Part shown: positions 1-64,000 of the stretch, in pieces | Numbering within the stretch: the stretch's first letter is position 1 | Layout: each line of letters begins with the position of its first letter | IMG/VR virus record: IMGVR_UViG_3300045988_098886 | Direction: 5' to 3' (one strand) | DNA: 64,000 nucleotides | Origin: a virus | Made by a program: the position numbers and the translations under genes | The notes under the pieces: model-generated | The model's input: the letters and a program-made list of their open reading frames with translations, nothing else | Database searches by the model: none | What the model was told of the DNA's origin: nothing

Positions 1-1447
1 TCAGAGAATGCATATCTTTAGAACCATTAATAAGTTCATCAAGCATAGCTTTATCATTAGCGACGGATGCCATTAGGAAAGATTCTTGTCCACTATAATC
101 CACAGATATCCATTTGTTTCCAGGCTCTGAAACGAAACAGGCTCTAGTAATTGCAGTATGCGGAAGATTTTGGAGATTCGGATTACTTGAACTTAATCGT
201 CCCGTATCCGTTCCAAGCTGATAAAAGTCAGCATGAATACGCCCACTTACTGGATTTATAAGCTTTAAAAACTTCTCTCCAAAAGCCTTTACTAATTGTC
301 CTGTCTTTTTAAACTCTATATAAGGTTCAATAATAGAACATTTAGCTTTCTGTGGTTCAATAATATCAATTCCAGCAGATTTAGTTTTCTGCTTAGTTTT
401 CTTGTCTACTGTTGTACAATTTATTCCAAGTAATTCAAATAGTGGAACGACTTGTTTACTACTGTTCCAGTTTATATTACACCTATATGCGTTATCAAAT
501 CCAGAGAATAAATCTCCTTGCAGATTCATTTCTACATAGTCGAAAGGTATTCCAAATGAATATTCTATTCCTTCATCAACAACTTTCCTCTTTACTCCAA
601 ATGCAGTGGGAGGAATCTTCATCAAATCTTTCATTTCCTTTCTAAGTGTAGTCATAATACTTGTCTTTACAAACGGACGATTTTTCAGCTGTGGGTCTGG
701 ATGAATCATTTTATGTTCTTCATAAAAATCTTCCACCCATTTATTAATACTTGCTTCGGCATCCTTCATTTGCCTAATATCATCCTTCATTTTAGCTCTC
801 CATTTGTCTACATCAATCTTTGCACCACAATATTCAATATAGGCAATAACAGGAACAAAATGATTTTCAAAGTCAACAGCTCTAAGAAGGTCTTTCTTTA
901 CCAACTCAACTGTTTGCTTCTCTTTAATCTTAGTAAGATAAACAACATCATGTGCAGCATAAACTATGACATCTTCTGTTAATCCAGTATTAACAATCTT
1001 ACCCCGAATACTCTTATCCAAGTCTAAACCTAAATAATGGTGTGCTGCAGATTGTAAAGACAGGCTATGAAATTGGGCTGGATATCCCAAATATAATAGC
1101 TTCTCAGCTATCATTCCGTCCCATACATTTACAGGGACTATTCTGTGATGATATAAAAATTTCAAATCAAATGAAAGATTCCATCCTAGTAATGTAATAT
1201 CAGGATTCTCAAACACTGGTCTAAAATAATTAACATCAATTGTTGTAGTATCTACTACTATTTGGTCCTCACCTAAGCCAAATTGAATACATAATAAAGC
1301 TTTAGTGTAAGGGTCCAATCCTTCAGTTTCACTATCATATTCAATCCATTTGTGTTTTAGGATTTGCTCTAAAGCATCTTCTTTAGACATGATTTCATAT
1401 GCATCGGACTTAAAGAATCTTTGCTGCGTAGTAACTAGATAAATCAT
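1..1447 (-). CDS. DNA polymerase, family A (Pol I-like); 5' part only, C-terminus lies beyond the window start
   Basis: My translation from ATG at 1447: MIYLVTTQQ..EYDSETEGL (3'-5' exo DxE) .. GRIHADFYQLGTDTGRLSSSNPNLQNLP (Pol A fingers motif) .. VDYSGQE (motif A, cf. DYSQIELR). The frame stays open to position 1. It is absent from the ORF track because no stop lies in the window. Confidence 0.9.
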   Translation of the reverse strand, partial: MIYLVTTQQRFFKSDAYEIMSKEDALEQILKHKWIEYDSETEGLDPYTKALLCIQFGLGEDQIVVDTTTIDVNYFRPVFENPDITLLGWNLSFDLKFLYHHRIVPVNVWDGMIAEKLLYLGYPAQFHSLSLQSAAHHYLGLDLDKSIRGKIVNTGLTEDVIVYAAHDVVYLTKIKEKQTVELVKKDLLRAVDFENHFVPVIAYIEYCGAKIDVDKWRAKMKDDIRQMKDAEASINKWVEDFYEEHKMIHPDPQLKNRPFVKTSIMTTLRKEMKDLMKIPPTAFGVKRKVVDEGIEYSFGIPFDYVEMNLQGDLFSGFDNAYRCNINWNSSKQVVPLFELLGINCTTVDKKTKQKTKSAGIDIIEPQKAKCSIIEPYIEFKKTGQLVKAFGEKFLKLINPVSGRIHADFYQLGTDTGRLSSSNPNLQNLPHTAITRACFVSEPGNKWISVDYSGQESFLMASVANDKAMLDELINGSKDMHSL

Positions 1448-1677
1448 TAATGAACTCCCACACTAATTTCATCCAAATCTATATCTCCATTTGATGCCAT
1501 AAAATCTGCAATCCGTTCTTTTAACATTCTTGCAATCTCAAATTCATCAGTATCTAAGGTTCCTTGATATTCATAATAGAAGTCTCCTGTAATCTCTACA
1601 GAAAACTTGAATACTTTTTCATTAACATTAAACGGAGCTCTTTCGTCTAGTTCTGCTCCTAATGGTAGGTTTGACAT
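1447..1677 (-). CDS. hypothetical protein (76 aa, acidic)
   Basis: ORF track. Its stop shares 1 nt with the polymerase ATG (TAATG at 1447). Confidence 0.55.
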   Translation of the reverse strand: MSNLPLGAELDERAPFNVNEKVFKFSVEITGDFYYEYQGTLDTDEFEIARMLKERIADFMASNGDIDLDEISVGVH

Positions 1678-1849
1678 TCTGTTCGTCTTTTAAAATTGTA
1701 CATATATCCTTCATCTCTTGTAATGTATAATGTAACATCTTCTCTATTTGGATACGTAGTTCGGCTGGAAGAAATTGGGTACAAAGACTAACTGCTTGTA
1801 AAAAGGTGGTTACGCTTTTCAGCTTAGCCACCAACAATTCTTGGTTCAT
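1628..1849 (-). CDS. hypothetical protein (73 aa)
   Basis: ORF track, ATG at 1849. It overlaps 1447..1677 by 50 nt in another frame, so one of the two boundaries may be wrong. Confidence 0.4.
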   Translation of the reverse strand: MNQELLVAKLKSVTTFLQAVSLCTQFLPAELRIQIEKMLHYTLQEMKDICTILKDEQNVKPTIRSRTRRKSSV

Positions 1850-2462
1850 GATAATACAATAATGTAGGATTGTCTCTATGAATGTCTAGAGCATCAATTC
1901 CATTAATTGCTAATTCTTGTTGACACTGTTCAACATCGAATTTAGATGTAATAAGGTGATAGCCATGTAGAGTGGGAACAACAAGCTTTACTTTATTATC
2001 CTCATTACCTCTACATGAATTTACAATTTTTATAATGGCGTTTAATTTCCATTTATCACAAGTATCAACATCTACTAACCTTAATAGATTTCTCCCACTT
2101 TGTGCAGGAAGTTCCCCACAGACATGGTCCCAAACCCTTGGAGCTTGGAAGGCATTTCCTTCCATAAGCATCCTTGCAAGTTTCTCTTGAGCTCCACATG
2201 CTGTCTTGAAGTAACTTCTTTTATTAAGATGAATGTATGCTCTAGCATTATTGTTTTGGCACAGTTCAATTATCTTTTGTTTCTTTTCCTCAAGATAATC
2301 AATACTGTGTATATAATAGGCTTTAATGAGTCTTGCCCCATTATTGCCTCTCCCAGTTACATTTCCATCCTTCTTTCGTTGAATTACTTGAAGAAAGTAG
2401 AAATCATCATTAGATTCAAACTTTAAGTTTTCCTCTATTAAATCAAAATTATCAATTGTCAT
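1824..2462 (-). CDS. hypothetical protein (~212 aa)
   Basis: The ORF track gives 1824..2504. I prefer the ATG at 2462 (MTIDNFDLIE..), which overlaps the upstream stop at 2452-2454. No motif recognised. Confidence 0.6.
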   Translation of the reverse strand: MTIDNFDLIEENLKFESNDDFYFLQVIQRKKDGNVTGRGNNGARLIKAYYIHSIDYLEEKKQKIIELCQNNNARAYIHLNKRSYFKTACGAQEKLARMLMEGNAFQAPRVWDHVCGELPAQSGRNLLRLVDVDTCDKWKLNAIIKIVNSCRGNEDNKVKLVVPTLHGYHLITSKFDVEQCQQELAINGIDALDIHRDNPTLLYYHEPRIVGG

Positions 2463-2742
2463 ACACTTTCTCAACTTTGCAGTTTCCATAATAATGGCTG
2501 CCATCTACTGAATAAGTTAAATTCCCTTTAGTAAATGTAGCCCAATAATCCAAATCCCAACCGTTTGTTTCATGTTCAAGCTCCTCGAATCCTAGCTGTT
2601 CCATTACCTCTAGAACTATATCAAAAGGACACTTACCAACAAAACACTCCGGTAATGTTTCCATGATAGCTAGGAAATTAGCTTTAACATCTCTAAGAGA
2701 TTGAGTTAACAATTCTCCGTGATTTATATATGTTTCAGTCAT
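2452..2742 (-). CDS. hypothetical protein (96 aa)
   Basis: ORF track, gene strand, coupled to its neighbours. Confidence 0.55.
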   Translation of the reverse strand: MTETYINHGELLTQSLRDVKANFLAIMETLPECFVGKCPFDIVLEVMEQLGFEELEHETNGWDLDYWATFTKGNLTYSVDGSHYYGNCKVEKVYDN

Positions 2743-2911
2743 TTGGAATTACATCTAAGTTTGTTAAATAAAATCTGTCATCGTTTAGGTCTTTCTGTAC
2801 GAAATACCCATTAACTTCGACATTTTCTCCATTAAGAGTATGTATCATTACTACTCTATCTTGGTCGTATTTCTGGAGAATTTCAATTAATTGTCCTACT
2901 AGTATTCCCAT
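2735..2911 (-). CDS. hypothetical protein (58 aa), below the ORF-track cut-off
   Basis: My translation: MGILVGQLIEILQKYDQDRVVMIHTLNGENVEVNGYFVQKDLNDDRFYLTNLDVIPND. Its ATG overlaps the Thg1-like stop (TAATG at 2911) and its TGA overlaps the next ATG. Confidence 0.5.
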   Translation of the reverse strand: MGILVGQLIEILQKYDQDRVVMIHTLNGENVEVNGYFVQKDLNDDRFYLTNLDVIPND

Positions 2912-3696
2912 TATAATAGTGTTTCAATATATTCCCTTCCTTCTCCTGTAAAGATTGGAATTTCATCATCAATAAACCAGTGACTTCTCAAAACTGAACC
3001 CGTGGCTTGGTAACATTTCTTTATGCAGCAACTCCCTCTTTTAAATTTGGTAGGATAATTGTTCCAATTAATTCCTTTTTCTTGAAATAATAGCTCTTGG
3101 ATTTGTTTAGAATCCAAACCTTCTAATCTTTTATGGGAGAAATTAGCCTGTCCTACAGAGGAAATACTATTCCTAATAGCGTCTTGTTGCCGCCATAAGA
3201 TACAATTAGTTACTTCCTCCTTTGGAATGTTAAAGCATCTGGCATCAAACACTGCTCCAGCTTTAGCAGAACGCTTGTACGAATTAGTTAGTTCGTCATT
3301 ATCTAATTTCCCATTATAGGAAAGCTCTACAATTTGTCTCTGGAATTGTCTATTGAAAGCAAGAGTTGCCATAGATGCAGCTACACTACATACTTTCTGG
3401 ACGTTATAATCGAACCAAGCATCAGTAGTAAGTTTCTGATAGTCAATAAGTACTAAAGTTATTTCATCAGATTGTGTATATCCTAAAACACATCCCTGAA
3501 TGTTCTCACATAAATATTTCATTGTTTGTTGCATAGCACTACACATAACTTCATCAAAGGGCTTATTAAAACCCTTTGTGAATGTATGAAATGCTTTTCC
3601 ATCCAGCCTTATAATAACTGGAGTACGCCTAGTCAAAAATGTTTTAGAACGATTCTCATAGTAAGATTTCATTCTATCTCCCAAGTTGTCTATCAT
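2911..3696 (-). CDS. Thg1-like protein (tRNA-His guanylyltransferase family; 3'-5' nucleotide addition / tRNA 5'-end repair)
   Basis: GDRMKSYYE .. PVIIRLDGKAFHTFTKGFNKPFD .. GYTQSDEITLVL matches the Thg1/TLP signature (GDRMKxYE, RLDGxxFHxF, KPxD, SDE). Confidence 0.85.
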   Translation of the reverse strand: MIDNLGDRMKSYYENRSKTFLTRRTPVIIRLDGKAFHTFTKGFNKPFDEVMCSAMQQTMKYLCENIQGCVLGYTQSDEITLVLIDYQKLTTDAWFDYNVQKVCSVAASMATLAFNRQFQRQIVELSYNGKLDNDELTNSYKRSAKAGAVFDARCFNIPKEEVTNCILWRQQDAIRNSISSVGQANFSHKRLEGLDSKQIQELLFQEKGINWNNYPTKFKRGSCCIKKCYQATGSVLRSHWFIDDEIPIFTGEGREYIETLL

Positions 3697-3697
3697 A

Positions 3698-4612
3698 CTA
3701 AAACTTTCCCTCGTTTGGTTGTAAACAGGTCAAACCTTGTTCTCTCCACATCTCTACACATTTGTAATTGTCTTCAAGAACGAATTGAACATTATATTTT
3801 CCCTTAATATTGTCCTCGTAGATTTTCTTCTTACATTCAGCTCCGGGACTGTAATCCTTAACTGGACGGAAGAATAGTTCATCAACCTTAATATCATGCT
3901 TAGCCAACCATTCTTTAGTAGCTGCTACGATTTCAGGAGTGCCTTCTCTACCAGTGACAATAAATACTTTACACTTCTCATACATACGTCTAACAAGTGT
4001 ACAAGTACCTTCAATAGCAATATCATTCAACATGCCTTCAGCCGCACCATCGCCATAGTAAGGTCTACCAGTAGTATTCAAACATAAAGTAGCATCCATA
4101 TCCACCAATATAACAGGGTGACCTCCGTCTACATGCTCGGCACTCTTACTTAACATATTTTTAATATCCTCTTGGATAATAAAATCACGGTATCTTCTCC
4201 AAGTGTCTTTAATTACCTTAGCTCCCATTGGCTGCTCACGCATTGCATCACGACGAATACATTCATCAACTGAAACAAAGAAATCCTTAAATTCCAGTTC
4301 ATATTCAAATTCTGTAATGGAATTAGCAACTTTAATGATGTCTTCCCACCACTTTACCTCTTTGGGATTAAGATTCATGTTGTCTATAACAATGTTATAT
4401 CCTTTTCTAGTTGCTTCACAAGCAAAAGAATGCTTAAGTTCAGTTACTAGCCCTTCTCTGTTCGGAACCCAATATTCTCCAAGCATGTTACGAATATCGT
4501 CATTATTGAAACGGACTCTATGTTCTGGGTCTTCTTTAGCCCATGCCTTTGCCCAGGTTGATTTACCAGAGGCTTGAATACCTCTACAAAGTATTAATTT
4601 TCGTTTTTCCAT
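3698..4612 (-). CDS. pseT: polynucleotide 5'-kinase / 3'-phosphatase (T4 PseT-like Pnkp)
   Basis: N-terminal P-loop GIQASGKST. HAD phosphatase motif VILVDMDATL (DxDxT). The C-terminus ..CVEMWREQGLTCLQPNEGKF resembles the T4 Pnk end ..[20 protein letters not shown]. Confidence 0.9.
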   Translation of the reverse strand: MEKRKLILCRGIQASGKSTWAKAWAKEDPEHRVRFNNDDIRNMLGEYWVPNREGLVTELKHSFACEATRKGYNIVIDNMNLNPKEVKWWEDIIKVANSITEFEYELEFKDFFVSVDECIRRDAMREQPMGAKVIKDTWRRYRDFIIQEDIKNMLSKSAEHVDGGHPVILVDMDATLCLNTTGRPYYGDGAAEGMLNDIAIEGTCTLVRRMYEKCKVFIVTGREGTPEIVAATKEWLAKHDIKVDELFFRPVKDYSPGAECKKKIYEDNIKGKYNVQFVLEDNYKCVEMWREQGLTCLQPNEGKF

Positions 4613-4812
4613 TACTCACGGTACACTAATTGATTAATTACTCCTTCTTTACCTTCGTATGTAGCTCCTACTATTTGTTCGAGATTTTCATCTGGATACT
4701 CATCCCCATTTTGTTCTCGAATAATCTCCATAGCCCTAAAAGCATTACGAGCAGCGACTATAATTATCCCTGCTTCGTAATTCCCATAAAATTCATTAGT
4801 ATATAAATACAT
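4612..4812 (-). CDS. hypothetical protein (66 aa)
   Basis: ORF track. It has 1-nt overlaps with both neighbours. Confidence 0.5.
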   Translation of the reverse strand: MYLYTNEFYGNYEAGIIIVAARNAFRAMEIIREQNGDEYPDENLEQIVGATYEGKEGVINQLVYRE

Positions 4813-5267
4813 TACTTTACAGCTCTATATAGTTCAATTACACTGTGCATAGTATAGTTACGGTACGCTTCTTCAACAAGCTCTTGAGCTTTAACTGTCT
4901 CTGTTCTAGACAATTCTGGAACCATAAACATTCCATCCTTGGTTTCAATAACAAAAGTAATTCCTTCTACTATTGGATTCTTCTCCGCATCGGGATATCC
5001 ATAGAACATAAAGCCACCAAATGGTATTGCACTAAATCTATACAAGTTGTCTTTAATGTTGTCAAATGGTTTATCGGTTAGTTTGTCTGGAAGAGGAGTT
5101 TCACAATCAAGTTTATATTTCTTTCTCCATCTGATTTTTACCACAGATTCATTTACGGTATATTCAAGGTAGTCATCTCCTACCATACTTGGAATTTTAG
5201 GCAGTAAAGCCCAAAATAATTTGCCAATGTTTTCGTCTACGATTTGTTTTACTTCTTTACTAGTCAT
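4812..5267 (-). CDS. hypothetical protein (151 aa)
   Basis: ORF track. It lies between the pnkp and RNA ligase genes. Confidence 0.65.
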   Translation of the reverse strand: MTSKEVKQIVDENIGKLFWALLPKIPSMVGDDYLEYTVNESVVKIRWRKKYKLDCETPLPDKLTDKPFDNIKDNLYRFSAIPFGGFMFYGYPDAEKNPIVEGITFVIETKDGMFMVPELSRTETVKAQELVEEAYRNYTMHSVIELYRAVK

Positions 5268-5279
5268 TTTATTAATTTT

Positions 5280-6653
5280 TTAAGATTCTGATTCAATATC
5301 AACTTCCCCCTTATCAAGGGCTTTACCTTCTCCATCTAAGAACTTGAAACACTTCAATTTAAATGCTTCTGATTTCATGTTCTCAATCTTGATTACAATT
5401 CCTTCATGTGGAACTTTATTATCACAAGTTGGAGAGTTACATTCCATATAGAAGTTCTTATCGTTAGCTAACTTTGACAAGAAATTCTCATTCCAGTGTT
5501 CAGATGGGTCTAAGTCAGGGTATAAATCCTTTGCATAACCATAATAATATTGCTCAACCGGAACAAGACCTACCATTTGAGCCCATAATTGTACTTCACG
5601 AGCAGAGAACTCATGTACTTTACCGCTCACATCTGTAATAGTTACACGATAAATTTGCACTTTAAAATGCTTTCCATATGTATAAGCTTCATCTCCTACA
5701 GGCGGCAGACAACCATAATCATAATTCTTTTGGATATAACCACCATTAGGTAAGAATCCAATAATTTCATAATAAGCAGTCATACCTTTAGAAAGACATG
5801 GACGAACAATGTCATCAGCATACTTCCATACATCGACTCCGTAGAATCCACCTTGAACACTTTTGTTGTAATACTGGTTCTTAATTACAGAGCGAGAAGA
5901 ATATAAATAATCATACTTATCAAATTCTTCTCCAGTTAACCAACGAGCAATCTTCTGCTTCCAGTTTAATTCCTGCTTACACAATACATAAGCAGATATT
6001 CCAGAAGTCCCATGAACTTTAGAAGTTATACTGATAAGGTCACTGGGATGTAAAACATGTGGACACTTTTTGATAAGGACGGTATCATAGTGGAATCTGA
6101 ACTGATTCTCGATGATTTTATCAAGTCCCTTAGGCTGTTTTCCTTTACCTGAATTTCCTGAGCCCGGTGCTCCTGGAGTGCGAGTATTTTTAGGGATATA
6201 CTTCTTATTAACCCAAAATGTTTTTCCGTCATGTTCAATAGAATCAAATTCTGTTCCTTCTTCTACTTTAAGTTCAACATTTACTGTTGACATTACCCAA
6301 TTTTCAAGAACTACAATAGGGATGATAAATCCTTCAGACAACTCACCACGCAATCTGATAGCCTTCACACGACCATTGTCGTCAAACATTCCAGTCTTCG
6401 TCTGGTCTACATTTAGCTCACCATGACGATACAAATTTGCATAGCTAAGGAATTTGGGATTGATACAACAAGCTGTCGGGAAATATACATACAACCCCGG
6501 TTCGGAATCAATACCAGTAATGATATTAAATCCATCAATACAGCAACATTTTAACTTCGTAACCTCTGGGTCAGAGTGTTTATGGAAGTTATCAATTTTT
6601 ACAATCTTTGCCAAATAGTTTACATTGGCATTTTTACTTTGGATTAATTTCAT
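5280..6653 (-). CDS. ATP-dependent RNA ligase (Rnl2-like motif set)
   Basis: Nucleotidyltransferase motif I SKVHGTSG (cf. Rnl2 KIHGTN), motif IV HEGIVIK, motif V FKLK. A separate DNA ligase is present at 8072..9262, and this gene sits beside pnkp. Confidence 0.75.
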   Translation of the reverse strand: MKLIQSKNANVNYLAKIVKIDNFHKHSDPEVTKLKCCCIDGFNIITGIDSEPGLYVYFPTACCINPKFLSYANLYRHGELNVDQTKTGMFDDNGRVKAIRLRGELSEGFIIPIVVLENWVMSTVNVELKVEEGTEFDSIEHDGKTFWVNKKYIPKNTRTPGAPGSGNSGKGKQPKGLDKIIENQFRFHYDTVLIKKCPHVLHPSDLISITSKVHGTSGISAYVLCKQELNWKQKIARWLTGEEFDKYDYLYSSRSVIKNQYYNKSVQGGFYGVDVWKYADDIVRPCLSKGMTAYYEIIGFLPNGGYIQKNYDYGCLPPVGDEAYTYGKHFKVQIYRVTITDVSGKVHEFSAREVQLWAQMVGLVPVEQYYYGYAKDLYPDLDPSEHWNENFLSKLANDKNFYMECNSPTCDNKVPHEGIVIKIENMKSEAFKLKCFKFLDGEGKALDKGEVDIESES

Positions 6654-6973
6654 AATTCAATTAATTGTTCTGGTGTTATAAAATGAAAATCACTGTCCTC
6701 AAATGCAAGGTGTAATTTGTAGGTTTCAAAGCTTTTAATTGCTTCAATGTAGTCTTCTACAGTACAATCCTCATCGAATATTCCTGAAGACCATACATGT
6801 ATTTCTCCATTTGCTTTAAAGAAACTGACAAACTCTAAAGTATCAGTTTTTATAGCTAAACAGGAGTAACCAACAGGCTTAAGAAATTTATCCTTAGATA
6901 TTTCTCTATAGCCCATGAATAAGGCAGCTTTCTTAAGGTTCATATATACTCCATTCTTTAGACAAGACTGCAT
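6650..6973 (-). CDS. hypothetical protein (107 aa; the start may be an internal Met)
   Basis: ORF track. Confidence 0.55.
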   Translation of the reverse strand: MQSCLKNGVYMNLKKAALFMGYREISKDKFLKPVGYSCLAIKTDTLEFVSFFKANGEIHVWSSGIFDEDCTVEDYIEAIKSFETYKLHLAFEDSDFHFITPEQLIEL

Positions 6974-7139
6974 CAGTGTAGAACTTGGTCACCACATAGT
7001 TTACATGTGAATCCTTGATTCCACATATAATTTTTCCGTCTTCCATGAAGTACATTCTAGTCTTGCCTTCTATAGTTAAACAAACTGTAAGACCACTTTC
7101 CATAAAGGAGATAGCATCTCCAAATCCAAATTTTTCCAT
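6933..7139 (-). CDS. hypothetical protein (68 aa)
   Basis: ORF track. Confidence 0.5.
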   Translation of the reverse strand: MEKFGFGDAISFMESGLTVCLTIEGKTRMYFMEDGKIICGIKDSHVNYVVTKFYTDAVLSKEWSIYEP

Positions 7140-7143
7140 ATTT

Positions 7144-7404
7144 TTATCTTTCTTTTATTAGTTCTAAAAATTCATCCCAGTTCTCTGTGCTGTCGTACAT
7201 AGCTTCAACAACATCGCTAGTAAAACGGCTCATTAACCGAAGTGTTTGTTCGAATACGTCTTTAAACATATCGTCCTGTTCATCCTTACTAAGCGTCTTG
7301 CCAGTCATTCCGACCAGCAATTCGCCTACTTTGGATGCAATGTCTATTTGTTTTTTATAACTCATAGCTTCGTGTGGCTCTATACTCACACATAAAATTT
7401 GCAA
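7144..7404 (-). CDS. hypothetical protein (86 aa)
   Basis: ORF track. Confidence 0.5.
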   Translation of the reverse strand: MQILCVSIEPHEAMSYKKQIDIASKVGELLVGMTGKTLSKDEQDDMFKDVFEQTLRLMSRFTSDVVEAMYDSTENWDEFLELIKER

Positions 7405-7657
7405 AAGATTGTGCTAAAGATTCATCTTGTTCATTGCAGTAGTAAAATTGAAAACAATGAAATAACTCATGCCAAAATGTATTTTCAATTTGACCTTCTG
7501 TTAATTTCACATCTTCTCCGTCCTCTTCCATAGTTGTAGCTACAACTATTTTCCTCTTTACATCACTATGCCAACCATAGCTTCCATCATCAGTTTTATC
7601 AACGGTATCTACTGTATAATCAGTATTGGCTACTTTAAACCTTTTAGGGATTTCCAT
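7355..7657 (-). CDS. small protein with an HExxH zinc-metallopeptidase-type motif
   Basis: FWHELFHCF contains HELFH (HExxH). Only 100 aa. Confidence 0.45.
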   Translation of the reverse strand: MEIPKRFKVANTDYTVDTVDKTDDGSYGWHSDVKRKIVVATTMEEDGEDVKLTEGQIENTFWHELFHCFQFYYCNEQDESLAQSFANFMCEYRATRSYEL

Positions 7658-7890
7658 TCTTCAAAGAAACTAGCCATATCAAGTTCTGCTTCTGATTCAT
7701 CTATTTGAACATCTCCTGTGTCGGTTTCGGAATATACTATATCATATATAGCATCCGTAAGCTCTTCTTCATTTTCACAGTGTAAAAAGTCAGCAGGGTC
7801 TAGCTCAAAACCAACACACATAGACGCTCTATAAATGTACCTATTAAAGATTATTTCATGTTTGCTCATGCTTTTAGAATTTATAGTCAA
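7630..7890 (-). CDS. hypothetical protein (86 aa, acidic)
   Basis: ORF track. Confidence 0.5.
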   Translation of the reverse strand: MTINSKSMSKHEIIFNRYIYRASMCVGFELDPADFLHCENEEELTDAIYDIVYSETDTGDVQIDESEAELDMASFFEEWKSLKGLK

Positions 7891-8071
7891 TGCAAGTTAT
7901 TTCATATCTATTACCTGCAAAATGGTATATCCCATCCTCTTTCAAAAATCTGCCAAAATTTTCATCCACAGCTTCTTGAAATGTTTTAGGGAAACTTAAG
8001 TACCAATAATTGCCAGTGGGGCTGGGGCATTTTGAACTAAGTTTATAATTGTTTGTAGAATAATTTCACTA

Positions 8072-9262
8072 TTAGTCATAATCTCTAATACATTTTAGTA
8101 CTGGCTGCAGTGGAGTTCCTTCTTCTGAATAATAGAAGAACTTAACAGTAGCCATCTTTCCGATAATATCATCGAGATTGTCTCTATATTCCTGCTTTAA
8201 TTCTCTACTTCCCATTGGCTTAGCCTTAAATTCTATCCCATCTTCAGTTACACAGGTGAAACACATATCTTCATCACGAAGACCTTCTGAAATACCAGTG
8301 ATTTCAAATTCCGCATCCTGATATTCCTTGATTTTAATCATGTCATTAGTTCGTTTACCAAAGCCATATAGCTTACTCGGATTACGAATAACAACACCTT
8401 CAAAACCTTCACCTACATACTTATCATGTAACTTTTTAATATTTGCCCAACCACTAACTTCTTCTTGAGGAACAAGTCTTATTTGTAAATCCTTAGTAAG
8501 AATAGGGGCAAATAAATCAGAAGTAATATTTAACTCTTCTGCCATTTCAAGCATTTGCTCATTTCTTTGAGTGAAATCAGCTTCTGCATCCATAATGTCA
8601 TACATCCAAAACTCTAATTCTAGAGTTCTAGGGTCGTCTTGCTCCAATCTTGCAGTACCAGAAATCCATTGAAGTGGTCTACCATGAGAATATAGTTCTC
8701 CGTCAATAGATACATCTGGATGATTCTTAAACCATTCGATTAAAGCTGGATTATTTCTTATGTGTACAGTAGCTGGGTCATAGTCTCCTCCACCTCTACT
8801 TGAAGAATGAACTTCACCATCTTTAAAATAGAAGGAACAGCGGACTCCATCAATCTTACGAGATGCTAGCCACACTTTGACCTTATCATATACACTTGTT
8901 GCAACTTTATTAAAGTCTTTAGCAAGCATATGTTTTTTACAACCATTAGCATCGGTCTTATGCTCTGGAAGAATTTCATCAAGTTGGGCTTTAGTATAAT
9001 CTTCGATTTCTCCCTCAATTAACTTATAGCCTTTATCTTGATATTTTTTCAGGTGGGAATTATATTCGAGTTCTGCCTGTTGTGTGACAGTTCTCTTTAC
9101 CTTACCTTTAGTAATAGTTATATCTGGCTGTGCTGTAACCTTACCTTGATATTGGTAAGTATTTCTTTTAATTGTAAAGCCAGAGAGTTCACTTCCTTCA
9201 CAGGAAATTTCAACTACTCTGATTTTACCCTTTGAGTCTTTAGAAATTAAAGTATTCCTCAT
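8072..9262 (-). CDS. ATP-dependent DNA ligase
   Basis: Motif I ASRKIDGVRC (KxDGxR), motif IV EGVVIR, motif V MIKIKE, followed by an OB-like C-terminal part. Confidence 0.85.
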   Translation of the reverse strand: MRNTLISKDSKGKIRVVEISCEGSELSGFTIKRNTYQYQGKVTAQPDITITKGKVKRTVTQQAELEYNSHLKKYQDKGYKLIEGEIEDYTKAQLDEILPEHKTDANGCKKHMLAKDFNKVATSVYDKVKVWLASRKIDGVRCSFYFKDGEVHSSSRGGGDYDPATVHIRNNPALIEWFKNHPDVSIDGELYSHGRPLQWISGTARLEQDDPRTLELEFWMYDIMDAEADFTQRNEQMLEMAEELNITSDLFAPILTKDLQIRLVPQEEVSGWANIKKLHDKYVGEGFEGVVIRNPSKLYGFGKRTNDMIKIKEYQDAEFEITGISEGLRDEDMCFTCVTEDGIEFKAKPMGSRELKQEYRDNLDDIIGKMATVKFFYYSEEGTPLQPVLKCIRDYD

Positions 9263-9789
9263 TATTTCTCTCCAGTATGTCCAAATCCACCTTTACGGTC
9301 TGTTTCGTTTAATCTAGCTACTTCTTCCCATTCAGCCTTAGCTACCGTTGCAAATACTAATTGAGCAATACGTTCTCCATCCTCAATCCACACCGCTTCG
9401 TGACCTTGGTTAATGACTATTATACCAATTTCGTTTCTGTAGTCAGCATCAATTGTACCTGGAGTGTTAAGTATAGTAATTCCCTTCTTTAGAGCCAGTC
9501 CGCTTCTAGGTCTTACTTGGCACTCATAGATAAACTCACAGTCTTGGTCAGTAACTGGAAGAGCAATCTTTAATCCAGTCGGAATAAGTGCCCTAGCACC
9601 TGGGTCAAGACGAAGCATTGTAACCTTGTTAATATCGGATTTAAAAAGAATTTCACAATCCCCGAATGCTTTAATAGGATTATCAACTGTTACTCTACTA
9701 AAGTCTGCACGTACATCCATACCTGCTGACATAGGAGTTTCATACTGTGGAAGTTTATTGTTCGATAGATTAATTACTTGTACCTTCAT
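9262..9789 (-). CDS. dut: dUTP diphosphatase (trimeric dUTPase)
   Basis: [44 protein letters not shown]: all five dUTPase motifs are recognisable. Confidence 0.9.
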
Positions 9790-10042
9790 TTAAATAATTT
9801 ATTAGGGAGTTTAATACGTCTTTATCTGCTTCTGAATAGAAAGCCTTAATTAGTTCATCTCCTTCATAAACAGCAACAAACGGAGTCATTCTGGCTCCGC
9901 ATGATGCTTTTATTTTATATGCTTGCTTTTTTTCTTTATAGCTGCCTTCATCAAACAACTCTAAAAAGATTCCAGATAAATTTGCATCTAGTATCCTCTT
10001 TGAATCAGAAGGATTACTATAAACAAACTTTACTGTTACCAT
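9770..10042 (-). CDS. hypothetical protein (90 aa)
   Basis: ORF track. Confidence 0.5.
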
Positions 10043-10497
10043 GCAATTGTTATGTAAAGATACTTAGTAGTGTAAGGACCTGTCTCACATGAGAACTCAA
10101 TTATGTCACTATCATCGAATAAATCATAGATACTTCCATATCTGTCTTCCCCTAGTGTAGTCCAATCAACATAATCCCTTAAATCTTCTGGAATTCTATG
10201 TCTCTCATCCATTATGTAGTCTTGTCTAGCGTCATAGAGCATATCATCAATATCATCGTCATTATATACTCTATATGTCTCTTCGGTACCATCTTCTTTC
10301 TCAAAAGTAATTTCTCCATCATCCCACTCATCAACTGTGATTTTTTCAAGGATATTCTGAATTTCTTCTTCTGGAGTGTCTTCATCAAAATAAGCTTTAT
10401 ACAGGTCTAGGACGGCTACAACTTTCCAAGGGTTATCATATTCTTTATCTTCTAAGTAAGTAGCCATAAAATTGAGTTTCTCTTCTCTTTCAGTCAT
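10036..10497 (-). CDS. hypothetical acidic protein (153 aa)
   Basis: ORF track. Very D/E-rich. Confidence 0.6.
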   Translation of the reverse strand: MTEREEKLNFMATYLEDKEYDNPWKVVAVLDLYKAYFDEDTPEEEIQNILEKITVDEWDDGEITFEKEDGTEETYRVYNDDDIDDMLYDARQDYIMDERHRIPEDLRDYVDWTTLGEDRYGSIYDLFDDSDIIEFSCETGPYTTKYLYITIAW

Positions 10498-10509
10498 TTT
10501 AGTAAATTT

Positions 10510-11928
10510 TTATTGTAATAAATGAACATCTTTTCTTGTCCGAGACAATGCTACATACTGCAATTGTCTTCTTTCATCTTCATCTTTACAAAGGTTGATA
10601 TTCTTCATATCAACGAAAACCTCTCCATAAGAACTTCCTTGAGACTTATGTGTAGAGCAGGCATAGCCATAATCAAAGGACTTCTTTCTAATTAACCTAT
10701 TTTCATAGAACATATCTACTGGAGTTGTGAAACTTCCAATGACATTGTAGTATTCCTTCCAAGCAGTTCTAGATTGCTGAAGTCTACCATTCTCCTTTAG
10801 GTTAATAGCTTGTAATCGCAGTCCTTCAATACGTGATGCTAGAGCTTGCATATAATCAGAATCAATATCTCTTGAAATCATAGATATTGGAGTTCTGTCA
10901 TCTGTATTAGAATCATACAGTGTAAGCTCATATCCTGGGACTTTCATAAACCCAGGAATATAAATATCACGCTTTTCCGGCTCGTCTACTATAATATAAT
11001 CCATTGAGTTCCAGAACTTAATGCCATTAAATTCGAGATTCTCATATCCGGTTAAGAACTCAAACTGATGATATTCAACAGTTTTTGCATCTTCCCAGAT
11101 TACTCTTCTGATACAATTGTTATAGCTAGTAACCATAACATTCGTATATGACAATATTTTAGTTGCCAATATATCTCCATCTCTCATTGCTTTCTTGTAA
11201 GCTGGCACTGCTGCCTTTAGAAATGGAATAACATCAGAATGACAATATAGAGAACCCTCCTCTGATTCAACAGAGTGGAATCTATCAATGGTGTTACTTC
11301 TTAAAGTAGTTAATATGGGCATTAGTGCATTATTCTCTGCCTGCCTATAAATCTTAGTAAGAATATACCTATCCTCTAAGTTAAATACTTTAGAAGTAGT
11401 GAGTGAATTAACAGGACGTAATTGACATTTGTCTCCCACAAATATCACTTTACAATTAAATGCAACACACTTCTCTATTAACAAATCAAATAAATCATCA
11501 TTTATCATAGAAGATTCGTCACATATAACTACTCCACCTCTCGGTATCTGTATTCTCTTATCATTCACCCTGAACTTTAAATCCTTAAAGTCCAATTCAA
11601 GGATTTCAATATTTGGAGAAAGTTGCAATAACTGATGCAATGTTATAGCGTCTCTATTGGTAAATCTTGAAAGTACCAATTTGGCTTTGTGAGTTGGGGC
11701 ACATAAAGCATACTCCATTGTAAATTCAGAATCCATATACTCAATGAGAGTTCTCATTAAGAAACTTTTTCCTGTACCTGCTGCTCCAATTAATGAAAAT
11801 GCTCTTTTGTTTTTATCCTTTAAGAACTCTTTCATTGCATCTAATGCTTCTACTTGCTGTTCTCCCAGTTGAGGTTTTTCTGTTTCTACACCTATGTTTG
11901 ATAGTGTGAAGTTAAACATACTATGCAA
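10510..11928 (-). CDS. SF1 DNA helicase, Dda/RecD-like
   Basis: Walker A GAAGTGKSF, Walker B VVICDESSM, and the late motif CSTHKSQGSSY typical of RecD/Dda. Confidence 0.85.
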   Translation of the reverse strand: MHSMFNFTLSNIGVETEKPQLGEQQVEALDAMKEFLKDKNKRAFSLIGAAGTGKSFLMRTLIEYMDSEFTMEYALCAPTHKAKLVLSRFTNRDAITLHQLLQLSPNIEILELDFKDLKFRVNDKRIQIPRGGVVICDESSMINDDLFDLLIEKCVAFNCKVIFVGDKCQLRPVNSLTTSKVFNLEDRYILTKIYRQAENNALMPILTTLRSNTIDRFHSVESEEGSLYCHSDVIPFLKAAVPAYKKAMRDGDILATKILSYTNVMVTSYNNCIRRVIWEDAKTVEYHQFEFLTGYENLEFNGIKFWNSMDYIIVDEPEKRDIYIPGFMKVPGYELTLYDSNTDDRTPISMISRDIDSDYMQALASRIEGLRLQAINLKENGRLQQSRTAWKEYYNVIGSFTTPVDMFYENRLIRKKSFDYGYACSTHKSQGSSYGEVFVDMKNINLCKDEDERRQLQYVALSRTRKDVHLLQ

Positions 11929-12109
11929 ACATTAGCGTAAGTAATACTATCACTGTAATAACAGCCTTATATGGGTATCTATCCATTTCTTTATCAAGGT
12001 CACTATGCCGTTTGATGTAATCTCTTCCTACAGGATTGAGTGTAAATATAGAAGTTAATACTACATCTGCAATCCATATCCATGCAATAATTTGTGCTAT
12101 TAAAACCAT
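11921..12109 (-). CDS. small membrane protein (62 aa)
   Basis: ORF track. Two hydrophobic segments. Confidence 0.45.
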   Translation of the reverse strand: MVLIAQIIAWIWIADVVLTSIFTLNPVGRDYIKRHSDLDKEMDRYPYKAVITVIVLLTLMFA

Positions 12110-12110
12110 A

Positions 12111-12142
12111 ATAAATAAAAAAGAGCAACCTTATGGCTGCTC
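12111..12142 (-). terminator. rho-independent terminator after nrdG
   Basis: RNA: GAGCAGCC-AUAA-GGUUGCUC followed by UUUUUUAUUUAU. Confidence 0.6.
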
Positions 12143-12637
12143 CTTCCAAAATAAACGTGTAATATCTTCTAATACATAAAGACCTGCTTCCTCATAGGTT
12201 TTATTAACCTTATACATTTTTTGATTGGTATTAGGATTATCAAGTGGTCCACATTCTTCAATGTAAGGACCAAGCTTGATATAATCAAAGTTTTTTAAAC
12301 AAATATCTTGGGGTATTTCTTTTCTACCACTATACCAAGCTATCTTTACATCGGCCCAACTTCCAGGAGTATCATTCATACTGCGCATTATATCAGCTAA
12401 CCAATTAATGTATGCTGGCTCTGAATCCCCTCCCATGAATGCTACACAGGTAATTCCTTTATTATCAAGCATTAGTTCTACTAGAGAATCTTCGTCAAGA
12501 GGTTTTCCAATATCCTCTGCCAAGTAAGAGCTATGACAGCCCTTACAATGACATGGGCAATTGGATATATTTATACAGAGAGTGATTTCATCTGGAATCT
12601 CCCTTAAAGTTACTGCTGTGTCTGTGTATTTTATCAT
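12131..12637 (-). CDS. nrdG: anaerobic ribonucleotide reductase activating protein (radical SAM)
   Basis: The cysteine cluster NCPCHCKGCHS contains CxxxCxxC. It lies directly downstream of nrdD. Confidence 0.75.
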   Translation of the reverse strand: MIKYTDTAVTLREIPDEITLCINISNCPCHCKGCHSSYLAEDIGKPLDEDSLVELMLDNKGITCVAFMGGDSEPAYINWLADIMRSMNDTPGSWADVKIAWYSGRKEIPQDICLKNFDYIKLGPYIEECGPLDNPNTNQKMYKVNKTYEEAGLYVLEDITRLFWKEQP

Positions 12638-12640
12638 ACT

Positions 12641-13000
12641 TTAATCAGATTCGTGTAATACAAATACAATTGGCTTGCCATCTACTTCACATACTGATAA
12701 CACCTCTTCATTAGGGTCACAATCATTCATTTCTTTCAGCCATGTATCTAATGTACAAATAACAAAGCCAGACCAGCCATCTGGACCACCTAAGAACCAA
12801 CCCTTTTCTCTAATGATAGAGAAATCTCCATCAAAATCCTGTAGATTATTTCTAACCTTGTCCAACCAATCGTCCATGGATTTATCTCCATAGACTGAAC
12901 AACAGTAATATTTAGATGTATCGAAATGAGCTAAGATAATTTTCTTAGCCAATTCTACGTCGCACACCCAACCATTCTCTATACCTGTCATATTATTCAT
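12641..13000 (-). CDS. hypothetical protein (119 aa)
   Basis: ORF track. It lies between nrdD and nrdG. Confidence 0.6.
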   Translation of the reverse strand: MNNMTGIENGWVCDVELAKKIILAHFDTSKYYCCSVYGDKSMDDWLDKVRNNLQDFDGDFSIIREKGWFLGGPDGWSGFVICTLDTWLKEMNDCDPNEEVLSVCEVDGKPIVFVLHESD

Positions 13001-15206
13001 TTACTGTATACCCTAGTTTAGATTCATCTACTGTATATGTAAGATGATTATATACTCTATGTGTTTGCTCCTCTTGTCTACCTGCTGACCAATTTCTTAT
13101 TTTAGTAAGATAACCTATGATTCTATCGTAAAGGTCAATGTGAGTACTTCCACACATTGGACATTTAGAAACAGGAACCTTAGTTATAAATCCGCAGTCT
13201 TGACATTCAGAATTAGGAACATTGAATGTTAAATAGCTACATCCAACAGTTGCAGCATAGTTGAGTAACAGACTTGCCTGATTCTTGGTAGGATGTTCAG
13301 ATAGATTGATGTGTGCGGCACTTCCTCCGTCTAACCAATCTCCTACATATTCACTACCATGTAGCTTGATTTTCTCAAGAATAGAACTATTTGATTCTGG
13401 TAGGAATACATAAGAAGTGTATAGATTTCTGTCTTTAGGAACCCAATATCCATCAGCTTTATCCCAGTTGTAGTTCTTTACAGCTAAAGATTCAGCAGGA
13501 ACTAGTTCAGTATTAAACATGGTTTTCTTAGTATTGTGAAGTTGATTTTGTTCCTTGATAGTTCCAAATATAAAGTTACAGAATTCCTTATATTCTTTGT
13601 TGTCACTACATTTTATCCCTAAGAACATTGCAGCTTCATTTAATCCATTTAGACCAATAGTTAAATACTGGTTATTTAGATTAATGAATCCGGCTTCATA
13701 AACAGGAAGTAAGTGCGCGTTATATAAATCCCAAAGTAATTCATTATAAGCTGTATGGTATTTATAGACCCTTTCAAGAATATCCTTTAAATACTCTCCA
13801 AGTTCCGGATAGCATGAAGGACTTAATTGAGTTCCGGGTATCGGACAATCATCCTTGTATTCTCGGATATAATTCTGAATAATTCTATTCAGGTTAAGAG
13901 TAATTACAGATTTAGAACCAGTTTGTTCTCCAACTAACCCATTGGTAAATGTAAATTCATTGGATTGTAATTTATTCTTTAGTCTACAACAGCTTGATAA
14001 AGAATCTACACTGTCACTTATATAAGTAAAGAATGAATGTCCTTCCGCATATTCTTCTGATATAAAGTCAGCCCATTCTTGGTCTTCGAATTTCCCATCT
14101 TTATAAAGAAGAGATACAGTTTCAACTGGGAATGTGAGCATACAACGAAGTCTCTCTGCATTAAACCATTTCATGAATTTCTTTTGCAGCCAATTTAAAG
14201 AATCCCATTTTGGAGTATCTCCATCCGGGAATACGAAATGTCCGTACATTCCTTCAAAATAAGGTTTATCAAAATAACTTACATTCCAGAAAGCTGATTG
14301 GAAACCCCTTGCTGCTGCTGGCTGATTTACAGAATATACAATTTGTTGAAAGTACTGCTCTATTTGCTTACCGATAGTACCTTCATCAATTTTATTTCCA
14401 TTTTCGTCTTCATGCCATCTATGTTTAGCATTATCACCGTCAGCATATTTGAAATAATGGTCACCCCATTTCTTACGAGCAAAGTGGTCAAACATTACTA
14501 AGAAACTGGCTGTTGCAACAGCTCCTGCGAATTGAGAAGATACAGCAAATATCATATTTACAAACATTCCACAAAATGAATCAAGGTTCTTTGGAGATGC
14601 AGATAGACCACCAATTCCCTTAATTCCGCCTTGTAGAAATGGATAACAAGATAAAGCTACACAATATGGGAATCCAAATGTAGAGTTCTCATCATGCTTG
14701 TAAAGAATATGATTCTTCAAGTCTCTTTCATATTGTTTCGAATCGAAATCTGGATAAAGAACTTGTAATTTTTCCTTTACTCTGTACCTATTAAGGTCTA
14801 TATTATTGCTTTTATACAATTCATTGTTAAGTACAGCAATGTTCTTATTCGCAACGTTTGAATTATCGTCAACTTCAGAACCTTCTGCTGCATTAGAAGC
14901 TCTCATAAATTCCTTTATAAATTCTTCTCTTTCTCTCACATTCTCACGAACACGAGCTCTATTTTCTCTATATAATATATAGGCTTTAGCAACATCGGGG
15001 AAGTCAAAGTCCATAAGAATTTCTTCTATTTGGTCTTGAATATCCTCAATAGCTATTTCATCCCATATCTCAATAGAATCTAAAATATCATTAACAGTAT
15101 CTTCTTGTGGTGTGTATCCGCAAGCAGTAAATGCTTTTAGGATTGCAATTTTGATTTTAGAAGCATTAAAAGCTTCGCTTGTTCCGTCTCTTTTTACTAC
15201 GTTCAT
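12993..15206 (-). CDS. nrdD: anaerobic ribonucleoside-triphosphate reductase (class III)
   Basis: N-terminal ATP-cone VVKRDGTSEAFNASKI. C-terminal Zn site CQDCGF..CPMCGS, followed by the glycyl-radical motif DRIIGYLT. Confidence 0.9.
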   Translation of the reverse strand: MNVVKRDGTSEAFNASKIKIAILKAFTACGYTPQEDTVNDILDSIEIWDEIAIEDIQDQIEEILMDFDFPDVAKAYILYRENRARVRENVREREEFIKEFMRASNAAEGSEVDDNSNVANKNIAVLNNELYKSNNIDLNRYRVKEKLQVLYPDFDSKQYERDLKNHILYKHDENSTFGFPYCVALSCYPFLQGGIKGIGGLSASPKNLDSFCGMFVNMIFAVSSQFAGAVATASFLVMFDHFARKKWGDHYFKYADGDNAKHRWHEDENGNKIDEGTIGKQIEQYFQQIVYSVNQPAAARGFQSAFWNVSYFDKPYFEGMYGHFVFPDGDTPKWDSLNWLQKKFMKWFNAERLRCMLTFPVETVSLLYKDGKFEDQEWADFISEEYAEGHSFFTYISDSVDSLSSCCRLKNKLQSNEFTFTNGLVGEQTGSKSVITLNLNRIIQNYIREYKDDCPIPGTQLSPSCYPELGEYLKDILERVYKYHTAYNELLWDLYNAHLLPVYEAGFINLNNQYLTIGLNGLNEAAMFLGIKCSDNKEYKEFCNFIFGTIKEQNQLHNTKKTMFNTELVPAESLAVKNYNWDKADGYWVPKDRNLYTSYVFLPESNSSILEKIKLHGSEYVGDWLDGGSAAHINLSEHPTKNQASLLLNYAATVGCSYLTFNVPNSECQDCGFITKVPVSKCPMCGSTHIDLYDRIIGYLTKIRNWSAGRQEEQTHRVYNHLTYTVDESKLGYTVNE

Positions 15207-15243
15207 AAATATATAATTGTTTATATTGTGCCGAAATGCTTTA

Positions 15244-15274
15244 CAAAGATAATAAAAATTTTCGACACCTCAAA
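15244..15274 (-). promoter_or_regulatory. Bacteroidota-type promoter for nrdD
   Basis: Minus strand: TTTG (15271-15274), 19 nt, TATCTTTG (15244-15251). It lies about 38 nt before the nrdD ATG. Confidence 0.65.
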
Positions 15275-15282
15275 ACAAATCA

Positions 15283-16059
15283 CTATACTGTTAAGATGTC
15301 TTTTAGTAGCAAAGTTTTCTCAACCTTGTTCATTATATCTTTTCCTCCATCATTACTAATTAATTGAGTAAATGCATTATATACAGTGAACATATTTACC
15401 GGCTGGTCTTCTGGAATGAAATATTCAGATTTCTTATCGAATAATAATTTATAAGCATCTATTGGAGTACTAGTTGCCAACTTTACTTTTCCATATCCAG
15501 AATCATATGCCATATTAATAGAGTTTCTCACCCACATTCCAAGATTTCTCTCGATTTGTTCATCAGTTCTTGCAAACTCTGTATTGTGTAATTTTTCCAA
15601 CCATACTTTCATATCATTAGTCTGTTCCATTAGAGTGGTTACAGGTCTATAATTGATAGCTTTTTCTGGTGATAATTCTTGAATACTCAAGAAAGAAGGA
15701 TTGAATACACAGAGATTTGTACAAGCTCTATTAAGTCCACCTCTATAAATCTTTACTATTGGCTTACGTACATCTAATCCATATATAAAACCAACTACTT
15801 CATCGTGATTATCAAATGAATACTCTTCTGGCATTACTGCCTGTATCCATACACGATTATAAGTAATATCTTCCATATCTATTCCTCCATCTTTGGTTTT
15901 AGTTATCTGGTCTGGCATCTTTACTTGGATTCTGAAATCATCAGTAAATTTAGACATTCTTTCCAAGAAAGGTGTTACGTAAGCTTCAGTTCTAAAATAC
16001 TCATTGTCTTTAATAACTGTAGCTTTACCTTTCAATAATTCAGGCAGCGTTATTTCCAT
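15283..16059 (-). CDS. hypothetical protein (258 aa)
   Basis: ORF track. No motif recognised. Confidence 0.65.
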   Translation of the reverse strand: MEITLPELLKGKATVIKDNEYFRTEAYVTPFLERMSKFTDDFRIQVKMPDQITKTKDGGIDMEDITYNRVWIQAVMPEEYSFDNHDEVVGFIYGLDVRKPIVKIYRGGLNRACTNLCVFNPSFLSIQELSPEKAINYRPVTTLMEQTNDMKVWLEKLHNTEFARTDEQIERNLGMWVRNSINMAYDSGYGKVKLATSTPIDAYKLLFDKKSEYFIPEDQPVNMFTVYNAFTQLISNDGGKDIMNKVEKTLLLKDILTV

Positions 16060-16066
16060 TTATTAT

Positions 16067-17203
16067 TTATTTATCGTTATTGTTAAGCAGTTTTTCATTC
16101 AAAACTTCCCACACATCTTCATCATAACGAATCTCTATCAATTTTATGTCATTGTCTTTGCAATATTGTCTAACATACTCGTCGCGAGCCTGCTGTTGTT
16201 CAAATTTAAAAGTTCCTCCAAAAGCCATCTCAGGCTCATAATGTTGAATACCATTATATTCAATGAAAGTGTTATGCTCTGGTAAATAAAAATCAATATA
16301 AGCTCTGCCAGAGGTATTAATCTCGTTTGGTATTTGAATAGTATACTCTCTTACAAATTTAATTTTTTCATTTAACAATACATTGCATATTTCTCCTTCT
16401 CCTTTAGAACTAGAACAACTAGGACATCCTTCACCTTGTATATGGGAAGCAGGAGTTTGCCAAAATTCACCATGTTCGGGACATAAAATGCAAATTTTTG
16501 TATGGCTACCTGCATAGTTCACCTTTGAATAATCATATCGTTCTCCGTGAACATATTTGGCGTCTTTTAGAAAGTCATCTAGGGACTTTCTTGTATACTC
16601 ACTATGCTTTTCAGCCGAACACTTGGGACATCCCACATACTTATGAAATTGTCCAGGAAGAACTTCAAAATCACCGTGCTTAGGACATGTTATAGTTACT
16701 TTAGTGTCCCACCCAGTATACACAGTTTTACTATAATCTAATTCTGGGTGGAATTTTTTAAACTCTTGTATATAAGTATCAGTAAACTTTCTAAGCCTTT
16801 CTTCTTCTTTACATTTTAAGCAGCCAACTCCTTTAGATAAGGTGCTAACAAGTGCATTGAATTCTCCATGATTCGGACAAATCAGGGTAACAGAACCTCT
16901 ATTTCCAGTATATCTTACTTTGGAGTAATCATATTTGTCTCCAAATGTATTATATAAACGATTGATAAATTCTTCATTCGATAATCTAAGTTTAGTACTT
17001 TTAGCTAAAGAAGCACACTTATGGCAGCCATCACCTCTCCTAACATGCATTTGAGCTATAACTTCAAAGTCTCCATGCTCTGGACAGGTGACAGTTATTT
17101 TGTTTTGACTGCCAGTATATATAGATTTAGAATAATCATATTTATCCCCATGCTTTTCTTTAGCTCTAGCTATCCATTCTTCGGTGGTGAGCTTTTTGGG
17201 CAT
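16067..17203 (-). CDS. putative homing-type endonuclease: four Zn-ribbon repeats plus a Vsr/DUF559-like PD-(D/E)XK domain
   Basis: Four tandem repeats of about 60 aa: (G)xKYDYSK.xYxG....(I/V)T..CP.HG(D/E)F........G.GC.(K/S)C. The C-terminus IDFYLPEHNTFIEYNGIQHY resembles the DUF559/Vsr core. Confidence 0.5.
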   Translation of the reverse strand: MPKKLTTEEWIARAKEKHGDKYDYSKSIYTGSQNKITVTCPEHGDFEVIAQMHVRRGDGCHKCASLAKSTKLRLSNEEFINRLYNTFGDKYDYSKVRYTGNRGSVTLICPNHGEFNALVSTLSKGVGCLKCKEEERLRKFTDTYIQEFKKFHPELDYSKTVYTGWDTKVTITCPKHGDFEVLPGQFHKYVGCPKCSAEKHSEYTRKSLDDFLKDAKYVHGERYDYSKVNYAGSHTKICILCPEHGEFWQTPASHIQGEGCPSCSSSKGEGEICNVLLNEKIKFVREYTIQIPNEINTSGRAYIDFYLPEHNTFIEYNGIQHYEPEMAFGGTFKFEQQQARDEYVRQYCKDNDIKLIEIRYDEDVWEVLNEKLLNNNDK

Positions 17204-18799
17204 TTATTGTAATACAATTCTTCCGTCAATAATTTTTGCTCCATCTACAATTGAATAATCAGTACAAGCCGGAGTATTTCCGAAATTCTTGTGAATCCAT
17301 TCAGAACTTCCGAATAAAGAGCCTACTGATTTATATGTAAACCTACGTCCATAGGTTGTTGCAGATTGATGTAAATCTCCCTTTACGAATACAACCTTAT
17401 TTCCAAATATCTGTTTGTTATCAAGATATTCATTAATAAAGTTCTCTGTCTTTACATCTAAAGTCAGAGGAAGATTCTTAAACATATCCTTATTATCCTT
17501 TCCATGACAGAGGACAAATGTTGTGTCTCCTACATTGAACTCTCCAATGAACTTATCAAAGATTGTACAATCTACACCTTTATGAGTAAGAATTGCTTCT
17601 AAAGCTACATTGGCGGCATATCCAAAATCGCCGTCATGATTTGATTCCCCGACACAGATATACTTCATTTTGTTATAGTTCATGTGGTTTAATGTATCAA
17701 AGAATTCTGCCATACATTCGATAAATGTATGGATTTGTTCTTTATTACACATGTTTTGTGGCAAAGAATGTCCACCACGAGTAGTCTGACCATTATATCC
17801 ATCAAGAGAATCTCCAAGATTACAAATATAGATGTTATTGAATCCTCCATATAAAGCATTCAGTCTGAACAATTCATCAGTAATCAGTCTCAATCGTCTT
17901 TCTACTTCAGCCTTATCATAAGGATTAGAATAGATTGACAGCGAAGATACATATGCTCCAATGTGCATATCTGACAGATAAATGATTATATCTTGTTTAC
18001 CACAAGACTTCTTTGGGACATACTTAGTAAGGTTTGTGAGATTCAATCCATCTAATTCAATATGGATTCCTTCTTCCAGTTTTCTTTTCAATTCAACATT
18101 TTCAAGAGCATATTTCTTAAGAAGAAGTCTATCATTTTTAATGGATTGTTCCTCCATTGTTCTAAGGAAATCATTTTCCTTTTCACGCATTTGCATATTA
18201 ACTAACTCTTCTTGAGTGTGTTCCTCAATAATATGAGGTGCAAATGGAGCTACAGCTTTAGTAATACTGAATACTCGGAGAATACGTTTAAAATCAATAA
18301 GAGAATATTCTGGGAAATATCTACTTACTTCTCTTTGAGTAATAGACATTCCATAATATGAATACATACGATGTATGTTGTTCATTTCATCCCTTGTAAG
18401 TCTTCCTGTAAGAGGGGCCTTGTCCTTTCTTAGAACTTTAAATTCATAGAACTTAATCTTTCCGTCCTCATCACGAATAAGATTAACACTATTTCTATCG
18501 TCGTCTGCTTCAAGTTGGACTTGTTCCAAAGTAGTATCATCAGATACTTGTTCTTCAACCGGCTGTGAGAATATAGAACTCTTATCTTCAAGAGATTTTT
18601 CCCACAATTCATTGATAGCATCCATATCTTCTTTACTTACCATTCCTTCTTTGTAATGATTGGAGATATTTTCATACGTATCTTCAAAATACTTTTTAGG
18701 AAGTTTATTGGCTTTAGTAAAGTCCGACTTTGTAGTTTCTAGTTCAACTAACTGTGATAAACGTGTGATAAAATTAGTAATTGTTTTTTTGTAAATCAT
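17204..18799 (-). CDS. metallophosphoesterase-domain protein (Mre11/SbcD-like nuclease candidate)
   Basis: YLSDMHIG (DxH), NLGDSLDG (GDxxD), GESNHDGD (GNHD-like), CHGKD, KGDLHQ. Confidence 0.55.
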   Translation of the reverse strand: MIYKKTITNFITRLSQLVELETTKSDFTKANKLPKKYFEDTYENISNHYKEGMVSKEDMDAINELWEKSLEDKSSIFSQPVEEQVSDDTTLEQVQLEADDDRNSVNLIRDEDGKIKFYEFKVLRKDKAPLTGRLTRDEMNNIHRMYSYYGMSITQREVSRYFPEYSLIDFKRILRVFSITKAVAPFAPHIIEEHTQEELVNMQMREKENDFLRTMEEQSIKNDRLLLKKYALENVELKRKLEEGIHIELDGLNLTNLTKYVPKKSCGKQDIIIYLSDMHIGAYVSSLSIYSNPYDKAEVERRLRLITDELFRLNALYGGFNNIYICNLGDSLDGYNGQTTRGGHSLPQNMCNKEQIHTFIECMAEFFDTLNHMNYNKMKYICVGESNHDGDFGYAANVALEAILTHKGVDCTIFDKFIGEFNVGDTTFVLCHGKDNKDMFKNLPLTLDVKTENFINEYLDNKQIFGNKVVFVKGDLHQSATTYGRRFTYKSVGSLFGSSEWIHKNFGNTPACTDYSIVDGAKIIDGRIVLQ

Positions 18800-18844
18800 T
18801 TTTCAATGTTTTAAGTTAAGCTGTTACGCCTTTAAAGTTTATTA

Positions 18845-18884
18845 AAATAAAAAAGGAGTCCGCCTAAATTAATAGACGGACTCC
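18845..18884 (-). terminator. rho-independent terminator
   Basis: RNA: GGAGUCCG-14 nt loop-CGGACUCC followed by UUUUUUAUUUU. Confidence 0.7.
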
Positions 18885-18910
18885 TCTGGGGCTGTATTGA
18901 TACATAGAAA

Positions 18911-19462
18911 TTATGCTACAATACCAAAGCAAAGGTATGTTCCTTTCTTAGCACTCTTAGAAGGAGTATATTCTACCTCAAATGCGATAGGTTCACCTTC
19001 AAGTACTTGTTTTGTGTAAGTGCAAACGATGTCACCTTTATAACCTTTATCAGTGTAAAGGGATTTTGCAATTTCTTTAGCCTTAGCTTTTGTTTCGCTA
19101 GTTTCTGCGATAACAGAGCCAGATTTCTTATCAATTAACTGATAAGTAGTTTTGTACTTTCTCTTACCTTTTTCGTTCTTTACGTCATTTACTTTGTAAG
19201 GACGTTCACGAGTGTCAGCAGCTCCGGCTTCGATTGTAATCATACAACCTGCGTTCTTAACATTCTTAGTGTGTTTTGCAAGATAATCCAGACAGAACTC
19301 TTTGATGTCCTTTTCTGTGATTCCACCTTCGTGGTTTTTCTTCCAATTCTTATACGCCTGAGTTGCGTCTTTCATTACTTCAAATGGTAATTGAGCCTTT
19401 GCTTCTTCTTTAGTAAATGCACATACTTCTAATTTCTGGAAATTCAATACTTGTGTTGCCAT
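18911..19462 (-). CDS. hypothetical lysine-rich protein (183 aa) in its own promoter-terminator unit
   Basis: ORF track. It is preceded by two consensus promoters and followed by a strong terminator. Confidence 0.7.
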   Translation of the reverse strand: MATQVLNFQKLEVCAFTKEEAKAQLPFEVMKDATQAYKNWKKNHEGGITEKDIKEFCLDYLAKHTKNVKNAGCMITIEAGAADTRERPYKVNDVKNEKGKRKYKTTYQLIDKKSGSVIAETSETKAKAKEIAKSLYTDKGYKGDIVCTYTKQVLEGEPIAFEVEYTPSKSAKKGTYLCFGIVA

Positions 19463-19517
19463 AATTCAAAAAATTTTTTAAACATTATTCTTATTAATCA
19501 TCTTCTATTTATTGTTA

Positions 19518-19549
19518 CAAAGATAGTCATTTTTCTGTAACTTACCAAA
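19518..19549 (-). promoter_or_regulatory. Bacteroidota-type promoter (proximal)
   Basis: TTTG (19546-19549), 20 nt, TATCTTTG (19518-19525). Confidence 0.6.
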
Positions 19550-19626
19550 TAAGTTTGGTAAACAAATCTTAATAAAGTATAATCTAATTCTTGAATTATC
19601 TATTATGTTCTTCCGAAGAAGTGATA

Positions 19627-19657
19627 CAAAGATACTACATTTTTTCGAGGTTGCAAA
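19627..19657 (-). promoter_or_regulatory. Bacteroidota-type promoter (distal)
   Basis: TTTG (19654-19657), 19 nt, TATCTTTG (19627-19634). Confidence 0.6.
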
Positions 19658-19693
19658 ACCTCACTTGTTAAAAAGTGTGAAAATAAATTTATA

Positions 19694-19918
19694 TCAAATT
19701 TCTTCTTTAGAGTTTGGAGGAAAGCAAAAATTGTTGTGGCACATTTGCTTCCAAGTGTCCTCACTTTCCTCGTAGAATTTATCCACTACTTTATCATCAC
19801 GCCTTTCCATAAGACCAGCAGCCCATAAGAGCTGGTGAAATCTCATCTCTGGATGCTCTGCCATCAAATTTGTCAATTTAAATATGATAGCTTTATTATA
19901 CATCAATCTTTGTGTCAT
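19694..19918 (-). CDS. hypothetical protein (74 aa)
   Basis: ORF track. Confidence 0.5.
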   Translation of the reverse strand: MTQRLMYNKAIIFKLTNLMAEHPEMRFHQLLWAAGLMERRDDKVVDKFYEESEDTWKQMCHNNFCFPPNSKEEI

Positions 19919-19920
19919 GA

Positions 19921-20283
19921 TTAAAATGGTAAATATTCGTGAAGTATCTTTCCAATCTGTTTTGCCATCTCGGCTGGAGTTTTAATTCCAAATGTGGGGA
20001 ACTCTGTACAGCCATACATAAAGTCCTCACACATAATAGCAAGCCCCTTTATAAACTTCTCTGGAAGGGGGTCTTTAGCAGTAATCTGCATTAATATCTT
20101 ATAAGGAGTGATATCTGGCTTTTGCTGTTTGGCTTTCATAGTCAAATGGCAAGTCAGAGCAATCACTGCAAACTTATTATTGACGTCAACATTCAAATAT
20201 CCGAGAGAAAAATTCTCGTTATAAATGTCTTTCATTTCTTCATACGTCATATCGTAATATTCCATTAAATAGGTGTCTCCCAT
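19921..20283 (-). CDS. hypothetical protein (120 aa)
   Basis: ORF track. Confidence 0.6.
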   Translation of the reverse strand: MGDTYLMEYYDMTYEEMKDIYNENFSLGYLNVDVNNKFAVIALTCHLTMKAKQQKPDITPYKILMQITAKDPLPEKFIKGLAIMCEDFMYGCTEFPTFGIKTPAEMAKQIGKILHEYLPF

Positions 20284-21299
20284 GGATTTACTGTATAAAA
20301 TGCAACCATGCGCAGTAATTTAGTAAATTCTGCAAATCCTCTTAACATTTCTTTCTTTGTGACTTTATATACTCCAGCAAAGTAATTGGGAACTGTAGAT
20401 ATTAATAACATATTAGCTTTCATATCTGGATTTTTAAGTCCATATATCTTTTCAGCAGCCAACATTAACATCCAACCATACATTCCCATTTGTCGATAGT
20501 AGTGATATTGTTCCCAACTTTCACTAAATCGAGTCAAATAATGACCAGTAGTTTTTAAGTCATTCAATGTGATAAGGTTCTCATCCGGACATATTGTGTA
20601 ATTATCCAGTTTAGCCTTTAGCTTTAATATGAACGGCTCATGTTCAGGCACACTTACTTCAACATCAATCAAAACCGCTTGTTCATTTAAAGACATAGGT
20701 GGAGTCATTATATAAGAAGGGTTTAACAAAGACTGTATCTCTGTATTTCTTCTTGCTGAATCCAAACAGGCTTGTAACCTTTCCCTTGATTTAGCATCCA
20801 AATAAATTGGAGTTCTAGCTTTATCAAAACTATCTCCATATTCGTATGTCTTACGTTGTACGAAGTAGTCATCACATTTAATTCTAAGGGTTTCTATCCT
20901 TTCTTCTGTCATTTTCCCTTTGTAGTAGTCAATTTTATCAGACGCGGCTATAATATCATCTTCTGTGACTACACCATTTTTACAAAATGTAGGATAGAGT
21001 TCATCAGCCATAAATCCTGCTTTTGCTGTCGGTCTATCAACCGATTCTACTAAGACAAAATCATTAGGCTGTAATATTAACTCATGAACAGCAGAACCAA
21101 ACACTAGAGAATCGGAATAGATAGTTTTTATTCCTTCGAAATATAATTTAGGAGACCCTCCTTGTTCAGGGTTTATATATTTAAGTCTCGAATTACTGAT
21201 ATAATCTCTATATCCATTTCCGAAATACTCATCATCACTGATGTCAAGTATTCGGAGTGTTTCTACAAGGGGACGTAACTTAATATCCTCAAGCTTCAT
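20265..21299 (-). CDS. PD-(D/E)XK exonuclease, RecE/exonuclease VIII-like (DUF3799-type)
   Basis: YISNSRLKYINPEQGGSPKLY..SLVFGSAVHELILQP and later LNDLKTTG fit the pattern S.S.LK..sP..y...fGsa.H..vL and DLKT that I recall for this family. Confidence 0.5.
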   Translation of the reverse strand: MKLEDIKLRPLVETLRILDISDDEYFGNGYRDYISNSRLKYINPEQGGSPKLYFEGIKTIYSDSLVFGSAVHELILQPNDFVLVESVDRPTAKAGFMADELYPTFCKNGVVTEDDIIAASDKIDYYKGKMTEERIETLRIKCDDYFVQRKTYEYGDSFDKARTPIYLDAKSRERLQACLDSARRNTEIQSLLNPSYIMTPPMSLNEQAVLIDVEVSVPEHEPFILKLKAKLDNYTICPDENLITLNDLKTTGHYLTRFSESWEQYHYYRQMGMYGWMLMLAAEKIYGLKNPDMKANMLLISTVPNYFAGVYKVTKKEMLRGFAEFTKLLRMVAFYTVNPWETPI

Positions 21300-21519
21300 T
21301 TACCTGTAACTCAAGTTTATAGGTTGCATTGGGAGCATCTAATTCATCAGCGGATTCATATACATACATAAGTCCTTCTTCGAAGTTCATATCAATACAA
21401 TATACTTTGTCTCCCGCTTTATATTTACCAATGTCCTTGATAAATACACAATTCATAAAAGCTATAAAAAGATTATCGCATAGGTCCCAACTTCCCCAAG
21501 TAAATAATTGTTTTTCCAT
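21289..21519 (-). CDS. hypothetical protein (76 aa)
   Basis: ORF track. Confidence 0.5.
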   Translation of the reverse strand: MEKQLFTWGSWDLCDNLFIAFMNCVFIKDIGKYKAGDKVYCIDMNFEEGLMYVYESADELDAPNATYKLELQVNEA

Positions 21520-22028
21520 TAACCGTAGGTTTTCATAAAGCAGTAGGCATCCATAATTTCGTCCTTACAAAGAGAGAAAACCTTATACATAGGAAAGTCA
21601 GAAGTTCTTTCAGTGTGATATACCAATGCAGGAAGTCCTGAATTGTGACATTTCAGTACATTACTAATTGAATCGTCTATAAATACATCAACTTTACCTT
21701 TAATCATATCAGCTTTATTGCCATGCTGATAGACCATTTGATAAATTGGAGCTTTAGGGAATCCATTCATCTCCAACCACTTCTTAGTCCATTCTTTGTT
21801 ATTTACTCTCTTTGTGCAATACAGAGCTGGCTGGAAATCCGGCATATTAATAACCTTCAAACCAAGCCAGAAATCTCTGTCTTTGGATAATACCTGCTGC
21901 ACGTTTTTAGTAATTATACTATCTTCGAGCATACGTGGATTATTCTTTGTATCAAAATACTCACAATATGCTCCCCAAAAGTCGGCTAGACAATCGTCAA
22001 TGTCCAGTCCAATTCTAAATCTCTTCAT
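21519..22028 (-). CDS. 5'(3')-deoxyribonucleotidase (HAD, NT5C-like)
   Basis: N-terminus RIGLDIDDCLADF (DxDxx.aDF) and a late VFIDDS motif. Confidence 0.6.
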   Translation of the reverse strand: MKRFRIGLDIDDCLADFWGAYCEYFDTKNNPRMLEDSIITKNVQQVLSKDRDFWLGLKVINMPDFQPALYCTKRVNNKEWTKKWLEMNGFPKAPIYQMVYQHGNKADMIKGKVDVFIDDSISNVLKCHNSGLPALVYHTERTSDFPMYKVFSLCKDEIMDAYCFMKTYG

Positions 22029-22045
22029 GTAAAAATTTAATTCGT

Positions 22046-22258
22046 TTATAAAGCGTCTATATCAATGACATCGCCTACTTGAGCATTAGCTGCTTCAACG
22101 ATATCAACAAACTCATTCCAATCTCCAGGATAATCTAAATCCCAGAGATTTACATAAGTTTCAATGATTTTATCCTTAGCTTCCTGAAGACTTCTGGCTG
22201 TAACTTTTTCAATCCAGACGCTATCAGATGTGCCAAAAGGAACTACGTATGTGTTCAT
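22046..22258 (-). CDS. hypothetical protein (70 aa)
   Basis: ORF track. Confidence 0.5.
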   Translation of the reverse strand: MNTYVVPFGTSDSVWIEKVTARSLQEAKDKIIETYVNLWDLDYPGDWNEFVDIVEAANAQVGDVIDIDAL

Positions 22259-23058
22259 TCACAAACATCATCAAAGGTTTCAATAATATCAATCATCTCC
22301 TCTGGAAGAACATCCCATACTTGGTCAAAGATAGTTTGTGGCATTTTTTCGTAATAAGCATAAGCAATACTTCCAGCCATAGCTGCAATAGTATCACTAT
22401 CTCCGCCCATAGAAATAGCCAGTTTCAAACAATCTTCATAGTCTTCAGATTCCAGAAATGCAAGCAAAGCAATTGGAACGCTGCCTTGACAAGTAGAGTC
22501 AAAATGGTATCCCGGGCGAATTTCATCAAGAGTTTTTTCGGTATACTCAGGATAATAGTTATCCAAAACGTACCAAATTTGATTCTTAGTAATAGAATCA
22601 TGCTTGGCTCGATAAATAGCTAGTGCGATAGCTTGAGCGCCCTTTACTCCCTCTGGGTCATTATGAGAACACAGGGCAGAATTCTTGGCAAGTTCAAGAC
22701 ATTCTTTTGCGTTATGCGCATAGAATCCAACAGGACTAACACGCATAGCAGAACCATTTCCATAACTTCCATAAGGAACAGGATTATCTATCCATTTACG
22801 GAACATTCCTCCATATCCTCTATTGGGATGTTTCTTACACATTTCCTGAATACATTCTCCAAATTGCTCCGGAGTAGGATTCTTGTATTTCAAAATAGCA
22901 TTTGCTACTCCAATAGTACAAACTGTATCATCAGTAAAATCATTACCTGTTCTTACTAAACGAACAGCTTCATACAGTTTTGTTCTTCCAAATTTTGCTT
23001 CATAGGAGGAACCGCAGACATCTCCTGCGATTGCTCCAAATAGTACATAGTCCATCAT
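22255..23058 (-). CDS. ADP-ribosylglycohydrolase family protein (ARH/DraG-like)
   Basis: GAIAGDVCGSSYE near the N-terminus and MGGDSDTIAAMAGSIAYAYY near the C-terminus are the two hallmark metal-binding motifs. Confidence 0.8.
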   Translation of the reverse strand: MMDYVLFGAIAGDVCGSSYEAKFGRTKLYEAVRLVRTGNDFTDDTVCTIGVANAILKYKNPTPEQFGECIQEMCKKHPNRGYGGMFRKWIDNPVPYGSYGNGSAMRVSPVGFYAHNAKECLELAKNSALCSHNDPEGVKGAQAIALAIYRAKHDSITKNQIWYVLDNYYPEYTEKTLDEIRPGYHFDSTCQGSVPIALLAFLESEDYEDCLKLAISMGGDSDTIAAMAGSIAYAYYEKMPQTIFDQVWDVLPEEMIDIIETFDDVCE

Positions 23059-23360
23059 TGATAATTGGCTGAGTTTTTAATAGTTATTTCTTTGTTGTAG
23101 AAATTGAATCCTTCGGGAGTCCCAAAATCTGTTAATGAAAAACAGTTGTCTATTGCTCCTTCAAAAATTTCGTCATCCGCGTCTTTGTTAAACACTTTAA
23201 CAATTATTCCTTTAAAACTCTTAAGTGATGGCTCTATTGCGAGAACAACGTAATCGTAACCATGACAGGCATACCTAAGAAGGCATGGATAAGGAAGTGT
23301 TTCAGACGTTATAGTAGATGTAATTTTTACGCCCTCTATTTTAGGAGTTGATTTAATCAT
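23055..23360 (-). CDS. hypothetical protein (101 aa)
   Basis: ORF track. Confidence 0.55.
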   Translation of the reverse strand: MIKSTPKIEGVKITSTITSETLPYPCLLRYACHGYDYVVLAIEPSLKSFKGIIVKVFNKDADDEIFEGAIDNCFSLTDFGTPEGFNFYNKEITIKNSANYQ

Positions 23361-24277
23361 AATTCAATTGTTTTAATTGGATTTAAGTTAAATGAACTTG
23401 GGGTTATTTGAACTTTATCCTTTGTAAGAATTACATTCTTACTTAAAGATTCAGGCGGATAAAGATAAGTAGGAATCCTTGAGTTTTCCAAATACTTACA
23501 AAAGTGTGCTCCAAATGCAACATTAGTTACATTCTCCTCAAGAATTTTCTCTTCGAGATATTCAAACACTCCTTCGTCAAGTCCTTTTGAACTTCTACCA
23601 GAAGGCATTAACGGCAATAGAACATGATACTTAATATCACTACCATAGCGTTTCCACTCTTTAATAAAATCATCAACAGAGTCTTTGGCAGAAATAATGT
23701 GATGGATATTCACATTGGTATCACCCATTGTAATTAAGTTGACAATAGCCATATCAGCATTCCTTTTTAATGCTTTATTGCCAAGACTTACTGCCACTCC
23801 ACCAACAAAGTTCCGAGTATACTCAAGCAATTCTCTACTAGTTTTAATATTGGACAGTGTAATACCGTTAGTAGTGTAATTAGGAACCACTCCAGTATTA
23901 TACACAGTTTCCAAGAACTTACAAAAGTCTGGATGAATGGTAGGTTCACCAGTAGAACCGATAGCAATTTGGAATGGCTTGCTGGTAAATACTGTTCCAT
24001 CTTTTACTTCAGATTGGTACATGTACATCCATTTCTTCCATGTTTCACAAATGTCGGGATAATTTATTCCTTTGTGTGAAGCACTTACATAACAAAAGGG
24101 ACACTCTGCATTACACAGTGTATTAATTCCAACATCATAAAATTCAGCCATATCAGCAGGAAGTTCTTTAGCAACTCCACTACCAAGTCTGATTGTTTTA
24201 AGATTGAACCACAGTGCATTGTAATTATATGCGGGGAACATTCTCTTCTTGGCACCCCAATGTTTAAAATCTTTCAT
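23357..24277 (-). CDS. radical SAM enzyme (subfamily undetermined)
   Basis: CNAECPFCY (CxxxCxxC) and IGSTGEPT (a GGEP-like SAM motif). Confidence 0.75.
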   Translation of the reverse strand: MKDFKHWGAKKRMFPAYNYNALWFNLKTIRLGSGVAKELPADMAEFYDVGINTLCNAECPFCYVSASHKGINYPDICETWKKWMYMYQSEVKDGTVFTSKPFQIAIGSTGEPTIHPDFCKFLETVYNTGVVPNYTTNGITLSNIKTSRELLEYTRNFVGGVAVSLGNKALKRNADMAIVNLITMGDTNVNIHHIISAKDSVDDFIKEWKRYGSDIKYHVLLPLMPSGRSSKGLDEGVFEYLEEKILEENVTNVAFGAHFCKYLENSRIPTYLYPPESLSKNVILTKDKVQITPSSFNLNPIKTIEL

Positions 24278-24288
24278 CTTATTCTTTA

Positions 24289-24813
24289 TTAATTTCGTTC
24301 GTTTTCGGGAAGTTTATTCCATTCTGAATATCCAACAAGTTCAACAATTCTCTTAGTCTCTGGGTCTATTCTGCAATAGCCAGTACAACCTATGACATTG
24401 AGATTGTTGATTATCCATTGAATTGTGCCTCTTCTGGCATCATCAATATCAATCCAGAGACGCTTTTCCAGTTCTTCAATAGACTCTTTAAACATAAGAG
24501 AGTATATTTCTTTGGTAAAGAACTCTCTTTTATTCTCTGGAATTTCATCGAACTTGTAACGATTGTATGAATCATCGAATGTCAGTATTTCCAATTCTCC
24601 ACCCATTCCAGAAGAAGAATCATACTTATTCATTTCCTCATCAGAGAGTTTTTCCCATTCCTTCCAAGAACCTTTAAAATAGTTCTTGTCAGCAATTTCA
24701 ATAATAAGCTGCTTGAGCTCACTGATAGGCATTTCTGCCTTAACAGTGAACACTTCAGAGCTTGAATTTGTAATGATGTCTGATACAGACTGCAAATCTA
24801 TTCCTATTCTCAT
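24289..24813 (-). CDS. ITNSSSE-motif paralogue 1 (174 aa)
   Basis: N-terminus MRIGIDLQSVSDIITNSSSEVF. Confidence 0.7.
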   Translation of the reverse strand: MRIGIDLQSVSDIITNSSSEVFTVKAEMPISELKQLIIEIADKNYFKGSWKEWEKLSDEEMNKYDSSSGMGGELEILTFDDSYNRYKFDEIPENKREFFTKEIYSLMFKESIEELEKRLWIDIDDARRGTIQWIINNLNVIGCTGYCRIDPETKRIVELVGYSEWNKLPENERN

Positions 24814-25124
24814 ACTATTATTGTATAGTTGTCTTCTCCAAATTTCTCCTTTAGAATCGCTCTAATTCCAGCTTCGTAGAATGTTTCAAAGTCCTCAATT
24901 CCATAAGGAACTTCAAGAGATATAGAATATTCACCGTCTTCGGTATATTCCCACACTCCAGGAGACATTTCGTAATCATTTCCAGGAAATAGTTCTTGCA
25001 TGACTTTATATATCTCATTATGAGTCTTTTCGTCTTTAGAATCTATCCTAAGAAATACTTCCGAGCTCGAATTAGTGATAATATCAGAGAGTGATTGAAC
25101 TTTAAATGTTATTTTAAGCTTCAT
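24810..25124 (-). CDS. ITNSSSE-motif paralogue 2 (104 aa)
   Basis: N-terminus MKLKITFKVQSLSDIITNSSSEVF. Confidence 0.7.
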   Translation of the reverse strand: MKLKITFKVQSLSDIITNSSSEVFLRIDSKDEKTHNEIYKVMQELFPGNDYEMSPGVWEYTEDGEYSISLEVPYGIEDFETFYEAGIRAILKEKFGEDNYTIIV

Positions 25125-25130
25125 AATTTT

Positions 25131-25517
25131 TTAATGTCTTGATGTCCAGCAAATTGAGTCATCTATCGCATCTTCGAGAACTTCACAACAATCTTCGAAA
25201 TGGTCTTCAATTTCTACAAAGTAAATGTCGTCAAATTCATCGATACGAGGCATTATGTACGAATCCACAAATTCATTCCAGTCTTCAGAGCTAAAACAAT
25301 CGTCGTCTGGTTCTTCGATATTGAGGAAGTCACATATTAATTCCCTTTCCCAATAATTGTTACGAATCCATTCTTCACCAACTGCATCAATACTAATACA
25401 CCCGTCTGATGGTAGATTATCATAACGTTCTGCATCTCTCTGATGCATTAGGAATGTTTCAGAAGAGGAGTTCGTGATAATATCGGAGATACTTTGTATT
25501 TTTGTTAAAATTTTCAT
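25131..25517 (-). CDS. ITNSSSE-motif paralogue 3 (128 aa)
   Basis: N-terminus MKILTKIQSISDIITNSSSETF. Confidence 0.7.
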   Translation of the reverse strand: MKILTKIQSISDIITNSSSETFLMHQRDAERYDNLPSDGCISIDAVGEEWIRNNYWERELICDFLNIEEPDDDCFSSEDWNEFVDSYIMPRIDEFDDIYFVEIEDHFEDCCEVLEDAIDDSICWTSRH

Positions 25518-25684
25518 ACTTTAATCTTTTTAAATCTACCACATTTTTTACATAAAAAAGTAATTTCTACCCAAGTGGGGCGTTTATCAGTCTCACTCCA
25601 GTATACTTCACTCTCTTTTATTTGTTCCCATTCATGGCAGCATAGGAATTTCTTTTTAAACGCTTCTACTAAGTCTCTAAACAT
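25514..25684 (-). CDS. small Cys-containing protein (about 56 aa)
   Basis: The ORF track gives 25514..25705. I prefer the ATG at 25684 (MFRDLV..), just after the upstream stop. It contains CCHEW..CKKCG. Confidence 0.45.
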   Translation of the reverse strand: MFRDLVEAFKKKFLCCHEWEQIKESEVYWSETDKRPTWVEITFLCKKCGRFKKIKV

Positions 25685-25685
25685 A

Positions 25686-26225
25686 TCAATAACGATAATC
25701 AGCACTGTATAGAGTATCTAATGAGTTCAGAGCTTTGGCAGCCATTTCAGCGTCCTCATTGTCTAATCCATCCTTAACTCTGATATTCAGTTCTTCAAGA
25801 GCTGGCATACAGTCATACTCATCGTTATTTTCCTGCACACAGTATTCTTCGTATGTCAGTGCCCCATTTTCAATTGCAACTCTCTTTACTTCATCGAAAA
25901 TATATTCAAGTGCTTTAGACTTATTTTCACTCCAGTCACCCGTATTCCAGCCATCGGAGTAAATTTTTTCAAGAGATTTAGCATAATCATTATCTCCATC
26001 CTTGATATAATTTCTGATGTAGTCATAGTATGCATCCTCCCATCTGTCATCGAACTTAGTGTCGAATACAAATAGGTCAGAGAACATAAGAGTACTTCCT
26101 ACTGATGCAAGTAAAGAATCCACAATATTTCTGATAATACATTCTGCATCATCGTTCAATACTGTAAATGTTTCAGTGGAGCTGTTAGTAATCAAATCTG
26201 TAATAGATTGAATTTTGATTTTCAT
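25686..26225 (-). CDS. ITNSSSE-motif paralogue 4 (179 aa)
   Basis: N-terminus MKIKIQSITDLITNSSTETF. Confidence 0.7.
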   Translation of the reverse strand: MKIKIQSITDLITNSSTETFTVLNDDAECIIRNIVDSLLASVGSTLMFSDLFVFDTKFDDRWEDAYYDYIRNYIKDGDNDYAKSLEKIYSDGWNTGDWSENKSKALEYIFDEVKRVAIENGALTYEEYCVQENNDEYDCMPALEELNIRVKDGLDNEDAEMAAKALNSLDTLYSADYRY

Positions 26226-26226
26226 T

Positions 26227-26559
26227 TTATCCTAAATGATAACGGTTAATATTTGAATAATCTAGACTTTCTATAAACTCCATTACCCATCCCGGTATGC
26301 TGTTATCTGTTACTGACTCGATGACTAAGTCTCCTCTTTTTATTTTAATGTGTCTGTAAAAATCATAGGTCATATCATTTGATGCTACCCAAGTTTTGTA
26401 CAATTCGCTCGGAACTAATCCGGCAGCGGTTACTACTTCATCAATCAGTTCTTCTATTTCCTGATTTTTACTTTTTTGATTGTGAACTACAAACAACTCA
26501 CTCGAGCTATTTGTTATCACATCTGATATTGACTGCGTCCTCAAGATTACTATCATCAT
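26227..26559 (-). CDS. ITNSSSE-motif paralogue 5 (110 aa)
   Basis: N-terminus MMIVILRTQSISDVITNSSSELF. Confidence 0.7.
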   Translation of the reverse strand: MMIVILRTQSISDVITNSSSELFVVHNQKSKNQEIEELIDEVVTAAGLVPSELYKTWVASNDMTYDFYRHIKIKRGDLVIESVTDNSIPGWVMEFIESLDYSNINRYHLG

Positions 26560-26683
26560 CTAAAAGTGTTTGTAAGTTATTAATTTCTCTTTGGTGATAG
26601 TCTATTTCGTCCTCTAAATCCATAATTATAAGATTATGTTCAAGGATTTGGCTCTCTATCACTTCTCTCTGTTCATTTGTCAT
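26507..26683 (-). CDS. possible small acidic coiled-coil protein (58 aa)
   Basis: My translation: MTNEQREVIESQILEHNLIIMDLEDEIDYHQREINNLQTLLDDDSNLEDAVNIRCDNK. It overlaps paralogue 5 by 53 nt and is below the track cut-off. Confidence 0.3.
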   Translation of the reverse strand: MTNEQREVIESQILEHNLIIMDLEDEIDYHQREINNLQTLLDDDSNLEDAVNIRCDNK

Positions 26684-26686
26684 AAC

Positions 26687-26717
26687 AATAAAAAAGGCGA
26701 CTATTGTTTAGTCGCCT
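26687..26717 (-). terminator. rho-independent terminator
   Basis: RNA: AGGCGACUA-AACAA-UAGUCGCCU followed by UUUUUUAUU. It overlaps the stop of 26701..27096. Confidence 0.65.
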
Positions 26718-27096
26718 TAATTAGTTCATAGAAATATTCTTTTGTCATAATGACATATTCTCCAATAGAGCCCATGTTGACTTCCTTATTTACCTGATAG
26801 TTATGAAACACTACCAATGGTCTGTCTTTACGAGGGCATCCGGGAATAATGTCTTGATACGAGGGCTTATTCTTAGTACATTTGCATTGCACATAGAATG
26901 GTAACGTGTTTGGAATTGTCTCTGCTATATCTATTTTATCAGCATCAAGGTTTTTCGATTCAGAACGAGAGGACTTCAATCCTTCAAATCCAAGTGCCGT
27001 TAATTCCTTGATAATCTTTAACTCATAATTGTTACCCTTCCTCTTTGCATACGCTCCTGTGTGTTTCTTCTTTGGTTTCTCTTGTTCTTCTGCCAT
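26701..27096 (-). CDS. putative Holliday-junction resolvase-like PD-(D/E)XK nuclease
   Basis: KGNNYELKIIKELTALGFEGLKSSRS..DADKIDI..FYVQCKC resembles the Hjc/RecU-type G..E...L...G....R..S...D(I)..(Q/E)xK layout. Confidence 0.4.
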   Translation of the reverse strand: MAEEQEKPKKKHTGAYAKRKGNNYELKIIKELTALGFEGLKSSRSESKNLDADKIDIAETIPNTLPFYVQCKCTKNKPSYQDIIPGCPRKDRPLVVFHNYQVNKEVNMGSIGEYVIMTKEYFYELIKATKQ

Positions 27097-28081
27097 AATA
27101 ATTTACTCCTTCTTGGATTAATTCCAAGGTTTTTTTGTGTCCATACTTCTTGTGAAAATCTGAAATATCCTTAGCATCATAGCTACGAGGTATCATAAGA
27201 CAGACCAAACCAGTTTCTTTTCTAATCTTTTTCATATTAGAAACACCGGCTAGGTCATTGTCATATAACACACAAATGTGCTCAAATCTACTTTTCAATT
27301 CATCAAAAAGAGTTTGCGGAATAAATAAATTCTCAGAGTTAGGCGCTATGGCAGGTATTCCACACGAATAAAAAGTCATTACGTCTTTCAGTGACTTAGT
27401 AATAACCAACACTTTGCCCTTTTTCGGAAGTTGGTCTAGTCCCTGTATCATTTTAGCAGACCAATTAGAAAGGAATCTATACGACTTGCGTTTAGGAAAA
27501 TAAATTCTCCATAGCTCTAGTCCATCCTTTTTACCTTTATAGTAACCATAAATGGGACTTTGTTCGTTGGAAGAAGCAAAATAATTTCCATTTAAAAAAA
27601 TGGATTTACAAGAATATACCCTAAACTTTCTAAGTATGGGTAATGTGATACCATAAGAAGCCCACCACTCAAGCTCCTTTTGAGAGAAATCTTGCATTTC
27701 AATTTGAATACTGGCTGGTCCAGTCTCCTCAAATTTCTCTGCACGTTCATTAATTTTGCCTTTGTTCTTTTTAAGATTTGGGGAAGATATTAGTCCAAAA
27801 TCATTGGCTATGATTTTCAAGGCCTGATGATATGTACAACTAAATTTCCTCATTACAACGCTAATAAAATTTCCGTAGAAATCTCCCTTAAAGTCATTAA
27901 AGATAACATCTCCAGACTTATTCACATAAAATGAACAAGTCGGATGGTCATCAATTCTTAGAGGCGATTTAAATAATCCCTTCTTAACAGGAATACCCAA
28001 ATAGTATTCCATATAAGTTTCTTGGGAGTATTTAGATAACAAATAGTCTTTTGTGATTGTAGGTTCAATCGTAAATTGCAT
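27032..28081 (-). CDS. DNA primase (DnaG-like, Toprim)
   Basis: SPLRIDDHPTCSFYVNK resembles the DnaG CPFHxEKTPSFxV region. A Toprim-like segment is VLVITKSLKDVMTF..ICVLYDNDLAG (DxD). Confidence 0.6.
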   Translation of the reverse strand: MQFTIEPTITKDYLLSKYSQETYMEYYLGIPVKKGLFKSPLRIDDHPTCSFYVNKSGDVIFNDFKGDFYGNFISVVMRKFSCTYHQALKIIANDFGLISSPNLKKNKGKINERAEKFEETGPASIQIEMQDFSQKELEWWASYGITLPILRKFRVYSCKSIFLNGNYFASSNEQSPIYGYYKGKKDGLELWRIYFPKRKSYRFLSNWSAKMIQGLDQLPKKGKVLVITKSLKDVMTFYSCGIPAIAPNSENLFIPQTLFDELKSRFEHICVLYDNDLAGVSNMKKIRKETGLVCLMIPRSYDAKDISDFHKKYGHKKTLELIQEGVNYYGRRTRETKEETHRSVCKEEG

Positions 28082-28106
28082 ATTAACATATTATTTCATT
28101 GAACCA

Positions 28107-28138
28107 CAAAGATAATAGTTTTAAATCTCAATTCCAAA
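28107..28138 (-). promoter_or_regulatory. Bacteroidota-type promoter for the primase operon
   Basis: TTTG (28135-28138), 20 nt, TATCTTTG (28107-28114). Confidence 0.6.
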
Positions 28139-28180
28139 TAACTCTTAATAAGATTAGTAAGAGCTAAGAAATGTTAGCTT

Positions 28181-28879
28181 TTACTTTAAAGAATTAAAGT
28201 CGATTTCGTCAACTGATTGAGTATCAGAAGCTGCATCAGCCGCACTGTTCTTTTTCTCAATGGCGTCGACATCAGTTGGTTTCTTAGCCTTCAATTCTTC
28301 TTTTCTCTTTAAATCATATTCAGTAAAGAATAGATTGTCTCCAATAAAGTTATCAGAAACGAACACTTCACCTTGTTTGTTAAGTGCTAAGAAATAAGGA
28401 AGACGAGGTACGAAATTTCCGTCTTTGTCAGTTGCCCCAATCAATTTCAAATTAGTCTCTGTACCATATTTCGGCTTAAGAATTTTGATGAAGTGGTCAC
28501 ACAACTCACCAAAGCTCTTGAATGGTATACCCTTTAATTTTTCAAACTCAGTTGGGTTCATCACTGTACCTACTTGAGCGATAAAGGACATTGTTCTCTC
28601 GAAATTGCTAGGGCTTTCAACTTCGTGTCCTTCTTTGTTCTGTCTTGTGGGTCTTTTATCATCCCCTTCTTTTGGGAAGAAAATGCTTTCTTCGTAATAG
28701 CCTTCGTTGTTCTCGAATCTAACTTTTAGAATTTCATACACAGCATCAGGGTCTTTCTTACCTTTAAGTGTTTCCACCTTAGCTTCTGCGAGCTTAACTC
28801 TATGAATCTCATAAGGTTTCAATCTAGGTTTAGATGTTGATACTGACGGTGTTGCTGAGAGGTTAAAATTTAATTCCAT
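28181..28879 (-). CDS. hypothetical protein, possible ssDNA-binding protein
   Basis: 232 aa, located in the replication module. The acidic C-terminal tail DTQSVDEIDFNSLK is the only hint. Confidence 0.35.
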   Translation of the reverse strand: MELNFNLSATPSVSTSKPRLKPYEIHRVKLAEAKVETLKGKKDPDAVYEILKVRFENNEGYYEESIFFPKEGDDKRPTRQNKEGHEVESPSNFERTMSFIAQVGTVMNPTEFEKLKGIPFKSFGELCDHFIKILKPKYGTETNLKLIGATDKDGNFVPRLPYFLALNKQGEVFVSDNFIGDNLFFTEYDLKRKEELKAKKPTDVDAIEKKNSAADAASDTQSVDEIDFNSLK

Positions 28880-28887
28880 ATTGTAGA

Positions 28888-29496
28888 TTATTTTAATGTA
28901 AAGTCAAATGATGTAATAGTATCTTCTTCTACTGAATCATCTTGAATCATATTTGCTAATTGAATATCCAATGGGATATCTTCACTAGGCTCTTCATCTA
29001 CCTTGCTTGTATCAATCTTATCATCCGTTGATTGTGGTTCCTCTGGGGTCTTATCCCCAATAAGCATGAACAATCCATCCTTATGTGCATGGGGAACTAA
29101 CGTAAATTGAGAACCATATTCACTAAGAGTTTCATTAGCTTTACCTCTGCAACTTACAGTTAAAGAGTTAGTCAGCTTATTTCCTCCCTTAGTTCCAAAC
29201 GCTTCATTAGAACCTATCACAGGCTTTAGAAGCTTACCTTGCTTTTCATACTTAATGTCAATTCTATCATCAGGACTAACACCAAGTGCTTCTGCAGCGG
29301 CTTCATTTAATATATACTTATTATCTTCAAGAACAATTAAAGGTTCTTTACTATCTGGAAGGGAAGACTTAGACTTCTTTTTAGAGGTGCTTTTAGTTTC
29401 AGTTTTCTTTGCACCAGTCTCTCCTTCATTTATGATTTCGCGAGAGACGGGAGTATACTCCCCTGTCTCTGGGTCGAAATCGAATACAATCAGCAT
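28888..29496 (-). CDS. hypothetical protein (about 202 aa)
   Basis: The ORF track gives 28888..29511. The ATG at 29496 avoids an overlap with the upstream stop. Confidence 0.6.
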   Translation of the reverse strand: MLIVFDFDPETGEYTPVSREIINEGETGAKKTETKSTSKKKSKSSLPDSKEPLIVLEDNKYILNEAAAEALGVSPDDRIDIKYEKQGKLLKPVIGSNEAFGTKGGNKLTNSLTVSCRGKANETLSEYGSQFTLVPHAHKDGLFMLIGDKTPEEPQSTDDKIDTSKVDEEPSEDIPLDIQLANMIQDDSVEEDTITSFDFTLK

Positions 29497-29497
29497 T

Positions 29498-30196
29498 TTA
29501 ATCCTCACCATTATATTCCTTAATACGTGAAATTACCATATTTAAATCGTTATCTATCAATAGTTCGTCAAACAATCCCATAGGAGACTTAGCAGTGCAA
29601 GTTCCGTCTGAATTGGTCTTGAACATATACTTAGGCTTATTTTCTTCATCCTTTTCGATTGTAGTGAAAAGTACATAAGTGAACAAACCTTCCAGAGTAA
29701 TAACTGAATCCAACATCTTTCCAAGAGTCTTAATCTTTAGATATTGGTTAACTCTATCTCCAATATTTTCACTATGAGTAGATACCACAATATACAAATC
29801 ATCACGAAGATTCATTGCATTCTTCAATACAGAATAAGCATGTTGTGCCATTTCAGTAAACTTCTCATATCCTTTCTCCTTAGCTCTATCCATAGCTTCA
29901 AACGCCATGAAATATTGGAAGTCATCAATGATAACATATTTAATCCATGTCATTTTACTGTTAATAAGTTTCAACATAGTTGCAACATTATCAACACTAG
30001 TCGTAGTATAAAAGTTTCCTAACTCTTCTGGATTCTTACCAGCAGTATTAAGATTACGATACTTCTTCTTTGCTCCAGGAATACCCGGTCTTTTACCTGT
30101 TGTTGTAATGATAAAGGTTTCTTCTGGATTTAAATTTCTGATTGAAGTAGTCTTTCCAGAACCAGACTCTCCACAAATACAAATCATTTCTGCCAT
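29498..30196 (-). CDS. P-loop ATPase (Sak4/RecA-like candidate)
   Basis: Walker A CGESGSGKTT and Walker B-like YVIIDDF. Confidence 0.5.
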   Translation of the reverse strand: MAEMICICGESGSGKTTSIRNLNPEETFIITTTGKRPGIPGAKKKYRNLNTAGKNPEELGNFYTTTSVDNVATMLKLINSKMTWIKYVIIDDFQYFMAFEAMDRAKEKGYEKFTEMAQHAYSVLKNAMNLRDDLYIVVSTHSENIGDRVNQYLKIKTLGKMLDSVITLEGLFTYVLFTTIEKDEENKPKYMFKTNSDGTCTAKSPMGLFDELLIDNDLNMVISRIKEYNGED

Positions 30197-31296
30197 TATA
30201 GTTTAATACTTATTTGTAAAGGTTTATTTTCTTTGGCATCTATTTTCTTTGGTTGTATCTCTTCATAGGTTTCCTTTACATAGTCGGAAGTTAAATACTT
30301 CCCGTAATCATAGATTTCGTCAGATTTAGGTAACTCCTTCCAGAGTCCACATTTTCCATAGAACGTAGTTCCTACTTCTATGTCTGACTCACCATAACGA
30401 TTCTTCAGAACAGTTATGCTTCTAAATCTAGATTGTAATGTCTTTATATCATAACCCTTGTATTTATTCAGTCTTTCTCTATGTGGATTGAAAATGGAAA
30501 TAATGATTTCGCTATCCTGAGCTGGAGAACCACTATCCTTAATATCTGAGATTTGCATATTATCAAACCCGGCTTTCTTTCTGTCCATTGAGGTAGAATC
30601 TCTATTCGCCTGCATAATGACTAGCGGACTGATTCCACATCTATTTCTCAAAGTAACTAAGTAAGACGAAATTAAATCCATTTCCTCTTTTAGGCTTCTT
30701 CCTTGAGATTTACGAACAAGACTTAAGTGGTCTATTACTACTAAATGAATCAGGTCTTCATTGTCCGGTTCATAAATAGTTCTAGTCTCCGTTTCAATAA
30801 ACTTACCTCTTCCTTCCAGTTCTTTCATTAAAGACGAATACAGGATTTCTGCATTTAAAGCCTTATCATGAACTGTAATAACTTTTTCTACATCATGTAG
30901 CCAAGGTAAAGAGTTAAGGACAAGTTGATAGTTTTCCTCACTTAATGTATATCCCTTTTCTTTGGAAAGTAATTCTTTAGTAGATAATTCAACTCCATAT
31001 TCCTCGAATATGTGCATACATAATAATTTGGCAAACAGCAATTCGCTACTCATTTCCAAACTATAATATGTAACTTTGAATTTATTATCATGTAAGTGTT
31101 CAACCAGTGGTCTATAAATGTAAGAATACAAAGCCAATGAAGTCTTACCAGAGCCAGTTCCACTAAATAACAGAGTATAAGTTCCCTTAGTTACTCCATC
31201 TATAATACTTTCCAACTTGGGCATCCCCATACTTAATCCCCAGTTCTTTCCACTTCTTCCTAATGTGATTTGATGTACTAATGAATTTGTTATCAT
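30196..31296 (-). CDS. DnaB-like replicative helicase (RecA-fold domain)
   Basis: Walker A FSGTGSGKTS, Walker B LVVIDHLSL, and SDIKDSGSPAQDSEIIISI (cf. DnaB RDSGSIEQDADVV). Confidence 0.7.
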   Translation of the reverse strand: MITNSLVHQITLGRSGKNWGLSMGMPKLESIIDGVTKGTYTLLFSGTGSGKTSLALYSYIYRPLVEHLHDNKFKVTYYSLEMSSELLFAKLLCMHIFEEYGVELSTKELLSKEKGYTLSEENYQLVLNSLPWLHDVEKVITVHDKALNAEILYSSLMKELEGRGKFIETETRTIYEPDNEDLIHLVVIDHLSLVRKSQGRSLKEEMDLISSYLVTLRNRCGISPLVIMQANRDSTSMDRKKAGFDNMQISDIKDSGSPAQDSEIIISIFNPHRERLNKYKGYDIKTLQSRFRSITVLKNRYGESDIEVGTTFYGKCGLWKELPKSDEIYDYGKYLTSDYVKETYEEIQPKKIDAKENKPLQISIKL

Positions 31297-31913
31297 AGAG
31301 ACCTAATTGCAGAAAAGTTCACGCCATCATAATCTCCATTCATCAGTATTTCTATATCCTTCCATTTCTGGGATATAACAAATTCACAAATACCAAAATT
31401 AATAAAGTTAGTATTTTCTAGTGCCCAGTTCAAACATTCCAAAATGTGTTCATGCTCGGCTGGGTTGTGTCTTATGGATTTACCATAAAACCGGAAGAAA
31501 TCTTCAAGACTGTCAAATTTCTTAGCAATATTACGTAATCCATAGGTTACCCCATTGATGTTCGTAAATGCTGGATAAGCTTCAAATAATTCCTTACCCA
31601 TATCAAAAGAAGCTCTATAAAAAGTCTTTAAGAAGTTTACAGCAAAATCGACTTGTTCAGGATAAAACTGTTCTCCTTTATTGGGAATCTTATAAGACTT
31701 CAATATTATGCCTTTATTTTGTAAAGAGATTAAAGTACTTCTTAAATCTCCTCTCATTTCTTCTGGTATTGCTAAAAATCTAAAAACGTATTCAGGGTTA
31801 TATTCTTCTTTCGCAAGAAGTAAAATTCTAATTGTAAATAGCTCATTTGGAGAAATTTGATACTTCTCTAAAATTGCTAGCTCATTGTCTATTGTTAAAC
31901 TTAATTTATCCAA
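31293..31913 (-). CDS. hypothetical protein (206 aa; helicase-loader position)
   Basis: ORF track. The track start at 31913 is a TTG codon. Confidence 0.55.
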   Translation of the reverse strand: MDKLSLTIDNELAILEKYQISPNELFTIRILLLAKEEYNPEYVFRFLAIPEEMRGDLRSTLISLQNKGIILKSYKIPNKGEQFYPEQVDFAVNFLKTFYRASFDMGKELFEAYPAFTNINGVTYGLRNIAKKFDSLEDFFRFYGKSIRHNPAEHEHILECLNWALENTNFINFGICEFVISQKWKDIEILMNGDYDGVNFSAIRSL

Positions 31914-31962
31914 ACAGTTAAAAATTAAATAAGTAATTTATTAATCTCTAACTGTAATCACT

Positions 31963-32148
31963 TTAATCTCCTTTCAGAGCGTTATCAATTACATACGGTT
32001 CTAAGAACTCTTTTAACAGCTCGTCTACCCTATGGTCTATAGCTGCTACACTATAAAGTTGGTCGTCGACGGTAAAAAAGTCCATGTTTTCTGTTGCGTC
32101 TAGGATTCTAGCTAACAACAGTAATTCTACTTGTCTTTCTAATATCAT
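31963..32148 (-). CDS. hypothetical protein (61 aa)
   Basis: The ORF track gives 31963..32214, but a consensus promoter sits inside the first 22 codons. I use the ATG at 32148 (MILERQ..). Confidence 0.45.
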   Translation of the reverse strand: MILERQVELLLLARILDATENMDFFTVDDQLYSVAAIDHRVDELLKEFLEPYVIDNALKGD

Positions 32149-32162
32149 TTCGAATTGGAATA

Positions 32163-32194
32163 CAAAGATAATAAAAATAATTGACATTTCCAAA
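32163..32194 (-). promoter_or_regulatory. Bacteroidota-type promoter
   Basis: TTTG (32191-32194), 20 nt, TATCTTTG (32163-32170). Confidence 0.55.
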
Positions 32195-32226
32195 CTCAAG
32201 TGAGATTTAGGCAAATTTAACCTAAA

Positions 32227-32427
32227 TCACTTGGTTGGCCCTGTCCATGTTTTGAGGAAGGATTCGAGATTTCTTTGACACTCGGCTGGGTCTGCATAGG
32301 TATATTTGCTATCCCAGCATTGATACCCACAGTTTAATGTCCAAGCCCATCCCCATAAATCGGCATCCTCATCGTACCAATAATTCATTGATACGTCATA
32401 GTTTTTTCCTGCTTCTTGTATTGTCAT
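32227..32427 (-). CDS. hypothetical protein (66 aa, Trp/Cys-rich)
   Basis: ORF track. Confidence 0.5.
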   Translation of the reverse strand: MTIQEAGKNYDVSMNYWYDEDADLWGWAWTLNCGYQCWDSKYTYADPAECQRNLESFLKTWTGPTK

Positions 32428-32428
32428 A

Positions 32429-33706
32429 TTAATACCTAAACATAAAGGTCATTGGTTTCTTTTTTATTTCTTCAAAAGGTTCTCTCCTTAATACATGCAT
32501 TAACTGTTCCTCATCCAAAGTTACATATTTCTTATTGACATGTGATTTATTAAACCATTCTTCTTCAACAGTTCCTCTTACCACAAAGGTAAATATTTCT
32601 GCACGTTTATTCGGAGCAAACCTGACTACTCTTCCAGTTCTCTGTATCATTTTGGTGGGGCTAGAATCCATTCCTAAAATTATAGCTACAGATAGTCCAG
32701 AAACATCCATTCCCTCATCTGCTTTTTTAACGGTATTTAATACCCCAGTATCCATTTTACTGAACTCTTCGAGAGTTATTCTGCTTTTCTTTTTTGAATC
32801 TTTTCCAGTATAAACAGACCCTCGTTTTATTTTTTCTGCAATTTTAGTAGTTGCAGAAAATGTGACTATTTTACAATCCTGCCTGTAATCACAAATTAAT
32901 TGAGTAAGTCTGATTTTATCTGGGTGGTTATAAATGAATTGTTTTCTTTGCTGCATAGTTCTTGCAAAACCAACAGCATGAAATGTGATATCCTTTAGAA
33001 TTTCAGACTTTATTTTCCCATCCTTTATCTTGTCTCTTTCACATATAAAGTCTCTATAAGCCATTCTATATTTATAACCCTCTTTACCAATCATTTGCAT
33101 GGCTAAAGAGAAGTTATAATCAAAGTAAGAGAAGTGTTCAGTAAACTCTCTATTATATTTCTGGTACTCAGAGATGTCTGCATCAATATACACTTTATAT
33201 TCAACATAATCAGAAACCCATCCATTCTGAAGAGCTTCTTCAAGAGAAATAGTATCAATAATTGGACAATATTTCTCAATAATTTTATGTCTTCCATCAA
33301 GTCTCTCAAGTGTTGCGGTTAGACCAAGTATCATTCGATATTTTACCTTTTCAAATACTTCGCTAAATGTATCAGCCCCCATTCTGTGAATTTCATCAAT
33401 AATGAGAATATCACAAGTCCATTCATGCTTTACGACTGTGTTGATTACCACAACCTCTGCGTTCATGAAAATTCCGTGTTTAGTAAGGTTCATAATCCAT
33501 TGCTCTTTAAGCAAATCAGTTGGGACTACAACTAATATTCTAAACTGTGGATATTTGGCCAATACACTTTTGGCACATTTGATTGCAGTATAGGTCTTAC
33601 CTACACCAGTACCATATTCTAAAGTTCCTTTACATTTATTATCAATCCATTTAATTCTTCCTTCTTCCTGCCGTTCATCCCTTGTTGGTGGTGTAAATAA
33701 GTCCAA
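32429..33706 (-). CDS. SF2 DNA/RNA helicase (DEAH-type, UvsW/Res-subunit-like)
   Basis: GTGVGKTYT (motif I), LIIDEIH (II), LTATLER (III), QRTGRVVR (VI). The track start is a TTG codon. Confidence 0.8.
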   Translation of the reverse strand: MDLFTPPTRDERQEEGRIKWIDNKCKGTLEYGTGVGKTYTAIKCAKSVLAKYPQFRILVVVPTDLLKEQWIMNLTKHGIFMNAEVVVINTVVKHEWTCDILIIDEIHRMGADTFSEVFEKVKYRMILGLTATLERLDGRHKIIEKYCPIIDTISLEEALQNGWVSDYVEYKVYIDADISEYQKYNREFTEHFSYFDYNFSLAMQMIGKEGYKYRMAYRDFICERDKIKDGKIKSEILKDITFHAVGFARTMQQRKQFIYNHPDKIRLTQLICDYRQDCKIVTFSATTKIAEKIKRGSVYTGKDSKKKSRITLEEFSKMDTGVLNTVKKADEGMDVSGLSVAIILGMDSSPTKMIQRTGRVVRFAPNKRAEIFTFVVRGTVEEEWFNKSHVNKKYVTLDEEQLMHVLRREPFEEIKKKPMTFMFRY

Positions 33707-33776
33707 ATTAGATAATAGATGCTAATACTACATAATTATCTACAGGAATAGTAACAAGTTTTCCCAACGAGAGGTA

Positions 33777-33784
33777 CAAATATA
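33777..33784 (-). promoter_or_regulatory. possible -7 box (TATATTTG) upstream of the SF2 helicase
   Basis: It matches TAnnTTTG, but there is no clear TTTG -33 element at 19-21 nt. Confidence 0.3.
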
Positions 33785-33813
33785 ATATAGCTTTAAGAAG
33801 GAAAAACTCAATT

Positions 33814-34677
33814 TTAGAGAGTATACCCATGATATTCAGCAACCTTTTCTATTTGCCCCATTCTGGTTTCCCACTGCTCGATGTGATACTTCACTTCCTC
33901 CTCAAGTAAGAACAATACTTTATCTCTCAAAGTAGTCAGTTGCTCGGTTGTTAAATCGAAATACTTCTTACTCTTCAAGTTAATCATCGCTCTTAATTGT
34001 CCATATGTCAATCCTCTCGAATTTACATATAGATTAGCAGTAGACTTTAGATTAAGACGTTCCCTCACCACTTCCAATCTATCTCTGATATTACCGTTTT
34101 CATCCTTTTCAGTCAAATCTTTCATTTCCTGTGGAGTAAACCATAATCCTTGTTTCAAGATAAAGGTAAGGGTTATATGTTGTTTATTAAATTTACCTAA
34201 TGCATCTAAGCATCCGTCCAATACTAGTTCGATAGGTATGCTTGCAAACTCTAATGGAATACCATTAGTAAGAGTGGAGATAGGATATTCTTTTAATTTA
34301 TCCTTAGTAAGTTGTTCCTTATTGGCTTCAATGACTTTACTCAAATCATTTCTATAAAGGAATCTTGGATAACGTTTTCTATCTTCTGTTTCTTTCTCAA
34401 GATAGCGAAGATAAAGCTCCGTATTACATTTGTCTCTCTGTTCTTTAATAATATCTAACAATACATATCTTCCCGGATGAGTTTTGTCAGTGTTATACAA
34501 CATGGACTTACAGTGCTGATAGAACTTTCTCAATTGTTCTTCAGTACAATCAACCAAACGATATTCCGGCTGAATTCTTTCTCCATTCACTTCTTCTCTC
34601 TCACCCTTCCATACGAAAGATTTAATATTGTTGTCTTTTGCTGCAAGCGCTTCTTCTAGTTTTTCTTTAACTGTCAT
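33814..34677 (-). CDS. hypothetical protein (287 aa)
   Basis: ORF track. Confidence 0.65.
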   Translation of the reverse strand: MTVKEKLEEALAAKDNNIKSFVWKGEREEVNGERIQPEYRLVDCTEEQLRKFYQHCKSMLYNTDKTHPGRYVLLDIIKEQRDKCNTELYLRYLEKETEDRKRYPRFLYRNDLSKVIEANKEQLTKDKLKEYPISTLTNGIPLEFASIPIELVLDGCLDALGKFNKQHITLTFILKQGLWFTPQEMKDLTEKDENGNIRDRLEVVRERLNLKSTANLYVNSRGLTYGQLRAMINLKSKKYFDLTTEQLTTLRDKVLFLLEEEVKYHIEQWETRMGQIEKVAEYHGYTL

Positions 34678-34754
34678 AACTTTTATAAACTTTTACTATC
34701 CTTAAATTTTCATCATCTATTTGTTTTAAAAGTTATCTATTGTGCTCTTAGCCG

Positions 34755-35051
34755 TTACATGTACATAACATACGGTTTCTTTTCCTCTGGTTTAGGTATA
34801 AACTTTATGAATTGTATGTTATTGTAATTATAGGGAATCATTTTACTCCCATCGAACCATGTATCAATTCCGGCTCTAATCTCTTTATACTCTAGAAAGC
34901 CTATTTCTCCCAGACGTAGTGAGCGATGTTCCCAATTCGGGAACTGCACACACATAAGATACTCTTTACTTTCTAAATCCTGAAATACATATGTAACATA
35001 TTGTTCGGGGTCTGTGTTACTCGCAACCAGTTTCGCAAGTATTGTTATCAT
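34755..35051 (-). CDS. hypothetical protein (98 aa)
   Basis: ORF track. Confidence 0.55.
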   Translation of the reverse strand: MITILAKLVASNTDPEQYVTYVFQDLESKEYLMCVQFPNWEHRSLRLGEIGFLEYKEIRAGIDTWFDGSKMIPYNYNNIQFIKFIPKPEEKKPYVMYM

Positions 35052-35436
35052 CCTCTATAATGTAGTCACGAATAAGGTCTTCCTTATCTGTTTCCGTGTC
35101 TTCATCTGTTGGAATTGCACAATACTCAATCCAGTCTTCCATGTAACTATCAAACACCTCATTGGCATATTCTACCAGTTCAGGGTCTTCATCGTCTCTA
35201 TCCCAACCGAGTTCTCCATGGGCTTCTTCTATTGCATCCGCATAAGTACCTAAGCCATTGGTACCTTCGTAAGAATCATACTCTTCACAAGCTGCTTCCC
35301 ATGCTTCATGTTCTGCATCTTCATGTGACTCAAATAGGCCAGTGTACTGATACTTTTTTCCACCAAAGCCCCCGCCGAGTCCGGCATAAATGTTGTATTC
35401 TTTCATTTTACTTCTATCAATTGTTTTTACTGCCAT
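35017..35436 (-). CDS. hypothetical acidic protein (139 aa)
   Basis: ORF track. Confidence 0.55.
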   Translation of the reverse strand: MAVKTIDRSKMKEYNIYAGLGGGFGGKKYQYTGLFESHEDAEHEAWEAACEEYDSYEGTNGLGTYADAIEEAHGELGWDRDDEDPELVEYANEVFDSYMEDWIEYCAIPTDEDTETDKEDLIRDYIIEDDNNTCETGCE

Positions 35437-35897
35437 AATACGTCGTTTTCAGGAATTTCAATACCAATCTGTTTGCACTTATTATATTGAGCTTGAGAAA
35501 TTCTACCTCTATATCCCGGAGTGTTCCTCATAACACGAATCCAACCTGATGCTTCAAGTTGGTCTACTGATTTCTTAAAGTAGTAATAAGCAAGGTCGTC
35601 GTGCTGCATCCAGTCACAAGGATAGAGTTTTCCGTCTCTATCTATCCAACCATTACCGTTCCACTCTTTACCAGTAGGGTCTAAATAAGTGCCTTTATAA
35701 TCAAGCTCTTCGAAGCAATCTGCTTCTACTTCTTCTAATACATCAAAAGCACTTACTGGGCATCTTCCATAATTCCCGTTATAACATAGAACATCCTCTC
35801 CGTCATGATAATCCTCAATATCTTTATCGAGGATTTGTCTCCAGCCGGGTTGTGCGCGTTCTAACCCAACTTCTCTTATTTTTATAAACAAGCCCAT
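35427..35897 (-). CDS. hypothetical protein (156 aa)
   Basis: ORF track. Confidence 0.6.
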   Translation of the reverse strand: MGLFIKIREVGLERAQPGWRQILDKDIEDYHDGEDVLCYNGNYGRCPVSAFDVLEEVEADCFEELDYKGTYLDPTGKEWNGNGWIDRDGKLYPCDWMQHDDLAYYYFKKSVDQLEASGWIRVMRNTPGYRGRISQAQYNKCKQIGIEIPENDVLWQ

Positions 35898-35931
35898 ATC
35901 GTAATAAGCATTAAATAATATAAATATGTTT

Positions 35932-36195
35932 TCATTTCTTAAATAGCCAATATAAGAGTTTGTTTTCTTCCCAGCCCTTCCATTCGAACTCTATGAAGCT
36001 TATTGCAGTTACTAAAATAAATGCAAGAGCCACATTGAGAAATGGAATTATGCAAACAGCATAAAGTAATATCTTTACAATGTTAGGAACTTTAATCTTC
36101 TTTCCATCCCAACCATTGTAAGCATACTTATTTGCCATCTTTATCCACCAAGATATTACTATAATGGATACAATTATTGTTATTAAATATGTCAT
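35932..36195 (-). CDS. membrane protein (87 aa, about 3 TM segments)
   Basis: ORF track. Hydrophobic segments. Confidence 0.55.
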   Translation of the reverse strand: MTYLITIIVSIIVISWWIKMANKYAYNGWDGKKIKVPNIVKILLYAVCIIPFLNVALAFILVTAISFIEFEWKGWEENKLLYWLFKK

Positions 36196-36196
36196 T

Positions 36197-36400
36197 TTAT
36201 TTTTCTCTATAATCTACACAACCATACTTCGCAAAGTCACAAATCTTCTTTTCGATTCCTACAAAACAAGGATACTTAGCACATTCTTTACAAGTACGTG
36301 CAGGATATTTATATTTAACCCCGTCTTTATCCTTATCTATTGCCTGCTTTTTTGCCACTAGTCTTAGGTTTATAGTTTTCACAAAATTTAACAGCAGCAT
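36197..36400 (-). CDS. hypothetical Cys-rich protein (67 aa)
   Basis: ORF track. Confidence 0.45.
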   Translation of the reverse strand: MLLLNFVKTINLRLVAKKQAIDKDKDGVKYKYPARTCKECAKYPCFVGIEKKICDFAKYGCVDYREK

Positions 36401-36584
36401 CTAATGCTTCACTGTACTTCAAATATCCAGCTCTAGGCAATCCATTATTTGAATCTGCCCAATGTGCTGTTGTGACATTACCGATATATACCCCAGCAGT
36501 CCACAACCATTGACCTTTATTTTGTTGCGGAAAAATACAGATTCGGAATCCTTTTGCTTCCCATTGTTCAATTATATCAATCAT
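36333..36584 (-). CDS. hypothetical protein (83 aa)
   Basis: ORF track. Confidence 0.5.
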   Translation of the reverse strand: MIDIIEQWEAKGFRICIFPQQNKGQWLWTAGVYIGNVTTAHWADSNNGLPRAGYLKYSEALDAAVKFCENYKPKTSGKKAGNR

Positions 36585-36711
36585 CGGCCAACCATGCTAA
36601 AAATATTCCCCAAGTAAGACACATAAAACACATAGCTATTACATTACTTACTAAAGAAGATATTATGGCAGCTCCAACAATTAATCCAATCCAATACCTT
36701 ACGTCTTTCAT
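36577..36711 (-). CDS. small membrane protein (44 aa), below the track cut-off
   Basis: My translation: MKDVRYWIGLIVGAAIISSLVSNVIAMCFMCLTWGIFLAWLADD. It has an ATGA overlap with the upstream stop (36708-36711) and overlaps the next ATG. Confidence 0.45.
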   Translation of the reverse strand: MKDVRYWIGLIVGAAIISSLVSNVIAMCFMCLTWGIFLAWLADD

Positions 36712-37121
36712 TTTATAAATAATACTGCAAATAATCCTGCTGCAACAGTGAATCCACCTATGGATAAATTCCTAAGCTTCTTTACTCGTTTTTCCTTTTT
36801 GGCTAACTGTATGTTTAAAGAATTAATAACTTGGTCATTAATATCTGCCTGTAACATACATCTATTCAATTGGGACAGCCTTAGAGAATCCATTGCAACA
36901 AGATTCTTATTAACAGTCTCAAGACCGTTTACTTGCTGAATTAATAAATCCACTTCCTTAGAAAGCTTTCTATGCTCTAAAAAGATTAGATTAGTGTGCT
37001 TCAACTGTTGAGGAGTTATTACCACCAAAGAATCTTCCGTAACTTTCGGATAGGTAGTCTGAGAAAAACTTGACATCGTCCCCAAGAGGCTGATTAGTAA
37101 TATCAATATAATCTGCTTCAT
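36708..37121 (-). CDS. secreted/membrane coiled-coil protein (137 aa)
   Basis: Signal-like N-terminus MKQIILILLISLLGTMSSFSQ and C-terminal TM IGGFTVAAGLFAVLFIK. It overlaps 36991..37362 by 131 nt out of frame. Confidence 0.45.
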   Translation of the reverse strand: MKQIILILLISLLGTMSSFSQTTYPKVTEDSLVVITPQQLKHTNLIFLEHRKLSKEVDLLIQQVNGLETVNKNLVAMDSLRLSQLNRCMLQADINDQVINSLNIQLAKKEKRVKKLRNLSIGGFTVAAGLFAVLFIK

Positions 37122-37362
37122 ATTTTTCGCGAATTTTTATTATTTTTACTTTAGTGGTATCAATAGCATTAAGTAAACTGTCATTGACTTTATTAATGTT
37201 ACTGATGTGATTGTTTAAAGAGTCGATGTCTCGCACCAACTCTTTATAATCATCACTAGGAGATGTCTGAAAGTTCTTCCTGTAGACTCTATCCATAATA
37301 GTCATAGTCCCTGCGATACAAAGCAATCCTATTAGTAAATAAAGAGCCCAGTGGTCTTTCAT
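36991..37362 (-). CDS. N-terminally anchored membrane protein (123 aa)
   Basis: TM segment WALYLLIGLLCIAGTMTIM followed by a helical region. Confidence 0.55.
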   Translation of the reverse strand: MKDHWALYLLIGLLCIAGTMTIMDRVYRKNFQTSPSDDYKELVRDIDSLNNHISNINKVNDSLLNAIDTTKVKIIKIREKYEADYIDITNQPLGDDVKFFSDYLSESYGRFFGGNNSSTVEAH

Positions 37363-37883
37363 TACAATTCCCCCTTTCTCTGCAATTCAGCATCGTACAT
37401 AAGGCACTCGATAAGAATTTCAAGTTCCCATTCTGGAGCAGTTAACAGATAATCGTGAACTTCCTGCATCTTCTTGCTCATTTTCCGACGCTTTTCTTCA
37501 AGTTCCAGTTCATAGAAATATCTTTCTGCATCTTTTCTGTATGCTTTGATATATTTACCCGGATTTCTTTCAAAGAATTCGGCTTCTTGTTCAAGAATAG
37601 CCTGTACTACAGTGGAATTAATTACTCCAAGAGTATCGGCGCGGAGAACAGAGAATGGATTTTCTTTAGCCTTTCTTTCTGCTTCTGCCATACCAATCCC
37701 ACGGACATATTCGTCACCGTCACGTCTTACTGCAATACCAAGACGAAGTTGTTTTACTTCGCTGTCACTTGCCTTATCGTCACCTTCTTCAATTGGGCAA
37801 CTCAATGCGCAGATTGTGTACTCACGTTTGTCACCTTTATAGTCAATAAAAGTTCCTTCAATAAATTCAGCTACTTTTTTCAT
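37362..37883 (-). CDS. hypothetical protein (173 aa)
   Basis: ORF track. Confidence 0.6.
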   Translation of the reverse strand: MKKVAEFIEGTFIDYKGDKREYTICALSCPIEEGDDKASDSEVKQLRLGIAVRRDGDEYVRGIGMAEAERKAKENPFSVLRADTLGVINSTVVQAILEQEAEFFERNPGKYIKAYRKDAERYFYELELEEKRRKMSKKMQEVHDYLLTAPEWELEILIECLMYDAELQRKGEL

Positions 37884-37905
37884 TTTGTATAATTTTTAAT
37901 GTTCA

Positions 37906-38481
37906 TTAATCGTCATTTGGGTTTCTTCCCGGATAATCCAGATAGAAACTTAGGATAGTATCCTGTTTAGTTTGCCAGTCAGTATCTTCATTTGCCATTT
38001 CAGCAATAGTACGACTGATTGATTCCTCCTCGATTTGTTCCAGAACAAGTTTACCATGTTCATCGTCGTTACCTTTTAACCATGCTTCTGTAGCCCAATC
38101 ACCTTCTTGAATAGCTTGCTTAACAATCTTATTGATTGACTCCGTAGTTTCGATTTCTCTATCTACAGTAGCTTCAAATGGATAAGCTCTATTAGGAATG
38201 TCCACATTTATGGCTTCAATTCTTGGATACTGAAACTCGGCATCGTTATAGTTTAGATACCAAAGAATCCAGTTGTGATGATTATCTTCTTCGTCAGCTC
38301 TTAGAATGAAATATTCTTCAAGCTTAGGAAGTCCTTGACAACTAAAATAGTTGGCAAATGTTCTGTAAAGATTGTGGTTGCTCAATTCTGCACCGAGTTG
38401 TTTTACCAACATTTCAATCATTACATGGCTAAGAGTACATACTCTTCTGCTTTTGTCGATTGTTTGCTCGGTCTTTGCCAT
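37906..38481 (-). CDS. ferritin-like (di-iron four-helix) protein candidate
   Basis: The ORF track gives 37906..38604. I prefer the ATG at 38481 (MAKTEQ..), just after the upstream stop. ELSNHNLYRTFANYF..ADEEDNHHNWILWYL resembles ferritin E..H helices. Confidence 0.35.
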   Translation of the reverse strand: MAKTEQTIDKSRRVCTLSHVMIEMLVKQLGAELSNHNLYRTFANYFSCQGLPKLEEYFILRADEEDNHHNWILWYLNYNDAEFQYPRIEAINVDIPNRAYPFEATVDREIETTESINKIVKQAIQEGDWATEAWLKGNDDEHGKLVLEQIEEESISRTIAEMANEDTDWQTKQDTILSFYLDYPGRNPNDD

Positions 38482-38494
38482 TGTAGGAGCAACG

Positions 38495-38812
38495 CTATCG
38501 TTTCTTACGACTGGTTTTTCGCTTTCCTTTTTCTCCATTTTTATCGTATAATTTAAATCCATTACTCTCAATATATGACATAGGAGCACCAATCCATGCA
38601 ACACACTTCATGTATGTGCATGTCTTGGTTTTAACTGTTTCACACTCCTTAAATTTGCCAATAGGTTTTTCTGTTGAGTAGTGTTGAGAGCCTACACATT
38701 CAGCTCTATCTTTGAAGATTCTATAAAGATTTACTTCGTAGATAAAGCTGTCTGTCACTACTACTTTAACGTCCCCAGAATGGTAGACTGGTTCCGGTGT
38801 AGGTTTTGCCAT
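38495..38812 (-). CDS. hypothetical protein (105 aa)
   Basis: ORF track. Confidence 0.5.
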   Translation of the reverse strand: MAKPTPEPVYHSGDVKVVVTDSFIYEVNLYRIFKDRAECVGSQHYSTEKPIGKFKECETVKTKTCTYMKCVAWIGAPMSYIESNGFKLYDKNGEKGKRKTSRKKR

Positions 38813-39182
38813 TCCATGAATAATTTACAACATTATCTTTATATCGTGCCAAAATCTTAGGTATGTCACTCTGTCCACATTTAATAGACAAAGTATTCTT
38901 ACCACCCTTTGGCACCTTGTGTAACCTTACTATGAGCTTGTCATAGACCGGGATACTCTTCTTCTTTCCTGCCCATCTGGTAAGGAACTCGGTCTTGTCA
39001 CGAGCCCGCTCACGCTTCAGAATGAACTTTTCGGAAGGAGTCTTTGTCCACACCGAAGGGTCTCTCGGAACAAGTGGTGGAACACGTATTCCCAATGCAA
39101 CCATTTCTGCATCGTTATATACATCAACTCTTAATTCTTCGTCACTTTGTTGTACTCTCTTTGGTTTTTCAATCTTTTTCAT
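38766..39182 (-). CDS. hypothetical basic protein (138 aa)
   Basis: ORF track. Confidence 0.55.
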   Translation of the reverse strand: MKKIEKPKRVQQSDEELRVDVYNDAEMVALGIRVPPLVPRDPSVWTKTPSEKFILKRERARDKTEFLTRWAGKKKSIPVYDKLIVRLHKVPKGGKNTLSIKCGQSDIPKILARYKDNVVNYSWNGKTYTGTSLPFWGR

Positions 39183-39190
39183 GATTATAA

Positions 39191-39424
39191 TTATTTATTG
39201 ATTTGAATTAATGATATTCCACCCTTGTATCCATTACTGGCTACGATATATTCATTACCTTTGTAAGTAAAGGTATGTATAGTACCATCATTTCGTACAC
39301 CGGAACTGAATGTTCCTATACGATTAATAACAATACCATTATAACTCCCATTTGCAGTTGGAGTTCCACTGCAACCTACCATGAGAACTATTCCCAAGGT
39401 AAGTCCTAACAATATTTTTTTCAA
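39191..39424 (-). CDS. lipoprotein (77 aa)
   Basis: Signal peptide with lipobox LMVGC|SGT. Confidence 0.6.
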   Translation of the reverse strand: MKKILLGLTLGIVLMVGCSGTPTANGSYNGIVINRIGTFSSGVRNDGTIHTFTYKGNEYIVASNGYKGGISLIQINK

Positions 39425-39687
39425 ATTTTCTTAAACAAAAATTTAAAGACCATACTATATTTACTAAGCTCATCCATTTCGTCTTTGGACATGTCACTTA
39501 TTGCTCTAAAAATCAATATTAAAAATGCTAAATTAATAAGTGGAATGAGTGTAGCAAGTACTCCAATGATAGCATGAATTAGTAAAACTTCGTCTCCTTC
39601 TCCCTTTGCTAGTTTATATGCCGTAATTAATAAGTCTGTTAACAACAGAACCGGCAGTACATAAAATATTAAAATTACAAATATCAT
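39421..39687 (-). CDS. membrane protein (88 aa)
   Basis: ORF track. Two to three TM segments. Confidence 0.55.
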   Translation of the reverse strand: MIFVILIFYVLPVLLLTDLLITAYKLAKGEGDEVLLIHAIIGVLATLIPLINLAFLILIFRAISDMSKDEMDELSKYSMVFKFLFKKI

Positions 39688-39738
39688 ACAGAACGAACTG
39701 TTTTGCAGATGTTACACTTATAGATTTTGTTCTCGTAA

Positions 39739-40293
39739 TCACATAAGGAGTGACTTGTCTGACCTTGACAGCGGGCACAGAAGAGACTCTTCACTGGAAC
39801 GTACACTTCTTTTCTTTCTGTCTTTTTCTTGGATTCTTTTTTCATATTCGTTAAATGCTTTAATTACCATACGTTTTACAGTAGGATTGTTCTTTCTTTT
39901 ATAAAAGTCATTCCACCTTCCTGTTTTATAAATCCAGTCAATGTCTTCGGAATTTATGTAACTTACTAAAATTACCTCACTTCTACAATCTGATTCGTGG
40001 TTGACTAATTCTCCACCTACCATTAAAGTAAAATGGTTACAATTAACCAAACTATTTCCACCAACGTAAGACTGCCTATTCTTAAGGGCTTTCCTTGCTT
40101 TTAGTCGATTGGTTTTACAAAATTTCTTTGAAAAAGTCCAATCTTCTATTGCAAGTTTATACTTTATTTTACGCTTATCAAGTTCACGAGCTATCAAATA
40201 AGCAAAATAACAGCAACCTCCAGAATTTATATTGAATTTTTCTTCACAAGTAGCTGCTACTGAATTTATAGTATTAATTAATTCTGCATACAT
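39739..40293 (-). CDS. hypothetical protein (184 aa)
   Basis: ORF track. Confidence 0.6.
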   Translation of the reverse strand: MYAELINTINSVAATCEEKFNINSGGCCYFAYLIARELDKRKIKYKLAIEDWTFSKKFCKTNRLKARKALKNRQSYVGGNSLVNCNHFTLMVGGELVNHESDCRSEVILVSYINSEDIDWIYKTGRWNDFYKRKNNPTVKRMVIKAFNEYEKRIQEKDRKKRSVRSSEESLLCPLSRSDKSLLM

Positions 40294-40556
40294 ATTTCTT
40301 TAATTTCCTTCTGAATCTGTTTATAGTCTTCCAAATACTCTTTTAAAGATATGGTTTCATCTCCACGTTTGGATTGTATTCTAAAGCTAATAATTCTTTT
40401 AATCACAGCTTCTAAAGGCAATCCATATCCAGCAACCTTGAATTCTTCTCTTGGCTCTCCACCTTTAGGCTTTACTATATGTAAGAGCTCAAGGTCGAAC
40501 ATAGGAGAAGAATCATTTACTGGAGTTAATCGAAAGTCTTTTTCTTCAATTATCAT
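40278..40556 (-). CDS. hypothetical protein (92 aa)
   Basis: ORF track. Confidence 0.5.
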   Translation of the reverse strand: MIIEEKDFRLTPVNDSSPMFDLELLHIVKPKGGEPREEFKVAGYGLPLEAVIKRIISFRIQSKRGDETISLKEYLEDYKQIQKEIKEICMQN

Positions 40557-40953
40557 GTATTATTTTATCAATTACTATACTTTGAGAGACATAGTTAGGT
40601 TCTCCACCCAATGATTCTCCCATGTAGTAAAGAGAACCTTTAGGGATATGACATCTAACTATTACCATCTTTTCTTCATCGGTACTTTCGTAACGCCCAT
40701 AGCTATCGAACGCATCTTCTAATTCAACAAAACTATGGAATCCTCCTCCGTCTATATGATAATAGTAATGTCCAGTGTAAAAAATTTCAAAGAAATTTCC
40801 CTCCACTGTGTAGGTTTTGTTTAGTTGATAAGGAAATTTCCTGACAGCCGAGTAGATGTTTTTCTCGTTACCAATAGCAACAATTTTGAAGCATTTAATG
40901 TCTTCCTCTGCTACTTTAGGCTTAAGAGATTTTTTTTCTGTCTCTGGGAACAA
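40546..40953 (-). CDS. hypothetical protein (135 aa)
   Basis: ORF track. The track start is a TTG codon. Confidence 0.55.
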   Translation of the reverse strand: MFPETEKKSLKPKVAEEDIKCFKIVAIGNEKNIYSAVRKFPYQLNKTYTVEGNFFEIFYTGHYYYHIDGGGFHSFVELEDAFDSYGRYESTDEEKMVIVRCHIPKGSLYYMGESLGGEPNYVSQSIVIDKIIHDN

Positions 40954-40965
40954 ACATACACATAA

Positions 40966-41226
40966 CTATATCTCCTCTACTTTATAAATAGAATTTTTAG
41001 TGTAAACCAAATTGTCCTCTATTTTTAATACTTCAGAAGTGTGGAAATAATCGAGTATTCCTCTATCTCCACTCATTTCCAATATCCACCCTACTTTCAC
41101 TCCGAGAAGTCTTCCTTCCATAGTATAGCCTTCTTCAATACCATTTGGATGTCCGTCTTTATATCTTACGGACTCCAATTTGGTCAATTTTACTTTCTTT
41201 CCAATTAAGTCTTCTACCTTGCTCAT
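40966..41226 (-). CDS. hypothetical protein (86 aa)
   Basis: ORF track. Confidence 0.5.
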   Translation of the reverse strand: MSKVEDLIGKKVKLTKLESVRYKDGHPNGIEEGYTMEGRLLGVKVGWILEMSGDRGILDYFHTSEVLKIEDNLVYTKNSIYKVEEI

Positions 41227-41516
41227 TTATGCTTTCTTTTGTTGGCCACTGTTACAGAAGGTTCTTTCGGACTTGGCTCTGAAGAGTGCTTGTATGTAAC
41301 ATACGAAGGAATATCGTCAGTGGGCACAAAAAACATTTCCTCACAGGAAATGTTATCGCATACTCCTGAATCATTAAATACACAATCTGCACAACCGCAA
41401 GAATCATTTTCCGTGAGACTTGCGGGAATACATATCACTTCTCTCCCATTGAACTTAAAGACTTCGAGAGGAGAATAACTAATCATCAGCTCTCTATAAT
41501 GTGAAGTTGCTTCCAT
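41223..41516 (-). CDS. hypothetical Cys-rich protein (97 aa)
   Basis: ORF track. Confidence 0.5.
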   Translation of the reverse strand: MEATSHYRELMISYSPLEVFKFNGREVICIPASLTENDSCGCADCVFNDSGVCDNISCEEMFFVPTDDIPSYVTYKHSSEPSPKEPSVTVANKRKHK

Positions 41517-41519
41517 AAT

Positions 41520-41840
41520 TTAAAACGGATAAATTAAACCTTGGTTAACAAATTGTGTCATTAACATTTCTTCAGTAAGTCTAGGTTCAAATTCTACTCT
41601 ATTATCCAGAATGTTATTAAACTCTTTTGCAAGAGCTTTAACATCAAGGATTCGACATAGATTTGGATTCTTAACAGCACCAGTAATTGCCTTTACCTCT
41701 ATTGTATTAGTGGCATGATAATATTTAATCCTAACCTTAATGACATCAGAGAGGATTTTATACTTTAGTACGGCATGTACATACTGCCCATCCTTTGTAT
41801 CGGGAAGTAGGATGAACTTCTTAATTTTCTTTTTAGTCAT
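41520..41840 (-). CDS. hypothetical protein (106 aa)
   Basis: ORF track. Confidence 0.55.
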   Translation of the reverse strand: MTKKKIKKFILLPDTKDGQYVHAVLKYKILSDVIKVRIKYYHATNTIEVKAITGAVKNPNLCRILDVKALAKEFNNILDNRVEFEPRLTEEMLMTQFVNQGLIYPF

Positions 41841-41850
41841 AAATTAAGTC

Positions 41851-41898
41851 AAAAAAAATAAGCCCTACCCACATAGCAAGTGTATATGGATAGGGCTT
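41851..41898 (-). terminator. rho-independent terminator
   Basis: RNA: AAGCCCUAUCC..loop..GGGUAGGGCUU followed by AUUUUUUUU. Confidence 0.65.
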
Positions 41899-41928
41899 TA
41901 AGAATTTAGTTTTTAGATATTATTCAGC

Positions 41929-43137
41929 TTATTTGGACTTGTTCAGTTTGTCGGCGATATCCATTACCATCTTCAAACCTACTGCATCCATAGCGTTATT
42001 TCCATTACTGCCACCCATCATGACATCTGGAACCCATTTAACCTCTGATTTAGATAATGCTTCTGCTACACCAACAGTTGTCTTATAGTCCCATTCAGCT
42101 TTCTCTTGCGGAGTCAAACCTGCTTGAACTTTAAGTTTATTAGCTTCTGCTTCTGCTCTACCTTCAGCGATAATTTTCTTAGCTTTCTCATTAGCTTCTT
42201 TAGCCTGTAATTCTGCTACTTCAAATGCTTGCTGTGCTTTAGTTACTTCTACAGCCTTAACCTTTTCCTGTTCCCATTTAGCTTGAGCTGCTGATGCCTT
42301 ACCTTCTTCTTCAATTTGGATTGTTTTCTGAACGGCTTCCAGTGCTTTAGCTTTAGCGGTTACAATAGACATATCAGCTTCTCTTTGCTTAGAAATTTGA
42401 GCTAAAGTTGCTGATTCATACTCAAGGTCGTTAATTGATAATTGAGAAACTTTCAAACCATAGAAAGCAAACGGAGATTCTTCCTGTCTCTTAACACCGT
42501 TAGGTGCAAGGCTATCAGAAATCGCTTCTGCCACTTTCTGTAATTGTTTCTCACCAGTAAGAGGATTAATAGTTTCTACTGTTTTAACGCGAGTTTTATA
42601 AACACCATAATTCAACTGGTCTGTAATAAGCGCAATTAAGTCAGTTCTCTTCTCACTTACTGATTCCAATGAAGACATAAGAGGGCCACATGATATAACT
42701 ACTTTACCAAGAGTCGGCTTAACCAAGTCTTTAATAAGTCTCTCCTGTGAACCATAGTGAGTTTGAATACGTTCAAGATATTTTTGCTCTAACGGCATTT
42801 CTACTCGAACTGAGCCCAATACAAATCCCTTACCTTTATCATTGTAAGTAATAGCCATTGCTGGGTTTTCCATACTTACATCCACGGATACGTTACCATC
42901 TTGGTCTTTCTTTACTTCATTGAACCAAATCTGACTGGTCTTGTCGTAAACAGACACGTTACCGAACTTCTGCCACTGGAAACCACCATTGGTCCAATAT
43001 TCATACGTACCGGAGATAGGAATTTGATTGATACCAATCTTACTCTTGTCCATGTCTTCCATCAACATCGGGAAACAAGCAATTAACACTACGGCAAAAA
43101 TGCCAACAATAATACCCAAAAGTTTAAATCTTTTCAT
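41929..43137 (-). CDS. SPFH/band-7 (stomatin/HflK-like) membrane protein
   Basis: N-terminal TM LLGIIVGIFAVVLIACF, a central band-7-like domain, and a long Ala/Glu/Lys coiled coil (AQAKWEQEKVKAVEV..AEGRAEAEANK). Confidence 0.5.
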   Translation of the reverse strand: MKRFKLLGIIVGIFAVVLIACFPMLMEDMDKSKIGINQIPISGTYEYWTNGGFQWQKFGNVSVYDKTSQIWFNEVKKDQDGNVSVDVSMENPAMAITYNDKGKGFVLGSVRVEMPLEQKYLERIQTHYGSQERLIKDLVKPTLGKVVISCGPLMSSLESVSEKRTDLIALITDQLNYGVYKTRVKTVETINPLTGEKQLQKVAEAISDSLAPNGVKRQEESPFAFYGLKVSQLSINDLEYESATLAQISKQREADMSIVTAKAKALEAVQKTIQIEEEGKASAAQAKWEQEKVKAVEVTKAQQAFEVAELQAKEANEKAKKIIAEGRAEAEANKLKVQAGLTPQEKAEWDYKTTVGVAEALSKSEVKWVPDVMMGGSNGNNAMDAVGLKMVMDIADKLNKSK

Positions 43138-43167
43138 TGTTTTTAAATATTTAAAAATTATACAATC

Positions 43168-43323
43168 TTATTTATAGCTCTCTGGATTTGCTATCCAGTA
43201 ATAGAATGGAATAATACACCTTACAAGTGTAATTTTCCTGTTAGTTAATTTGAACGCACCGAGCAAGTGGAACACTAACATGCCGTAATATATTGCCAAC
43301 AACAACATAATTACGAAAACCAT
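43168..43323 (-). CDS. small membrane protein (51 aa), below the track cut-off
   Basis: My translation: MVFVIMLLLAIYYGMLVFHLLGAFKLTNRKITLVRCIIPFYYWIANPESYK. Confidence 0.4.
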   Translation of the reverse strand: MVFVIMLLLAIYYGMLVFHLLGAFKLTNRKITLVRCIIPFYYWIANPESYK

Positions 43324-43337
43324 AACTTTAAATGCTA

Positions 43338-43727
43338 TCATTCTTTCTTTTTACTTAGAGTTTTAACAATCCAATTGCCAAAATCATCTTGAATCTTCGC
43401 GGCTTCTTCTGCTGAAAGATTCAATCCTCCAGTACCAATCAGATAACCCCAACCACGAACCAACATGATTTTAAACCATTTATCCTCCCTTTTAATGGAG
43501 ATATATCCATCCTCATATTTCAAGGGATGTTCGATATTCTGGCTGTCATCACCGTTAAGAATATTAACTATTTTCTTCTGCGATTCTTCCGCCACGTGCA
43601 CTATGTCTTCGTCTTCGCCTTTATATCTACGAAGGAAGTCAAATGCCATGTGTCCATTTGCATGAAACACTTTGTCCGTACCTTCATATTTCTCTAAAGG
43701 TAGTTTATACACATCTTTAAAATTCAT
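43338..43727 (-). CDS. hypothetical protein (129 aa)
   Basis: ORF track. Confidence 0.6.
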   Translation of the reverse strand: MNFKDVYKLPLEKYEGTDKVFHANGHMAFDFLRRYKGEDEDIVHVAEESQKKIVNILNGDDSQNIEHPLKYEDGYISIKREDKWFKIMLVRGWGYLIGTGGLNLSAEEAAKIQDDFGNWIVKTLSKKKE

Positions 43728-43729
43728 AT

Positions 43730-44053
43730 TTATATTTTTGGTTGAGTAATACTAAAATTATCAAATCCTTGTTCAATTGATTTCTTGAGTGCTTCCTCAT
43801 ATGTAGCAAATCCAAATGGAGAAAATACTCTATCAAAGTGAGGTTTTCCAGCTGTAGCCTTCTCATAATTATAGATAAAGGTTTCAGCTGTAAAGTATCC
43901 AGTTTCTTGACGAAGCCCAACTAAAGCTTTAATGTTATAGCTAAATAATTCCTTCTGGATTCTAATAAGTTCACCCAGAGTTGCGGACTGCTTGTTAGCT
44001 TCAAACAAATCTTTAAGTACTTCAAATCGTCTCTGCGTGCTCATAGTGTTCAA
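43730..44053 (-). CDS. hypothetical protein (107 aa)
   Basis: ORF track. Confidence 0.55.
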   Translation of the reverse strand: MNTMSTQRRFEVLKDLFEANKQSATLGELIRIQKELFSYNIKALVGLRQETGYFTAETFIYNYEKATAGKPHFDRVFSPFGFATYEEALKKSIEQGFDNFSITQPKI

Positions 44054-44330
44054 TTAGTTTATTAAATGCTTTAACCCTAGCAGTGTGTCCTTCCTCACTA
44101 TCTGGAGTCCACCAAAATGCTTTACCGTTTCTGTCCTTTGGAGCATCAAGAAATTTCCTATTAAATTCAGGAAATAGTGCTACTATATCACGTTCGTCAT
44201 ATATAGTAATACCTCTTTCAGTTCCAGCCATAGCATGTTCAATGCAAAAACACATTCCCCAGTATTCTGGGTGTTCTACAAACAACTTCTTAGCCTGCTT
44301 GAGAATCTTAAGTTTTTCTGAATTTGTCAT
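44022..44330 (-). CDS. hypothetical protein (102 aa)
   Basis: ORF track. Confidence 0.55.
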   Translation of the reverse strand: MTNSEKLKILKQAKKLFVEHPEYWGMCFCIEHAMAGTERGITIYDERDIVALFPEFNRKFLDAPKDRNGKAFWWTPDSEEGHTARVKAFNKLIEHYEHAETI

Positions 44331-44497
44331 AAATTTACAATAATTTTATCCTCCTCCTTTAAAGGTTCTGCGGGAGTATTGTATCCATGTAGTTTACCAC
44401 AACGAACACACCATACTACTCCATAAGAATTTTCTCTCGGTTTACATTTGCCTTTAGCACAAAACTTGGCAACTTTTTGATAGTTTTCCTTATCCAT
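44327..44497 (-). CDS. small Zn-ribbon-like protein (56 aa), below the track cut-off
   Basis: My translation: MDKENYQKVAKFCAKGKCKPRENSYGVVWCVRCGKLHGYNTPAEPLKEEDKIIVNL. It has an ATGA overlap with the next gene. Confidence 0.45.
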   Translation of the reverse strand: MDKENYQKVAKFCAKGKCKPRENSYGVVWCVRCGKLHGYNTPAEPLKEEDKIIVNL

Positions 44498-44512
44498 TGC
44501 AATTTAATTTAT

Positions 44513-44549
44513 ACAAAAAATCCCCGAACTTTAGTAAGTCCGAGGATTA
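44513..44549 (-). terminator. rho-independent terminator
   Basis: RNA: AAUCCUCGGAC-UUACUAAA-GUUCGGGGAUU followed by UUUUUGUAUA. Confidence 0.6.
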
Positions 44550-44647
44550 AATATTTTATACACGATTACTTAGTCTTGCCCCAACTGTTCTTGTTAGTCT
44601 CCGACTCCTCCCATAACGTATTGTAGAACTCTATACGTGTGCCCTCC

Positions 44648-44959
44648 TCATCGTGCAATTCCTATCATTTCAGCAATTTCTTCAAATGAGTGGTTTAGGA
44701 ATATTCTATCCATATCAGCATCAGTAACTACACCTTTAGGTCTTGGATAAATAAGAGTGGGAGAATGTCCTCTCTCATGTAATCCATACACTACTTCTCT
44801 TGTTCTACCGTCCTTAATAAGACGAAGGTCAATGTGTTCTGACATAGAAGAATAGAATCCTATATTGGAATCTTCTACATATGTAGAACCCTTCTTGGAC
44901 ATTACTTTACGATAAGGCTTATATCCCTTACTAATCAAATACTCTACAAATCCAATCAT
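44648..44959 (-). CDS. hypothetical protein (103 aa)
   Basis: ORF track. Confidence 0.55.
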   Translation of the reverse strand: MIGFVEYLISKGYKPYRKVMSKKGSTYVEDSNIGFYSSMSEHIDLRLIKDGRTREVVYGLHERGHSPTLIYPRPKGVVTDADMDRIFLNHSFEEIAEMIGIAR

Positions 44960-44991
44960 ATTATTACTTGTTTTGTACCTTGAACTTTAGA

Positions 44992-45138
44992 TTATTTAGA
45001 CGTTAAATGATAAGAGTTACATTCACTACAATAGTAATACCTTCTTTCGTTACGTAGAGAATTGTAATTGCCAACTCTTTTACATTGGGATAACGCAAAC
45101 ATCGTTCCCAATTTATCATATTTTCTTTTCTTGCACAT
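44992..45138 (-). CDS. small basic protein (48 aa), below the track cut-off
   Basis: My translation: MCKKRKYDKLGTMFALSQCKRVGNYNSLRNERRYYYCSECNSYHLTSK. It has a TAATG overlap with the upstream stop at 45138. Confidence 0.4.
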   Translation of the reverse strand: MCKKRKYDKLGTMFALSQCKRVGNYNSLRNERRYYYCSECNSYHLTSK

Positions 45139-45389
45139 TAAAGAATTTTTGCTTCATTTAAGGCATACTTGAGTCCATACTGACTAACATGTGGATTTGT
45201 TACAATCCAACCAATGTTCGTTTCATGTCCCATAACATCACCGTAAAAATAAGATGCATTAGTGGCTTTGTTGTAAAATTTTCTTGCAGTTTCTTCGTCA
45301 GAAGCTTCCACTATTAAATAAGGTCCATCAAATCTTGGTTCAGGGTCTTCCATAAGACCGCCACACATTGTTCCTACTAAATACTTCAT
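45138..45389 (-). CDS. hypothetical protein (83 aa)
   Basis: ORF track. Confidence 0.5.
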   Translation of the reverse strand: MKYLVGTMCGGLMEDPEPRFDGPYLIVEASDEETARKFYNKATNASYFYGDVMGHETNIGWIVTNPHVSQYGLKYALNEAKIL

Positions 45390-45414
45390 ATCTAATCTTT
45401 TAATTGTTAATAAG

Positions 45415-45487
45415 TACCCCGTGCTGGATTCAAACCAGCGACCCGCACATTAGAAGTGTGCTGCTCTATTCACTGAGCTAACGGGGC
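45415..45487 (-). tRNA. tRNA-Arg (anticodon UCU)
   Basis: Acceptor GCCCCGU/ACGGGGU, anticodon arm GCACA-CUUCUAA-UGUGC, T arm GCUGG-UUUGAAU-CCAGC. No encoded CCA. Confidence 0.9.
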
Positions 45488-46119
45488 AAGTGTAGGTATT
45501 TATCACGTTACACCTACAAGTCCGGCAATCCTGTCTTATATACCGCGTGAGCTGGCGGTCTAATGCCCAGTACAAAGACCGTAATCTCTGTGTGGGACTT
45601 TTGTCCATTTTAAAGTGCAGTGTGCTAGGATATACCTAACAAGTGCACTGTGTACTTCTAAACAGCACTCCTATGGAATTACCCAATGGTCTGTCACCTA
45701 TGCTAACAGAGGTAAGGGTCGAAATACATCTTCCTTACTTATCAGTTTTAAGGTTCAAGGGCTCTGGTTTAAGTACATTAATATAGCCCTTTGTTAAAAA
45801 AGTGTAAAGAGTGTGTTGTTACACCAAATGCTCTAGCTGGAGTTACCCGTATCTCGCTTTATCTTCTTCATTTATAGGTAGTTTCAACGAAGACCTTAAT
45901 ACGACATTATTTCATTCTTGATTCGGGGCTATCAGCAAGGCTTTCTACCATAATTACGTCCTTAATCGGACAACCTACTCGCAACTCTTTAAACGATGGC
46001 TACTTCCAAGCCTACGTCCTCTTTACTTTATATTTTGGAGAGCAGCCGTTCTCTCCATGTCCGGTTCGTGCTCTACGGAGCATACAAGGTTTCGATATTA
46101 TCGCAGAGGCCGGCTTCCC
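45488..46119 (-). ncRNA. candidate large structured non-coding RNA (about 630 nt, class unknown)
   Basis: No gene-strand ORF of 60 aa or more. Visibly GC-richer than the flanks. Many local helices, e.g. GGAGAG..CUCUCC, GGUCU..AGACC, GUAGGU..ACCUAC. It abuts tRNA-Arg. Confidence 0.4.
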
Positions 46120-46500
46120 TTACTCCGAACGGCTTTCTTTCAATTCTTCCCATGGAACGTACCAATAAGTTTCAAATTCTTCACCAGACAAGATTACATC
46201 GGAGTCTTCAAACTCAGTCCAACCCATGTCGCTTCTAAATCCTACAATACAGTCATCTTCACAACTTTCAGAATTATATCCTACTAAGACAGCTTCCTGA
46301 CCTTCAACGATAAAGGTTTCTCCAATGCATCTTTTTATTTCAGTAGGAATATGTTCTTCATACAGACTTTCAGGAACCATATACGTACTATCTGGACAAG
46401 GATGCCCATCAATTGCTTGGCAGAATATACATTCTCCCCATCTTTCATGTTCCATAAAATCTTGGATTTCAGGGAACGTAACCATTACATACTTTTCCAT
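46120..46500 (-). CDS. hypothetical acidic protein (126 aa)
   Basis: ORF track. Confidence 0.6.
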   Translation of the reverse strand: MEKYVMVTFPEIQDFMEHERWGECIFCQAIDGHPCPDSTYMVPESLYEEHIPTEIKRCIGETFIVEGQEAVLVGYNSESCEDDCIVGFRSDMGWTEFEDSDVILSGEEFETYWYVPWEELKESRSE

Positions 46501-46501
46501 A

Positions 46502-46615
46502 CTATCTTCCTTTTACTGAACCAGGTTTCTTGTTTGCTGCTTGGTAATCCTTACCTTGTCTGTCCCACCAATCTTGGCGAGCTTTAAGTCTTGCTAATTT
46601 CTTTTTATATTTCAT
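46502..46615 (-). CDS. possible small basic protein (37 aa)
   Basis: My translation: MKYKKKLARLKARQDWWDRQGKDYQAANKKPGSVKGR. It fills the gap between two genes. Confidence 0.3.
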   Translation of the reverse strand: MKYKKKLARLKARQDWWDRQGKDYQAANKKPGSVKGR

Positions 46616-46630
46616 GCTTTATAAATTTGA

Positions 46631-47032
46631 TTAATCCCACCAACTTCTCATTCTGTATGTTCTAATGAGATTATACAGATGTAGTGCTTTAGCCTGTCTC
46701 AAATCATCAAGATAGTAATCATTAATAGATTCAGGATGCCAAGATATAAATCTCTTCCAATTTTTACTGTTTATATAGGGAAGTTTCTTAGTATTGTTAT
46801 AGAGATAACCTTTTTGGTCTCTTTCCATAACAACATCGATTAACTTTATACACAGATTGATTTCAGAAACCATTTGTTCCCATCCACGTACCAGTTGAGA
46901 TTCAGCAAAATATTTGGACATTCTCTTAAGTTTGAATTGCTCTAACTCAAGCATATATGCCCAGTCCCAATCTCTATCTTCTTTAAGAAGTTTAGAGTAT
47001 TTTTTAACTGTTGTGCTTCTGTTTCTACTCAT
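46631..47032 (-). CDS. hypothetical protein (133 aa)
   Basis: ORF track. Confidence 0.6.
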   Translation of the reverse strand: MSRNRSTTVKKYSKLLKEDRDWDWAYMLELEQFKLKRMSKYFAESQLVRGWEQMVSEINLCIKLIDVVMERDQKGYLYNNTKKLPYINSKNWKRFISWHPESINDYYLDDLRQAKALHLYNLIRTYRMRSWWD

Positions 47033-47036
47033 ATAT

Positions 47037-47294
47037 TTATTCGTTCACATTGAATGTTTCCTTACACCACCCCATCCATGTTCTTTTTATATTTGTCAAT
47101 ATATTTTTTATAGAAAGAGATGGAATTTGGCGCATCAAATATATTACATACAATGTATTTACAATTGGACACAAAGTGATTACGAATGAAACAGGGTTAA
47201 TAGAAACCTCTATTTTTGCATGGTCACAAATAAATGTGTATGAAATGAGAGTAACTAAATACAATACAACTAAAAATAACAATAATGTATTCAT
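47037..47294 (-). CDS. membrane protein (85 aa)
   Basis: ORF track. Hydrophobic. Confidence 0.5.
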   Translation of the reverse strand: MNTLLLFLVVLYLVTLISYTFICDHAKIEVSINPVSFVITLCPIVNTLYVIYLMRQIPSLSIKNILTNIKRTWMGWCKETFNVNE

Positions 47295-47318
47295 AATCTA
47301 ATTAATTTTTAAAGTTAG

Positions 47319-47390
47319 TTGGGCTACTAGGATTCGAACCTAGACTACAACAGTCAAAGTGTTGTGTGCTAACCACTACACTATAGCCCA
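47319..47390 (-). tRNA. tRNA-Gln (UUG)
   Basis: Acceptor UGGGCUA/UAGCCCA, anticodon arm CAACA-CUUUGAC-UGUUG, T arm CUAGG-UUCGAAU-CCUAG. Confidence 0.9.
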
Positions 47391-47490
47391 ATAATCAGAT
47401 GGCTTTCTGCCTGTTTTACCTCTGACAGAAGAGGGGTCTACTTATCCTAACTCTAGTATCATTGTTGTTACATTGCTGTAAGCCATCTTT
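47391..47490 (-). ncRNA. ACAGCAA-family stem-closed small RNA, member 1 (Y-RNA-like architecture)
   Basis: 5' AAAGAUGGCUU-ACAGCAA .. AAGCCAUC-UGAUUAU 3'. It ends exactly at the tRNA-Gln 5' end. Confidence 0.6.
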
Positions 47491-47498
47491 ACTATTTT

Positions 47499-47867
47499 TT
47501 AAATAAAGTCTATCGCTTCTTTAAGTCCTTTTTCAAGAGCTTCTTCATAAGAATCATATCTCTCAAAGGAAGAGACACGTAGAGCTCCGTCATACCAAAT
47601 TTCATAATCCCATTTCTTTGAATATACTATGTCATAATCAACTATAACTATAACATTTTTTCTATTTCGCAACCATGTTTGGGCTTCAGATTGAAGAGGT
47701 ATTGCATATTGATTGTTTTCAAGGTTTGAATTTGAATGACCAACGAAATCAGCATCTATTGTACTATGTGTTGCACCGTGGTCTTCATAAACCCATTCAC
47801 ACCATTCATTAAATCCTTTTTCTTTTAACAGCTTGGCTGTTTCCAGAGTAACATATGATTTATCCAT
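47499..47867 (-). CDS. hypothetical protein (122 aa)
   Basis: ORF track. Confidence 0.6.
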   Translation of the reverse strand: MDKSYVTLETAKLLKEKGFNEWCEWVYEDHGATHSTIDADFVGHSNSNLENNQYAIPLQSEAQTWLRNRKNVIVIVDYDIVYSKKWDYEIWYDGALRVSSFERYDSYEEALEKGLKEAIDFI

Positions 47868-48304
47868 TATGTCATAAGTTGTTGACTTGTTTCTACTGCT
47901 ATTTTATCAGCCCTTGCATTAAATTCATCTTCAAAATGGCCTTTTACCCAGCCAATACGAAGATTACCAATAAGGCTTCGCTTCTCTTTAACAATATTAT
48001 CAAGTTCTTGTAAAACATCTAAATTTGTATTTCTTTTATATTTTAATTCTCCTATTCGAGAAGTTCCAATTGCATACATTGAGTCACTAATAATAGTAAC
48101 ATCTTCCATATAAGAAGTTATACATTTAAATGCAGCAATGATAGCTTTAAGCTCCATTCTGTTATTTGTTGTATTCTTATAGCCTTTAGAAACTTCTGCA
48201 ACTTTAATAAGTTTTTTATCTTCTTCCTTTACAAATACTACCCCGATTCCTCCTTGGTTCAGGGCACTACTGTATGCGCCATCAGTATAAATTCTATATT
48301 TCAA
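47867..48304 (-). CDS. rnhA: ribonuclease HI
   Basis: IYTDGAY (D), NNRMELKA (E), IISDSMY (D), GHFEDEFNARADKIA (H..N..D). The track start is a TTG codon. Confidence 0.85.
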   Translation of the reverse strand: MKYRIYTDGAYSSALNQGGIGVVFVKEEDKKLIKVAEVSKGYKNTTNNRMELKAIIAAFKCITSYMEDVTIISDSMYAIGTSRIGELKYKRNTNLDVLQELDNIVKEKRSLIGNLRIGWVKGHFEDEFNARADKIAVETSQQLMT

Positions 48305-48306
48305 GA

Positions 48307-48717
48307 TTATTTTTCTTCTTGTGCTTTGCGCACTGTAATATAAGAGTCTCTACCAAGACAGGTTGCGATTCTTAGTAAATCATCGTCACTATCAACAACA
48401 ATTTTATTAAGAATGTAAGCATCCATTTCGGAGAGAATTACCATTTCACCATAAGTATCAACATACTTCTTTTTCCAGAAAACTAATTGAGGTTTATAAC
48501 GCCTAACAGCCCACTTCATTGGAGTAAGTTGTTCATCGGGTTCTCCGGTTTTGAATCCATCAGACTGCATTTCTTCGCAAACATCTTGAATAAAGAATCC
48601 AAAATAGTAAGCTCTAACTATGTCATCGTCTATAAATTCATCATAGTATTTGTCATTTGCGTACATTTCTTGTACAAAACGCTTTTTCCAATCTTCTGAT
48701 ATTTTTAATGAAATCAT
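48307..48717 (-). CDS. hypothetical protein (136 aa)
   Basis: ORF track. Confidence 0.6.
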   Translation of the reverse strand: MISLKISEDWKKRFVQEMYANDKYYDEFIDDDIVRAYYFGFFIQDVCEEMQSDGFKTGEPDEQLTPMKWAVRRYKPQLVFWKKKYVDTYGEMVILSEMDAYILNKIVVDSDDDLLRIATCLGRDSYITVRKAQEEK

Positions 48718-48744
48718 AAATTCTTAATCTTTAATTGTTGTAAG

Positions 48745-48829
48745 TGGAGGGTGTCAGATTCGAACTGACGGACCCCGAAGGGCCGGCGCCTTAGCAGAGC
48801 GCTGGTTTAAACCACTCACCCAACCCTCC
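48745..48829 (-). tRNA. tRNA-Ser (GCU), class II
   Basis: Acceptor GGAGGGU/ACCCUCC, anticodon loop CUGCUAA, long variable arm CGGCCCUUCGGGGUCCG, T arm GUCAG-UUCGAAU-CUGAC. Confidence 0.9.
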
Positions 48830-48834
48830 TTCCA

Positions 48835-49074
48835 TCAACCTAACAAGTCGGTTAACTTGTTGAGTGTAGTTTCATTCTTTTCTGCTACTTCTTCAAGAGC
48901 TTTCTTCTCTGCTAGTGCAGCATCAGCTTCTTGTTGTTTGATTGCAGCTTGTTCTCTAGCTTTGGTAATTACTCCGGACAAACCAGAAACAGTGTTCTTA
49001 AATACCTTCAATAAGTTGTCGGCAGATGTTGCTAATTCAGCAGCAGTGTTAGCTTTCTTTGAAATAAGTGACAT
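48835..49074 (-). CDS. hypothetical coiled-coil protein (79 aa)
   Basis: ORF track. Confidence 0.5.
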   Translation of the reverse strand: MSLISKKANTAAELATSADNLLKVFKNTVSGLSGVITKAREQAAIKQQEADAALAEKKALEEVAEKNETTLNKLTDLLG

Positions 49075-49102
49075 AATCTAAAAAATTTAATTGTTAATAA
49101 TG

Positions 49103-49184
49103 TATCCGAGGTGAGATTCGAACTCACACGAGCTTAGCTCATTAGTTCCTAAGACTAACGCGGCTACCATTTCGCCACTCGGAC
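49103..49184 (-). tRNA. tRNA-Leu (UAG), class II
   Basis: Acceptor GUCCGAG/CUCGGAU, anticodon arm UUAGU-CUUAGGA-ACUAA, variable arm UGAGCUAAGCUCGU. Confidence 0.9.
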
Positions 49185-49186
49185 AA

Positions 49187-49270
49187 GTAGCAAGGAGTCC
49201 ATAGTGGGCTGCAGGACGTCTAAATCCACAGCGAACTAAAACAATGGAAGATTTCGGGAGACTCCTTGCG
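49187..49270 (-). other. stem-closed structured leader upstream of tRNA-Leu (no ACAGCAA motif)
   Basis: A 10-bp helix GCAAGGAGUC/GACUCCUUGC encloses about 60 nt, between the stop of 49277..49546 and the tRNA. Confidence 0.35.
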
Positions 49271-49276
49271 AATATT

Positions 49277-49546
49277 TTAGTTGTGGGCTCTTAATAGCTC
49301 CCCATATTTGTAGTGATTGCAATACCTATGTAAATAGGCAATGTAGACGTACTTATCCTTTATTAAATCGTAGTACTTCTGTTGAAAGCGAAGAACAGAA
49401 TCTCTGTCTCCATTTAAAAATCCAACATGGTACTCTGCAACTGAAGGATGTACAAAGATACTACTTTTAGTCGACTGTGCAAAGACAATCGCCATAAAAA
49501 ATGTTAAAATCAATATCAGTATTCTGTTAGACTTTATAATGCTCAT
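49277..49546 (-). CDS. secreted/membrane protein (89 aa)
   Basis: ORF track. N-terminal hydrophobic segment. Confidence 0.5.
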   Translation of the reverse strand: MSIIKSNRILILILTFFMAIVFAQSTKSSIFVHPSVAEYHVGFLNGDRDSVLRFQQKYYDLIKDKYVYIAYLHRYCNHYKYGELLRAHN

Positions 49547-49823
49547 ATAGCAACGAAATTAAATTTGGATTAATCCATTTCTGCGTGTCTATTGTTCTAA
49601 ATGGATGCAGGAAATCGCTTACTACACGTTCATTATCAAGATACCAATCAATTTTGTTTATCTCAATTTCAAGGTCTTTGACAGACCTCTCATCGGGCAG
49701 AGACTCACAAATTCTATCAATCCTGTTATTAAGTCTCCTAGAGGACACTACTAAACAGATTATCATTGCTACTGCTCTTACAAAGTAAATCATAAGAAAC
49801 AGACATATAAAAAGATTCATCAT
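49527..49823 (-). CDS. membrane protein (98 aa)
   Basis: ORF track. N-terminal TM segment. Confidence 0.5.
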   Translation of the reverse strand: MMNLFICLFLMIYFVRAVAMIICLVVSSRRLNNRIDRICESLPDERSVKDLEIEINKIDWYLDNERVVSDFLHPFRTIDTQKWINPNLISLLYEHYKV

Positions 49824-50776
49824 AAGCTCATTAGTTTTTCGTAAGCCGCTGTTAGTTCCTTAAATTTCTCTTCACTACCACCTCTATCAGGGTGATAAAC
49901 AAGAACTAATTTCCTATAAGCTGCTTTAATTATTTTCTTATCAGTTGTTGGAGAAATTTGAAGAATTGTGTAAAGAGAAGCATAGGGATTAATTGTTTCT
50001 TGTTGACGTTTAGCTTGTTCTCTTGAGAAATTATCCCACCAACTCTGGTATTGGTGATTAAACCCTGCAAAATCATCATTGAACTCAAATCCTTGACTGC
50101 CATAGAATCTGGCTCTCTGATATGCATTTTCTTGTCTAATTCTTTCTCTTTCCTTTCTTTCACGCTCCATTCTCTCTTCCCATTCCCTTTGCGCTTTTCT
50201 TGCTGCTTCTTGTGCCTTTCTTATGTTTTCCTCTACTTTAGCGGGAATTTCATAAAATATATGGTCAAGAGTTTTATCAACAACATTCCATAAAATAGTA
50301 ATGTGAATGGGCTTGCTAATAGCATACTTCATTCCAGAATCCCAGAGATTTCCTTTCACATTAACGTATACAGAAATGTTCTGACGATTTTCCTTTAAAC
50401 CTTTCTCTATAGCTTCTATAACGGCATAGAAATAAGGTTCTCTCTTCCTTTCAAGAAGTTTCAATACAGCTTTAAATTGTGGAATTCTTTCTTTATCAAG
50501 TTGGCTACTCAACAAATAAGCAAACCATTTAAAATGATTGTACTTCTTTAATTCAGAGAAATTACACTTTATAAGAGAATGTTCAGGTTCAAAGTCTGAT
50601 TCTTCGACAAAATGAGCTCCACTGAAGAAATTATAATATTCAAAATCAATATTGTATTTCCTACAAGCATATATAAACGCTTTATCTCTACTTGTAATAA
50701 TGTCTCTTTCTTCTCCCTCATTTAGATTAGAAGAGCCATTAAAGTATTTTAAAGAAATCTTTTTAAAAACATTCAT
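49820..50776 (-). CDS. J-domain (DnaJ-like co-chaperone) protein
   Basis: C-terminal YTILQISPTTDKKIIKAAYRKLVLVYHPDRGGSEEKFKELTAAYEKL with the HPD tripeptide. Confidence 0.85.
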   Translation of the reverse strand: MNVFKKISLKYFNGSSNLNEGEERDIITSRDKAFIYACRKYNIDFEYYNFFSGAHFVEESDFEPEHSLIKCNFSELKKYNHFKWFAYLLSSQLDKERIPQFKAVLKLLERKREPYFYAVIEAIEKGLKENRQNISVYVNVKGNLWDSGMKYAISKPIHITILWNVVDKTLDHIFYEIPAKVEENIRKAQEAARKAQREWEERMERERKERERIRQENAYQRARFYGSQGFEFNDDFAGFNHQYQSWWDNFSREQAKRQQETINPYASLYTILQISPTTDKKIIKAAYRKLVLVYHPDRGGSEEKFKELTAAYEKLMSL

Positions 50777-50802
50777 TGTCTCATCTATTTAGTTGTTAAA
50801 CG

Positions 50803-50876
50803 TGGGCCCCACCGGACTTGAACCGATAACCTCCTGATTATGAGTCAGATGCTCTGACCGATTGAGCTAGGGGCCC
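50803..50876 (-). tRNA. tRNA-Met or Ile2 (CAU), elongator type
   Basis: Acceptor GGGCCCC/GGGGCCC (G1-C72, so not an initiator), anticodon arm UCUGA-CUCAUAA-UCAGG. Confidence 0.85.
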
Positions 50877-50908
50877 AATAAAAAAGGACAGCGATTAAAC
50901 TGTCCTTT
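50877..50908 (-). terminator. rho-independent terminator
   Basis: RNA: AAAGGACAG-UUUAAUCG-CUGUCCUUU followed by UUUAUU. Confidence 0.6.
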
Positions 50909-50925
50909 CTTTTTAATTTCTTCTT

Positions 50926-51357
50926 TTACAAGGAAAGGATTTCCTCTTCCTCTTGCTTTTTAATTTCTTCTTCTTCGTCTTCAACAAGAGTGATACCTAA
51001 GCCCCACACTTCAGCAAGTTCTTTTGGCATACTGATAGCTTCTTCAGGAAACCATTCGTTGTGAGTTTCAATGGCGATTTTCCAATCTACCAATGTGTCA
51101 CGGAGTTCACTTTTCTTGTTTTGAATTTCTTCCACAAAACGTTTGGGATTGAAATCCTTACTTACCGGAGATAACGAGGTTGTGCTGTTGATAGATAAAT
51201 CCATCAAATTTGTAAGCTCGTTGATAATACCTTGAGCCTTACGTTTACTGTCAGCAATTAATGCTTCTTGTTCTTGTTTTACAGTATTAGCAATACCTCT
51301 AGCACGAGCTGCTAACAATGATTGACCACTACGTGATAATACCTTTGCAAATTTCAT
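50926..51357 (-). CDS. hypothetical protein (143 aa)
   Basis: ORF track. Confidence 0.6.
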   Translation of the reverse strand: MKFAKVLSRSGQSLLAARARGIANTVKQEQEALIADSKRKAQGIINELTNLMDLSINSTTSLSPVSKDFNPKRFVEEIQNKKSELRDTLVDWKIAIETHNEWFPEEAISMPKELAEVWGLGITLVEDEEEEIKKQEEEEILSL

Positions 51358-51379
51358 TTACGTAAATTTTTTTTATTTA

Positions 51380-51946
51380 TTAAACATTCCAAACATACCT
51401 AGCTTTGTTTGCATAAATGGCATCAAATACCAATTGTCCAAACTGTGTAGCTACATACAATGCAGTTTCTTCATCCTTACAGGCAAGACAGCCCACATGG
51501 GCATAGGCATAGCCGACCCCATTAAGAGAATTGAAGCAACCAAGGCCAGCATTACCGCCGTCATCAGCGCGGCCGCCAAGCAGATAGTATCTTTCTCCTT
51601 CTGATGTGAATTTTGCGATGACATTCTTCTTTTCACTGTCAGGCAATTTACTTTGTACATAGAAACGAATCCATGGATACCATACTCTTCCTTCTGTAAG
51701 ACTGAAATTGTGACCTCTATTCAAAGCCCGCAATACAGTTTGTAATTCATACATCTTACGAACGGAATAAGGAGCAGAGTTAAGCCAATTTGGATATTCT
51801 TCTTCCAACACTTCAAAAGCATCTTCTACAGTTCTTACTCTTGTCTTGATGTCTTCATCAATAAAGCTAATTGTGCGAGTGCTTTCATCATATACAGGAA
51901 TCTTACCTTCTGGAGCCTGTACTTCAATTACATGTTTTTTACTCAT
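51380..51946 (-). CDS. hypothetical protein (188 aa)
   Basis: ORF track. Confidence 0.6.
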   Translation of the reverse strand: MSKKHVIEVQAPEGKIPVYDESTRTISFIDEDIKTRVRTVEDAFEVLEEEYPNWLNSAPYSVRKMYELQTVLRALNRGHNFSLTEGRVWYPWIRFYVQSKLPDSEKKNVIAKFTSEGERYYLLGGRADDGGNAGLGCFNSLNGVGYAYAHVGCLACKDEETALYVATQFGQLVFDAIYANKARYVWNV

Positions 51947-51974
51947 ACTAAATATTTAATAAAGTTTTTAATTG

Positions 51975-52057
51975 AGCCCTCTGTCCGATTCGAACGGACG
52001 TGAGATTTCTCTACACGCTTACAAGGCGCGTGCAATCGACCACTATGCGAAGAGGGC
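51975..52057 (-). tRNA. tRNA-Thr (UGU) with an atypical 14-nt variable region
   Basis: Acceptor GCCCUCU/AGAGGGC, anticodon arm CGCGC-CUUGUAA-GCGUG, variable UAGAGAAAUCUCAC, T arm GUCCG-UUCGAAU-CGGAC, U73. Confidence 0.75.
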
Positions 52058-52186
52058 AGAAACAGATGTGAATTTTTTAAGACGGATTCGAACCGAAATC
52101 TCCTAACACAAGGTTAGGTGTAATAACCCTTATACTATACTTCCTTGTTTGGTGGGAGTTAAAAAGTTTTGCTGTTACACATCTTT
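52058..52186 (-). ncRNA. ACAGCAA-family small RNA, member 2, with a degenerate tRNA-like core
   Basis: 5' AAAGAUGUGUA-ACAGCAA .. ACACAUC-UGUUUCU 3'. The core has a D-like arm UAGU-AUAAGGGUU-AUUA, a hairpin CCUAA-CCUUGUG-UUAGG and the T-loop sequence GGUUCGAAUCC. It abuts tRNA-Thr. Confidence 0.6.
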
Positions 52187-52206
52187 ACATAACCTTGCCA
52201 GGTTGC

Positions 52207-52276
52207 CGAGAGCGGGGGATTCGAACCCCAACTACCACAGTGACAGTGTGGCGTGCAGCCATTACACTACGCCCTC
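52207..52276 (-). tRNA. tRNA-Asp (GUC), compact (T stem apparently 4 bp)
   Basis: Acceptor GAGGGCG/CGCUCUC, anticodon arm CCACA-CUGUCAC-UGUGG, T arm GGGG-UUCGAAU-CCCC, G73. Confidence 0.75.
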
Positions 52277-52428
52277 GATTGTTGGTAGATGTCAGCCGTT
52301 TCTATTCTACCATTGCGTACTACGGTGCTGACTACCGCCTAAGATTTCCATGTCCTCACGTTATCTTAGGGTGTGTATGATTATTATTGCCTAACCAATT
52401 ACTTGGCTGGGAGGATTATGCACAAGAG
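52277..52428 (-). other. structured spacer of about 150 nt between tRNA-Glu and tRNA-Asp
   Basis: Helices CCUAAGAU/AUCUUAGG and GGUAG-UCAGC../..GCUGA-CAU-CUACC. No ORF. Confidence 0.35.
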
Positions 52429-52503
52429 CACTGCCCACGGGATTCGAACCCGTATTAGCATCATCGAAAGTGATGTGTCCTAGTCCAATTAGACGAGAGC
52501 AGC
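52429..52503 (-). tRNA. tRNA-Glu (UUC)
   Basis: Acceptor GCUGCUC/GGGCAGU, anticodon arm CAUCA-CUUUCGA-UGAUG, T arm ACGGG-UUCGAAU-CCCGU, G73. Confidence 0.85.
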
Positions 52504-52633
52504 AGAAAGCGGAAGACATTTTTATACGTTGCTCTACCTGACTGAGCTAAATGAAGCAAGCTTCACTATGAGATTTGAACTCATGACCGACGGCTTACAA
52601 GGCTAGATTGTTATTGCTGTAAGTCTTCCTTTT
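52504..52633 (-). ncRNA. ACAGCAA-family small RNA, member 3, containing a circularly permuted, tetraloop-capped tRNA mimic
   Basis: 5' AAAAGGAAGACUU-ACAGCAA .. T arm AUGAG-UUCAAAU-CUCAU, AGUGAAG-CUUG-CUUCAUU (capped acceptor), UA, D arm GCUC-AGUCAGGUA-GAGC .. GUCUUCC-GCUUUCU 3'. It abuts tRNA-Glu. Confidence 0.65.
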
Positions 52634-52644
52634 ATAAACTTAAC

Positions 52645-53010
52645 CTATTTTTCTTTTGGCTTAAAAATGAATCTGGCAGGATAGCTTTCACCAAGACCTG
52701 GCTTGTCATATTCAACTTCCCAACCATTTTTACGATATTCATCTTCTACATCTAACCATTTGTTTTCTAAGATGATTTGACTAGTCATACTATCGAGAGG
52801 ACAAACGGTAAGAATTTCTTTAATAACTTCACCTTGCAATATTATAGTGCCATAAGCATCATAATTCTTTGCAAGAAGATTGTTAAACGCCTGATACACA
52901 AAATCAGGAATGGACGCGAGTTTATGTTCTTTAGCATCCTTTGGAGTAAATATTTTCATATTCTTTATTTTTAAGTAGTAATCTTTATTAATCCCAAAAC
53001 CAAGCTTCAC
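52645..53010 (-). CDS. hypothetical protein (121 aa)
   Basis: ORF track. Confidence 0.6.
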   Translation of the reverse strand: MKLGFGINKDYYLKIKNMKIFTPKDAKEHKLASIPDFVYQAFNNLLAKNYDAYGTIILQGEVIKEILTVCPLDSMTSQIILENKWLDVEDEYRKNGWEVEYDKPGLGESYPARFIFKPKEK

Positions 53011-53191
53011 GAGCCATAGCTCGTCTCATTGATATTTTGCCATCAAGAATTTTAAACCATTTCTGATGTCTGAAATGTTGGAATCTACACTTTCCATTCT
53101 TTCCTCCACAAACACGATAAGTCCACCGTCTTCCATGAGACCGTTTACCTATGTATTTAGGTGCAATTTTCCATTTCTTTCCGTTACTCAT
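52988..53191 (-). CDS. small very basic protein (67 aa)
   Basis: The ORF track gives 52988..53233, but codons 1-14 overlap tRNA-Ser. I use the ATG at 53191 (MSNGKKWKIAPKY..). Confidence 0.5.
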   Translation of the reverse strand: MSNGKKWKIAPKYIGKRSHGRRWTYRVCGGKNGKCRFQHFRHQKWFKILDGKISMRRAMAREAWFWD

Positions 53192-53206
53192 AGTTATTAA
53201 AGTTAG

Positions 53207-53297
53207 AGGAGGAAGTGGGACTCCAACCCACACACCGCTGTTACACGATTACTGGCGATTTTCAAGACCGCTGCCTTAGCATTAGGCTTATTCCTCC
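53207..53297 (-). tRNA. tRNA-Ser (UGA), class II
   Basis: Acceptor GGAGGAA/UUCCUCC, anticodon arm GCGGU-CUUGAAA-AUCGC, variable region of about 23 nt, T arm GUGGG-UUGGAGU-CCCAC. Confidence 0.8.
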
Positions 53298-53406
53298 AAG
53301 AAGACTACTCATGTAGTCTTTATTCTGCATCAACAAACATAGCCGAAAACAATGATAGAACAATCGCAAAGGCAACTGTTATTCCTATTACCTTTAATAT
53401 GGTCAG

Positions 53407-53880
53407 TCAGTCAAATAGACAAGCCATCGACGCAATGAAGGTAACAACGGCTGCCACACACCTTGTTACTCCGGCAGCTTCTTGGTCTTTAGAAAATTTA
53501 CTAGAACCAGTCCATACAGCCCATATACTTATAATAAGCAGAACAATTCCCACTGCTGCTCCGGCTATCTCTTTATACAGAAGTTTCCATACAACAACAG
53601 TAATTGCAGTTTTACCTAAATCAGTTTCAGATACTCGCACTACCGATTCTTCTACTGCTTTAAGGGTTTCATTCACAGCTGTTCCAATTTCTTTACCTAA
53701 ATAAGCATAGTTGGATACTTCTTTCAGTTCTCCTTCAATGGCTTTCTTAGTGGTTACTTTCTCAATCGAAGACCTGGCTTCTGGTGAGAGTTTGTTGTAA
53801 TCCTCTTGCGAAATTGTTACTTGTGAAAACATAGTCACACTTACTAAAGCCATGACTAAAGCTAAAAATAATCTCTTCAT
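53407..53880 (-). CDS. membrane protein with signal peptide (157 aa)
   Basis: ORF track. MKRLFLALVMALVSVTMFSQ plus C-terminal TM segments. Confidence 0.6.
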   Translation of the reverse strand: MKRLFLALVMALVSVTMFSQVTISQEDYNKLSPEARSSIEKVTTKKAIEGELKEVSNYAYLGKEIGTAVNETLKAVEESVVRVSETDLGKTAITVVVWKLLYKEIAGAAVGIVLLIISIWAVWTGSSKFSKDQEAAGVTRCVAAVVTFIASMACLFD

Positions 53881-53910
53881 CTTTAATTGTTTAAAGTAAA
53901 TAATATTAAG

Positions 53911-53994
53911 GGTGTAGTATGGGATTCGAACCCATGCGTTTCTTATGTACCAGAATCACAATCTGGCGGCATCAACCACTAGCCGAACTACACC
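53911..53994 (-). tRNA. tRNA-His (GUG) with an encoded G-1 and an atypical 14-nt variable region
   Basis: G-1 pairs with C73. Acceptor GUGUAGU/ACUACAC, anticodon arm CCAGA-UUGUGAU-UCUGG, variable UACAUAAGAAACGC, T arm AUGGG-UUCGAAU-CCCAU. Confidence 0.8.
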
Positions 53995-54000
53995 ATGTAT

Positions 54001-54339
54001 TTATTTGTAAATGTAAAGGTCTGATGGGAAATCTCCGTCACATACGTGCTTAGTTACATTACATAACCAAATAGTTGGAACTGGAACATCCTCATAAAGC
54101 GAAATCCATTCATAAGTAGCACCAAACTCGTCTTGTTGTATTTTATGAAAGTGAATATCACCTCTTTCTGGGTCTGGCTCTGTATCAAATCTAAGAGTTA
54201 CAGATTCAAGTCCGGCAGCATACCATTCTAAGAAATCATCCGCACCGTTTACCATTTGTAAATCATCAATGCTTCCAATCCAAGGAATATCAACAAACCA
54301 TCGTTGAGCTAATTTTTTAAATGTTAGTTTAAGTTTCAT
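54001..54339 (-). CDS. hypothetical protein (112 aa)
   Basis: ORF track. Confidence 0.6.
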   Translation of the reverse strand: MKLKLTFKKLAQRWFVDIPWIGSIDDLQMVNGADDFLEWYAAGLESVTLRFDTEPDPERGDIHFHKIQQDEFGATYEWISLYEDVPVPTIWLCNVTKHVCDGDFPSDLYIYK

Positions 54340-54356
54340 ATTATTTCTTTATTAAG

Positions 54357-54430
54357 TGGAGCCAGTGGGACTCGAACCCACGACCTTCTGCGTGCAAGGC
54401 AGACGTTCTAGCCATCTGAACTATGACCCC
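54357..54430 (-). tRNA. tRNA-Ala (UGC)
   Basis: Acceptor GGGGUCA/UGGCUCC with the G3:U70 Ala identity pair, anticodon arm UCUGC-CUUGCAC-GCAGA. Confidence 0.9.
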
Positions 54431-54442
54431 AAATTACGATTG

Positions 54443-54516
54443 AGGGGAGTGTCGGGTTCGAACCGACAACCTATGGGTTAACAGCCCATTGCTCTGCCAA
54501 TTATAGCTAACTCCCC
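54443..54516 (-). tRNA. tRNA-Asn (GUU)
   Basis: Acceptor GGGGAGU/ACUCCCC, anticodon arm AUGGG-CUGUUAA-CCCAU, T arm GUCGG-UUCGAAC-CCGAC. Confidence 0.9.
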
Positions 54517-54592
54517 GAATACGGATTACTGTTTAAATGTGTCGCTATTTTCTGGTGCAATAATTTAAGATAATTGCTGTAAGTAATCCTTG
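54517..54592 (-). ncRNA. ACAGCAA-family small RNA, member 4 (short form)
   Basis: 5' CAAGGAUUACUU-ACAGCAA .. AGUAAUCC-GUAUUC 3'. An internal hairpin GCAAUUAU-CUUAA-AUUAUUGC uses the GCAA of the motif. It abuts tRNA-Asn. Confidence 0.6.
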
Positions 54593-54930
54593 TAATATAT
54601 TTAATATAAAAAACAGTAGTCATTTATAATCCCTATGTGTAGGAACTTACTCCCCCATTGGAAGTGTTCCCGTTGGTAACCAAGTATAGCTATGTGAAGC
54701 TTGCTCAAAGTACCATACAAAAGCTCTCTTTAATAATTTCATAACTTTCATACTTTTTAAGGGTTAAATGAATAAATAAATAATCTAAAAACTCTGGTCA
54801 ACCACACGCATCCCACCAGTTTGTACTTCCCGCTCCTCTTAGTACAAGCGACTCTGTTGTTCCTACAGATTATCTCCTAAGTATCCAAACGAGCTATCAC
54901 CTGCCACAGCCTTGTCCGTTGTGAGTTTTG

Positions 54931-55015
54931 TGTGCCCTCTGGGTCTCGAACCCAGCGTGGAATTACTTCCTCCGGATTAAAAGTCCGGTGCAGTAGCCAG
55001 CTCTGCTCAAGGCAC
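54931..55015 (-). tRNA. tRNA-Lys (UUU) with an atypical 16-nt variable arm
   Basis: Acceptor GUGCCUU/AGGGCAC, anticodon arm CCGGA-CUUUUAA-UCCGG, variable AGGAAGUAAUUCCACG (GGAA-GUAA-UUCC stem-loop). Confidence 0.8.
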
Positions 55016-55040
55016 ATAAAAGTCCTATAAAAATAGGACT
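55016..55040 (-). terminator. terminator-like hairpin immediately upstream of tRNA-Lys
   Basis: RNA: AGUCCUAU-UUUU-AUAGGACU followed by UUUAU. Confidence 0.4.
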
Positions 55041-55066
55041 GACTACTTAAGAAAAAGTAGTGTTTT

Positions 55067-55143
55067 AAAAACAGAACACTATAAAAAGCTGTGTCAAATT
55101 AAAAGTTTGATGCTGAATATAATTTGCTGTAAGTGTTCTTTTT
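55067..55143 (-). ncRNA. ACAGCAA-family small RNA, member 5 (short form)
   Basis: 5' AAAAAGAACACUU-ACAGCAA .. AGUGUUC-UGUUUUU 3'. Confidence 0.6.
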
Positions 55144-55160
55144 ATTAACTAAAATTGAAG

Positions 55161-55242
55161 AGCCCAGAGTCGGATTCAAACCGACGACAGATTTCTCAAA
55201 CGGTTTTGCAGACCGTCCCCTTAATCACTCGGGCATCTGGGC
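55161..55242 (-). tRNA. tRNA-Cys (GCA) with an atypical 14-nt variable region
   Basis: Acceptor GCCCAGA/UCUGGGC, U73, anticodon arm ACGGU-CUGCAAA-ACCGU, variable UUGAGAAAUCUGUC. Confidence 0.8.
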
Positions 55243-55309
55243 ATAAACAGAAGTCTTTTTGTTGACAATATAACCAATTGTTGTATTAAATTTGCTGTGA
55301 GACTTCTTT
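55243..55309 (-). ncRNA. ACAGCAA-family small RNA, member 6 (short form)
   Basis: 5' AAAGAAGUCUC-ACAGCAA .. AGACUUC-UGUUUAU 3'. It abuts tRNA-Cys. Confidence 0.6.
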
Positions 55310-55333
55310 ATATTTTTTAATTGCCGTTTGTTG

Positions 55334-55408
55334 TAGTCCCTGTGTGATTCGAACACACGACCCTTTGAATGTAAATCAAATGCTCTTGACCAGCTGAGCT
55401 AAGGGACT
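55334..55408 (-). tRNA. tRNA-Val (UAC)
   Basis: Acceptor AGUCCCU/AGGGACU, anticodon arm UUUGA-UUUACAU-UCAAA, T arm GUGUG-UUCGAAU-CACAC. Confidence 0.9.

Positions 55409-64000: not shown

Follow-up and report, generated by a model that had tools for sequence, protein, structure and literature searches.

A Thg1-like protein, a T4-type Pnkp, and an Rnl5-like RNA ligase encoded together by a gut phage: a candidate toolkit for RNA end repair

Why does a phage carry a templated 3'-5' RNA polymerase, an enzyme that heals RNA ends, and an RNA ligase close together, and do the three act on the same substrate? The question is raised by a 64,000-nucleotide stretch of DNA (the window) from IMG/VR record IMGVR_UViG_3300045988_098886, the source of which is a phage of about 185 kb that is abundant in the gut. 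A sequence-only reading had placed a trio of genes there, and all three exist as minus-strand open reading frames (ORFs) at exactly the coordinates it gave, as listed here with their neighbors.

5280 to 6653, minus strand: ATP-dependent RNA ligase of predicted Rnl5-like architecture, 457 amino acids (PHROG, motifs, AF2/Foldseek)
4812 to 5267, minus strand: orf151, located in the ligase-Pnkp interval and restricted to the window-type arrangement
4612 to 4812, minus strand: orf66, with start and stop overlapping its neighbors via TAATG junctions
3698 to 4612, minus strand: T4-type Pnkp, a 5'-kinase/3'-phosphatase, 304 amino acids (AAA_33 and HAD_PNKP)
2911 to 3696, minus strand: bacterial-type Thg1-like protein (TLP), a templated 3'-5' RNA polymerase, 261 amino acids (Pfam Thg1 and Thg1C)
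1824 to 2911, minus strand: orf58, orf96, and orf226, three ORFs in conserved synteny downstream of TLP
8072 to 9262, minus strand: separate gene for an ATP-dependent DNA ligase (DNA_ligase_A_M, 1.9e-18; phrog_114, 2.8e-55)
45414 to 61600, minus strand: array of 24 tRNA genes for all 20 amino acids (ARAGORN, Rfam)

The proposed Thg1-like identity of the first protein holds, as evidenced by agreeing matches to Pfam Thg1 (109.5 bits against a cutoff of 29.2; 1.4e-31) and Thg1C, to phrog_4717 "tRNA-His guanylyltransferase" (8.9e-92), and to the closest solved structure, the Bacillus thuringiensis TLP (BtTLP) 4kgk (3.7e-70). Alignment with 4kgk equates E14, R30, D32, D77, and E78 with BtTLP E12, R28, D30, D75, and E76, the catalytic residues being those described in PMC3701042; the catalytic carboxylates D32, D77, and E78, for which a check had been suggested, are thus all present. 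The sequence AIRNSISS occupies the place of HINNLYN in eukaryotic Thg1. TLPs mend 5'-truncated tRNAs in vitro and require a 5'-phosphate to do so (PMC3061083, PMC3701042), and C73 is the template on which they add G-1 to tRNA-His (PMC6471195).

The second protein had been read as a T4 PseT-type kinase/phosphatase, and both domains are indeed found above the Pfam cutoff (AAA_33 kinase, 4.1e-14; HAD_PNKP phosphatase, 2.2e-25), together with a match to phrog_505 (2.8e-60). Residue alignments to solved relatives in the PDB identify Pnkp1 (4xrp, 4.3e-24) as the best, followed by T4 Pnkp (1ltq, 9.5e-15). The motifs are intact: the kinase has a P-loop at G11 to S18, D38 and R41 correspond to T4 D35 and R38, and R125 corresponds to T4 R126 (essential residues of T4 Pnkp from PMC2831316), while the HAD domain carries D171-x-D173-x-T175.

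The ligase required more than a domain search, which returned no Pfam match on the window protein itself; PF09414 and PF21189 are present in its homologs. It matches phrog_968 "RNA ligase" (5.5e-35) and, weakly, TIGR02306 (DraRnl) over residues 29 to 223 (24.8 bits against an equivalog cutoff of 151). A search of its sequence against PDB chains gave no match, and its profile reached the Rnl2 core at 1.8e-4 and the OB module of the Naegleria enzyme NgrRnl at 7e-3. An N-terminal OB module (approximately residues 1 to 150) and a disordered linker (160 to 170) precede a nucleotidyltransferase domain, and there is no C-terminal domain. Checked against family-invariant columns, the nucleotidyltransferase motif set is complete: I, T210-S-K212-V-H214-G215; Ia, S253-R254; III, E296; IV, E417-G418; and V, K432/K434. 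With the AlphaFold (AF2) model (pLDDT 87.7), Foldseek ranked NgrRnl best (E 1.5e-13, TM 0.67 to 0.69 over the full length), whereas Rnl2/REL1 matched the nucleotidyltransferase core only, as did Rnl1 (9do4; E 2.4e-4).

Because it has an N-terminal OB module, lacks a C-terminal domain, and yields a model that matches the Naegleria RNA ligase over its full length, we assign the enzyme, on the strength of the predicted fold, to Rnl5-like (DraRnl/NgrRnl) nick-sealing RNA ligases. The subfamily is long and mostly phage borne, comprising 1,932 clusters at 50% identity, mostly from phages or metagenomes, that are separate from DraRnl; we found no biochemical characterization of it in the literature. 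The earlier label of "Rnl2-like RNA ligase" was therefore right as to RNA ligase and as to the core, but we reject an Rnl2-type ligase on overall architecture and fold. The concern that the protein might be DNA specific is answered by its resemblance to RNA ligases rather than DNA ligases, and the separate DNA ligase gene also argues that it is not the replicative DNA ligase. With domain architectures and catalytic motifs intact, all three enzymes of the trio are apparently active.

How tightly are the genes bound together? A single nucleotide separates the Pnkp stop from the TLP start, and three further junctions overlap (TAATG or ATGA). The description of a tight cassette fits this close packing in the window but is specific to a sublineage, since in most relatives about 11.6 kb separate the ligase from TLP. 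Among 80 related loci, orf151 was seen only in L007 and L008, and it has no significant match in Pfam, PHROG, or NCBIfam. By contrast, orf226 is found with the module whatever the gene order; it belongs to phrog_14949, a PHROG with no assigned function, and its predicted fold (pLDDT 90.8) has no PDB match and finds only uncharacterized phage proteins in BFVD.

All three genes are present in every relative examined, usually spread over about 13 kb. In 61 of the 80 related IMG/VR loci, Pnk(p) lies within 10 kb of TLP; in 15, neither ligase nor Pnk(p) does. Both loci were mapped in 41 contigs; in 39 of them the ligase is encoded upstream, on the same strand, at a distance of 4.6 to 12.9 kb. Compact forms arose twice, in two orders: the window type (LIG-x-x-PNKP-TLP) and the L046 type (TLP-x-LIG-x-x-Pnk), whose Pnk has lost the phosphatase and kept the kinase, the activity on which both partners depend. 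Beyond these relatives, TLPs are widespread among tRNA-rich large phages. In the Omega-like mycobacteriophage KashFlow, 860 bp lie between TLP and Pnk, and the genome also encodes a ligase of the same family; in Lak megaphages, 2.6 kb separates TLP from a ligase, with a DnaB-type helicase between them. No ligase or Pnkp is annotated near TLP in the unrelated phages PMBT8, Bcp1, Fnu1, G, and BcepSauron. Given this consistent co-occurrence among the relatives examined and the recurrence of the grouping in two unrelated phage lineages, the association, as judged from these genomes, exceeds chance.

This pattern bears on the idea that the trio consists of functionally uncoupled accessory genes in a variable early-gene block, made compact by accidental deletion. 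Intervening content is indeed highly variable: the ligase and Pnkp are separated by anything from 0 to about 9 kb, three or more slots are used by TLP among relatives, L001 has no TLP at this position, and several TLP phages show no linkage. Such independence is nevertheless very unlikely given that the association recurs in actinophages, Lak phages, and earlier-reported bacterial operons, and the chemistries are complementary because the product of the kinase is the obligatory substrate of both TLP and the ligase.

The trio is embedded in a large codirectional module for replication and nucleotide metabolism (dUTPase, DNA ligase, NrdD, and helicases), so the closeness of its genes may be due in part to common descent of the early-gene block. 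Further neighbors in the block are an SF1 helicase, a DnaB-like helicase, and exonucleases. These surroundings, like the helicase between TLP and ligase in Lak phages, favor a role for Pnkp and the ligase in DNA replication or repair, at nicks with a ribonucleotide 3'-OH (primer remnants or ribo-patches), with TLP unrelated. T4-type Pnkp also accepts DNA ends, and DraRnl joins RNA 3'-OH to 5'-pDNA, its loss sensitizing Deinococcus to radiation (PMC1807946, PMC5397189). We regard this role as unlikely: TLP adjoins Pnkp and tracks the ligase or Pnk through rearrangements, the L046 type keeps a kinase-only Pnk with TLP and ligase, and both the co-occurring large tRNA sets and the published coevolution with tRNAs in mycobacteriophages point to RNA.

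The tRNAs bear on what TLP does. The full set noted earlier is confirmed, as is an encoded G-1: the base 5' of the tRNA-His gene (53910 to 53993) is a G opposite discriminator C73. All 24 tRNAs are contiguous and full length with acceptor positions 1 to 3 paired, and an Rfam search found nothing besides tRNAs. Nothing thus points to maturation of unusual RNAs, which had been offered as an alternative function. TLP might still maintain the phage tRNA pool independently of host attack, restoring G-1 of tRNA-His or 5' ends that host RNase P miscuts on atypical phage tRNAs. The 24 tRNAs include 5 whose variable arms are long and atypical and might be poor substrates for host processing enzymes, C73 is a TLP template for G-1, tRNA-rich large phages widely carry TLPs, and in Vibrio phage 1.170.O a COG0617 (CCA-adding type) gene lies near TLP. 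Such housekeeping seems improbable, however, since G-1 is encoded and the paired acceptor positions require no editing; it also leaves unexplained why TLP is repeatedly linked to genes for an RNA ligase and a 5'-kinase, and cluster J mycobacteriophages have TLP with only one or two tRNAs.

On balance, we propose that the trio probably serves to repair broken ends of RNA, most likely tRNA, when ribonucleases of the host or competitors damage the translation apparatus. We infer its substrates, the sequence of steps, the reliance of TLP on the kinase of Pnkp, and the counterdefense purpose. A ribotoxin would cleave tRNA, leaving 2',3'-cyclic-phosphate or 3'-phosphate and 5'-OH ends, and Pnkp would heal them, its HAD domain producing a 3'-OH and its P-loop kinase a 5'-phosphate. 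Where no nucleotide was lost, the ligase, adenylylated on K212, would transfer AMP to the 5'-phosphate and seal the break, the folded tRNA holding the broken ends like a duplex nick. Where 5' nucleotides of the acceptor stem were lost, TLP would activate the Pnkp-made 5'-phosphate with ATP or GTP and add templated nucleotides 3' to 5' opposite the 3' strand, including G-1 opposite C73 of tRNA-His if lost. The complete tRNA set of the phage would be a parallel replacement strategy.

Several observations count against end repair: the distant ligase in most relatives, the 15 loci without nearby partners, the five unrelated phages without annotated linkage, and the duplex-nick sealing for which Rnl5 enzymes are known. 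We also know of no nuclease in the host that truncates tRNA 5' ends. Sealing of anticodon-loop breaks by Rnl5 enzymes is not established, and their physiological role is called uncharted (PMC5397189).

The trio can be set beside its closest known systems. T4 Pnkp and Rnl1 repair PrrC-cleaved tRNA-Lys; the window shares the healing family, with kinase and HAD motifs conserved, an ATP-dependent sealing ligase, and phage tRNAs, but its ligase is not Rnl1, matching it in the core only. To our knowledge, T4 has no TLP. The window ligase shares with Rnl5 enzymes (Deinococcus DraRnl and Naegleria NgrRnl) the N-terminal OB module and nucleotidyltransferase domain, the missing C-terminal domain, motif I (T-x-K-x-H-G), and the full-length fold, yet it is about 115 residues longer, with the disordered linker and insertions. 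Among solved structures, the one nearest to the window Pnkp is Pnkp1 of the Pnkp1-Rnl-Hen1 repair complex of Capnocytophaga gingivalis (4xrp/4xru), but the window ligase is of a different fold class, and Pfam detects no Hen1-like methyltransferase among the cassette ORFs. Mycobacteriophages of the Omega/Cjw1 type share the ligase family, with full-length identities of 28 to 31%, as well as the Pnkp family, and in cluster J TLP is next to Pnk; unlike in the window, the genes of these actinophages can be scattered across as much as 15 kb, and only one or two tRNAs are encoded. For clusters J, E, and L, Pnkp, "RNA ligase," and tRNAs were proposed to function in RNA repair and reported to coevolve (PMC3706429), in a paper that did not recognize TLP and that cites Zhu, Yin, and Shuman (2004).

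Neighborhoods of Thg1/TLP, PNK, and RNA ligase were predicted to function in RNA repair by Anantharaman, Iyer, and Aravind (2010; PMC2904730), and Thg1 was placed among the RNA-repair enzymes of jumbo phages by Iyer et al. (2021; PMC7824862). The association and a phage antidefense role having already been predicted from other genomes, the trio adds a member to a known kind. [quoted passage not shown] A counterdefense role is plausible and fits both the comparative data and these published predictions (with PMC3706429); the 24-tRNA array would supply candidate substrates for the repair enzymes or serve as a parallel strategy.

An RNA-repair trio had been read from the sequence, and all three ORFs are present, on the minus strand, with exactly the limits given for them. 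They are listed here with the neighboring genes that enter the argument.

1824-2504, minus strand, orf226, downstream of the TLP
2911-3696, minus strand, Thg1-like protein (TLP)
3698-4612, minus strand, polynucleotide kinase/phosphatase (Pnkp)
4612-4812, orf66, between Pnkp and the RNA ligase
4812-5267, orf151, between Pnkp and the RNA ligase
5280-6653, minus strand, RNA ligase
8072-9262, ATP-dependent DNA ligase

The trio belongs to a long array of co-directional genes with hardly any space between them. The start codon of the ligase overlaps the stop of the ORF upstream (ATGA), TAATG overlaps occur at the orf151/orf66, orf66/Pnkp, and TLP/orf58 junctions, and a single base separates the Pnkp stop from the TLP start. 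No convincing terminator separates the trio genes in a consensus-based promoter and terminator scan, which returned 7 terminator-like sites against 3.5 ± 2.0 expected, those on the minus strand all inside ORFs; the sigma-70 consensus that it used may not be the host's. Neither orf151 nor orf66 has a match in Pfam, PHROG, or NCBIfam searches. orf226 accompanies the module in every arrangement, and its AlphaFold model has a pLDDT of 90.8. Its candidacy as a fourth repair enzyme was rejected, as no fold in the PDB matches the model (best E value, 0.036) and the orf226 profile finds nothing there either; its BFVD matches are uncharacterized phage proteins only, one of them from Campylobacter phage CP21.

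Megablast of positions 2500-7000 against 50,697 phage records gave no match. Identical copies of the ligase protein occur on hundreds of metagenome contigs, the longest of 180-197 kb, so the window can be assigned to a phage of about 185 kb that is abundant and has not been cultured. One database source labels this protein "MAG TPA: RNA ligase [Caudoviricetes sp.]", and related records originate from human feces. Elsewhere in the window, an ADP-ribosylglycohydrolase family protein (22255-23058, minus strand; 3.8e-36) could plausibly be a counter-defense enzyme against ADP-ribosylating host systems.

The TLP exceeds the cut-offs of both Pfam Thg1 (PF04446; 109.5 bits, cut-off 29.2) and Thg1C (PF14413; 29.2 bits, cut-off 26.3) and matches PHROG 4717 at 8.9e-92. 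Its closest solved relative is BtTLP, the TLP of Bacillus thuringiensis (4kgk; 3.7e-70), with eukaryotic Thg1 at 1e-9 to 1e-12. At the position of HINNLYN in eukaryotic Thg1 (5xox), the phage protein has AIRNSISS, and BtTLP likewise lacks HINNLYN at that segment. From the Jackman-lab literature, we take this segment to be a mark of eukaryotic Thg1 as opposed to TLPs. In the 4kgk alignment, D32, D77, and E78 of the phage protein align with D30, D75, and E76 of BtTLP (D29/D76/E77 in hTHG1), the metal-site carboxylates shown to be essential in BtTLP (PMC3701042), and E14 and R30 match E12 and R28. The lead of 4kgk over eukaryotic Thg1, the retained carboxylates, and the absence of HINNLYN together identify the product as a bacterial-type TLP whose active site is predicted to be intact. 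The Thg1-like identity first read from the sequence is thereby borne out, with none of the catalytic carboxylates missing. To our knowledge, in vitro 5'-end repair of tRNA is the only role known for bacterial-type TLPs.

The neighboring Pnkp agrees with its earlier description as a kinase/phosphatase of the T4 PseT type. AAA_33 kinase and HAD_PNKP phosphatase domains both exceed Pfam thresholds (PF25109 phosphatase, 89.9 bits, cut-off 27.6), and the closest structures, Capnocytophaga Pnkp1 from the Pnkp1-Rnl-Hen1 complex (4.3e-24) and T4 Pnkp (9.5e-15), align end to end. The P-loop is G11-x4-G-K17-S18, and the phosphatase motif DxDxT is D171-M-D173-A-T175. In T4 Pnkp, the residues essential to the kinase are K15, S16, D35, R38, D85, and R126 (PMC2831316); K17, S18, D38, R41, and R125 of the phage protein align with all of these apart from D85, from which D77 lies one residue off in the HMMER alignment while pairing with the Pnkp1 aspartate. 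The Pnkp1-Rnl-Hen1 system differs from the present locus in its partner, the 2'-O-methyltransferase Hen1: no methyltransferase domain was found in the 10 ORFs at 1.8-9.3 kb or in the larger ORFs elsewhere in the window. Nor were Hen1, RtcB, or CCA-adding enzyme partners found among the 40 larger ORFs scanned.

The RNA ligase has no Pfam match of its own above threshold, and because phmmer against the PDB returned nothing even at an E value of 10, it was classed by a homolog profile and a structure model. It matches PHROG 968 "RNA ligase" at 5.5e-35, and in homologs about 40% identical to it, the domains PF09414 (RNA_ligase) and PF21189 (PHA02142 OB fold) are present. A profile built from 67 homologs matched the nucleotidyltransferase core of T4 Rnl2 (1.8e-4), limited to positions 264-368 of the A1 profile, and, separately, the N-terminal OB domain of the Naegleria ligase NgrRnl, prototype of Rnl5 (residues 9-114; 7e-3). 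The AlphaFold model (pLDDT 87.7, pTM 0.84) superposes over its full length on NgrRnl in Foldseek (E value, 1.5e-13; TM score, 0.67-0.69 normalized to the target); REL1, Rnl2, Rnl3, Trl1, and Rnl1 cover the core only (E values, 2e-7 to 1e-3), the Rnl2-type structures 2hvr, 2hvq, and 1s68 reach TM scores of 0.29-0.30 on the query there, and DNA ligases are weaker still.

Rnl2-type enzymes begin with the nucleotidyltransferase domain, which is followed by a specific C-terminal domain for nick recognition. Here, the nucleotidyltransferase domain begins near residue 190, after the OB module, and the chain stops 23 residues past K434, so that a C-terminal domain is absent. As modeled, the architecture is that of Rnl5, a class that seals a nicked duplex only if RNA supplies the 3'-OH, and not that of Rnl2. 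Membership in Rnl2 was thus rejected on the leading OB module, the missing C domain, and the core-only Foldseek match; of the label "Rnl2-like RNA ligase" in the sequence-only reading, RNA-ligase identity stood, and the Rnl2 type gave way to these features and to the full-length NgrRnl match. Orthology to the Deinococcus enzyme DraRnl was also rejected, as the match to its model TIGR02306 is weak (24.8 bits, cut-off 151.15) and covers the N-terminal 200 residues only. With a score far under this equivalog cut-off and a chain about 115 residues longer, the protein is placed in a long Rnl5-like subfamily separate from DraRnl. This subfamily, carried mostly by phages, comprises 1,932 clusters at 50% identity and takes in proteins annotated "RNA ligase" in some 300 mycobacteriophages, together with those of Gordonia and Microbacterium phages, cyanophages, and Lak megaphages.

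In motif I, T210-S-K212-V-H214-G215, the ligase follows the T-x-K-x-H-G pattern of DraRnl (PMC1807946). This motif and motifs Ia (S253-R254), III (E296), IV (E417-G418), and V (K432/K434) are invariant or nearly so in the 67 homologs. Six cysteines (C149, C225, C315, C358, C407, and C410) are conserved to the same degree across the long subfamily, the C407-x2-C410 pair sitting just ahead of motif IV, and they may form a metal site that has no described counterpart in DraRnl or NgrRnl.

Pnkp and the ligase might instead serve DNA replication or repair, an explanation that we regard as unlikely. The replication-module context of the genes speaks for it, as does what little is known of DraRnl biology. 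The separate ATP-dependent DNA ligase, 1.4 kb from the RNA ligase, argues against the enzyme at 5280-6653 being the phage's DNA ligase.

Relatives of the locus were compared in samples of 80 loci per query, including 80 IMG/VR loci with a TLP 58-99% identical to that of the window. Pnk(p) lies within 10 kb of the TLP in 61 of these 80 and the ligase in 28, a flank limit that hides further ligases; when ligase loci were mapped on the same contigs, the ligase was found upstream on the TLP's strand in 39 of 41, at 4.6-12.9 kb (median, 11.6 kb), and contig permutation or duplication explains the other two. All members of the clade therefore carry the trio, usually spread over about 13 kb, and the tight 3.7-kb cluster of the window is common only to L007 and L008 among the loci compared. 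The place of the TLP varies among at least three slots, one following Pnkp, one following orf96, and one that separates the DNA ligase from the RNA ligase, and a close relative, L001, has no TLP at this position. A second compact order, TLP-x-LIG-VWA-sigma70 factor-Pnk, occurs in seven loci (L046, L056, L058, L067, L068, L070, and L074). The Pnk of this sister lineage is a kinase-only protein of 150 amino acids, with AAA_33 and no HAD phosphatase domain (L046, 14154-14606).

Beyond this clade, the Omega-like mycobacteriophage KashFlow carries a TLP (15995-16696) 860 bp upstream of a polynucleotide kinase (17556-18509), and its ligase, from the same family as that of the window, lies 15 kb downstream. 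The TLP is gene 118, which the KashFlow annotation calls "tRNA nucleotidyltransferase" and that of sister phages "hypothetical protein"; it goes unmentioned in the literature about Pnk and RNA ligase of cluster J. In Lak megaphages, 2.6 kb separate the ligase from the TLP upstream of it, and a DnaB-type helicase is encoded in this interval. The ligase ORF of Lak-A1 (20001-21539) is split in two under the standard code and continuous with TAG as sense (table 15), in line with the recoding of a stop codon in Lak phages. Neither ligase nor Pnkp is found near the TLP in the annotated neighborhoods of PMBT8, Bcp1, Fnu1, phage G, and BcepSauron, which include Staphylococcus, Bacillus, Fusobacterium, and Burkholderia phages, and a universal TLP-ligase linkage in phages was rejected on these cases; a Vibrio phage has its TLP near a COG0617 (CCA-adding type) gene. 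The TLP-Pnk-ligase association is thus recurrent and not universal. Mere co-location, with no functional coupling, would sit easily with those phages and poorly with the linkage that recurs independently in actinophages and Lak phages, and we consider it very unlikely.

The sequence-only reading had also pointed to a full tRNA set, and this is the case: ARAGORN predicts 24 tRNA genes at 45.4-61.6 kb that cover all 20 amino acids, of which Rfam confirms 23, with no other RNA family in the window. The encoded G-1 of tRNA-His is likewise there (preceding base G, discriminator C), giving G-1:C73 in the genome. Positions 1-3 of the acceptor stem show no mismatch in any of the 24, with G1-U72 wobbles in four, and tRNA-Tyr has one A-G at acceptor pair 5; the genes are contiguous and full-length in Rfam. 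With stems paired and genes contiguous, the phage tRNAs show no sign of requiring 5'-editing, splicing, or ligation for their maturation. A role for the trio in tRNA 5'-editing or maturation was rejected on this evidence, and the alternative proposed earlier, maturation of unusual RNAs at 45-60 kb, finds no support, since Rfam shows only tRNAs there. That the TLP is a housekeeping enzyme for the phage's own, partly atypical, tRNAs appears improbable, given these paired stems and the encoded G-1.

Several features of the array are recorded here in their own right. Five tRNAs of types that have a short variable arm in cellular organisms have long variable regions (13-16 nt), and two further genes stand out.

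51974-52057, minus strand, tRNA-Thr
53910-53993, minus strand, tRNA-His
54930-55015, minus strand, tRNA-Lys
55160-55242, minus strand, tRNA-Cys
58146-58232, minus strand, tRNA-Trp
56906-56980, minus strand, tRNA-like gene with a four-base anticodon (gcgt)
59764-61485, minus strand, 573-amino-acid protein with DUF2828 and DUF7788

In tRNA-Lys and tRNA-Trp, the variable region folds into a stem of 3-4 bp that ends in a GTAA or GAAA tetraloop. A C directly follows the discriminator in all 24 tRNA genes of this 35% GC genome; none encodes CCA (tRNA-Ile and tRNA-Trp have CC), and no CCA-adding enzyme is among the ORFs scanned in the window. The tRNA-like gene has an 8-nt anticodon loop, an ambiguous Arg/Thr identity in ARAGORN, and an Rfam score of 56.9 bits. 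The DUF2828 protein is encoded inside the array, with tRNA-Phe on one side and tRNA-Leu on the other, and its match to PHROG 850 (3.5e-32) carries the label "RNA-binding protein". It could be a further RNA quality-control component; its identification as Ro60 was not upheld, as it has no PDB sequence match and only that PHROG label.

We favor, with moderate confidence, the explanation that the trio combines established family chemistries in RNA end repair. What the enzymes would act on, in what order, and to what purpose we infer from their identities, motifs, and linkage. Metal-independent ribotoxins leave 2',3'-cyclic or 3'-phosphate and 5'-OH ends. Pnkp would turn such ends into 3'-OH and 5'-phosphate, and the ligase, via K212-AMP, would seal breaks whose ends are held as a nick. 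TLPs need a 5'-phosphate, which is activated with ATP or GTP (PMC3701042; PMC6471195), and through templated addition in the 3'-5' direction, the phage TLP would replace nucleotides missing from the acceptor stem's 5' strand. The kinase would then be an upstream step shared by the TLP and the ligase, which fits both the single base between Pnkp and TLP and the second compact arrangement, where Pnk is kept as a kinase-only protein.

A more specific version is a long shot: TLP, 5'-kinase, and Rnl5-type ligase could form one pathway for gapped RNA-duplex damage, for example, in the tRNA acceptor stem. Pnk(p) would phosphorylate the 5'-OH, the TLP would fill 3' to 5' on the intact strand, and the ligase would seal the last nick, the target being acceptor-stem or 5'-end nucleases not yet recognized as anti-phage defenses. 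Such a pathway, if true, would be a counterpart, at the level of RNA, to gap-filling excision repair and the first physiological role for bacterial-type TLPs.

The concept of RNA end repair by such a set is not new. For bacterial Thg1-family genes, the most persistent link is to polynucleotide kinase, sometimes with RNA ligase, and it was proposed that the kinase provides the 5'-phosphate and that phage copies might repair RNA against host defenses (Anantharaman, Iyer and Aravind 2010, PMC2904730). Thg1 was later described as a sporadic 5'-end restoration enzyme among the RNA-repair systems of jumbo phages (Iyer et al. 2021, PMC7824862), and in mycobacteriophages, Pnk, RNA ligase, and tRNAs were presented as a putative repair set whose members co-evolve (Pope et al. 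2013, PMC3706429). Given these precedents, the locus reads as a clean, compact, fresh example of an already predicted system and not as a new kind. The earlier observation of the trio is confirmed and its interpretation partly supported. New here are the model-based assignment of the ligase family to an Rnl5-like class, evidence for two origins of the compact trio with different gene orders, the kinase-only Pnk variant, and the recognition of the TLP beside Pnk in cluster J mycobacteriophages.

Practical impact is modest, because the idea was already published in 2010 and the phage has yet to be cultured. The reclassification extends to RNA ligases annotated in hundreds of actinophages within the 1,932 clusters, for which the Rnl5-like class predicts nick-sealing and not Rnl1-like loop-sealing chemistry. 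A TLP abutting a complete Pnkp, near an RNA ligase and with a full tRNA set, offers a convenient, well-defined setting for putting to the test the long-standing prediction of 3'-5' polymerases in anti-defense tRNA repair.

Follow-up and report, generated by a model that had tools for sequence, protein, structure and literature searches.

In the genome of a gut phage, one tightly packed minus-strand operon joins the gene of a radical-SAM (rSAM) enzyme to an array of five small proteins that carry a common N-terminal motif, hereafter the tag. Genome comparisons show that the pairing of tagged ORFs with an rSAM gene recurs in phylogenetically distant phages, including coliphage RB43. Based on sequence comparison and structure prediction, we favour, with a confidence somewhat above even, the explanation that the enzyme is an rSAM maturase of the phage, which recognises the NSSS motif in several effector proteins and probably modifies it. 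No description of such tagged proteins paired with an rSAM enzyme was found in the literature, and since the pairing recurs in very different phages, it probably represents an unstudied enzyme-and-substrate system.

The window, by which we mean the whole 64-kb stretch of DNA that was analysed, contains the following features at the locus:

26694..26718, minus strand: terminator-like hairpin, a 10-bp stem then a T-run (consensus scan only)
26227..26559, minus strand: tagged protein 1, 110 aa, pI 4.8; tag at residues 9-23 (nt 26491-26535)
25686..26225, minus strand: tagged protein 2, 179 aa, pI 4.1; tag at residues 6-20 (nt 26166-26210)
25514..25705, minus strand: untagged Zn-ribbon-like ORF within the array, 63 aa, GTG start
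25131..25517, minus strand: tagged protein 3, 128 aa, pI 4.05; tag at residues 8-22 (nt 25452-25496)
24810..25124, minus strand: tagged protein 4, 104 aa, pI 4.4; tag at residues 10-24 (nt 25053-25097)
24289..24813, minus strand: tagged protein 5, 174 aa, pI 4.6; tag at residues 8-22 (nt 24748-24792)
23357..24277, minus strand: rSAM enzyme, 306 aa, with CNAECPFCY
23055..23360, minus strand: 101-aa ORF, a variable accessory gene
22255..23058, minus strand: ADP-ribosylglycohydrolase (ARH), 267 aa (Pfam PF03747, E 3.8e-36; PHROG 6572, E 1.2e-48)

The hairpin stands just after a RusA-like gene and is likely, from its sequence, the upstream boundary of the array's transcription unit. A first-pass annotation had described five consecutive ORFs with an invariant N-terminal motif. 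All five are real and lie at the coordinates above, directly upstream of the rSAM gene, but their succession is broken by the untagged 63-aa ORF, which overlaps the genes on both sides, lacks the NSSS motif, matches PHROG 28857 (E 1e-6) and is kept at 75-90% identity in the closest related loci. The other neighbours are as had been described, namely the rSAM gene, the 101-aa ORF and then the ARH gene. The 101-aa ORF has 4-nt overlaps with both the rSAM and the ARH genes, an arrangement of translational coupling, and is found at 41-100% identity in many, not all, related loci. Judged by gene content, ARH is not a conserved member of the module: it shares the operon, is missing from many loci of the close relatives (clade 1), and is not among the gene families common to loci of the distant clade (clade 2).

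The motif QS.(S/T)D..TNSS(S/T)E.F occupies residues ~6-24 in all five tagged ORFs, with ten positions invariant, and these are the only copies in a six-frame translation of the whole 64 kb; for TNSS[ST]E, residue shuffles predict 0.02 occurrences against the 5 observed. At the nucleotide level the five copies share only 24-32 of 45 positions, the same codon is used at only 1-5 of 10-14 identical residues, and the Ser codons alternate between TCN and AGY. Because synonymous sites between the copies are saturated, selection acts on the tag peptide, and the differing codon usage means that the repeat is kept by peptide selection rather than by recent duplication, gene conversion or a DNA element. 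These codon comparisons show purifying selection on the tag at the peptide level. Across 1002 clusters at 50% identity, the tag always lies within the first ~45 residues (start at residue 1-21); the core of the motif is [D/G]-h-h-[S/T]-N-S-S-[S/T]-x-x-[F/Y]-h-h, in which h is hydrophobic.

The rest of each protein, the body, had been called acidic and unrelated to its neighbours, and it is so: the pI values are 4.05-4.76, and neither BLASTP nor profile-profile comparison found mutual similarity among the five. The bodies are not hypervariable, as had also been claimed; each is instead its own conserved class, with orthologues ~35-95% identical in related phages and a fixed gene order. The class of tagged protein 1 ends in ...DNSIP...RYHLG, is kept in related loci and is the only one with BLASTP matches to tagged proteins of clade 2 (L099, 114 aa, and L092, 120 aa; E 1e-6 to 4e-5). 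The class of tagged protein 2 ends in ...LNSLDTLYSADYRY, and its orthologues P0006-P0019 have bodies 77-99% identical; that of tagged protein 3 ends in ...IEDHFED...W.SRH and counts eighteen orthologue clusters at 52-97% identity; that of tagged protein 4 ends in ...FGEDNYTIIV; and tagged protein 5 carries the body motif IDIDxxRxxTIxWIxxNL. The tagged proteins had been left as an unrecognised family, and they still are one, with no match in Pfam, PHROGs, NCBIfam or a PDB sequence search, nor with Foldseek against PDB or BFVD. Pfam, PHROGs and further family searches likewise gave no family match for tagged protein 2 and none for the 101-aa ORF.

Structure prediction of the bodies covers one class, that of tagged protein 5, whose AlphaFold2 model averages a pLDDT of 87; the score exceeds 90 over residues 27-174 but drops below 50 across tag residues 10-26, and the model has no structural neighbour in PDB or BFVD. 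In this one predicted body, the tag is shown not to be confidently packed. The absence of some partner or ligand from the prediction could account for its low pLDDT, and that partner need not be the rSAM enzyme.

The enzyme carries the motifs C55-x3-C59-x2-C62, GSTGEP and YTTNG. The Pfam search recommended at first pass did return Radical_SAM (PF04055, E 2.5e-5), but at 24.9 bits, under the gathering score of 29.5 bits; membership of the rSAM superfamily is beyond doubt because of the motifs, fold and homologues. The protein matches PHROG 7293 (E 8.6e-7), and hhalign against the PHROG 7293 clade gives 99.7% (E 1.4e-25, 239 columns); by profile comparison, it is a SPASM-less homologue of this phage rSAM-SPASM family. 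Its degenerate SPASM remnant lacks cluster cysteines, and its last 150 aa contain a single Cys where sister-clade enzymes have 4-9. The AlphaFold2 model (pLDDT 84.7) has SuiB as its best Foldseek match (E 8.6e-9), followed by DesII, AbmM, SkfB, EpeE and PqqE, and this predicted structure is nearest to the peptide-modifying RiPP maturases among them (SuiB, SkfB, EpeE, PqqE).

The association of the enzyme with tagged ORFs, first noticed at a single locus, is borne out on a wider scale, with the qualification that co-occurrence within each clade is partly confounded by shared ancestry or synteny. The rSAM gene is present in 66 of 68 related IMG/VR loci found via the motif, and the other two loci stop at a contig end. 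Clade-1 arrays hold 2-6 tagged ORFs, the rSAM gene starts a median of 6 nt (range -13 to +119) after the last tagged stop, and the tag is nearly invariant while rSAM identity falls to 52%. Among eight MAG-binned contigs, six have an rSAM homologue beside the tagged ORFs, two of these enzymes being only 32-36% identical; L119 and L121 have tagged ORFs but no rSAM gene was seen in them, and the tagged ORFs of L119 run to the contig end. The system was found only in phage contigs, some of them MAG-binned.

In the distant rSAM-SPASM clade, 22 of 24 non-T4-like loci, and cultured Vibrio phage D479, have 1-9 same-strand tagged ORFs near the rSAM gene, with the tag MK(I/T)R.GF(V/I)SNSSS(S/T)SF at the ORF start; L097 and L101 have the enzyme with no tagged ORF nearby. 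Only the rSAM gene (all 22) and mostly-tagged classes (at most 6 loci each) occur in more than four of 22 non-redundant clade-2 loci. Apart from the enzyme and the tagged ORFs, the two clades have no neighbouring genes in common. Intermediate tags exist, such as DFITNSSSS.F in L112 and L114. In the reverse direction, loci were selected by the tag alone: in 47 of 78 an rSAM homologue lies within 10 kb (median 387 nt from the nearest tag), and in 31 none does.

The same partners occur in cultured T4-related phages. PHROG 7293 of RB43/KP15-like phages and D479 is a true homologue of the window enzyme, and their tagged proteins have the NSSS..F core at an equal N-terminal position, with GFVSNSSSSSF there against D..TNSSSE.F in the window. 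The RB43 tagged protein is RB43ORF121c (PHROG 7397), which has homologues in 175 records; the rSAM occurs in 173, and per-genus counts of the two are nearly identical. PHROG 7293 and PHROG 7397 occur in the same set of cultured phages, and both are annotated 'unknown function'; the five window proteins have no match to PHROG 7397. RB43-like coliphages and Klebsiella phages have both genes ~20 kb apart, and RB43 has a single tagged gene in contrast to the array beside the rSAM gene in the window.

Among known systems, RiPP rSAM-SPASM/twitch enzymes (SuiB for streptide, SkfB, PqqE and the epimerase EpeE/YydG) are nearest to the rSAM core model. As in RiPP systems, one rSAM gene stands beside several genes with a common conserved N-terminal segment, and the sister clade retains the SPASM domain. 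Unlike RiPP precursors, the phage 'precursors' are acidic proteins of 80-245 aa, with no short precursor among them, and the modelled body folds confidently (one case); their conserved part is ~16 residues at the extreme N-terminus, rich in Ser, Thr and Asn. Pfam detects no RRE/PqqD domain in the phage enzyme, no conserved protease, exporter or other tailoring gene lies near the phage loci, and the window enzyme has no auxiliary-cluster cysteines. The RiPP-like logic proposed at first pass is partly supported, by the maturase-like rSAM model, the unplaced tag and the co-conservation; neither a known domain in the tagged proteins nor a lack of co-conservation, the two outcomes named there as refuting it, was seen. 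Several defining RiPP features fail, however: the short precursor, an RRE domain detected by Pfam and a conserved protease or exporter.

Other systems match single aspects. The anaerobic sulfatase maturase anSME/AtsB is one rSAM-SPASM enzyme that serves many paralogous sulfatases as whole-protein substrates; it recognises a short conserved motif near the sulfatase N-terminus, whose Ser or Cys is oxidised, and is thought to need its SPASM clusters. anSME is among the Foldseek matches of the rSAM model (rank 32, E 2.9e-4), but SPASM clusters are missing from the window enzyme, and the tagged proteins are not sulfatases, lack the (C/S)xPxR motif of sulfatases and have no common fold. In the prochlorosins, one lanthipeptide synthetase, ProcM, processes many precursors with a conserved leader and diverse cores, and the diverse short peptide is the modification site. 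The phage system would have a similar division into one enzyme and many substrates, with a conserved N-terminal recognition part and diverse C-terminal parts; it differs in enzyme class, the most conserved part would be the likeliest site, and each of the diverse parts belongs to a conserved protein class. Glycyl-radical activases (PflA with PflB or GrcA; NrdG with NrdD) also show an rSAM enzyme acting on a folded protein; GrcA is small and acidic, as are the tagged proteins, and PflA ranks 39 for the rSAM model. In the tagged proteins, by contrast, a glycine loop of the RVxG[FYW] type is missing and the motif is N-terminal. An NrdD activase was rejected as the identity of the enzyme, as the window holds its own NrdD and NrdG-like gene elsewhere.

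In the maturation module that we propose, one rSAM enzyme would work with small, acidic, separately folded proteins that share an N-terminal motif. The enzyme would recognise the exposed N-terminal segment of every tagged protein, and its 5'-deoxyadenosyl radical would take a hydrogen from an invariant residue of the N-S-S stretch, so that a post-translational modification is installed on the tag. Since the SPASM auxiliary-cluster cysteines are lost here and kept in relatives, the chemistry is probably one that needs none, for example epimerisation or a different redox-neutral reaction, and not an oxidation of the anSME type. Once matured, the proteins would serve the phage as effectors; co-transcription with replication-module genes, acidic products and variable copy number suggest host takeover or counter-defence. 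Four points of this scheme are inferred: binding between enzyme and tag, a modification placed on the tag instead of the body, the atom under attack and the action of the products; the NSSS patch could be the modified site, a docking element or both. Against a maturase stand the ~20-kb separation in RB43-like phages, the 31 tag-selected loci with no rSAM gene within 10 kb, the enzymes of L097 and L101 with no tagged ORF nearby, the missing RRE domain, and natural deletion variants (below) that keep tagged genes but not the enzyme.

The tagged proteins may instead be partners of the enzyme, each docked by its N-terminal strand, for example by beta-augmentation on the conserved three-strand element that precedes the rSAM core, and serving as specificity, scaffold or carrier subunits towards third-party substrates (host proteins, nucleic acids or small molecules). 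We consider this unlikely, though it is the most probable of the alternatives. The genomic linkage speaks for it as much as for a maturase, several conserved classes in fixed order, one of them common to both clades, fit defined subunits better than arbitrary cargo, and the first strand of the tagged protein 5 model (residues 2-6) is placed with fair confidence whereas the motif is not. However, the invariant tag positions are Ser, Thr and Asn where docking strands usually show a hydrophobic pattern, one enzyme gene to 2-13 tagged genes resembles an enzyme and its substrates, and obligate subunits would not usually differ so freely in copy number and class content from one phage to the next.

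It is less probable again that the tag works independently of the enzyme, be it as a degron, as a strand for homo- or hetero-oligomerisation or as a signal that directs targeting or packaging, with the rSAM gene a co-regulated neighbour that has another target. The precedent is T4, whose internal proteins, diverse, small and encoded at variable loci, share a short conserved N-terminus that targets them to the capsid, and the clade-1 S-S-E may resemble the S/A/G-x-E protease sites of giant phages. The arrays with no rSAM gene within 10 kb and the distance in RB43 also agree with it, as do deletion variants that lack the rSAM gene and keep two tagged genes intact (four contigs found; two read, from two different samples); from these, either the enzyme is dispensable for propagation or their tagged genes are decaying. 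Yet the Glu is absent from the clade-2 tag, no prohead protease site is common to both clades, and the array genes sit among replication and early-type genes, not head genes. The T4 analogy offers nothing on the rSAM partnership. A tag of independent function would leave unexplained why otherwise unrelated clade-2 loci widely share no genes but those of the rSAM enzyme and the tagged proteins, and why this rare rSAM family lies within 10 kb in 60% of tag-selected loci.

Slightly more doubtful still is the motif as an active-site or ligand-binding loop (phosphate-binding, metal-binding or nucleophile) of one very fast-evolving small fold, the paralogues being divergent enzymes or binders. The small, polar invariant residues (D, T, N, S, S, E) would also suit a ligand-binding loop, the tagged protein 5 model places an N-terminal beta strand before the motif and a strand and helix after it, and conserved C-terminal residues in several classes could complete a site, the last four positions being enriched in H, Y, W or C (69% and 62%, where other window ORFs reach 38%; p 6e-5). 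Against a common fold, body lengths run from ~60 to 220 residues, body classes are related by profile-profile comparison only among those ending in HLG, no domain or structure matched, and the AlphaFold body is confident without the motif integrated (one class); the rSAM linkage would also be left unexplained.

Finally, a DNA-level origin of the repeat, whether through a role in recombination or regulation or through recent duplication or gene conversion, has a negligible probability: recombination does occur in the array, where it has joined paralogues to each other or a paralogue to the ARH gene in chimeras P0046, P0049 and P0034 (the last a natural deletion chimera with tagged protein 4 as its 5' parent), but the codon analysis of the five copies refutes it, and the tag peptide is kept across phages whose rSAM enzymes are 32% identical.

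Five small ORFs on the minus strand encode proteins that share a Ser-rich motif, QS(I/V/L)(S/T)D(I/L/V)ITNSS(S/T)E.F, a few residues past the start (the tag; the remainder of each protein is its body). They are followed by a radical-SAM enzyme (rSAM), and the genomic evidence makes it very probable that the rSAM and the NSSS-tagged proteins form a functional module. The first-pass annotation described the five tagged ORFs and, beyond them, a co-directional rSAM, a 101-aa ORF and an ADP-ribosylglycohydrolase (ARH); the ORFs are real, on the minus strand, and the gene order is as claimed:

26694-26718, minus strand, terminator-like hairpin right after the RusA-like gene (10-bp stem with 5 G-C pairs, then a T-run)
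26227-26559, minus strand, tagged protein of 110 aa
25686-26225, minus strand, tagged protein of 179 aa
25514-25705, minus strand, untagged 63-aa basic Zn-ribbon-like ORF within the array (PHROG 28857), overlapping both neighbours
25131-25517, minus strand, tagged protein of 128 aa
24810-25124, minus strand, tagged protein of 104 aa
24289-24813, minus strand, tagged protein of 174 aa
23357-24277, minus strand, rSAM of 306 aa
23055-23360, minus strand, 101-aa ORF
22255-23058, minus strand, ARH

Six-frame translation of the whole window yielded these five copies of the tag only; for TNSS[ST]E the count is five, where 0.02 would be expected. The array genes are tightly packed, with 4-nt overlaps or gaps of at most 11 nt, and continue in this way into the rSAM, the 101-aa ORF and ARH. 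The hairpin just upstream suggests that the tagged array opens its own transcription unit. The 63-aa Zn-ribbon-like ORF is kept in the closest relatives, and no homologue of it was detected in more distant arrays. A 58-aa acidic ORF (26507-26683, minus strand), predicted only, shares 53 nt, read in another frame, with the beginning of the first tagged gene. The window as a whole is AT-rich (G+C ~35%) with almost all genes on the minus strand, and cultured phages yielded no megablast match to the locus. Its gene content includes a primase, DnaB-like and Dda-like helicases, a RusA-like resolvase, DNA and RNA ligases, and the following genes around an anaerobic ribonucleotide reductase:

16067-17203, minus strand, HNH/homing endonuclease near NrdD (PHROG 559, E 3e-78)
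12993-15206, minus strand, NrdD-like anaerobic ribonucleotide reductase (PHROG 25611, E 8e-107)
12131-12637, minus strand, NrdG-like protein of 168 aa after NrdD (Fer4_12 at 21.4 bits, marginally below the cut-off of 22)

The linkage between rSAM and tag recurs throughout the close relatives of the window. A motif scan of IMG/VR gave 68 loci of the window's own clade (clade 1), on contigs of up to ~200 kb, and 66 of them carry an rSAM homologue of 52-95% identity, a count that, like those for the distant clade below, is inflated by synteny; the remaining two end at the contig edge. Arrays hold 2-6 tagged ORFs, the last of which ends -13 to +119 nt from the start of the rSAM, with a median of 6 nt. 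Among 185,579 reference genomes, the tag was matched only in eight short contigs binned into MAGs of unrelated taxa and presumably of phage origin. The rSAM-tag layout is seen in six of the eight, two of them with an rSAM just 32-36% identical; in the other two (L119 and L121) tagged ORFs were found and no rSAM was seen, the tagged ORFs of L119 running to the contig end. Co-conservation of the enzyme, on which the first-pass annotation had staked its proposal, is thus found in both sets, and ARH and the 101-aa ORF are often absent from clade-1 loci.

One deletion variant, P0034, occurs on four contigs and was read at two places in two different samples (L125:6001-6738 and L126:842-1579). It joins residues 1-75 of the 104-aa protein to the C-terminal two-thirds of ARH at a shared PYG, so that the 174-aa tagged gene is lost together with the rSAM and the 101-aa ORF. 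The 179-aa and 128-aa tagged genes are intact despite the loss of rSAM. This apparent fusion of tag and ARH was considered as a case of tag-plus-cargo modularity and rejected as a deletion chimera.

The same arrangement is found in a sister, distant clade (clade 2), made up of PHROG 7293 rSAM-SPASM enzymes, whose tagged ORFs start MK(I/T)R.GF(V/I)SNSSS(S/T)SF(I/V)(I/V). Among 32 IMG/VR loci, 24 of them not T4-like, same-strand small tagged ORFs (1-9 per locus) are present in 22 of the 24 and also in Vibrio phage D479, mostly a few hundred to a few thousand nt from the rSAM. When all ORFs of 22 non-redundant loci were clustered, the widely shared families were the rSAM (22/22) and the tagged classes (at most 6 each), and no other family was common to more than three. 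Loci were also selected in the reverse direction. From more than 600 pattern matches to the clade-2 tag in IMG/VR, 78 loci were chosen by the tag alone and inspected over +/-10 kb; an rSAM homologue lies within 10 kb in 47 of them, at a median of 387 nt from the nearest tag, with 1-13 tags per locus. Some tagged arrays have no rSAM within 10 kb.

Divergence among the tag copies indicates that what selection maintains is the peptide. Only 24-32 of 45 nucleotides agree between the five copies of the window, the same codon is used at only 1-5 of 10-14 identical residues, and the Ser codons alternate between TCN and AGY. This codon divergence excludes recent duplication and rules out gene conversion and a DNA-level repeat or other DNA element as the origin of the tag. 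Between clades, the tags have the core [D/G]-h-h-[S/T]-N-S-S-[S/T]-x-x-[F/Y]-h-h in common; Glu after NSSS is found in the clade-1 tag only, which has no conserved Gly, and intermediate tags such as MKIITDFITNSSSSVF bridge the two variants. An exhaustive search of 1.84 billion cluster representatives with a tag-only profile (E <= 1e-3) retrieved 1002 protein clusters at 50% identity, in which the match always falls within the first ~45 residues (start at residue 1-21) of proteins of 35-244 aa with acidic bodies. A 44-aa profile of the clade-2 tag returned 54 short fragments and nothing more in the protein search, and against the PDB the tag-only profiles gave one chance match for the window tag (Prp40, E 0.33) and none for the clade-2 tag.

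The enzyme has the hallmarks of a radical-SAM protein related to peptide maturases. Its cluster motif CX3CX2C (C55-N-A-E-C59-P-F-C62-Y) has three Cys invariant in 32 homologues, the GGE-type SAM-binding motif G107-S-T-G-E-P and a further Cys, C77, are likewise invariant, and YTTNG is also present. The score against Pfam PF04055 (24.9 bits) falls below the gathering cut-off of 29.5, which reflects divergence and is no argument against radical SAM membership; many close homologues have a precomputed PF04055 match. An AlphaFold2 model (pLDDT 84.7, pTM 0.86) gave 45 Foldseek matches in the PDB at E <= 1e-3, mostly radical-SAM enzymes, with SuiB on top (E 8.6e-9, TM 0.59), followed by DesII, AbmM, SkfB, EpeE, BlsE, PqqE and NifB, and with anSME and PflA further down. 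A three-strand element at residues 9-30, conserved between the clades, precedes the core; an RRE (PqqD-like) was matched in neither Pfam nor NCBIfam by sequence models, and the rSAM model shows just this element. A role as NrdD activase was rejected, since a separate NrdG-like gene adjoins NrdD.

Relationship to PHROG 7293 is supported by hmmscan (E 8.6e-7, residues 16-204), by profile-profile comparison (probability 99.7%, E 1.4e-25, residues 13-278) and by tblastn, in which the rSAM-SPASM proteins of Vibrio phage D479 and of T4-related Enterobacter phages are ~27% identical. The sister clade matches the Pfam SPASM model (E 3.3e-5) and has 4-9 Cys in the last 150 residues, whereas the window clade has 0-3 and the window rSAM a single one, with no SPASM auxiliary-cluster motif. 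Where the sister clade has GFDSCSA, EPCES and FPCSF, the window enzyme has AFGAHF, PPES and ITPSSF. The last of these, tag-like at first sight, is accounted for as what remains of the SPASM 'FPCSF' hairpin after a Cys-to-Ser change. Judged by sequence, the window rSAM is a SPASM-less derivative of PHROG 7293 enzymes, and the loss of SPASM Cys in its clade argues for a chemistry independent of auxiliary clusters.

The bodies were called hypervariable in the first-pass annotation, a description that has to be abandoned: each paralogue represents its own conserved class, with orthologues ~35-95% identical and in fixed order in relatives. The accompanying description of acidic, mutually unrelated bodies holds for acidity (pI 4.05-4.76 in the five window proteins) and, by BLASTP and profile-profile comparison, for the lack of similarity among paralogues, with the exception of classes ending ...HLG. 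The classes are told apart by conserved internal and C-terminal signatures, with endings such as ...RYHLG, ...SRH, ...ISHH, ...DYRY and ...YC. His, Tyr, Trp or Cys stands in the last four residues of 69% and 62% of tagged proteins, scored on P0241-P0385 and the tagged proteins of loci L083-L115, against 38% of other window ORFs (Fisher p 6e-5). Lengths range from 104 to 179 aa in the window and up to 245 aa elsewhere.

A known domain, which would have made the tag a simple fold element, was sought in the five proteins with Pfam, PHROGs, NCBIfam and PDB sequences, and nothing rose above noise. Modelling covered one body class, the 174-aa protein (53-sequence alignment), for which AlphaFold2 gave a mean pLDDT of 87, with residues 27-174 above 90 and the invariant motif (residues 10-26) below 50. 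Foldseek with this model found no structural neighbour in the PDB (best E 0.5) and nothing useful in BFVD, where the only match was an 82-aa uncharacterised viral protein (E 1.2e-3). The 110-aa class (...DNSIP...HLG) has BLASTP matches among clade-2 tagged proteins.

Among cultured phages, RB43 also encodes a tagged protein. This protein, RB43ORF121c, starts MKIRSGFVSNSSSSSFIV and matches PHROG 7397 (E 1e-110):

L124:2362-2844, minus strand, RB43ORF121c, ending ...LEHGNIFP and covering positions 1-159 of 170 in PHROG 7397

This gene lies ~20 kb from the rSAM-SPASM gene RB43ORF169c, and no tagged ORF was found within 8 kb of the rSAM in T4-like clade-2 members. T4-like versions of this type may be C-terminally shortened, as environmental members run on to ...HIRISHH. 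The phage collection contains 175 records with a homologue of the tagged protein and 173 with the rSAM, at nearly identical counts per genus; the hosts of these 175 T4-related records are Escherichia, Klebsiella, Enterobacter, Cronobacter and Citrobacter. Both PHROG 7293 and PHROG 7397 are annotated 'unknown function'. PHROG 7397 matches none of the five window proteins at E <= 0.1 and has just the NSSS..F core and its N-terminal position in common with them. A by-eye likeness between C-terminal parts (FIFEYEDH...LEHG...ISMH and YFVEIEDH...LEDA...TSRH) makes the window 128-aa class only a lead as a counterpart of PHROG 7397, one that hhalign does not support (probability <=0.6% for window bodies against its body).

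What does the module do? The most economical mechanism would be that of an enzyme and its substrates, in which a single rSAM maturase would recognise an exposed N-terminal motif carried by several proteins and modify one residue of the invariant N-S-S stretch. Five points lead to this reading: the one-to-many gene ratio, the extreme conservation of small polar tag residues, the poor packing of the motif in the model, the kinship of the rSAM to peptide maturases, and the precedent of anSME, which matures many sulfatases via a short motif containing Ser or Cys. Less probably, the tagged proteins could be partner subunits of the rSAM, a rival that fits the linkage equally well. A second rival, that the tag is an autonomous targeting or assembly signal, perhaps like the capsid-targeting sequence of T4-type proteins that ends at a prohead-protease site, agrees with the arrays that have no rSAM within 10 kb; the Glu after NSSS is confined to clade 1. 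A third, that the tag is a ligand-binding loop of a divergent fold, would suit its invariant small polar residues.

The RiPP-like logic proposed initially survives in the linkage to rSAM and the kinship to peptide maturases, and fails in the short precursor and the conserved protease or exporter. RiPP clusters have a short leader-core precursor, whereas the window products are 104-179 aa long and AlphaFold2 folds the body of the 174-aa protein with confidence; RiPP clusters also have a conserved leader protease or exporter, and none is conserved with rSAM and tagged ORFs in the 22 clade-2 loci. The (C/S)-x-P-x-R motif of the anSME-sulfatase system is missing from all five tagged proteins, as is a sulfatase domain, and so is the C-terminal RVxG[FYW] loop of glycyl-radical enzymes. 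The phage genes conform to a familiar scheme, in which an rSAM maturase serves its cognate precursors, and differ from every described case in substrate type, motif, the absence of accessory genes and confinement to phages. We found no family model, structure or paper describing the module; full-text literature searches covered the TNSSSE motif and topics on phage rSAM/SPASM enzymes.

The tagged proteins are small and acidic, vary in copy number and are encoded beside replication genes, which suggests host-directed effectors. A fuller proposal, which we put forward tentatively and consider rather doubtful, is that a dedicated phage rSAM installs an undescribed modification in the Ser-rich N-terminal loop of whole folded proteins acting in host takeover or counter-defence. 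Candidate products would be D-residues, a reactive group carried on the protein, or a staple linking the N-terminal motif to the conserved His/Tyr/Trp/Cys-rich C-terminal end. If the enzyme modifies the tag, this would be a widespread, phage-specific rSAM protein-maturation system. It would carry the logic of RiPPs over from peptides to whole families of folded proteins, give a role to PHROGs 7293 and 7397, and point to many small acidic phage proteins with a probable action on the host. The fuller proposal, if true, would establish 'ribosomally synthesised and post-translationally modified proteins' as a new class, with up to 13 paralogues per 20-kb locus of large phages. Both RB43 and Lw1 can be propagated on laboratory E. 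coli, so the hypothesis is open to direct genetic and mass-spectrometric testing.

Several further features of these loci were observed. Up to 13 tagged ORFs fall within one 20-kb stretch, and two separate tagged arrays are present on some large phage contigs of 78-340 kb (locus pairs L135/L181, L153/L186, L177/L184 and L141/L185). The cluster motif is expanded in several clade-2 rSAM genes (L083:4869-6074, L092 and L082), where a form such as CPGPANRGCSFCY (CX8CX2C) stands in place of CX3CX2C. An insert of 0.3-2 kb interrupts the rSAM gene in 9 of 66 related loci (L051 at 10318-12458, L049, L052, L061, L062, L065, L070, L072 and L076). An Rfam search of the L051 insert found no intron family; this insert breaks the rSAM within the SAM-binding IGSTGEP and contains small ORFs, and the interruption resembles the insertion of a mobile intron or homing endonuclease.

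What the first reader, a model, noticed from the sequence alone, without database searches (positions are those of the whole stretch)
52504..52633. Circularly permuted tRNA mimic with a tetraloop-sealed acceptor stem inside family member 3
The RNA order, 5' to 3', is:
- closing strand GGAAGAC
- ACAGCAA junction
- T arm AUGAG-UUCAAAU-CUCAU
- acceptor 3' strand AGUGAAG
- CUUG tetraloop
- acceptor 5' strand CUUCAUU (7 bp including one G-U pair)
- UA
- D arm GCUC-AGUCAGGUA-GAGC
- A-rich junction
- closing strand GUCUUCC

All tRNA elbow elements are present, but the gene order is 3' half before 5' half. The acceptor end is capped, so it cannot be aminoacylated. The RNA termini sit where the anticodon arm would be. 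This is exactly how the tRNA-like domain of YrlA is organised, with the Ro-binding stem replacing the anticodon stem.
Basis: partly seen in the sequence, partly recalled or inferred. Interest (0 to 1): 0.85.

Follow-up and report, generated by a model that had tools for sequence, protein, structure and literature searches.

The report
Phage Y-like RNA with tRNA mimic
This is a real, conserved phage small RNA whose middle folds like a tRNA with its two halves swapped and its acceptor end sealed; it belongs to a large, apparently undescribed family of small RNAs that sit beside a highly diverged Ro60-like protein gene in hundreds of phages, including E. coli and Listeria phages.

Summary
On the minus strand, 52629-52511 is a 119-nt unit: 7-bp terminal stem, UUACAGCAAU box, linker, T arm, 7-bp acceptor-like helix capped by CUUG, UA, D arm, A-rich tract, 3' stem strand.

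The fold is not chance. Across 38 distinct relatives, 95% of pair cells are paired and 18 of 19 pairs change on both sides. tRNA tertiary nucleotides are near invariant and the 15-48 Levitt pair covaries.

Rfam's YrlA model matches only the tRNA-like core (34.8 bits, gathering score 69). The handle differs from YrlA.

The unit is one of 11 paralogues in this tRNA array. They share the terminal stem and the ACAGCAA box. The same architecture occurs 408 times on the gene strand beside a DUF2828/DUF7788 gene in 80 viral loci, against 17 on the opposite strand.

The AlphaFold model of that protein matches Ro60 structures over its full length. The RNA family also sits beside the gene in cultured phages, including wV8, Bas63 and A511.

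Best reading: a Y-RNA-like partner of a Ro60-like phage protein. It works like YrlA but is not a member of that Rfam family. Binding is untested.

The parts
52623..52629 (-). 5' strand of the terminal (closing) stem, GGAAGAC
   Evidence: It pairs perfectly with 52511-52517. In orthologue L008 it becomes AGAAACC/GGUUUCU, with three pairs changed on both sides. All 11 paralogues have a different 7-9 bp stem at this position.
52613..52622 (-). Conserved single-stranded box UUACAGCAAU (core ACAGCAA 52614-52620), next to the 5' stem strand. Proposed protein-recognition handle.
   Evidence: The core is present in 11 paralogues of the window. It is present in 330 unique elements of 80 related loci. 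It is also present in cultured phages of Listeria, E. coli, Enterococcus, Bacillus, Fusobacterium, Vibrio and Leptolyngbya.
52593..52612 (-). Linker, including the conserved stretch UAGCCUUGUAAGC
   Evidence: The sequence is conserved in orthologues and in distant members of the same subtype: L069, L038, L013. The CUUACA/UGUAAG pairing seen in the single-sequence fold is not conserved in those relatives.
52590..52592 (-). 5' strand of the stub helix (CGU), which stands in for the anticodon stem
   Evidence: It pairs with 52527-52529. All 3 pairs covary across 38 sequences: CG/UA/AU, GC/AU/CG, UA/GC/CG/AU. It corresponds to the outer helix of the Rfam YrlA alignment.
52585..52589 (-). Variable-loop analogue CGGUC (positions 44-48); its last C is the Levitt partner of G15
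   Evidence: GGUC is near invariant. Position 48 covaries with position 15: G-C in 30 sequences, A-U in 6.
52568..52584 (-). T arm: AUGAG / UUCAAAU / CUCAU
   Evidence: The stem is 99.5% paired, and 4 of 5 pairs change on both sides. Of 38 sequences, T54 is kept in 38, U55 in 37, C56 in 34, A58 in 38, and the G53-C61 pair in 38.
52550..52567 (-). Acceptor-like helix sealed by a tetraloop: AGUGAAG - CUUG - CUUCAUU
   Evidence: All 7 pairs change on both sides across relatives, and 95% of cells are paired. In L008 the loop becomes UACG and 5 of 7 pairs are swapped. Cap length varies from 3 to more than 70 nt in relatives.
52548..52549 (-). U8-A9 connector
   Evidence: U8 is kept in 38 of 38 sequences and always pairs with A14 (38 of 38).
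52531..52547 (-). D arm: GCUC / AGUCAGGUA / GAGC, with A14, G15, G18, G19 and A21
   Evidence: The stem is 100% paired. Of 38 sequences, G18 is kept in 33, G19 in 35 and A21 in 38.
52527..52530 (-). A26 plus the 3' strand of the stub helix (ACG)
52518..52526 (-). A-rich tract UAUAAAAAU before the 3' stem strand
   Evidence: This is a family feature. An AAAA run lies within 12 nt of the 3' strand in 128 of 330 elements, against 35 of 330 in a control window.
52511..52517 (-). 3' strand of the terminal stem, GUCUUCC
52504..52510 (-). 7-nt tail GCUUUCU, running up to the 5' end of tRNA-Glu (52503)
   Evidence: G follows the stem in 269 of 330 elements. The distance from an element to the next tRNA peaks at 6 nt (42 cases), then 7 nt (12) and 8 nt (7). 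RNase P cleavage of the tRNA would therefore define the 3' tail.
59764..61485 (-). Gene of the proposed partner protein: 573 aa, DUF2828 + DUF7788, phrog_850, Ro60-like fold
   Evidence: Pfam; PHROGs. The AF2 model has pLDDT 80 and pTM 0.77. The top 9 PDB matches are all Ro60/TROVE over the full length. A MIDAS-type D365-x-S367-x-S369...T436...D467 is invariant in 26 homologues.
47397..59720 (-). Span holding the 11 paralogous stem-box RNAs: 59720-59625, 58474-58414, 58292-58238, 56117-55975, 55557-55416, 55307-55249, 55139-55073, 54589-54523, 52629-52511, 52184-52064, 47488-47397
   Evidence: The unit at 55557-55416 is a second permuted tRNA mimic (51.4 bits). The unit at 56117-55975 is a weaker third (25.3 bits).

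Best explanation
The segment is a processed small RNA of about 120 nt, built like a bacterial Y RNA.

Its two ends pair into a 7-bp stem. That stem, the adjacent single-stranded UUACAGCAAU box and the A-rich tract opposite form a handle shared by all 11 paralogues. The interior is a cargo module. Here it is a circularly permuted tRNA body (T arm, capped acceptor helix, D arm, three-pair stub in place of the anticodon stem) that folds into a tRNA-like L with an intact elbow.

Proposed mechanism (inferred):
1. The units are cut out of the polycistronic tRNA-array transcript. RNase P cleavage of the next tRNA sets the 3' tail.
2. The handle docks on the phage's Ro60-like ring protein (DUF2828/DUF7788, 59764-61485).
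3. The tRNA-like module stabilises the RNA and brings a tRNA-recognising partner to the protein. Candidates are a host exoribonuclease such as PNPase, tRNA-modifying or processing enzymes, or a tRNA-directed defence factor.

This would parallel YrlA-Rsr-PNPase particles. The likely biological role is RNA quality control or counter-defence during infection. In phage Bas63 the orthologous protein counters the Ppl defence system.

Shown: the structure, its conservation, the family, its co-location and co-orientation with the gene, and the Ro60-like fold of the model.
Inferred: RNA-protein binding, the processing route, and the effector role of the tRNA module.
For: Structure:
- Four helices are supported by covariation.
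- tRNA tertiary nucleotides and Levitt-pair covariation are present.
- Rfam YrlA aligns to the core.

Family:
- 11 paralogues have different stems and the same box.
- 330 unique elements share the terminal consensus A|AGA...UCU|G.

Association with the gene:
- 408 elements lie on the gene strand, 17 on the opposite strand and 27 in shuffles, across 80 loci whose proteins are 38-100% identical.
- In more than 30 loci with two tRNAs or fewer, the elements still lie within 1-3 kb of the gene.
- The same holds in cultured phages whose proteins are only 21-41% identical:
  - Lbo-JY46: five tandem units directly 3' of the gene
  - A511: three units directly 5' of the gene
  - Fnu1 and nt-1: one unit in the 5' UTR
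  - wV8, VRE9_2, Chewbecca: several units, including a permuted tRNA mimic

Protein:
- The top 9 PDB fold matches are all Ro60, including phage phiLo Ro60 (9KOP), which binds Y-like RNAs and host PNPase.
- The MIDAS motif is invariant.
- Bas63 gp130 is homologous (E = 1e-15), was reported as Ro60-like, and counters Ppl. The same permuted tRNA mimic lies 1 kb downstream of it.

Expression:
- No conserved promoter or terminator lies around the units.
- There is a fixed 6-nt spacing to the next tRNA.

Context:
- PNKP and Thg1-like tRNA-repair genes are in the window.
- RtcB and an RNA ligase lie next to the gene in A511.
Against: - No experiment links the RNA to the protein; the link rests on co-location.
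- The protein is related to Ro60 only at the fold level. A sequence profile against PDB gives E = 0.66, and Pfam TROVE is not matched.
- The handle has no resemblance to the GNCGAA or GGUCCGA Ro60-binding motifs.
- In this window the element lies 7.1 kb from the gene, beyond the 4-kb rule used for YrlA.
- A reciprocal search starting from the RNA box was inconclusive. Only 6 of 19 multi-box loci showed the gene within the short DNA stretches fetched.
- The tight 6-nt spacing to tRNAs would also fit a cis role in tRNA processing.
Confidence: 0.68

Rival explanations
1. The units are cis-acting leader elements of the tRNA precursor, not trans-acting RNPs. Placed a fixed 6 nt upstream of tRNAs, they would guide or time RNase P and other processing, or protect the precursor. 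The tRNA-like member would be a processing decoy or checkpoint.
For: Eight of the 11 window members end 5-10 nt before a tRNA. Across loci the spacing peaks sharply at 6 nt. No promoter of their own is conserved.
Against: Most elements (140 of 251 with a downstream tRNA) are more than 100 nt from the next tRNA. Whole arrays exist with no tRNA at all: Lbo-JY46 has five tandem units with GAUA spacers, as do L035, L045, L062, L064 and L068. In Chewbecca and Fnu1 an element follows directly after its own sigma-70-type promoter. The box is conserved across hosts with different processing enzymes, which points to a phage-encoded reader.
Confidence: 0.12
2. The tRNA-like RNA is a free-standing decoy or sponge. 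It would soak up a host tRNA-directed factor (an anticodon nuclease, a tRNA-modifying enzyme or a defence sensor) without needing the Ro-like protein.
For: The elbow and core are intact while the anticodon is absent and the acceptor is capped, as expected of a non-decoding mimic. Phage tRNA arrays are linked to evasion of tRNA-targeting defences (background cited in PMC11482910).
Against: This does not explain the shared handle on the 8 or more paralogues that have no tRNA-like module. It also does not explain why the handle tracks the Ro-like gene across phage families.
Confidence: 0.1
3. It is a genuine circularly permuted tRNA gene. It would be matured into a functional tRNA by end-joining and opening of the acceptor cap, as in the red alga Cyanidioschyzon.
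For: The 3' half precedes the 5' half, and the terminal stem brings the ends together. The window encodes PNKP. Paralogue 55557-55416 even keeps an anticodon-arm-like hairpin.
Against: This element has no anticodon arm, only a 3-bp stub. The cap has no CCA or discriminator logic, and its length varies from 3 to more than 70 nt. No bulge-helix-bulge motif or splicing endonuclease is present. The ligase in the window is a DNA ligase.
Confidence: 0.02
4. It is debris or an artefact: two adjacent tRNA fragments, or a tandem-tRNA junction read as a YrlA-like hit.
For: Tandem tRNAs are a known false positive for YrlA-type models (PMC4201824). They reach 33-40 bits on my model.
Against: This element scores 73.9 bits. 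The acceptor strands are joined by only 4 nt. Neither ARAGORN nor Rfam calls a tRNA here. It is framed by a covarying terminal stem plus box. Compensatory changes are conserved in phages with 40-50% protein identity.
Confidence: 0.01

Closest known systems
YrlA, bacterial and phage Y RNA with a tRNA-like domain (Rfam RF02553; Chen et al. 2014, PMC4201824)
   Same: - Terminal stem formed by the 5' and 3' ends.
- A short conserved single-stranded motif near the 5' end.
- Interior order: T arm, then a capped 'AS' helix, then D arm.
- Conserved tRNA tertiary nucleotides and Levitt-pair covariation.
- Encoded on the same strand as a Ro60-type protein gene.
- Smaller sibling RNAs without the tRNA module (like YrlB).
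   Different: - The handle motif is (U)UACAGCAA(U) plus an A-tract, not GNCGAAN0-1G.
- The Rfam score is half the gathering score, and only the core aligns (model positions 23-88 of 114).
- The partner protein is DUF2828/DUF7788, not a Pfam TROVE protein.
- A phage carries up to a dozen or more paralogues, interleaved with tRNA genes at a fixed 6-nt spacing.
Thermus phage phiLo Ro60 with Yrl1/Yrl2 (PDB 9KOP; PMC12135203)
   Same: It is a phage-encoded ring protein (HEAT repeats plus vWA) with phage-encoded Y-like RNAs next to the gene, and it recruits host PNPase. It is the best structural match to the model (E = 1e-7, TM 0.59 normalised by target length).
   Different: phiLo Ro60 is a recognisable Ro60 homologue, and its RNAs carry the CGAA motif and have no tRNA module. 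Here sequence similarity to Ro60 is undetectable, and the RNA motif is different.
Bas63 gp130, the Ro60-like anti-Ppl protein of a Felix O1-like coliphage (PhageMaP preprint, PMC11482910)
   Same: It is a homologue of the window's protein (E = 1e-15), in the same position next to the tRNA array. The same stem-box RNAs, including a permuted tRNA mimic, lie just downstream.
   Different: The preprint only guessed that some annotated tRNA genes might be Y RNAs. The candidate partner RNAs found here are unannotated spacers, partly hidden under spurious ORFs such as bas63_0137.
Dictyostelid Class I RNAs (Rfam RF01414; PMC7919456)
   Same: The short paralogues share:
- the 5' G
- a 6-8 bp terminal stem whose structure, not sequence, is kept
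- the box CUUACAGCAA directly after the 5' strand (10 of 11 positions of the Dictyostelium motif)
- a variable AU-rich middle
- an A-tract before the 3' strand
- a 3' CUG(U)
- a length of about 60 nt

Rfam scores run from 18 to 39.3 bits against a gathering score of 41.5.
   Different: Class I RNAs are eukaryotic nuclear genes with a DUSE promoter, are reported as unique to Dictyostelia, and have an RRM protein (Rnp1A) as their known binder. No phage element reaches the gathering score. The element studied here is twice as long because of its tRNA module. Homology versus convergence cannot be decided here.
Circularly permuted tRNA genes (Cyanidioschyzon merolae type)
   Same: The 3' half is encoded before the 5' half, and a stem joins the transcript ends.
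   Different: There is no anticodon arm, no bulge-helix-bulge processing signal, and the acceptor cap is not a processed intervening sequence. It cannot decode.

Membership tests
YrlA (Rfam RF02553) | Score at or above the curated gathering score (69 bits) over the whole model | tested here: not met
   34.8 bits; only model positions 23-88 of 114 align. No YrlA hit reaches the gathering score in the window or in 7 related loci.
YrlA (Chen et al. 2014) | tRNA-like domain in the order T arm, AS stem-loop, D arm, with conserved tRNA tertiary nucleotides and a covarying Levitt pair | tested here: met
YrlA (Chen et al. 2014) | GNCGAAN0-1G motif near the 5' end (presumed Ro60 contact) | tested here: not met
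   The 5' region is GGAAGACUUACAGCAAUAACAAUCUAGCC.... There is no GNCGAA; the conserved motif is ACAGCAA.
YrlA (Chen et al. 2014) | Encoded within 4 kb of, and on the same strand as, a Ro60 (TROVE) orthologue | tested here: inconclusive
   The element is on the same strand but 7.1 kb from the gene in this window. Relatives lie 0-4 kb from it in many loci. The protein is Ro60-like by predicted fold but matches Pfam DUF2828/DUF7788, not TROVE.
YrlA / Y RNA | Bound by the Ro60-type protein in vivo; carries tRNA-type modifications | not testable with these tools
   Needs RIP/CLIP and modification mapping.
Y RNA (general architecture) | 5' and 3' ends paired in a stem, flanked by a conserved protein-binding motif and a variable interior module | tested here: met
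tRNA (RF00005 / ARAGORN) | Cloverleaf with an open acceptor end and an anticodon arm | tested here: not met
   No call at 52511-52629 by ARAGORN or the Rfam tRNA model, even at E <= 10. The acceptor is capped and the anticodon arm is replaced by a 3-bp stub.
Circularly permuted tRNA genes | 3' half upstream of 5' half | tested here: met
Circularly permuted tRNA genes | Complete tRNA body (anticodon arm) recoverable after processing | tested here: not met
   There is no anticodon arm.
Dictyostelid Class I RNA (RF01414) | 5' G, short terminal stem, and the 11-nt motif CCUUACAGCAA next to the 5' strand | tested here: met
   The element reads G-GAAGAC-UUACAGCAA, so 10 of 11 motif positions match. 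The family consensus is; the alignment to the model is.
Dictyostelid Class I RNA (RF01414) | Gathering score of 41.5 bits; length 42-65 nt | tested here: not met
   This element is 119 nt and gets no RF01414 hit. Short paralogues score 18-29 bits. The best phage element anywhere scores 39.3 bits.
Ro60 / TROVE protein (for the partner gene) | HEAT-repeat ring plus a C-terminal vWA domain with a MIDAS motif | tested here: met
   The AF2 model's top 9 PDB matches are all Ro60, aligned over 544-615 columns. DxSxS...T...D is invariant in 26 homologues. This rests on a predicted structure, not a solved one.
Ro60 / TROVE protein (for the partner gene) | Detectable sequence homology (Pfam TROVE, or profile against Ro60 sequences) | tested here: not met
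   Pfam gives DUF2828 + DUF7788 only. phmmer and hmmsearch against PDB sequences give Ro60 at E = 0.66 at best.

The most novel reading that the evidence does not exclude
The handle (terminal stem, CUUACAGCAA box, A-tract, 3' CUG) may be the universal recognition module of the DUF2828/DUF7788 branch of Ro60-like proteins. That branch also occurs in giant viruses. As far as I recall, and untested here, it also occurs in eukaryotes.

On that reading the abundant Class I RNAs of dictyostelid amoebae, whose function is unknown and which are thought to be unique to that group, would be the eukaryotic counterparts: Y-like RNAs of a DUF2828 protein. Phages would use the same RNP, with swappable cargo modules such as this tRNA mimic, as a programmable adaptor against host defence.
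Probability: 0.2. Interest if true: 0.9.

Novelty: new variant of a known kind. Interest (0 to 1): 0.8.

Why it matters
Y RNAs and their Ro60 partners are known in animals, in some bacteria and in a few phages.

This finding points to a second, much more widespread phage version. The ring protein is so diverged that only its predicted fold betrays it, and its small RNAs use a different handle. The system is present in hundreds of cultured phages of E. coli, Salmonella, Shigella, Listeria, Enterococcus, Bacillus, Vibrio and Fusobacterium. In every record I inspected, the RNAs are either not annotated or are covered by spurious ORFs.

It supplies concrete candidate partner RNAs for Bas63 gp130, a protein already shown genetically to counter the Ppl defence system. 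A mechanism could therefore be tested at once in E. coli.

It also shows that phage 'tRNA arrays' are mixed arrays of tRNAs and Y-like RNAs. That matters for how tRNA-rich phages are annotated and interpreted.

The unexpected match to Dictyostelium Class I RNAs offers a testable lead on a class of RNAs whose function is an open question.

Tried and rejected
1. Near-identity search of the region against cultured phages found no match. The window is an uncultured gut-type phage, identical to IMG/VR contig 3300045988_090359.
2. Single-sequence folding energy was not significant on its own (z = -1.54).
3. Sequence-level tests for Ro60 homology of the protein were negative: phmmer and a profile against PDB sequences, Pfam TROVE, NCBIfam. 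Only fold comparison shows the relation.
4. Full-length MAFFT alignments of the elements misaligned the 3' strands. I therefore modelled only the 67-nt core.
5. My core model misses the second D-arm type (GGUGUAAUGGUAGCAC) of the wV8, Enterococcus and Bacillus members. It also lets a zero-spacer tandem tRNA reach 40 bits. A cut-off above 45 bits is needed.
6. The CUUACA/UGUAAG hairpin in the minimum-free-energy fold, which would sequester the box, is not conserved in relatives. I rejected it as a family feature.
7. A dedicated promoter or terminator for each unit was not found.
8. A reciprocal retrieval by the 15-mer CTTACAGCAAATTAA was too noisy and the fetched stretches too short. The result was inconclusive.
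9. The ligase at 8072-9262 is a DNA ligase, so I dropped it from the RNA-repair context.
10. The 2011 paper listing the four proteins that bind Class I RNAs is not held.
11. Literature searches for DUF2828, DUF7788, phrog_850, permuted tRNA in phages, and Y RNAs in phage tRNA arrays found no description of this RNA family. This is absence in the held library only.
Full report
**What is there**

The window's right third (about 45-62 kb) is a minus-strand array of 24 tRNA genes interleaved with small ORFs. The window matches IMG/VR contig 3300045988_090359, an uncultured phage.

On the minus strand, 52629-52511 reads:

GGAAGAC-UUACAGCAAU-AACAAUCUAGCCUUGUAAGC-CGU-CGGUC-[AUGAG UUCAAAU CUCAU]-[AGUGAAG CUUG CUUCAUU]-UA-[GCUC AGUCAGGUA GAGC]-A-ACG-UAUAAAAAU-GUCUUCC

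It is followed by GCUUUCU and then tRNA-Glu. That stretch contains a 5-nt variable-loop analogue and one strand of a 3-bp stub helix (CGU/ACG), which takes the place of the anticodon stem.

RNAfold recovers the terminal stem, T arm, capped helix and D arm, but the energy alone is unremarkable (z = -1.54). ARAGORN and the Rfam tRNA model call nothing here.

**Is it more than chance?**

Yes. Ten related viral contigs carry the element. The most diverged orthologue (L008, 77% identical) has compensatory changes:
- three pairs of the terminal stem;
- one pair of the T stem;
- five of seven pairs of the capped helix, whose loop changes from CUUG to UACG.

Members of the same design occur in phages whose neighbouring protein is only 40-50% identical.

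| Test | Result |
|---|---|
| 12-sequence seed, explicit four-helix structure | 92.7% of pair cells paired, against 31-51% when partners are slid |
| 12-sequence seed | 15 of 19 pairs change on both sides; 0 of 500 shuffles as high |
| 38 distinct relatives (53 matches at 40 bits or more) | 95.4% paired; 18 of 19 pairs with double changes |
| 38 distinct relatives | covariation score 0.81, against 0.20 or less for all controls |

That second alignment is fitted to the covariance model built from the seed (R1), so it leans towards the structure. The seed result and the L008 pairwise result do not.

The element scores 73.9 bits on R1. A true tandem-tRNA junction in the window (tRNA-Asn/tRNA-Ala) scores 33 bits, and the worst such case elsewhere scores 40 bits. 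The known tandem-tRNA artefact (PMC4201824) is therefore excluded.

The tertiary signature of a tRNA elbow and core is present across the 38 sequences:
- U8-A14: 38 of 38
- T54: 38; U55: 37; C56: 34; A58: 38
- G18: 33; G19: 35; A21: 38
- Levitt pair 15-48 covaries: G-C in 30 sequences, A-U in 6

**Relation to YrlA**

With permissive thresholds, Rfam's YrlA model hits exactly this core (52524-52592). It scores 34.8 bits (E = 2.5e-4 over 20 kb) and aligns over model positions 23-88 of 114, with the same helix order. This is far below the gathering score of 69, and the Ro60-binding stem does not align. A second, weaker hit lies in paralogue 55557-55416.

YrlA is defined by three things (PMC4201824):
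- adjacency to Ro60;
- a GNCGAAN0-1G motif near the 5' end;
- a T-AS-D tRNA-like domain with a covarying Levitt pair.

The third is met here. The second is not. The first is met only in a looser sense (see the partner protein section below).

**The element is one of a family**

Eleven units on the minus strand between 47.4 and 59.7 kb share a layout:
- an A-rich lead-in;
- a perfect 7-9 bp terminal stem that differs in sequence from unit to unit;
- the box NACAGCAAW directly after the 5' strand;
- a variable interior of 40-125 nt;
- an A-rich tract;
- the 3' strand;
- a G.

Most are 55-67 nt with no tRNA features. Three are longer:
- 55557-55416 is a second permuted tRNA mimic that even keeps an anticodon-arm-like hairpin (51.4 bits on R1).
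- 56117-55975 is a weaker third.
- 52184-52064 encloses a non-permuted, acceptor-less tRNA body.

**The partner protein**

The largest ORF in the array (59764-61485, same strand, 573 aa) matches Pfam DUF2828 and DUF7788 and PHROG 850, 'RNA-binding protein'.

Sequence searches do not connect it to Ro60. Structure comparison does:
- The AlphaFold2 model built from 26 homologues has pLDDT 80 and pTM 0.77.
- Its nine best PDB matches are all Ro60/TROVE structures aligned over the full length. They are Thermus phage phiLo 9KOP, Xenopus 1YVR/1YVP/2I91, Deinococcus 2NVO, and human 9NEN/9NEP/9NFA. Probability is 1.0 and E runs from 1e-7 to 4.5e-5.
- vWA domains follow in the ranking.
- A MIDAS-type DxSxS...T...D is invariant.
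- In the viral structure library, relatives include DUF2828/DUF7788/VWFA proteins of phages and giant viruses, and a Gordonia phage 'Ro-like RNA binding protein'.

**The RNA family travels with the gene**

| Setting | Observation |
|---|---|
| 80 viral loci with relatives of the protein (38-100% identity) | stem + ACAGCAA + complement occurs 408 times on the gene strand, 17 on the other strand, 27 in shuffles; 330 unique elements |
| More than 30 loci with two tRNAs or fewer | elements still cluster immediately 3' of the gene or within 1 kb 5' of it |

The link is therefore to the gene, not to tRNA arrays.

It also holds in cultured phages whose proteins are only 21-41% identical:

| Phage | Elements |
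|---|---|
| Leptolyngbya phage Lbo-JY46 | five head-to-tail units with GAUA spacers, filling the unannotated gap right after the gene |
| Listeria phage A511 | three units in the gap right before the gene; RtcB and an RNA ligase downstream |
| Fusobacterium phage Fnu1 | one unit between a TTGACA-N17-TATAAT promoter and the gene's start codon |
| Vibrio phage nt-1 | one unit overlapping the gene's ribosome-binding site and start codon |
| E. coli phage wV8, Enterococcus VRE9_2, Bacillus Chewbecca | several units each, including a permuted tRNA mimic of about 125 nt with a second D-arm type |

The wV8 mimic is conserved in 239 cultured phage records. In the records listed it is annotated as nothing or as a hypothetical protein.

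A reciprocal retrieval from the RNA box alone was too noisy to decide.

**Expression**

Upstream of the units there is no conserved promoter: information content is about zero beyond position -5. No terminators lie nearby. Where a tRNA follows, the gap peaks at 6 nt (42 cases; 7 nt in 12; 8 nt in 7). Here it is 7 nt to tRNA-Glu.

The simplest reading is excision from the polycistronic array transcript, with RNase P setting the 3' tail. This is inferred.

**Prior knowledge**

- Phage Ro60 with Y-like RNAs is known for mycobacteriophages and others (PMC4201824) and for Thermus phage phiLo, where the RNP binds host PNPase (PMC12135203).
- The PhageMaP preprint reports that Bas63 gp130 resembles Ro60 structurally, lies directly upstream of the tRNA genes, and counters the Ppl defence system. 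It only speculates that some tRNA genes might be Y RNAs (PMC11482910).
- I confirmed three points. bas63_0130 is a homologue of the window's protein (E = 1e-15). Bas63 carries the stem-box RNAs. Its permuted tRNA mimic lies at 82781-82906, overlapped by the ORF call bas63_0137.
- No Rfam family reaches its threshold on these elements.
- Searches of the held literature found no description of the RNA family.

**Mechanism, and how sure**

I consider it settled that this is a structured, selected tRNA-mimic RNA (about 0.95).

That it acts as a Y-RNA-like partner of the Ro60-like protein is the best-supported reading (0.68). In this reading the stem, box and A-tract form the docking handle and the tRNA body forms the effector or stability module. 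It rests on co-location, co-orientation, parallel conservation over very large evolutionary distances and across unrelated hosts, and analogy to YrlA-Rsr-PNPase.

Rivals:
- cis-acting leader elements for tRNA processing (0.12);
- a protein-independent decoy (0.10);
- a true permuted tRNA gene (0.02);
- debris or artefact (0.01).

**Novelty**

It works like YrlA but fails three membership tests: the Rfam score, the GNCGAA motif, and a TROVE-class partner detectable by sequence. I file it as a new variant of a known kind, namely a Y-like RNA family with a different handle and a fold-level Ro60 relative.

**An unexpected resemblance**

The short family members match the Dictyostelium Class I RNA model. 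Shared features are the 5' G, the short terminal stem, CUUACAGCAA, the AU-rich middle, the A-tract and the 3' CUG. Scores run from 18-29 bits in the window to 39.3 bits in Lbo-JY46, against a gathering score of 41.5.

Class I RNAs are reported as unique to dictyostelids, and their function is unknown (PMC7919456). Whether this is convergence or a shared protein-recognition module cannot be decided with these tools.

Noticed in passing
window 58292-58238, 55307-55249, 55139-55073, 54589-54523 (minus strand); L081:6996-7053: The short stem-box paralogues resemble Dictyostelium Class I RNAs (Rfam RF01414) in every conserved feature. Scores reach 29.3 bits in the window and 39.3 bits in Leptolyngbya phage Lbo-JY46, against a gathering score of 41.5.
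   Followed up: partly
window 55557-55416 (minus strand): This paralogue is an almost complete circularly permuted tRNA: an anticodon-arm-like hairpin (UUUCA-CUGCUAA-UGAAG), T arm, long-capped acceptor and D arm. The break lies between the D arm and the anticodon arm. Rfam tRNA scores 25.5 bits, YrlA 24 bits and my model 51.4 bits.
   Followed up: partly
window 52184-52064 (minus strand); also L035:2935-3050, L062:12989-13102, L038:19594-19723: Some stem-box units enclose a non-permuted tRNA body (D, anticodon and T arms) without a normal acceptor end. Rfam tRNA aligns only model positions 6/7-64/65 in three of the four; L035 aligns over the full model (1-71/71, 53.4 bits). This is a different cargo in the same handle.
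   Followed up: no
window 56906-56980 (minus strand): ARAGORN calls a tRNA with a four-base anticodon (gcgt), and Rfam tRNA scores 56.9 bits. The same call appears in relative L002. It could be a frameshift-suppressor-like tRNA or an odd anticodon loop.
   Followed up: no
window 2911-3696 and 3698-4612 (minus strand): Adjacent genes encode a Thg1-like enzyme (tRNA 5'-end repair or 3'-5' polymerase family) and a polynucleotide kinase-phosphatase. This is a tRNA/RNA-repair pair in the same phage.
   Followed up: partly
L082:6489-7040 (Listeria phage A511, NC_009811.2): A ROOL RNA (87.5 bits, E = 3.5e-16, just under the gathering score of 99.1) lies between the tRNA array and the stem-box RNAs and Ro-like gene. 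RtcB and an RNA ligase follow downstream.
   Followed up: no
L008:6396-6944, L013:7309-7860; also L048, L049, L056, L069: Phage-encoded tmRNA genes lie a few kb from the Ro-like gene in several related phages.
   Followed up: no
L086:4935-4975 (Vibrio phage nt-1); L083:7893-7954 (Fusobacterium phage Fnu1): A single stem-box element overlaps the 5' UTR, ribosome-binding site or start codon of the Ro-like gene itself. This suggests autoregulation of the protein through its own RNA handle. Several metagenomic loci also have an element at 0 kb upstream of the gene.
   Followed up: no
L084:7341-7598 (wV8 gp48); L208:3749-3901 (Bas63 bas63_0137): ORFs annotated on the opposite strand overlap the permuted tRNA mimic and are probably spurious. 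Gene-knockout screens that target them would in fact hit the RNA.
   Followed up: partly
L023:561-650, L029:1500-1668, L040:3195-3284, L060:12711-12782: ARAGORN calls tRNAs with anticodon CTA (amber-reading, labelled Pyl) in several related phages. This may be a sign of stop-codon suppression or recoding.
   Followed up: no
L068:16800-17087 and 17286-17527: Two group I introns (92 and 51 bits) lie downstream of the Ro-like gene in one related phage.
   Followed up: no
window 52645-53010 and other small ORFs between tRNAs: Many small ORFs without a family match are interleaved with the tRNAs and stem-box RNAs. A DnaJ-domain protein (49820-50776) and an RNase H (47867-48304) also sit inside the array.
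   Followed up: no
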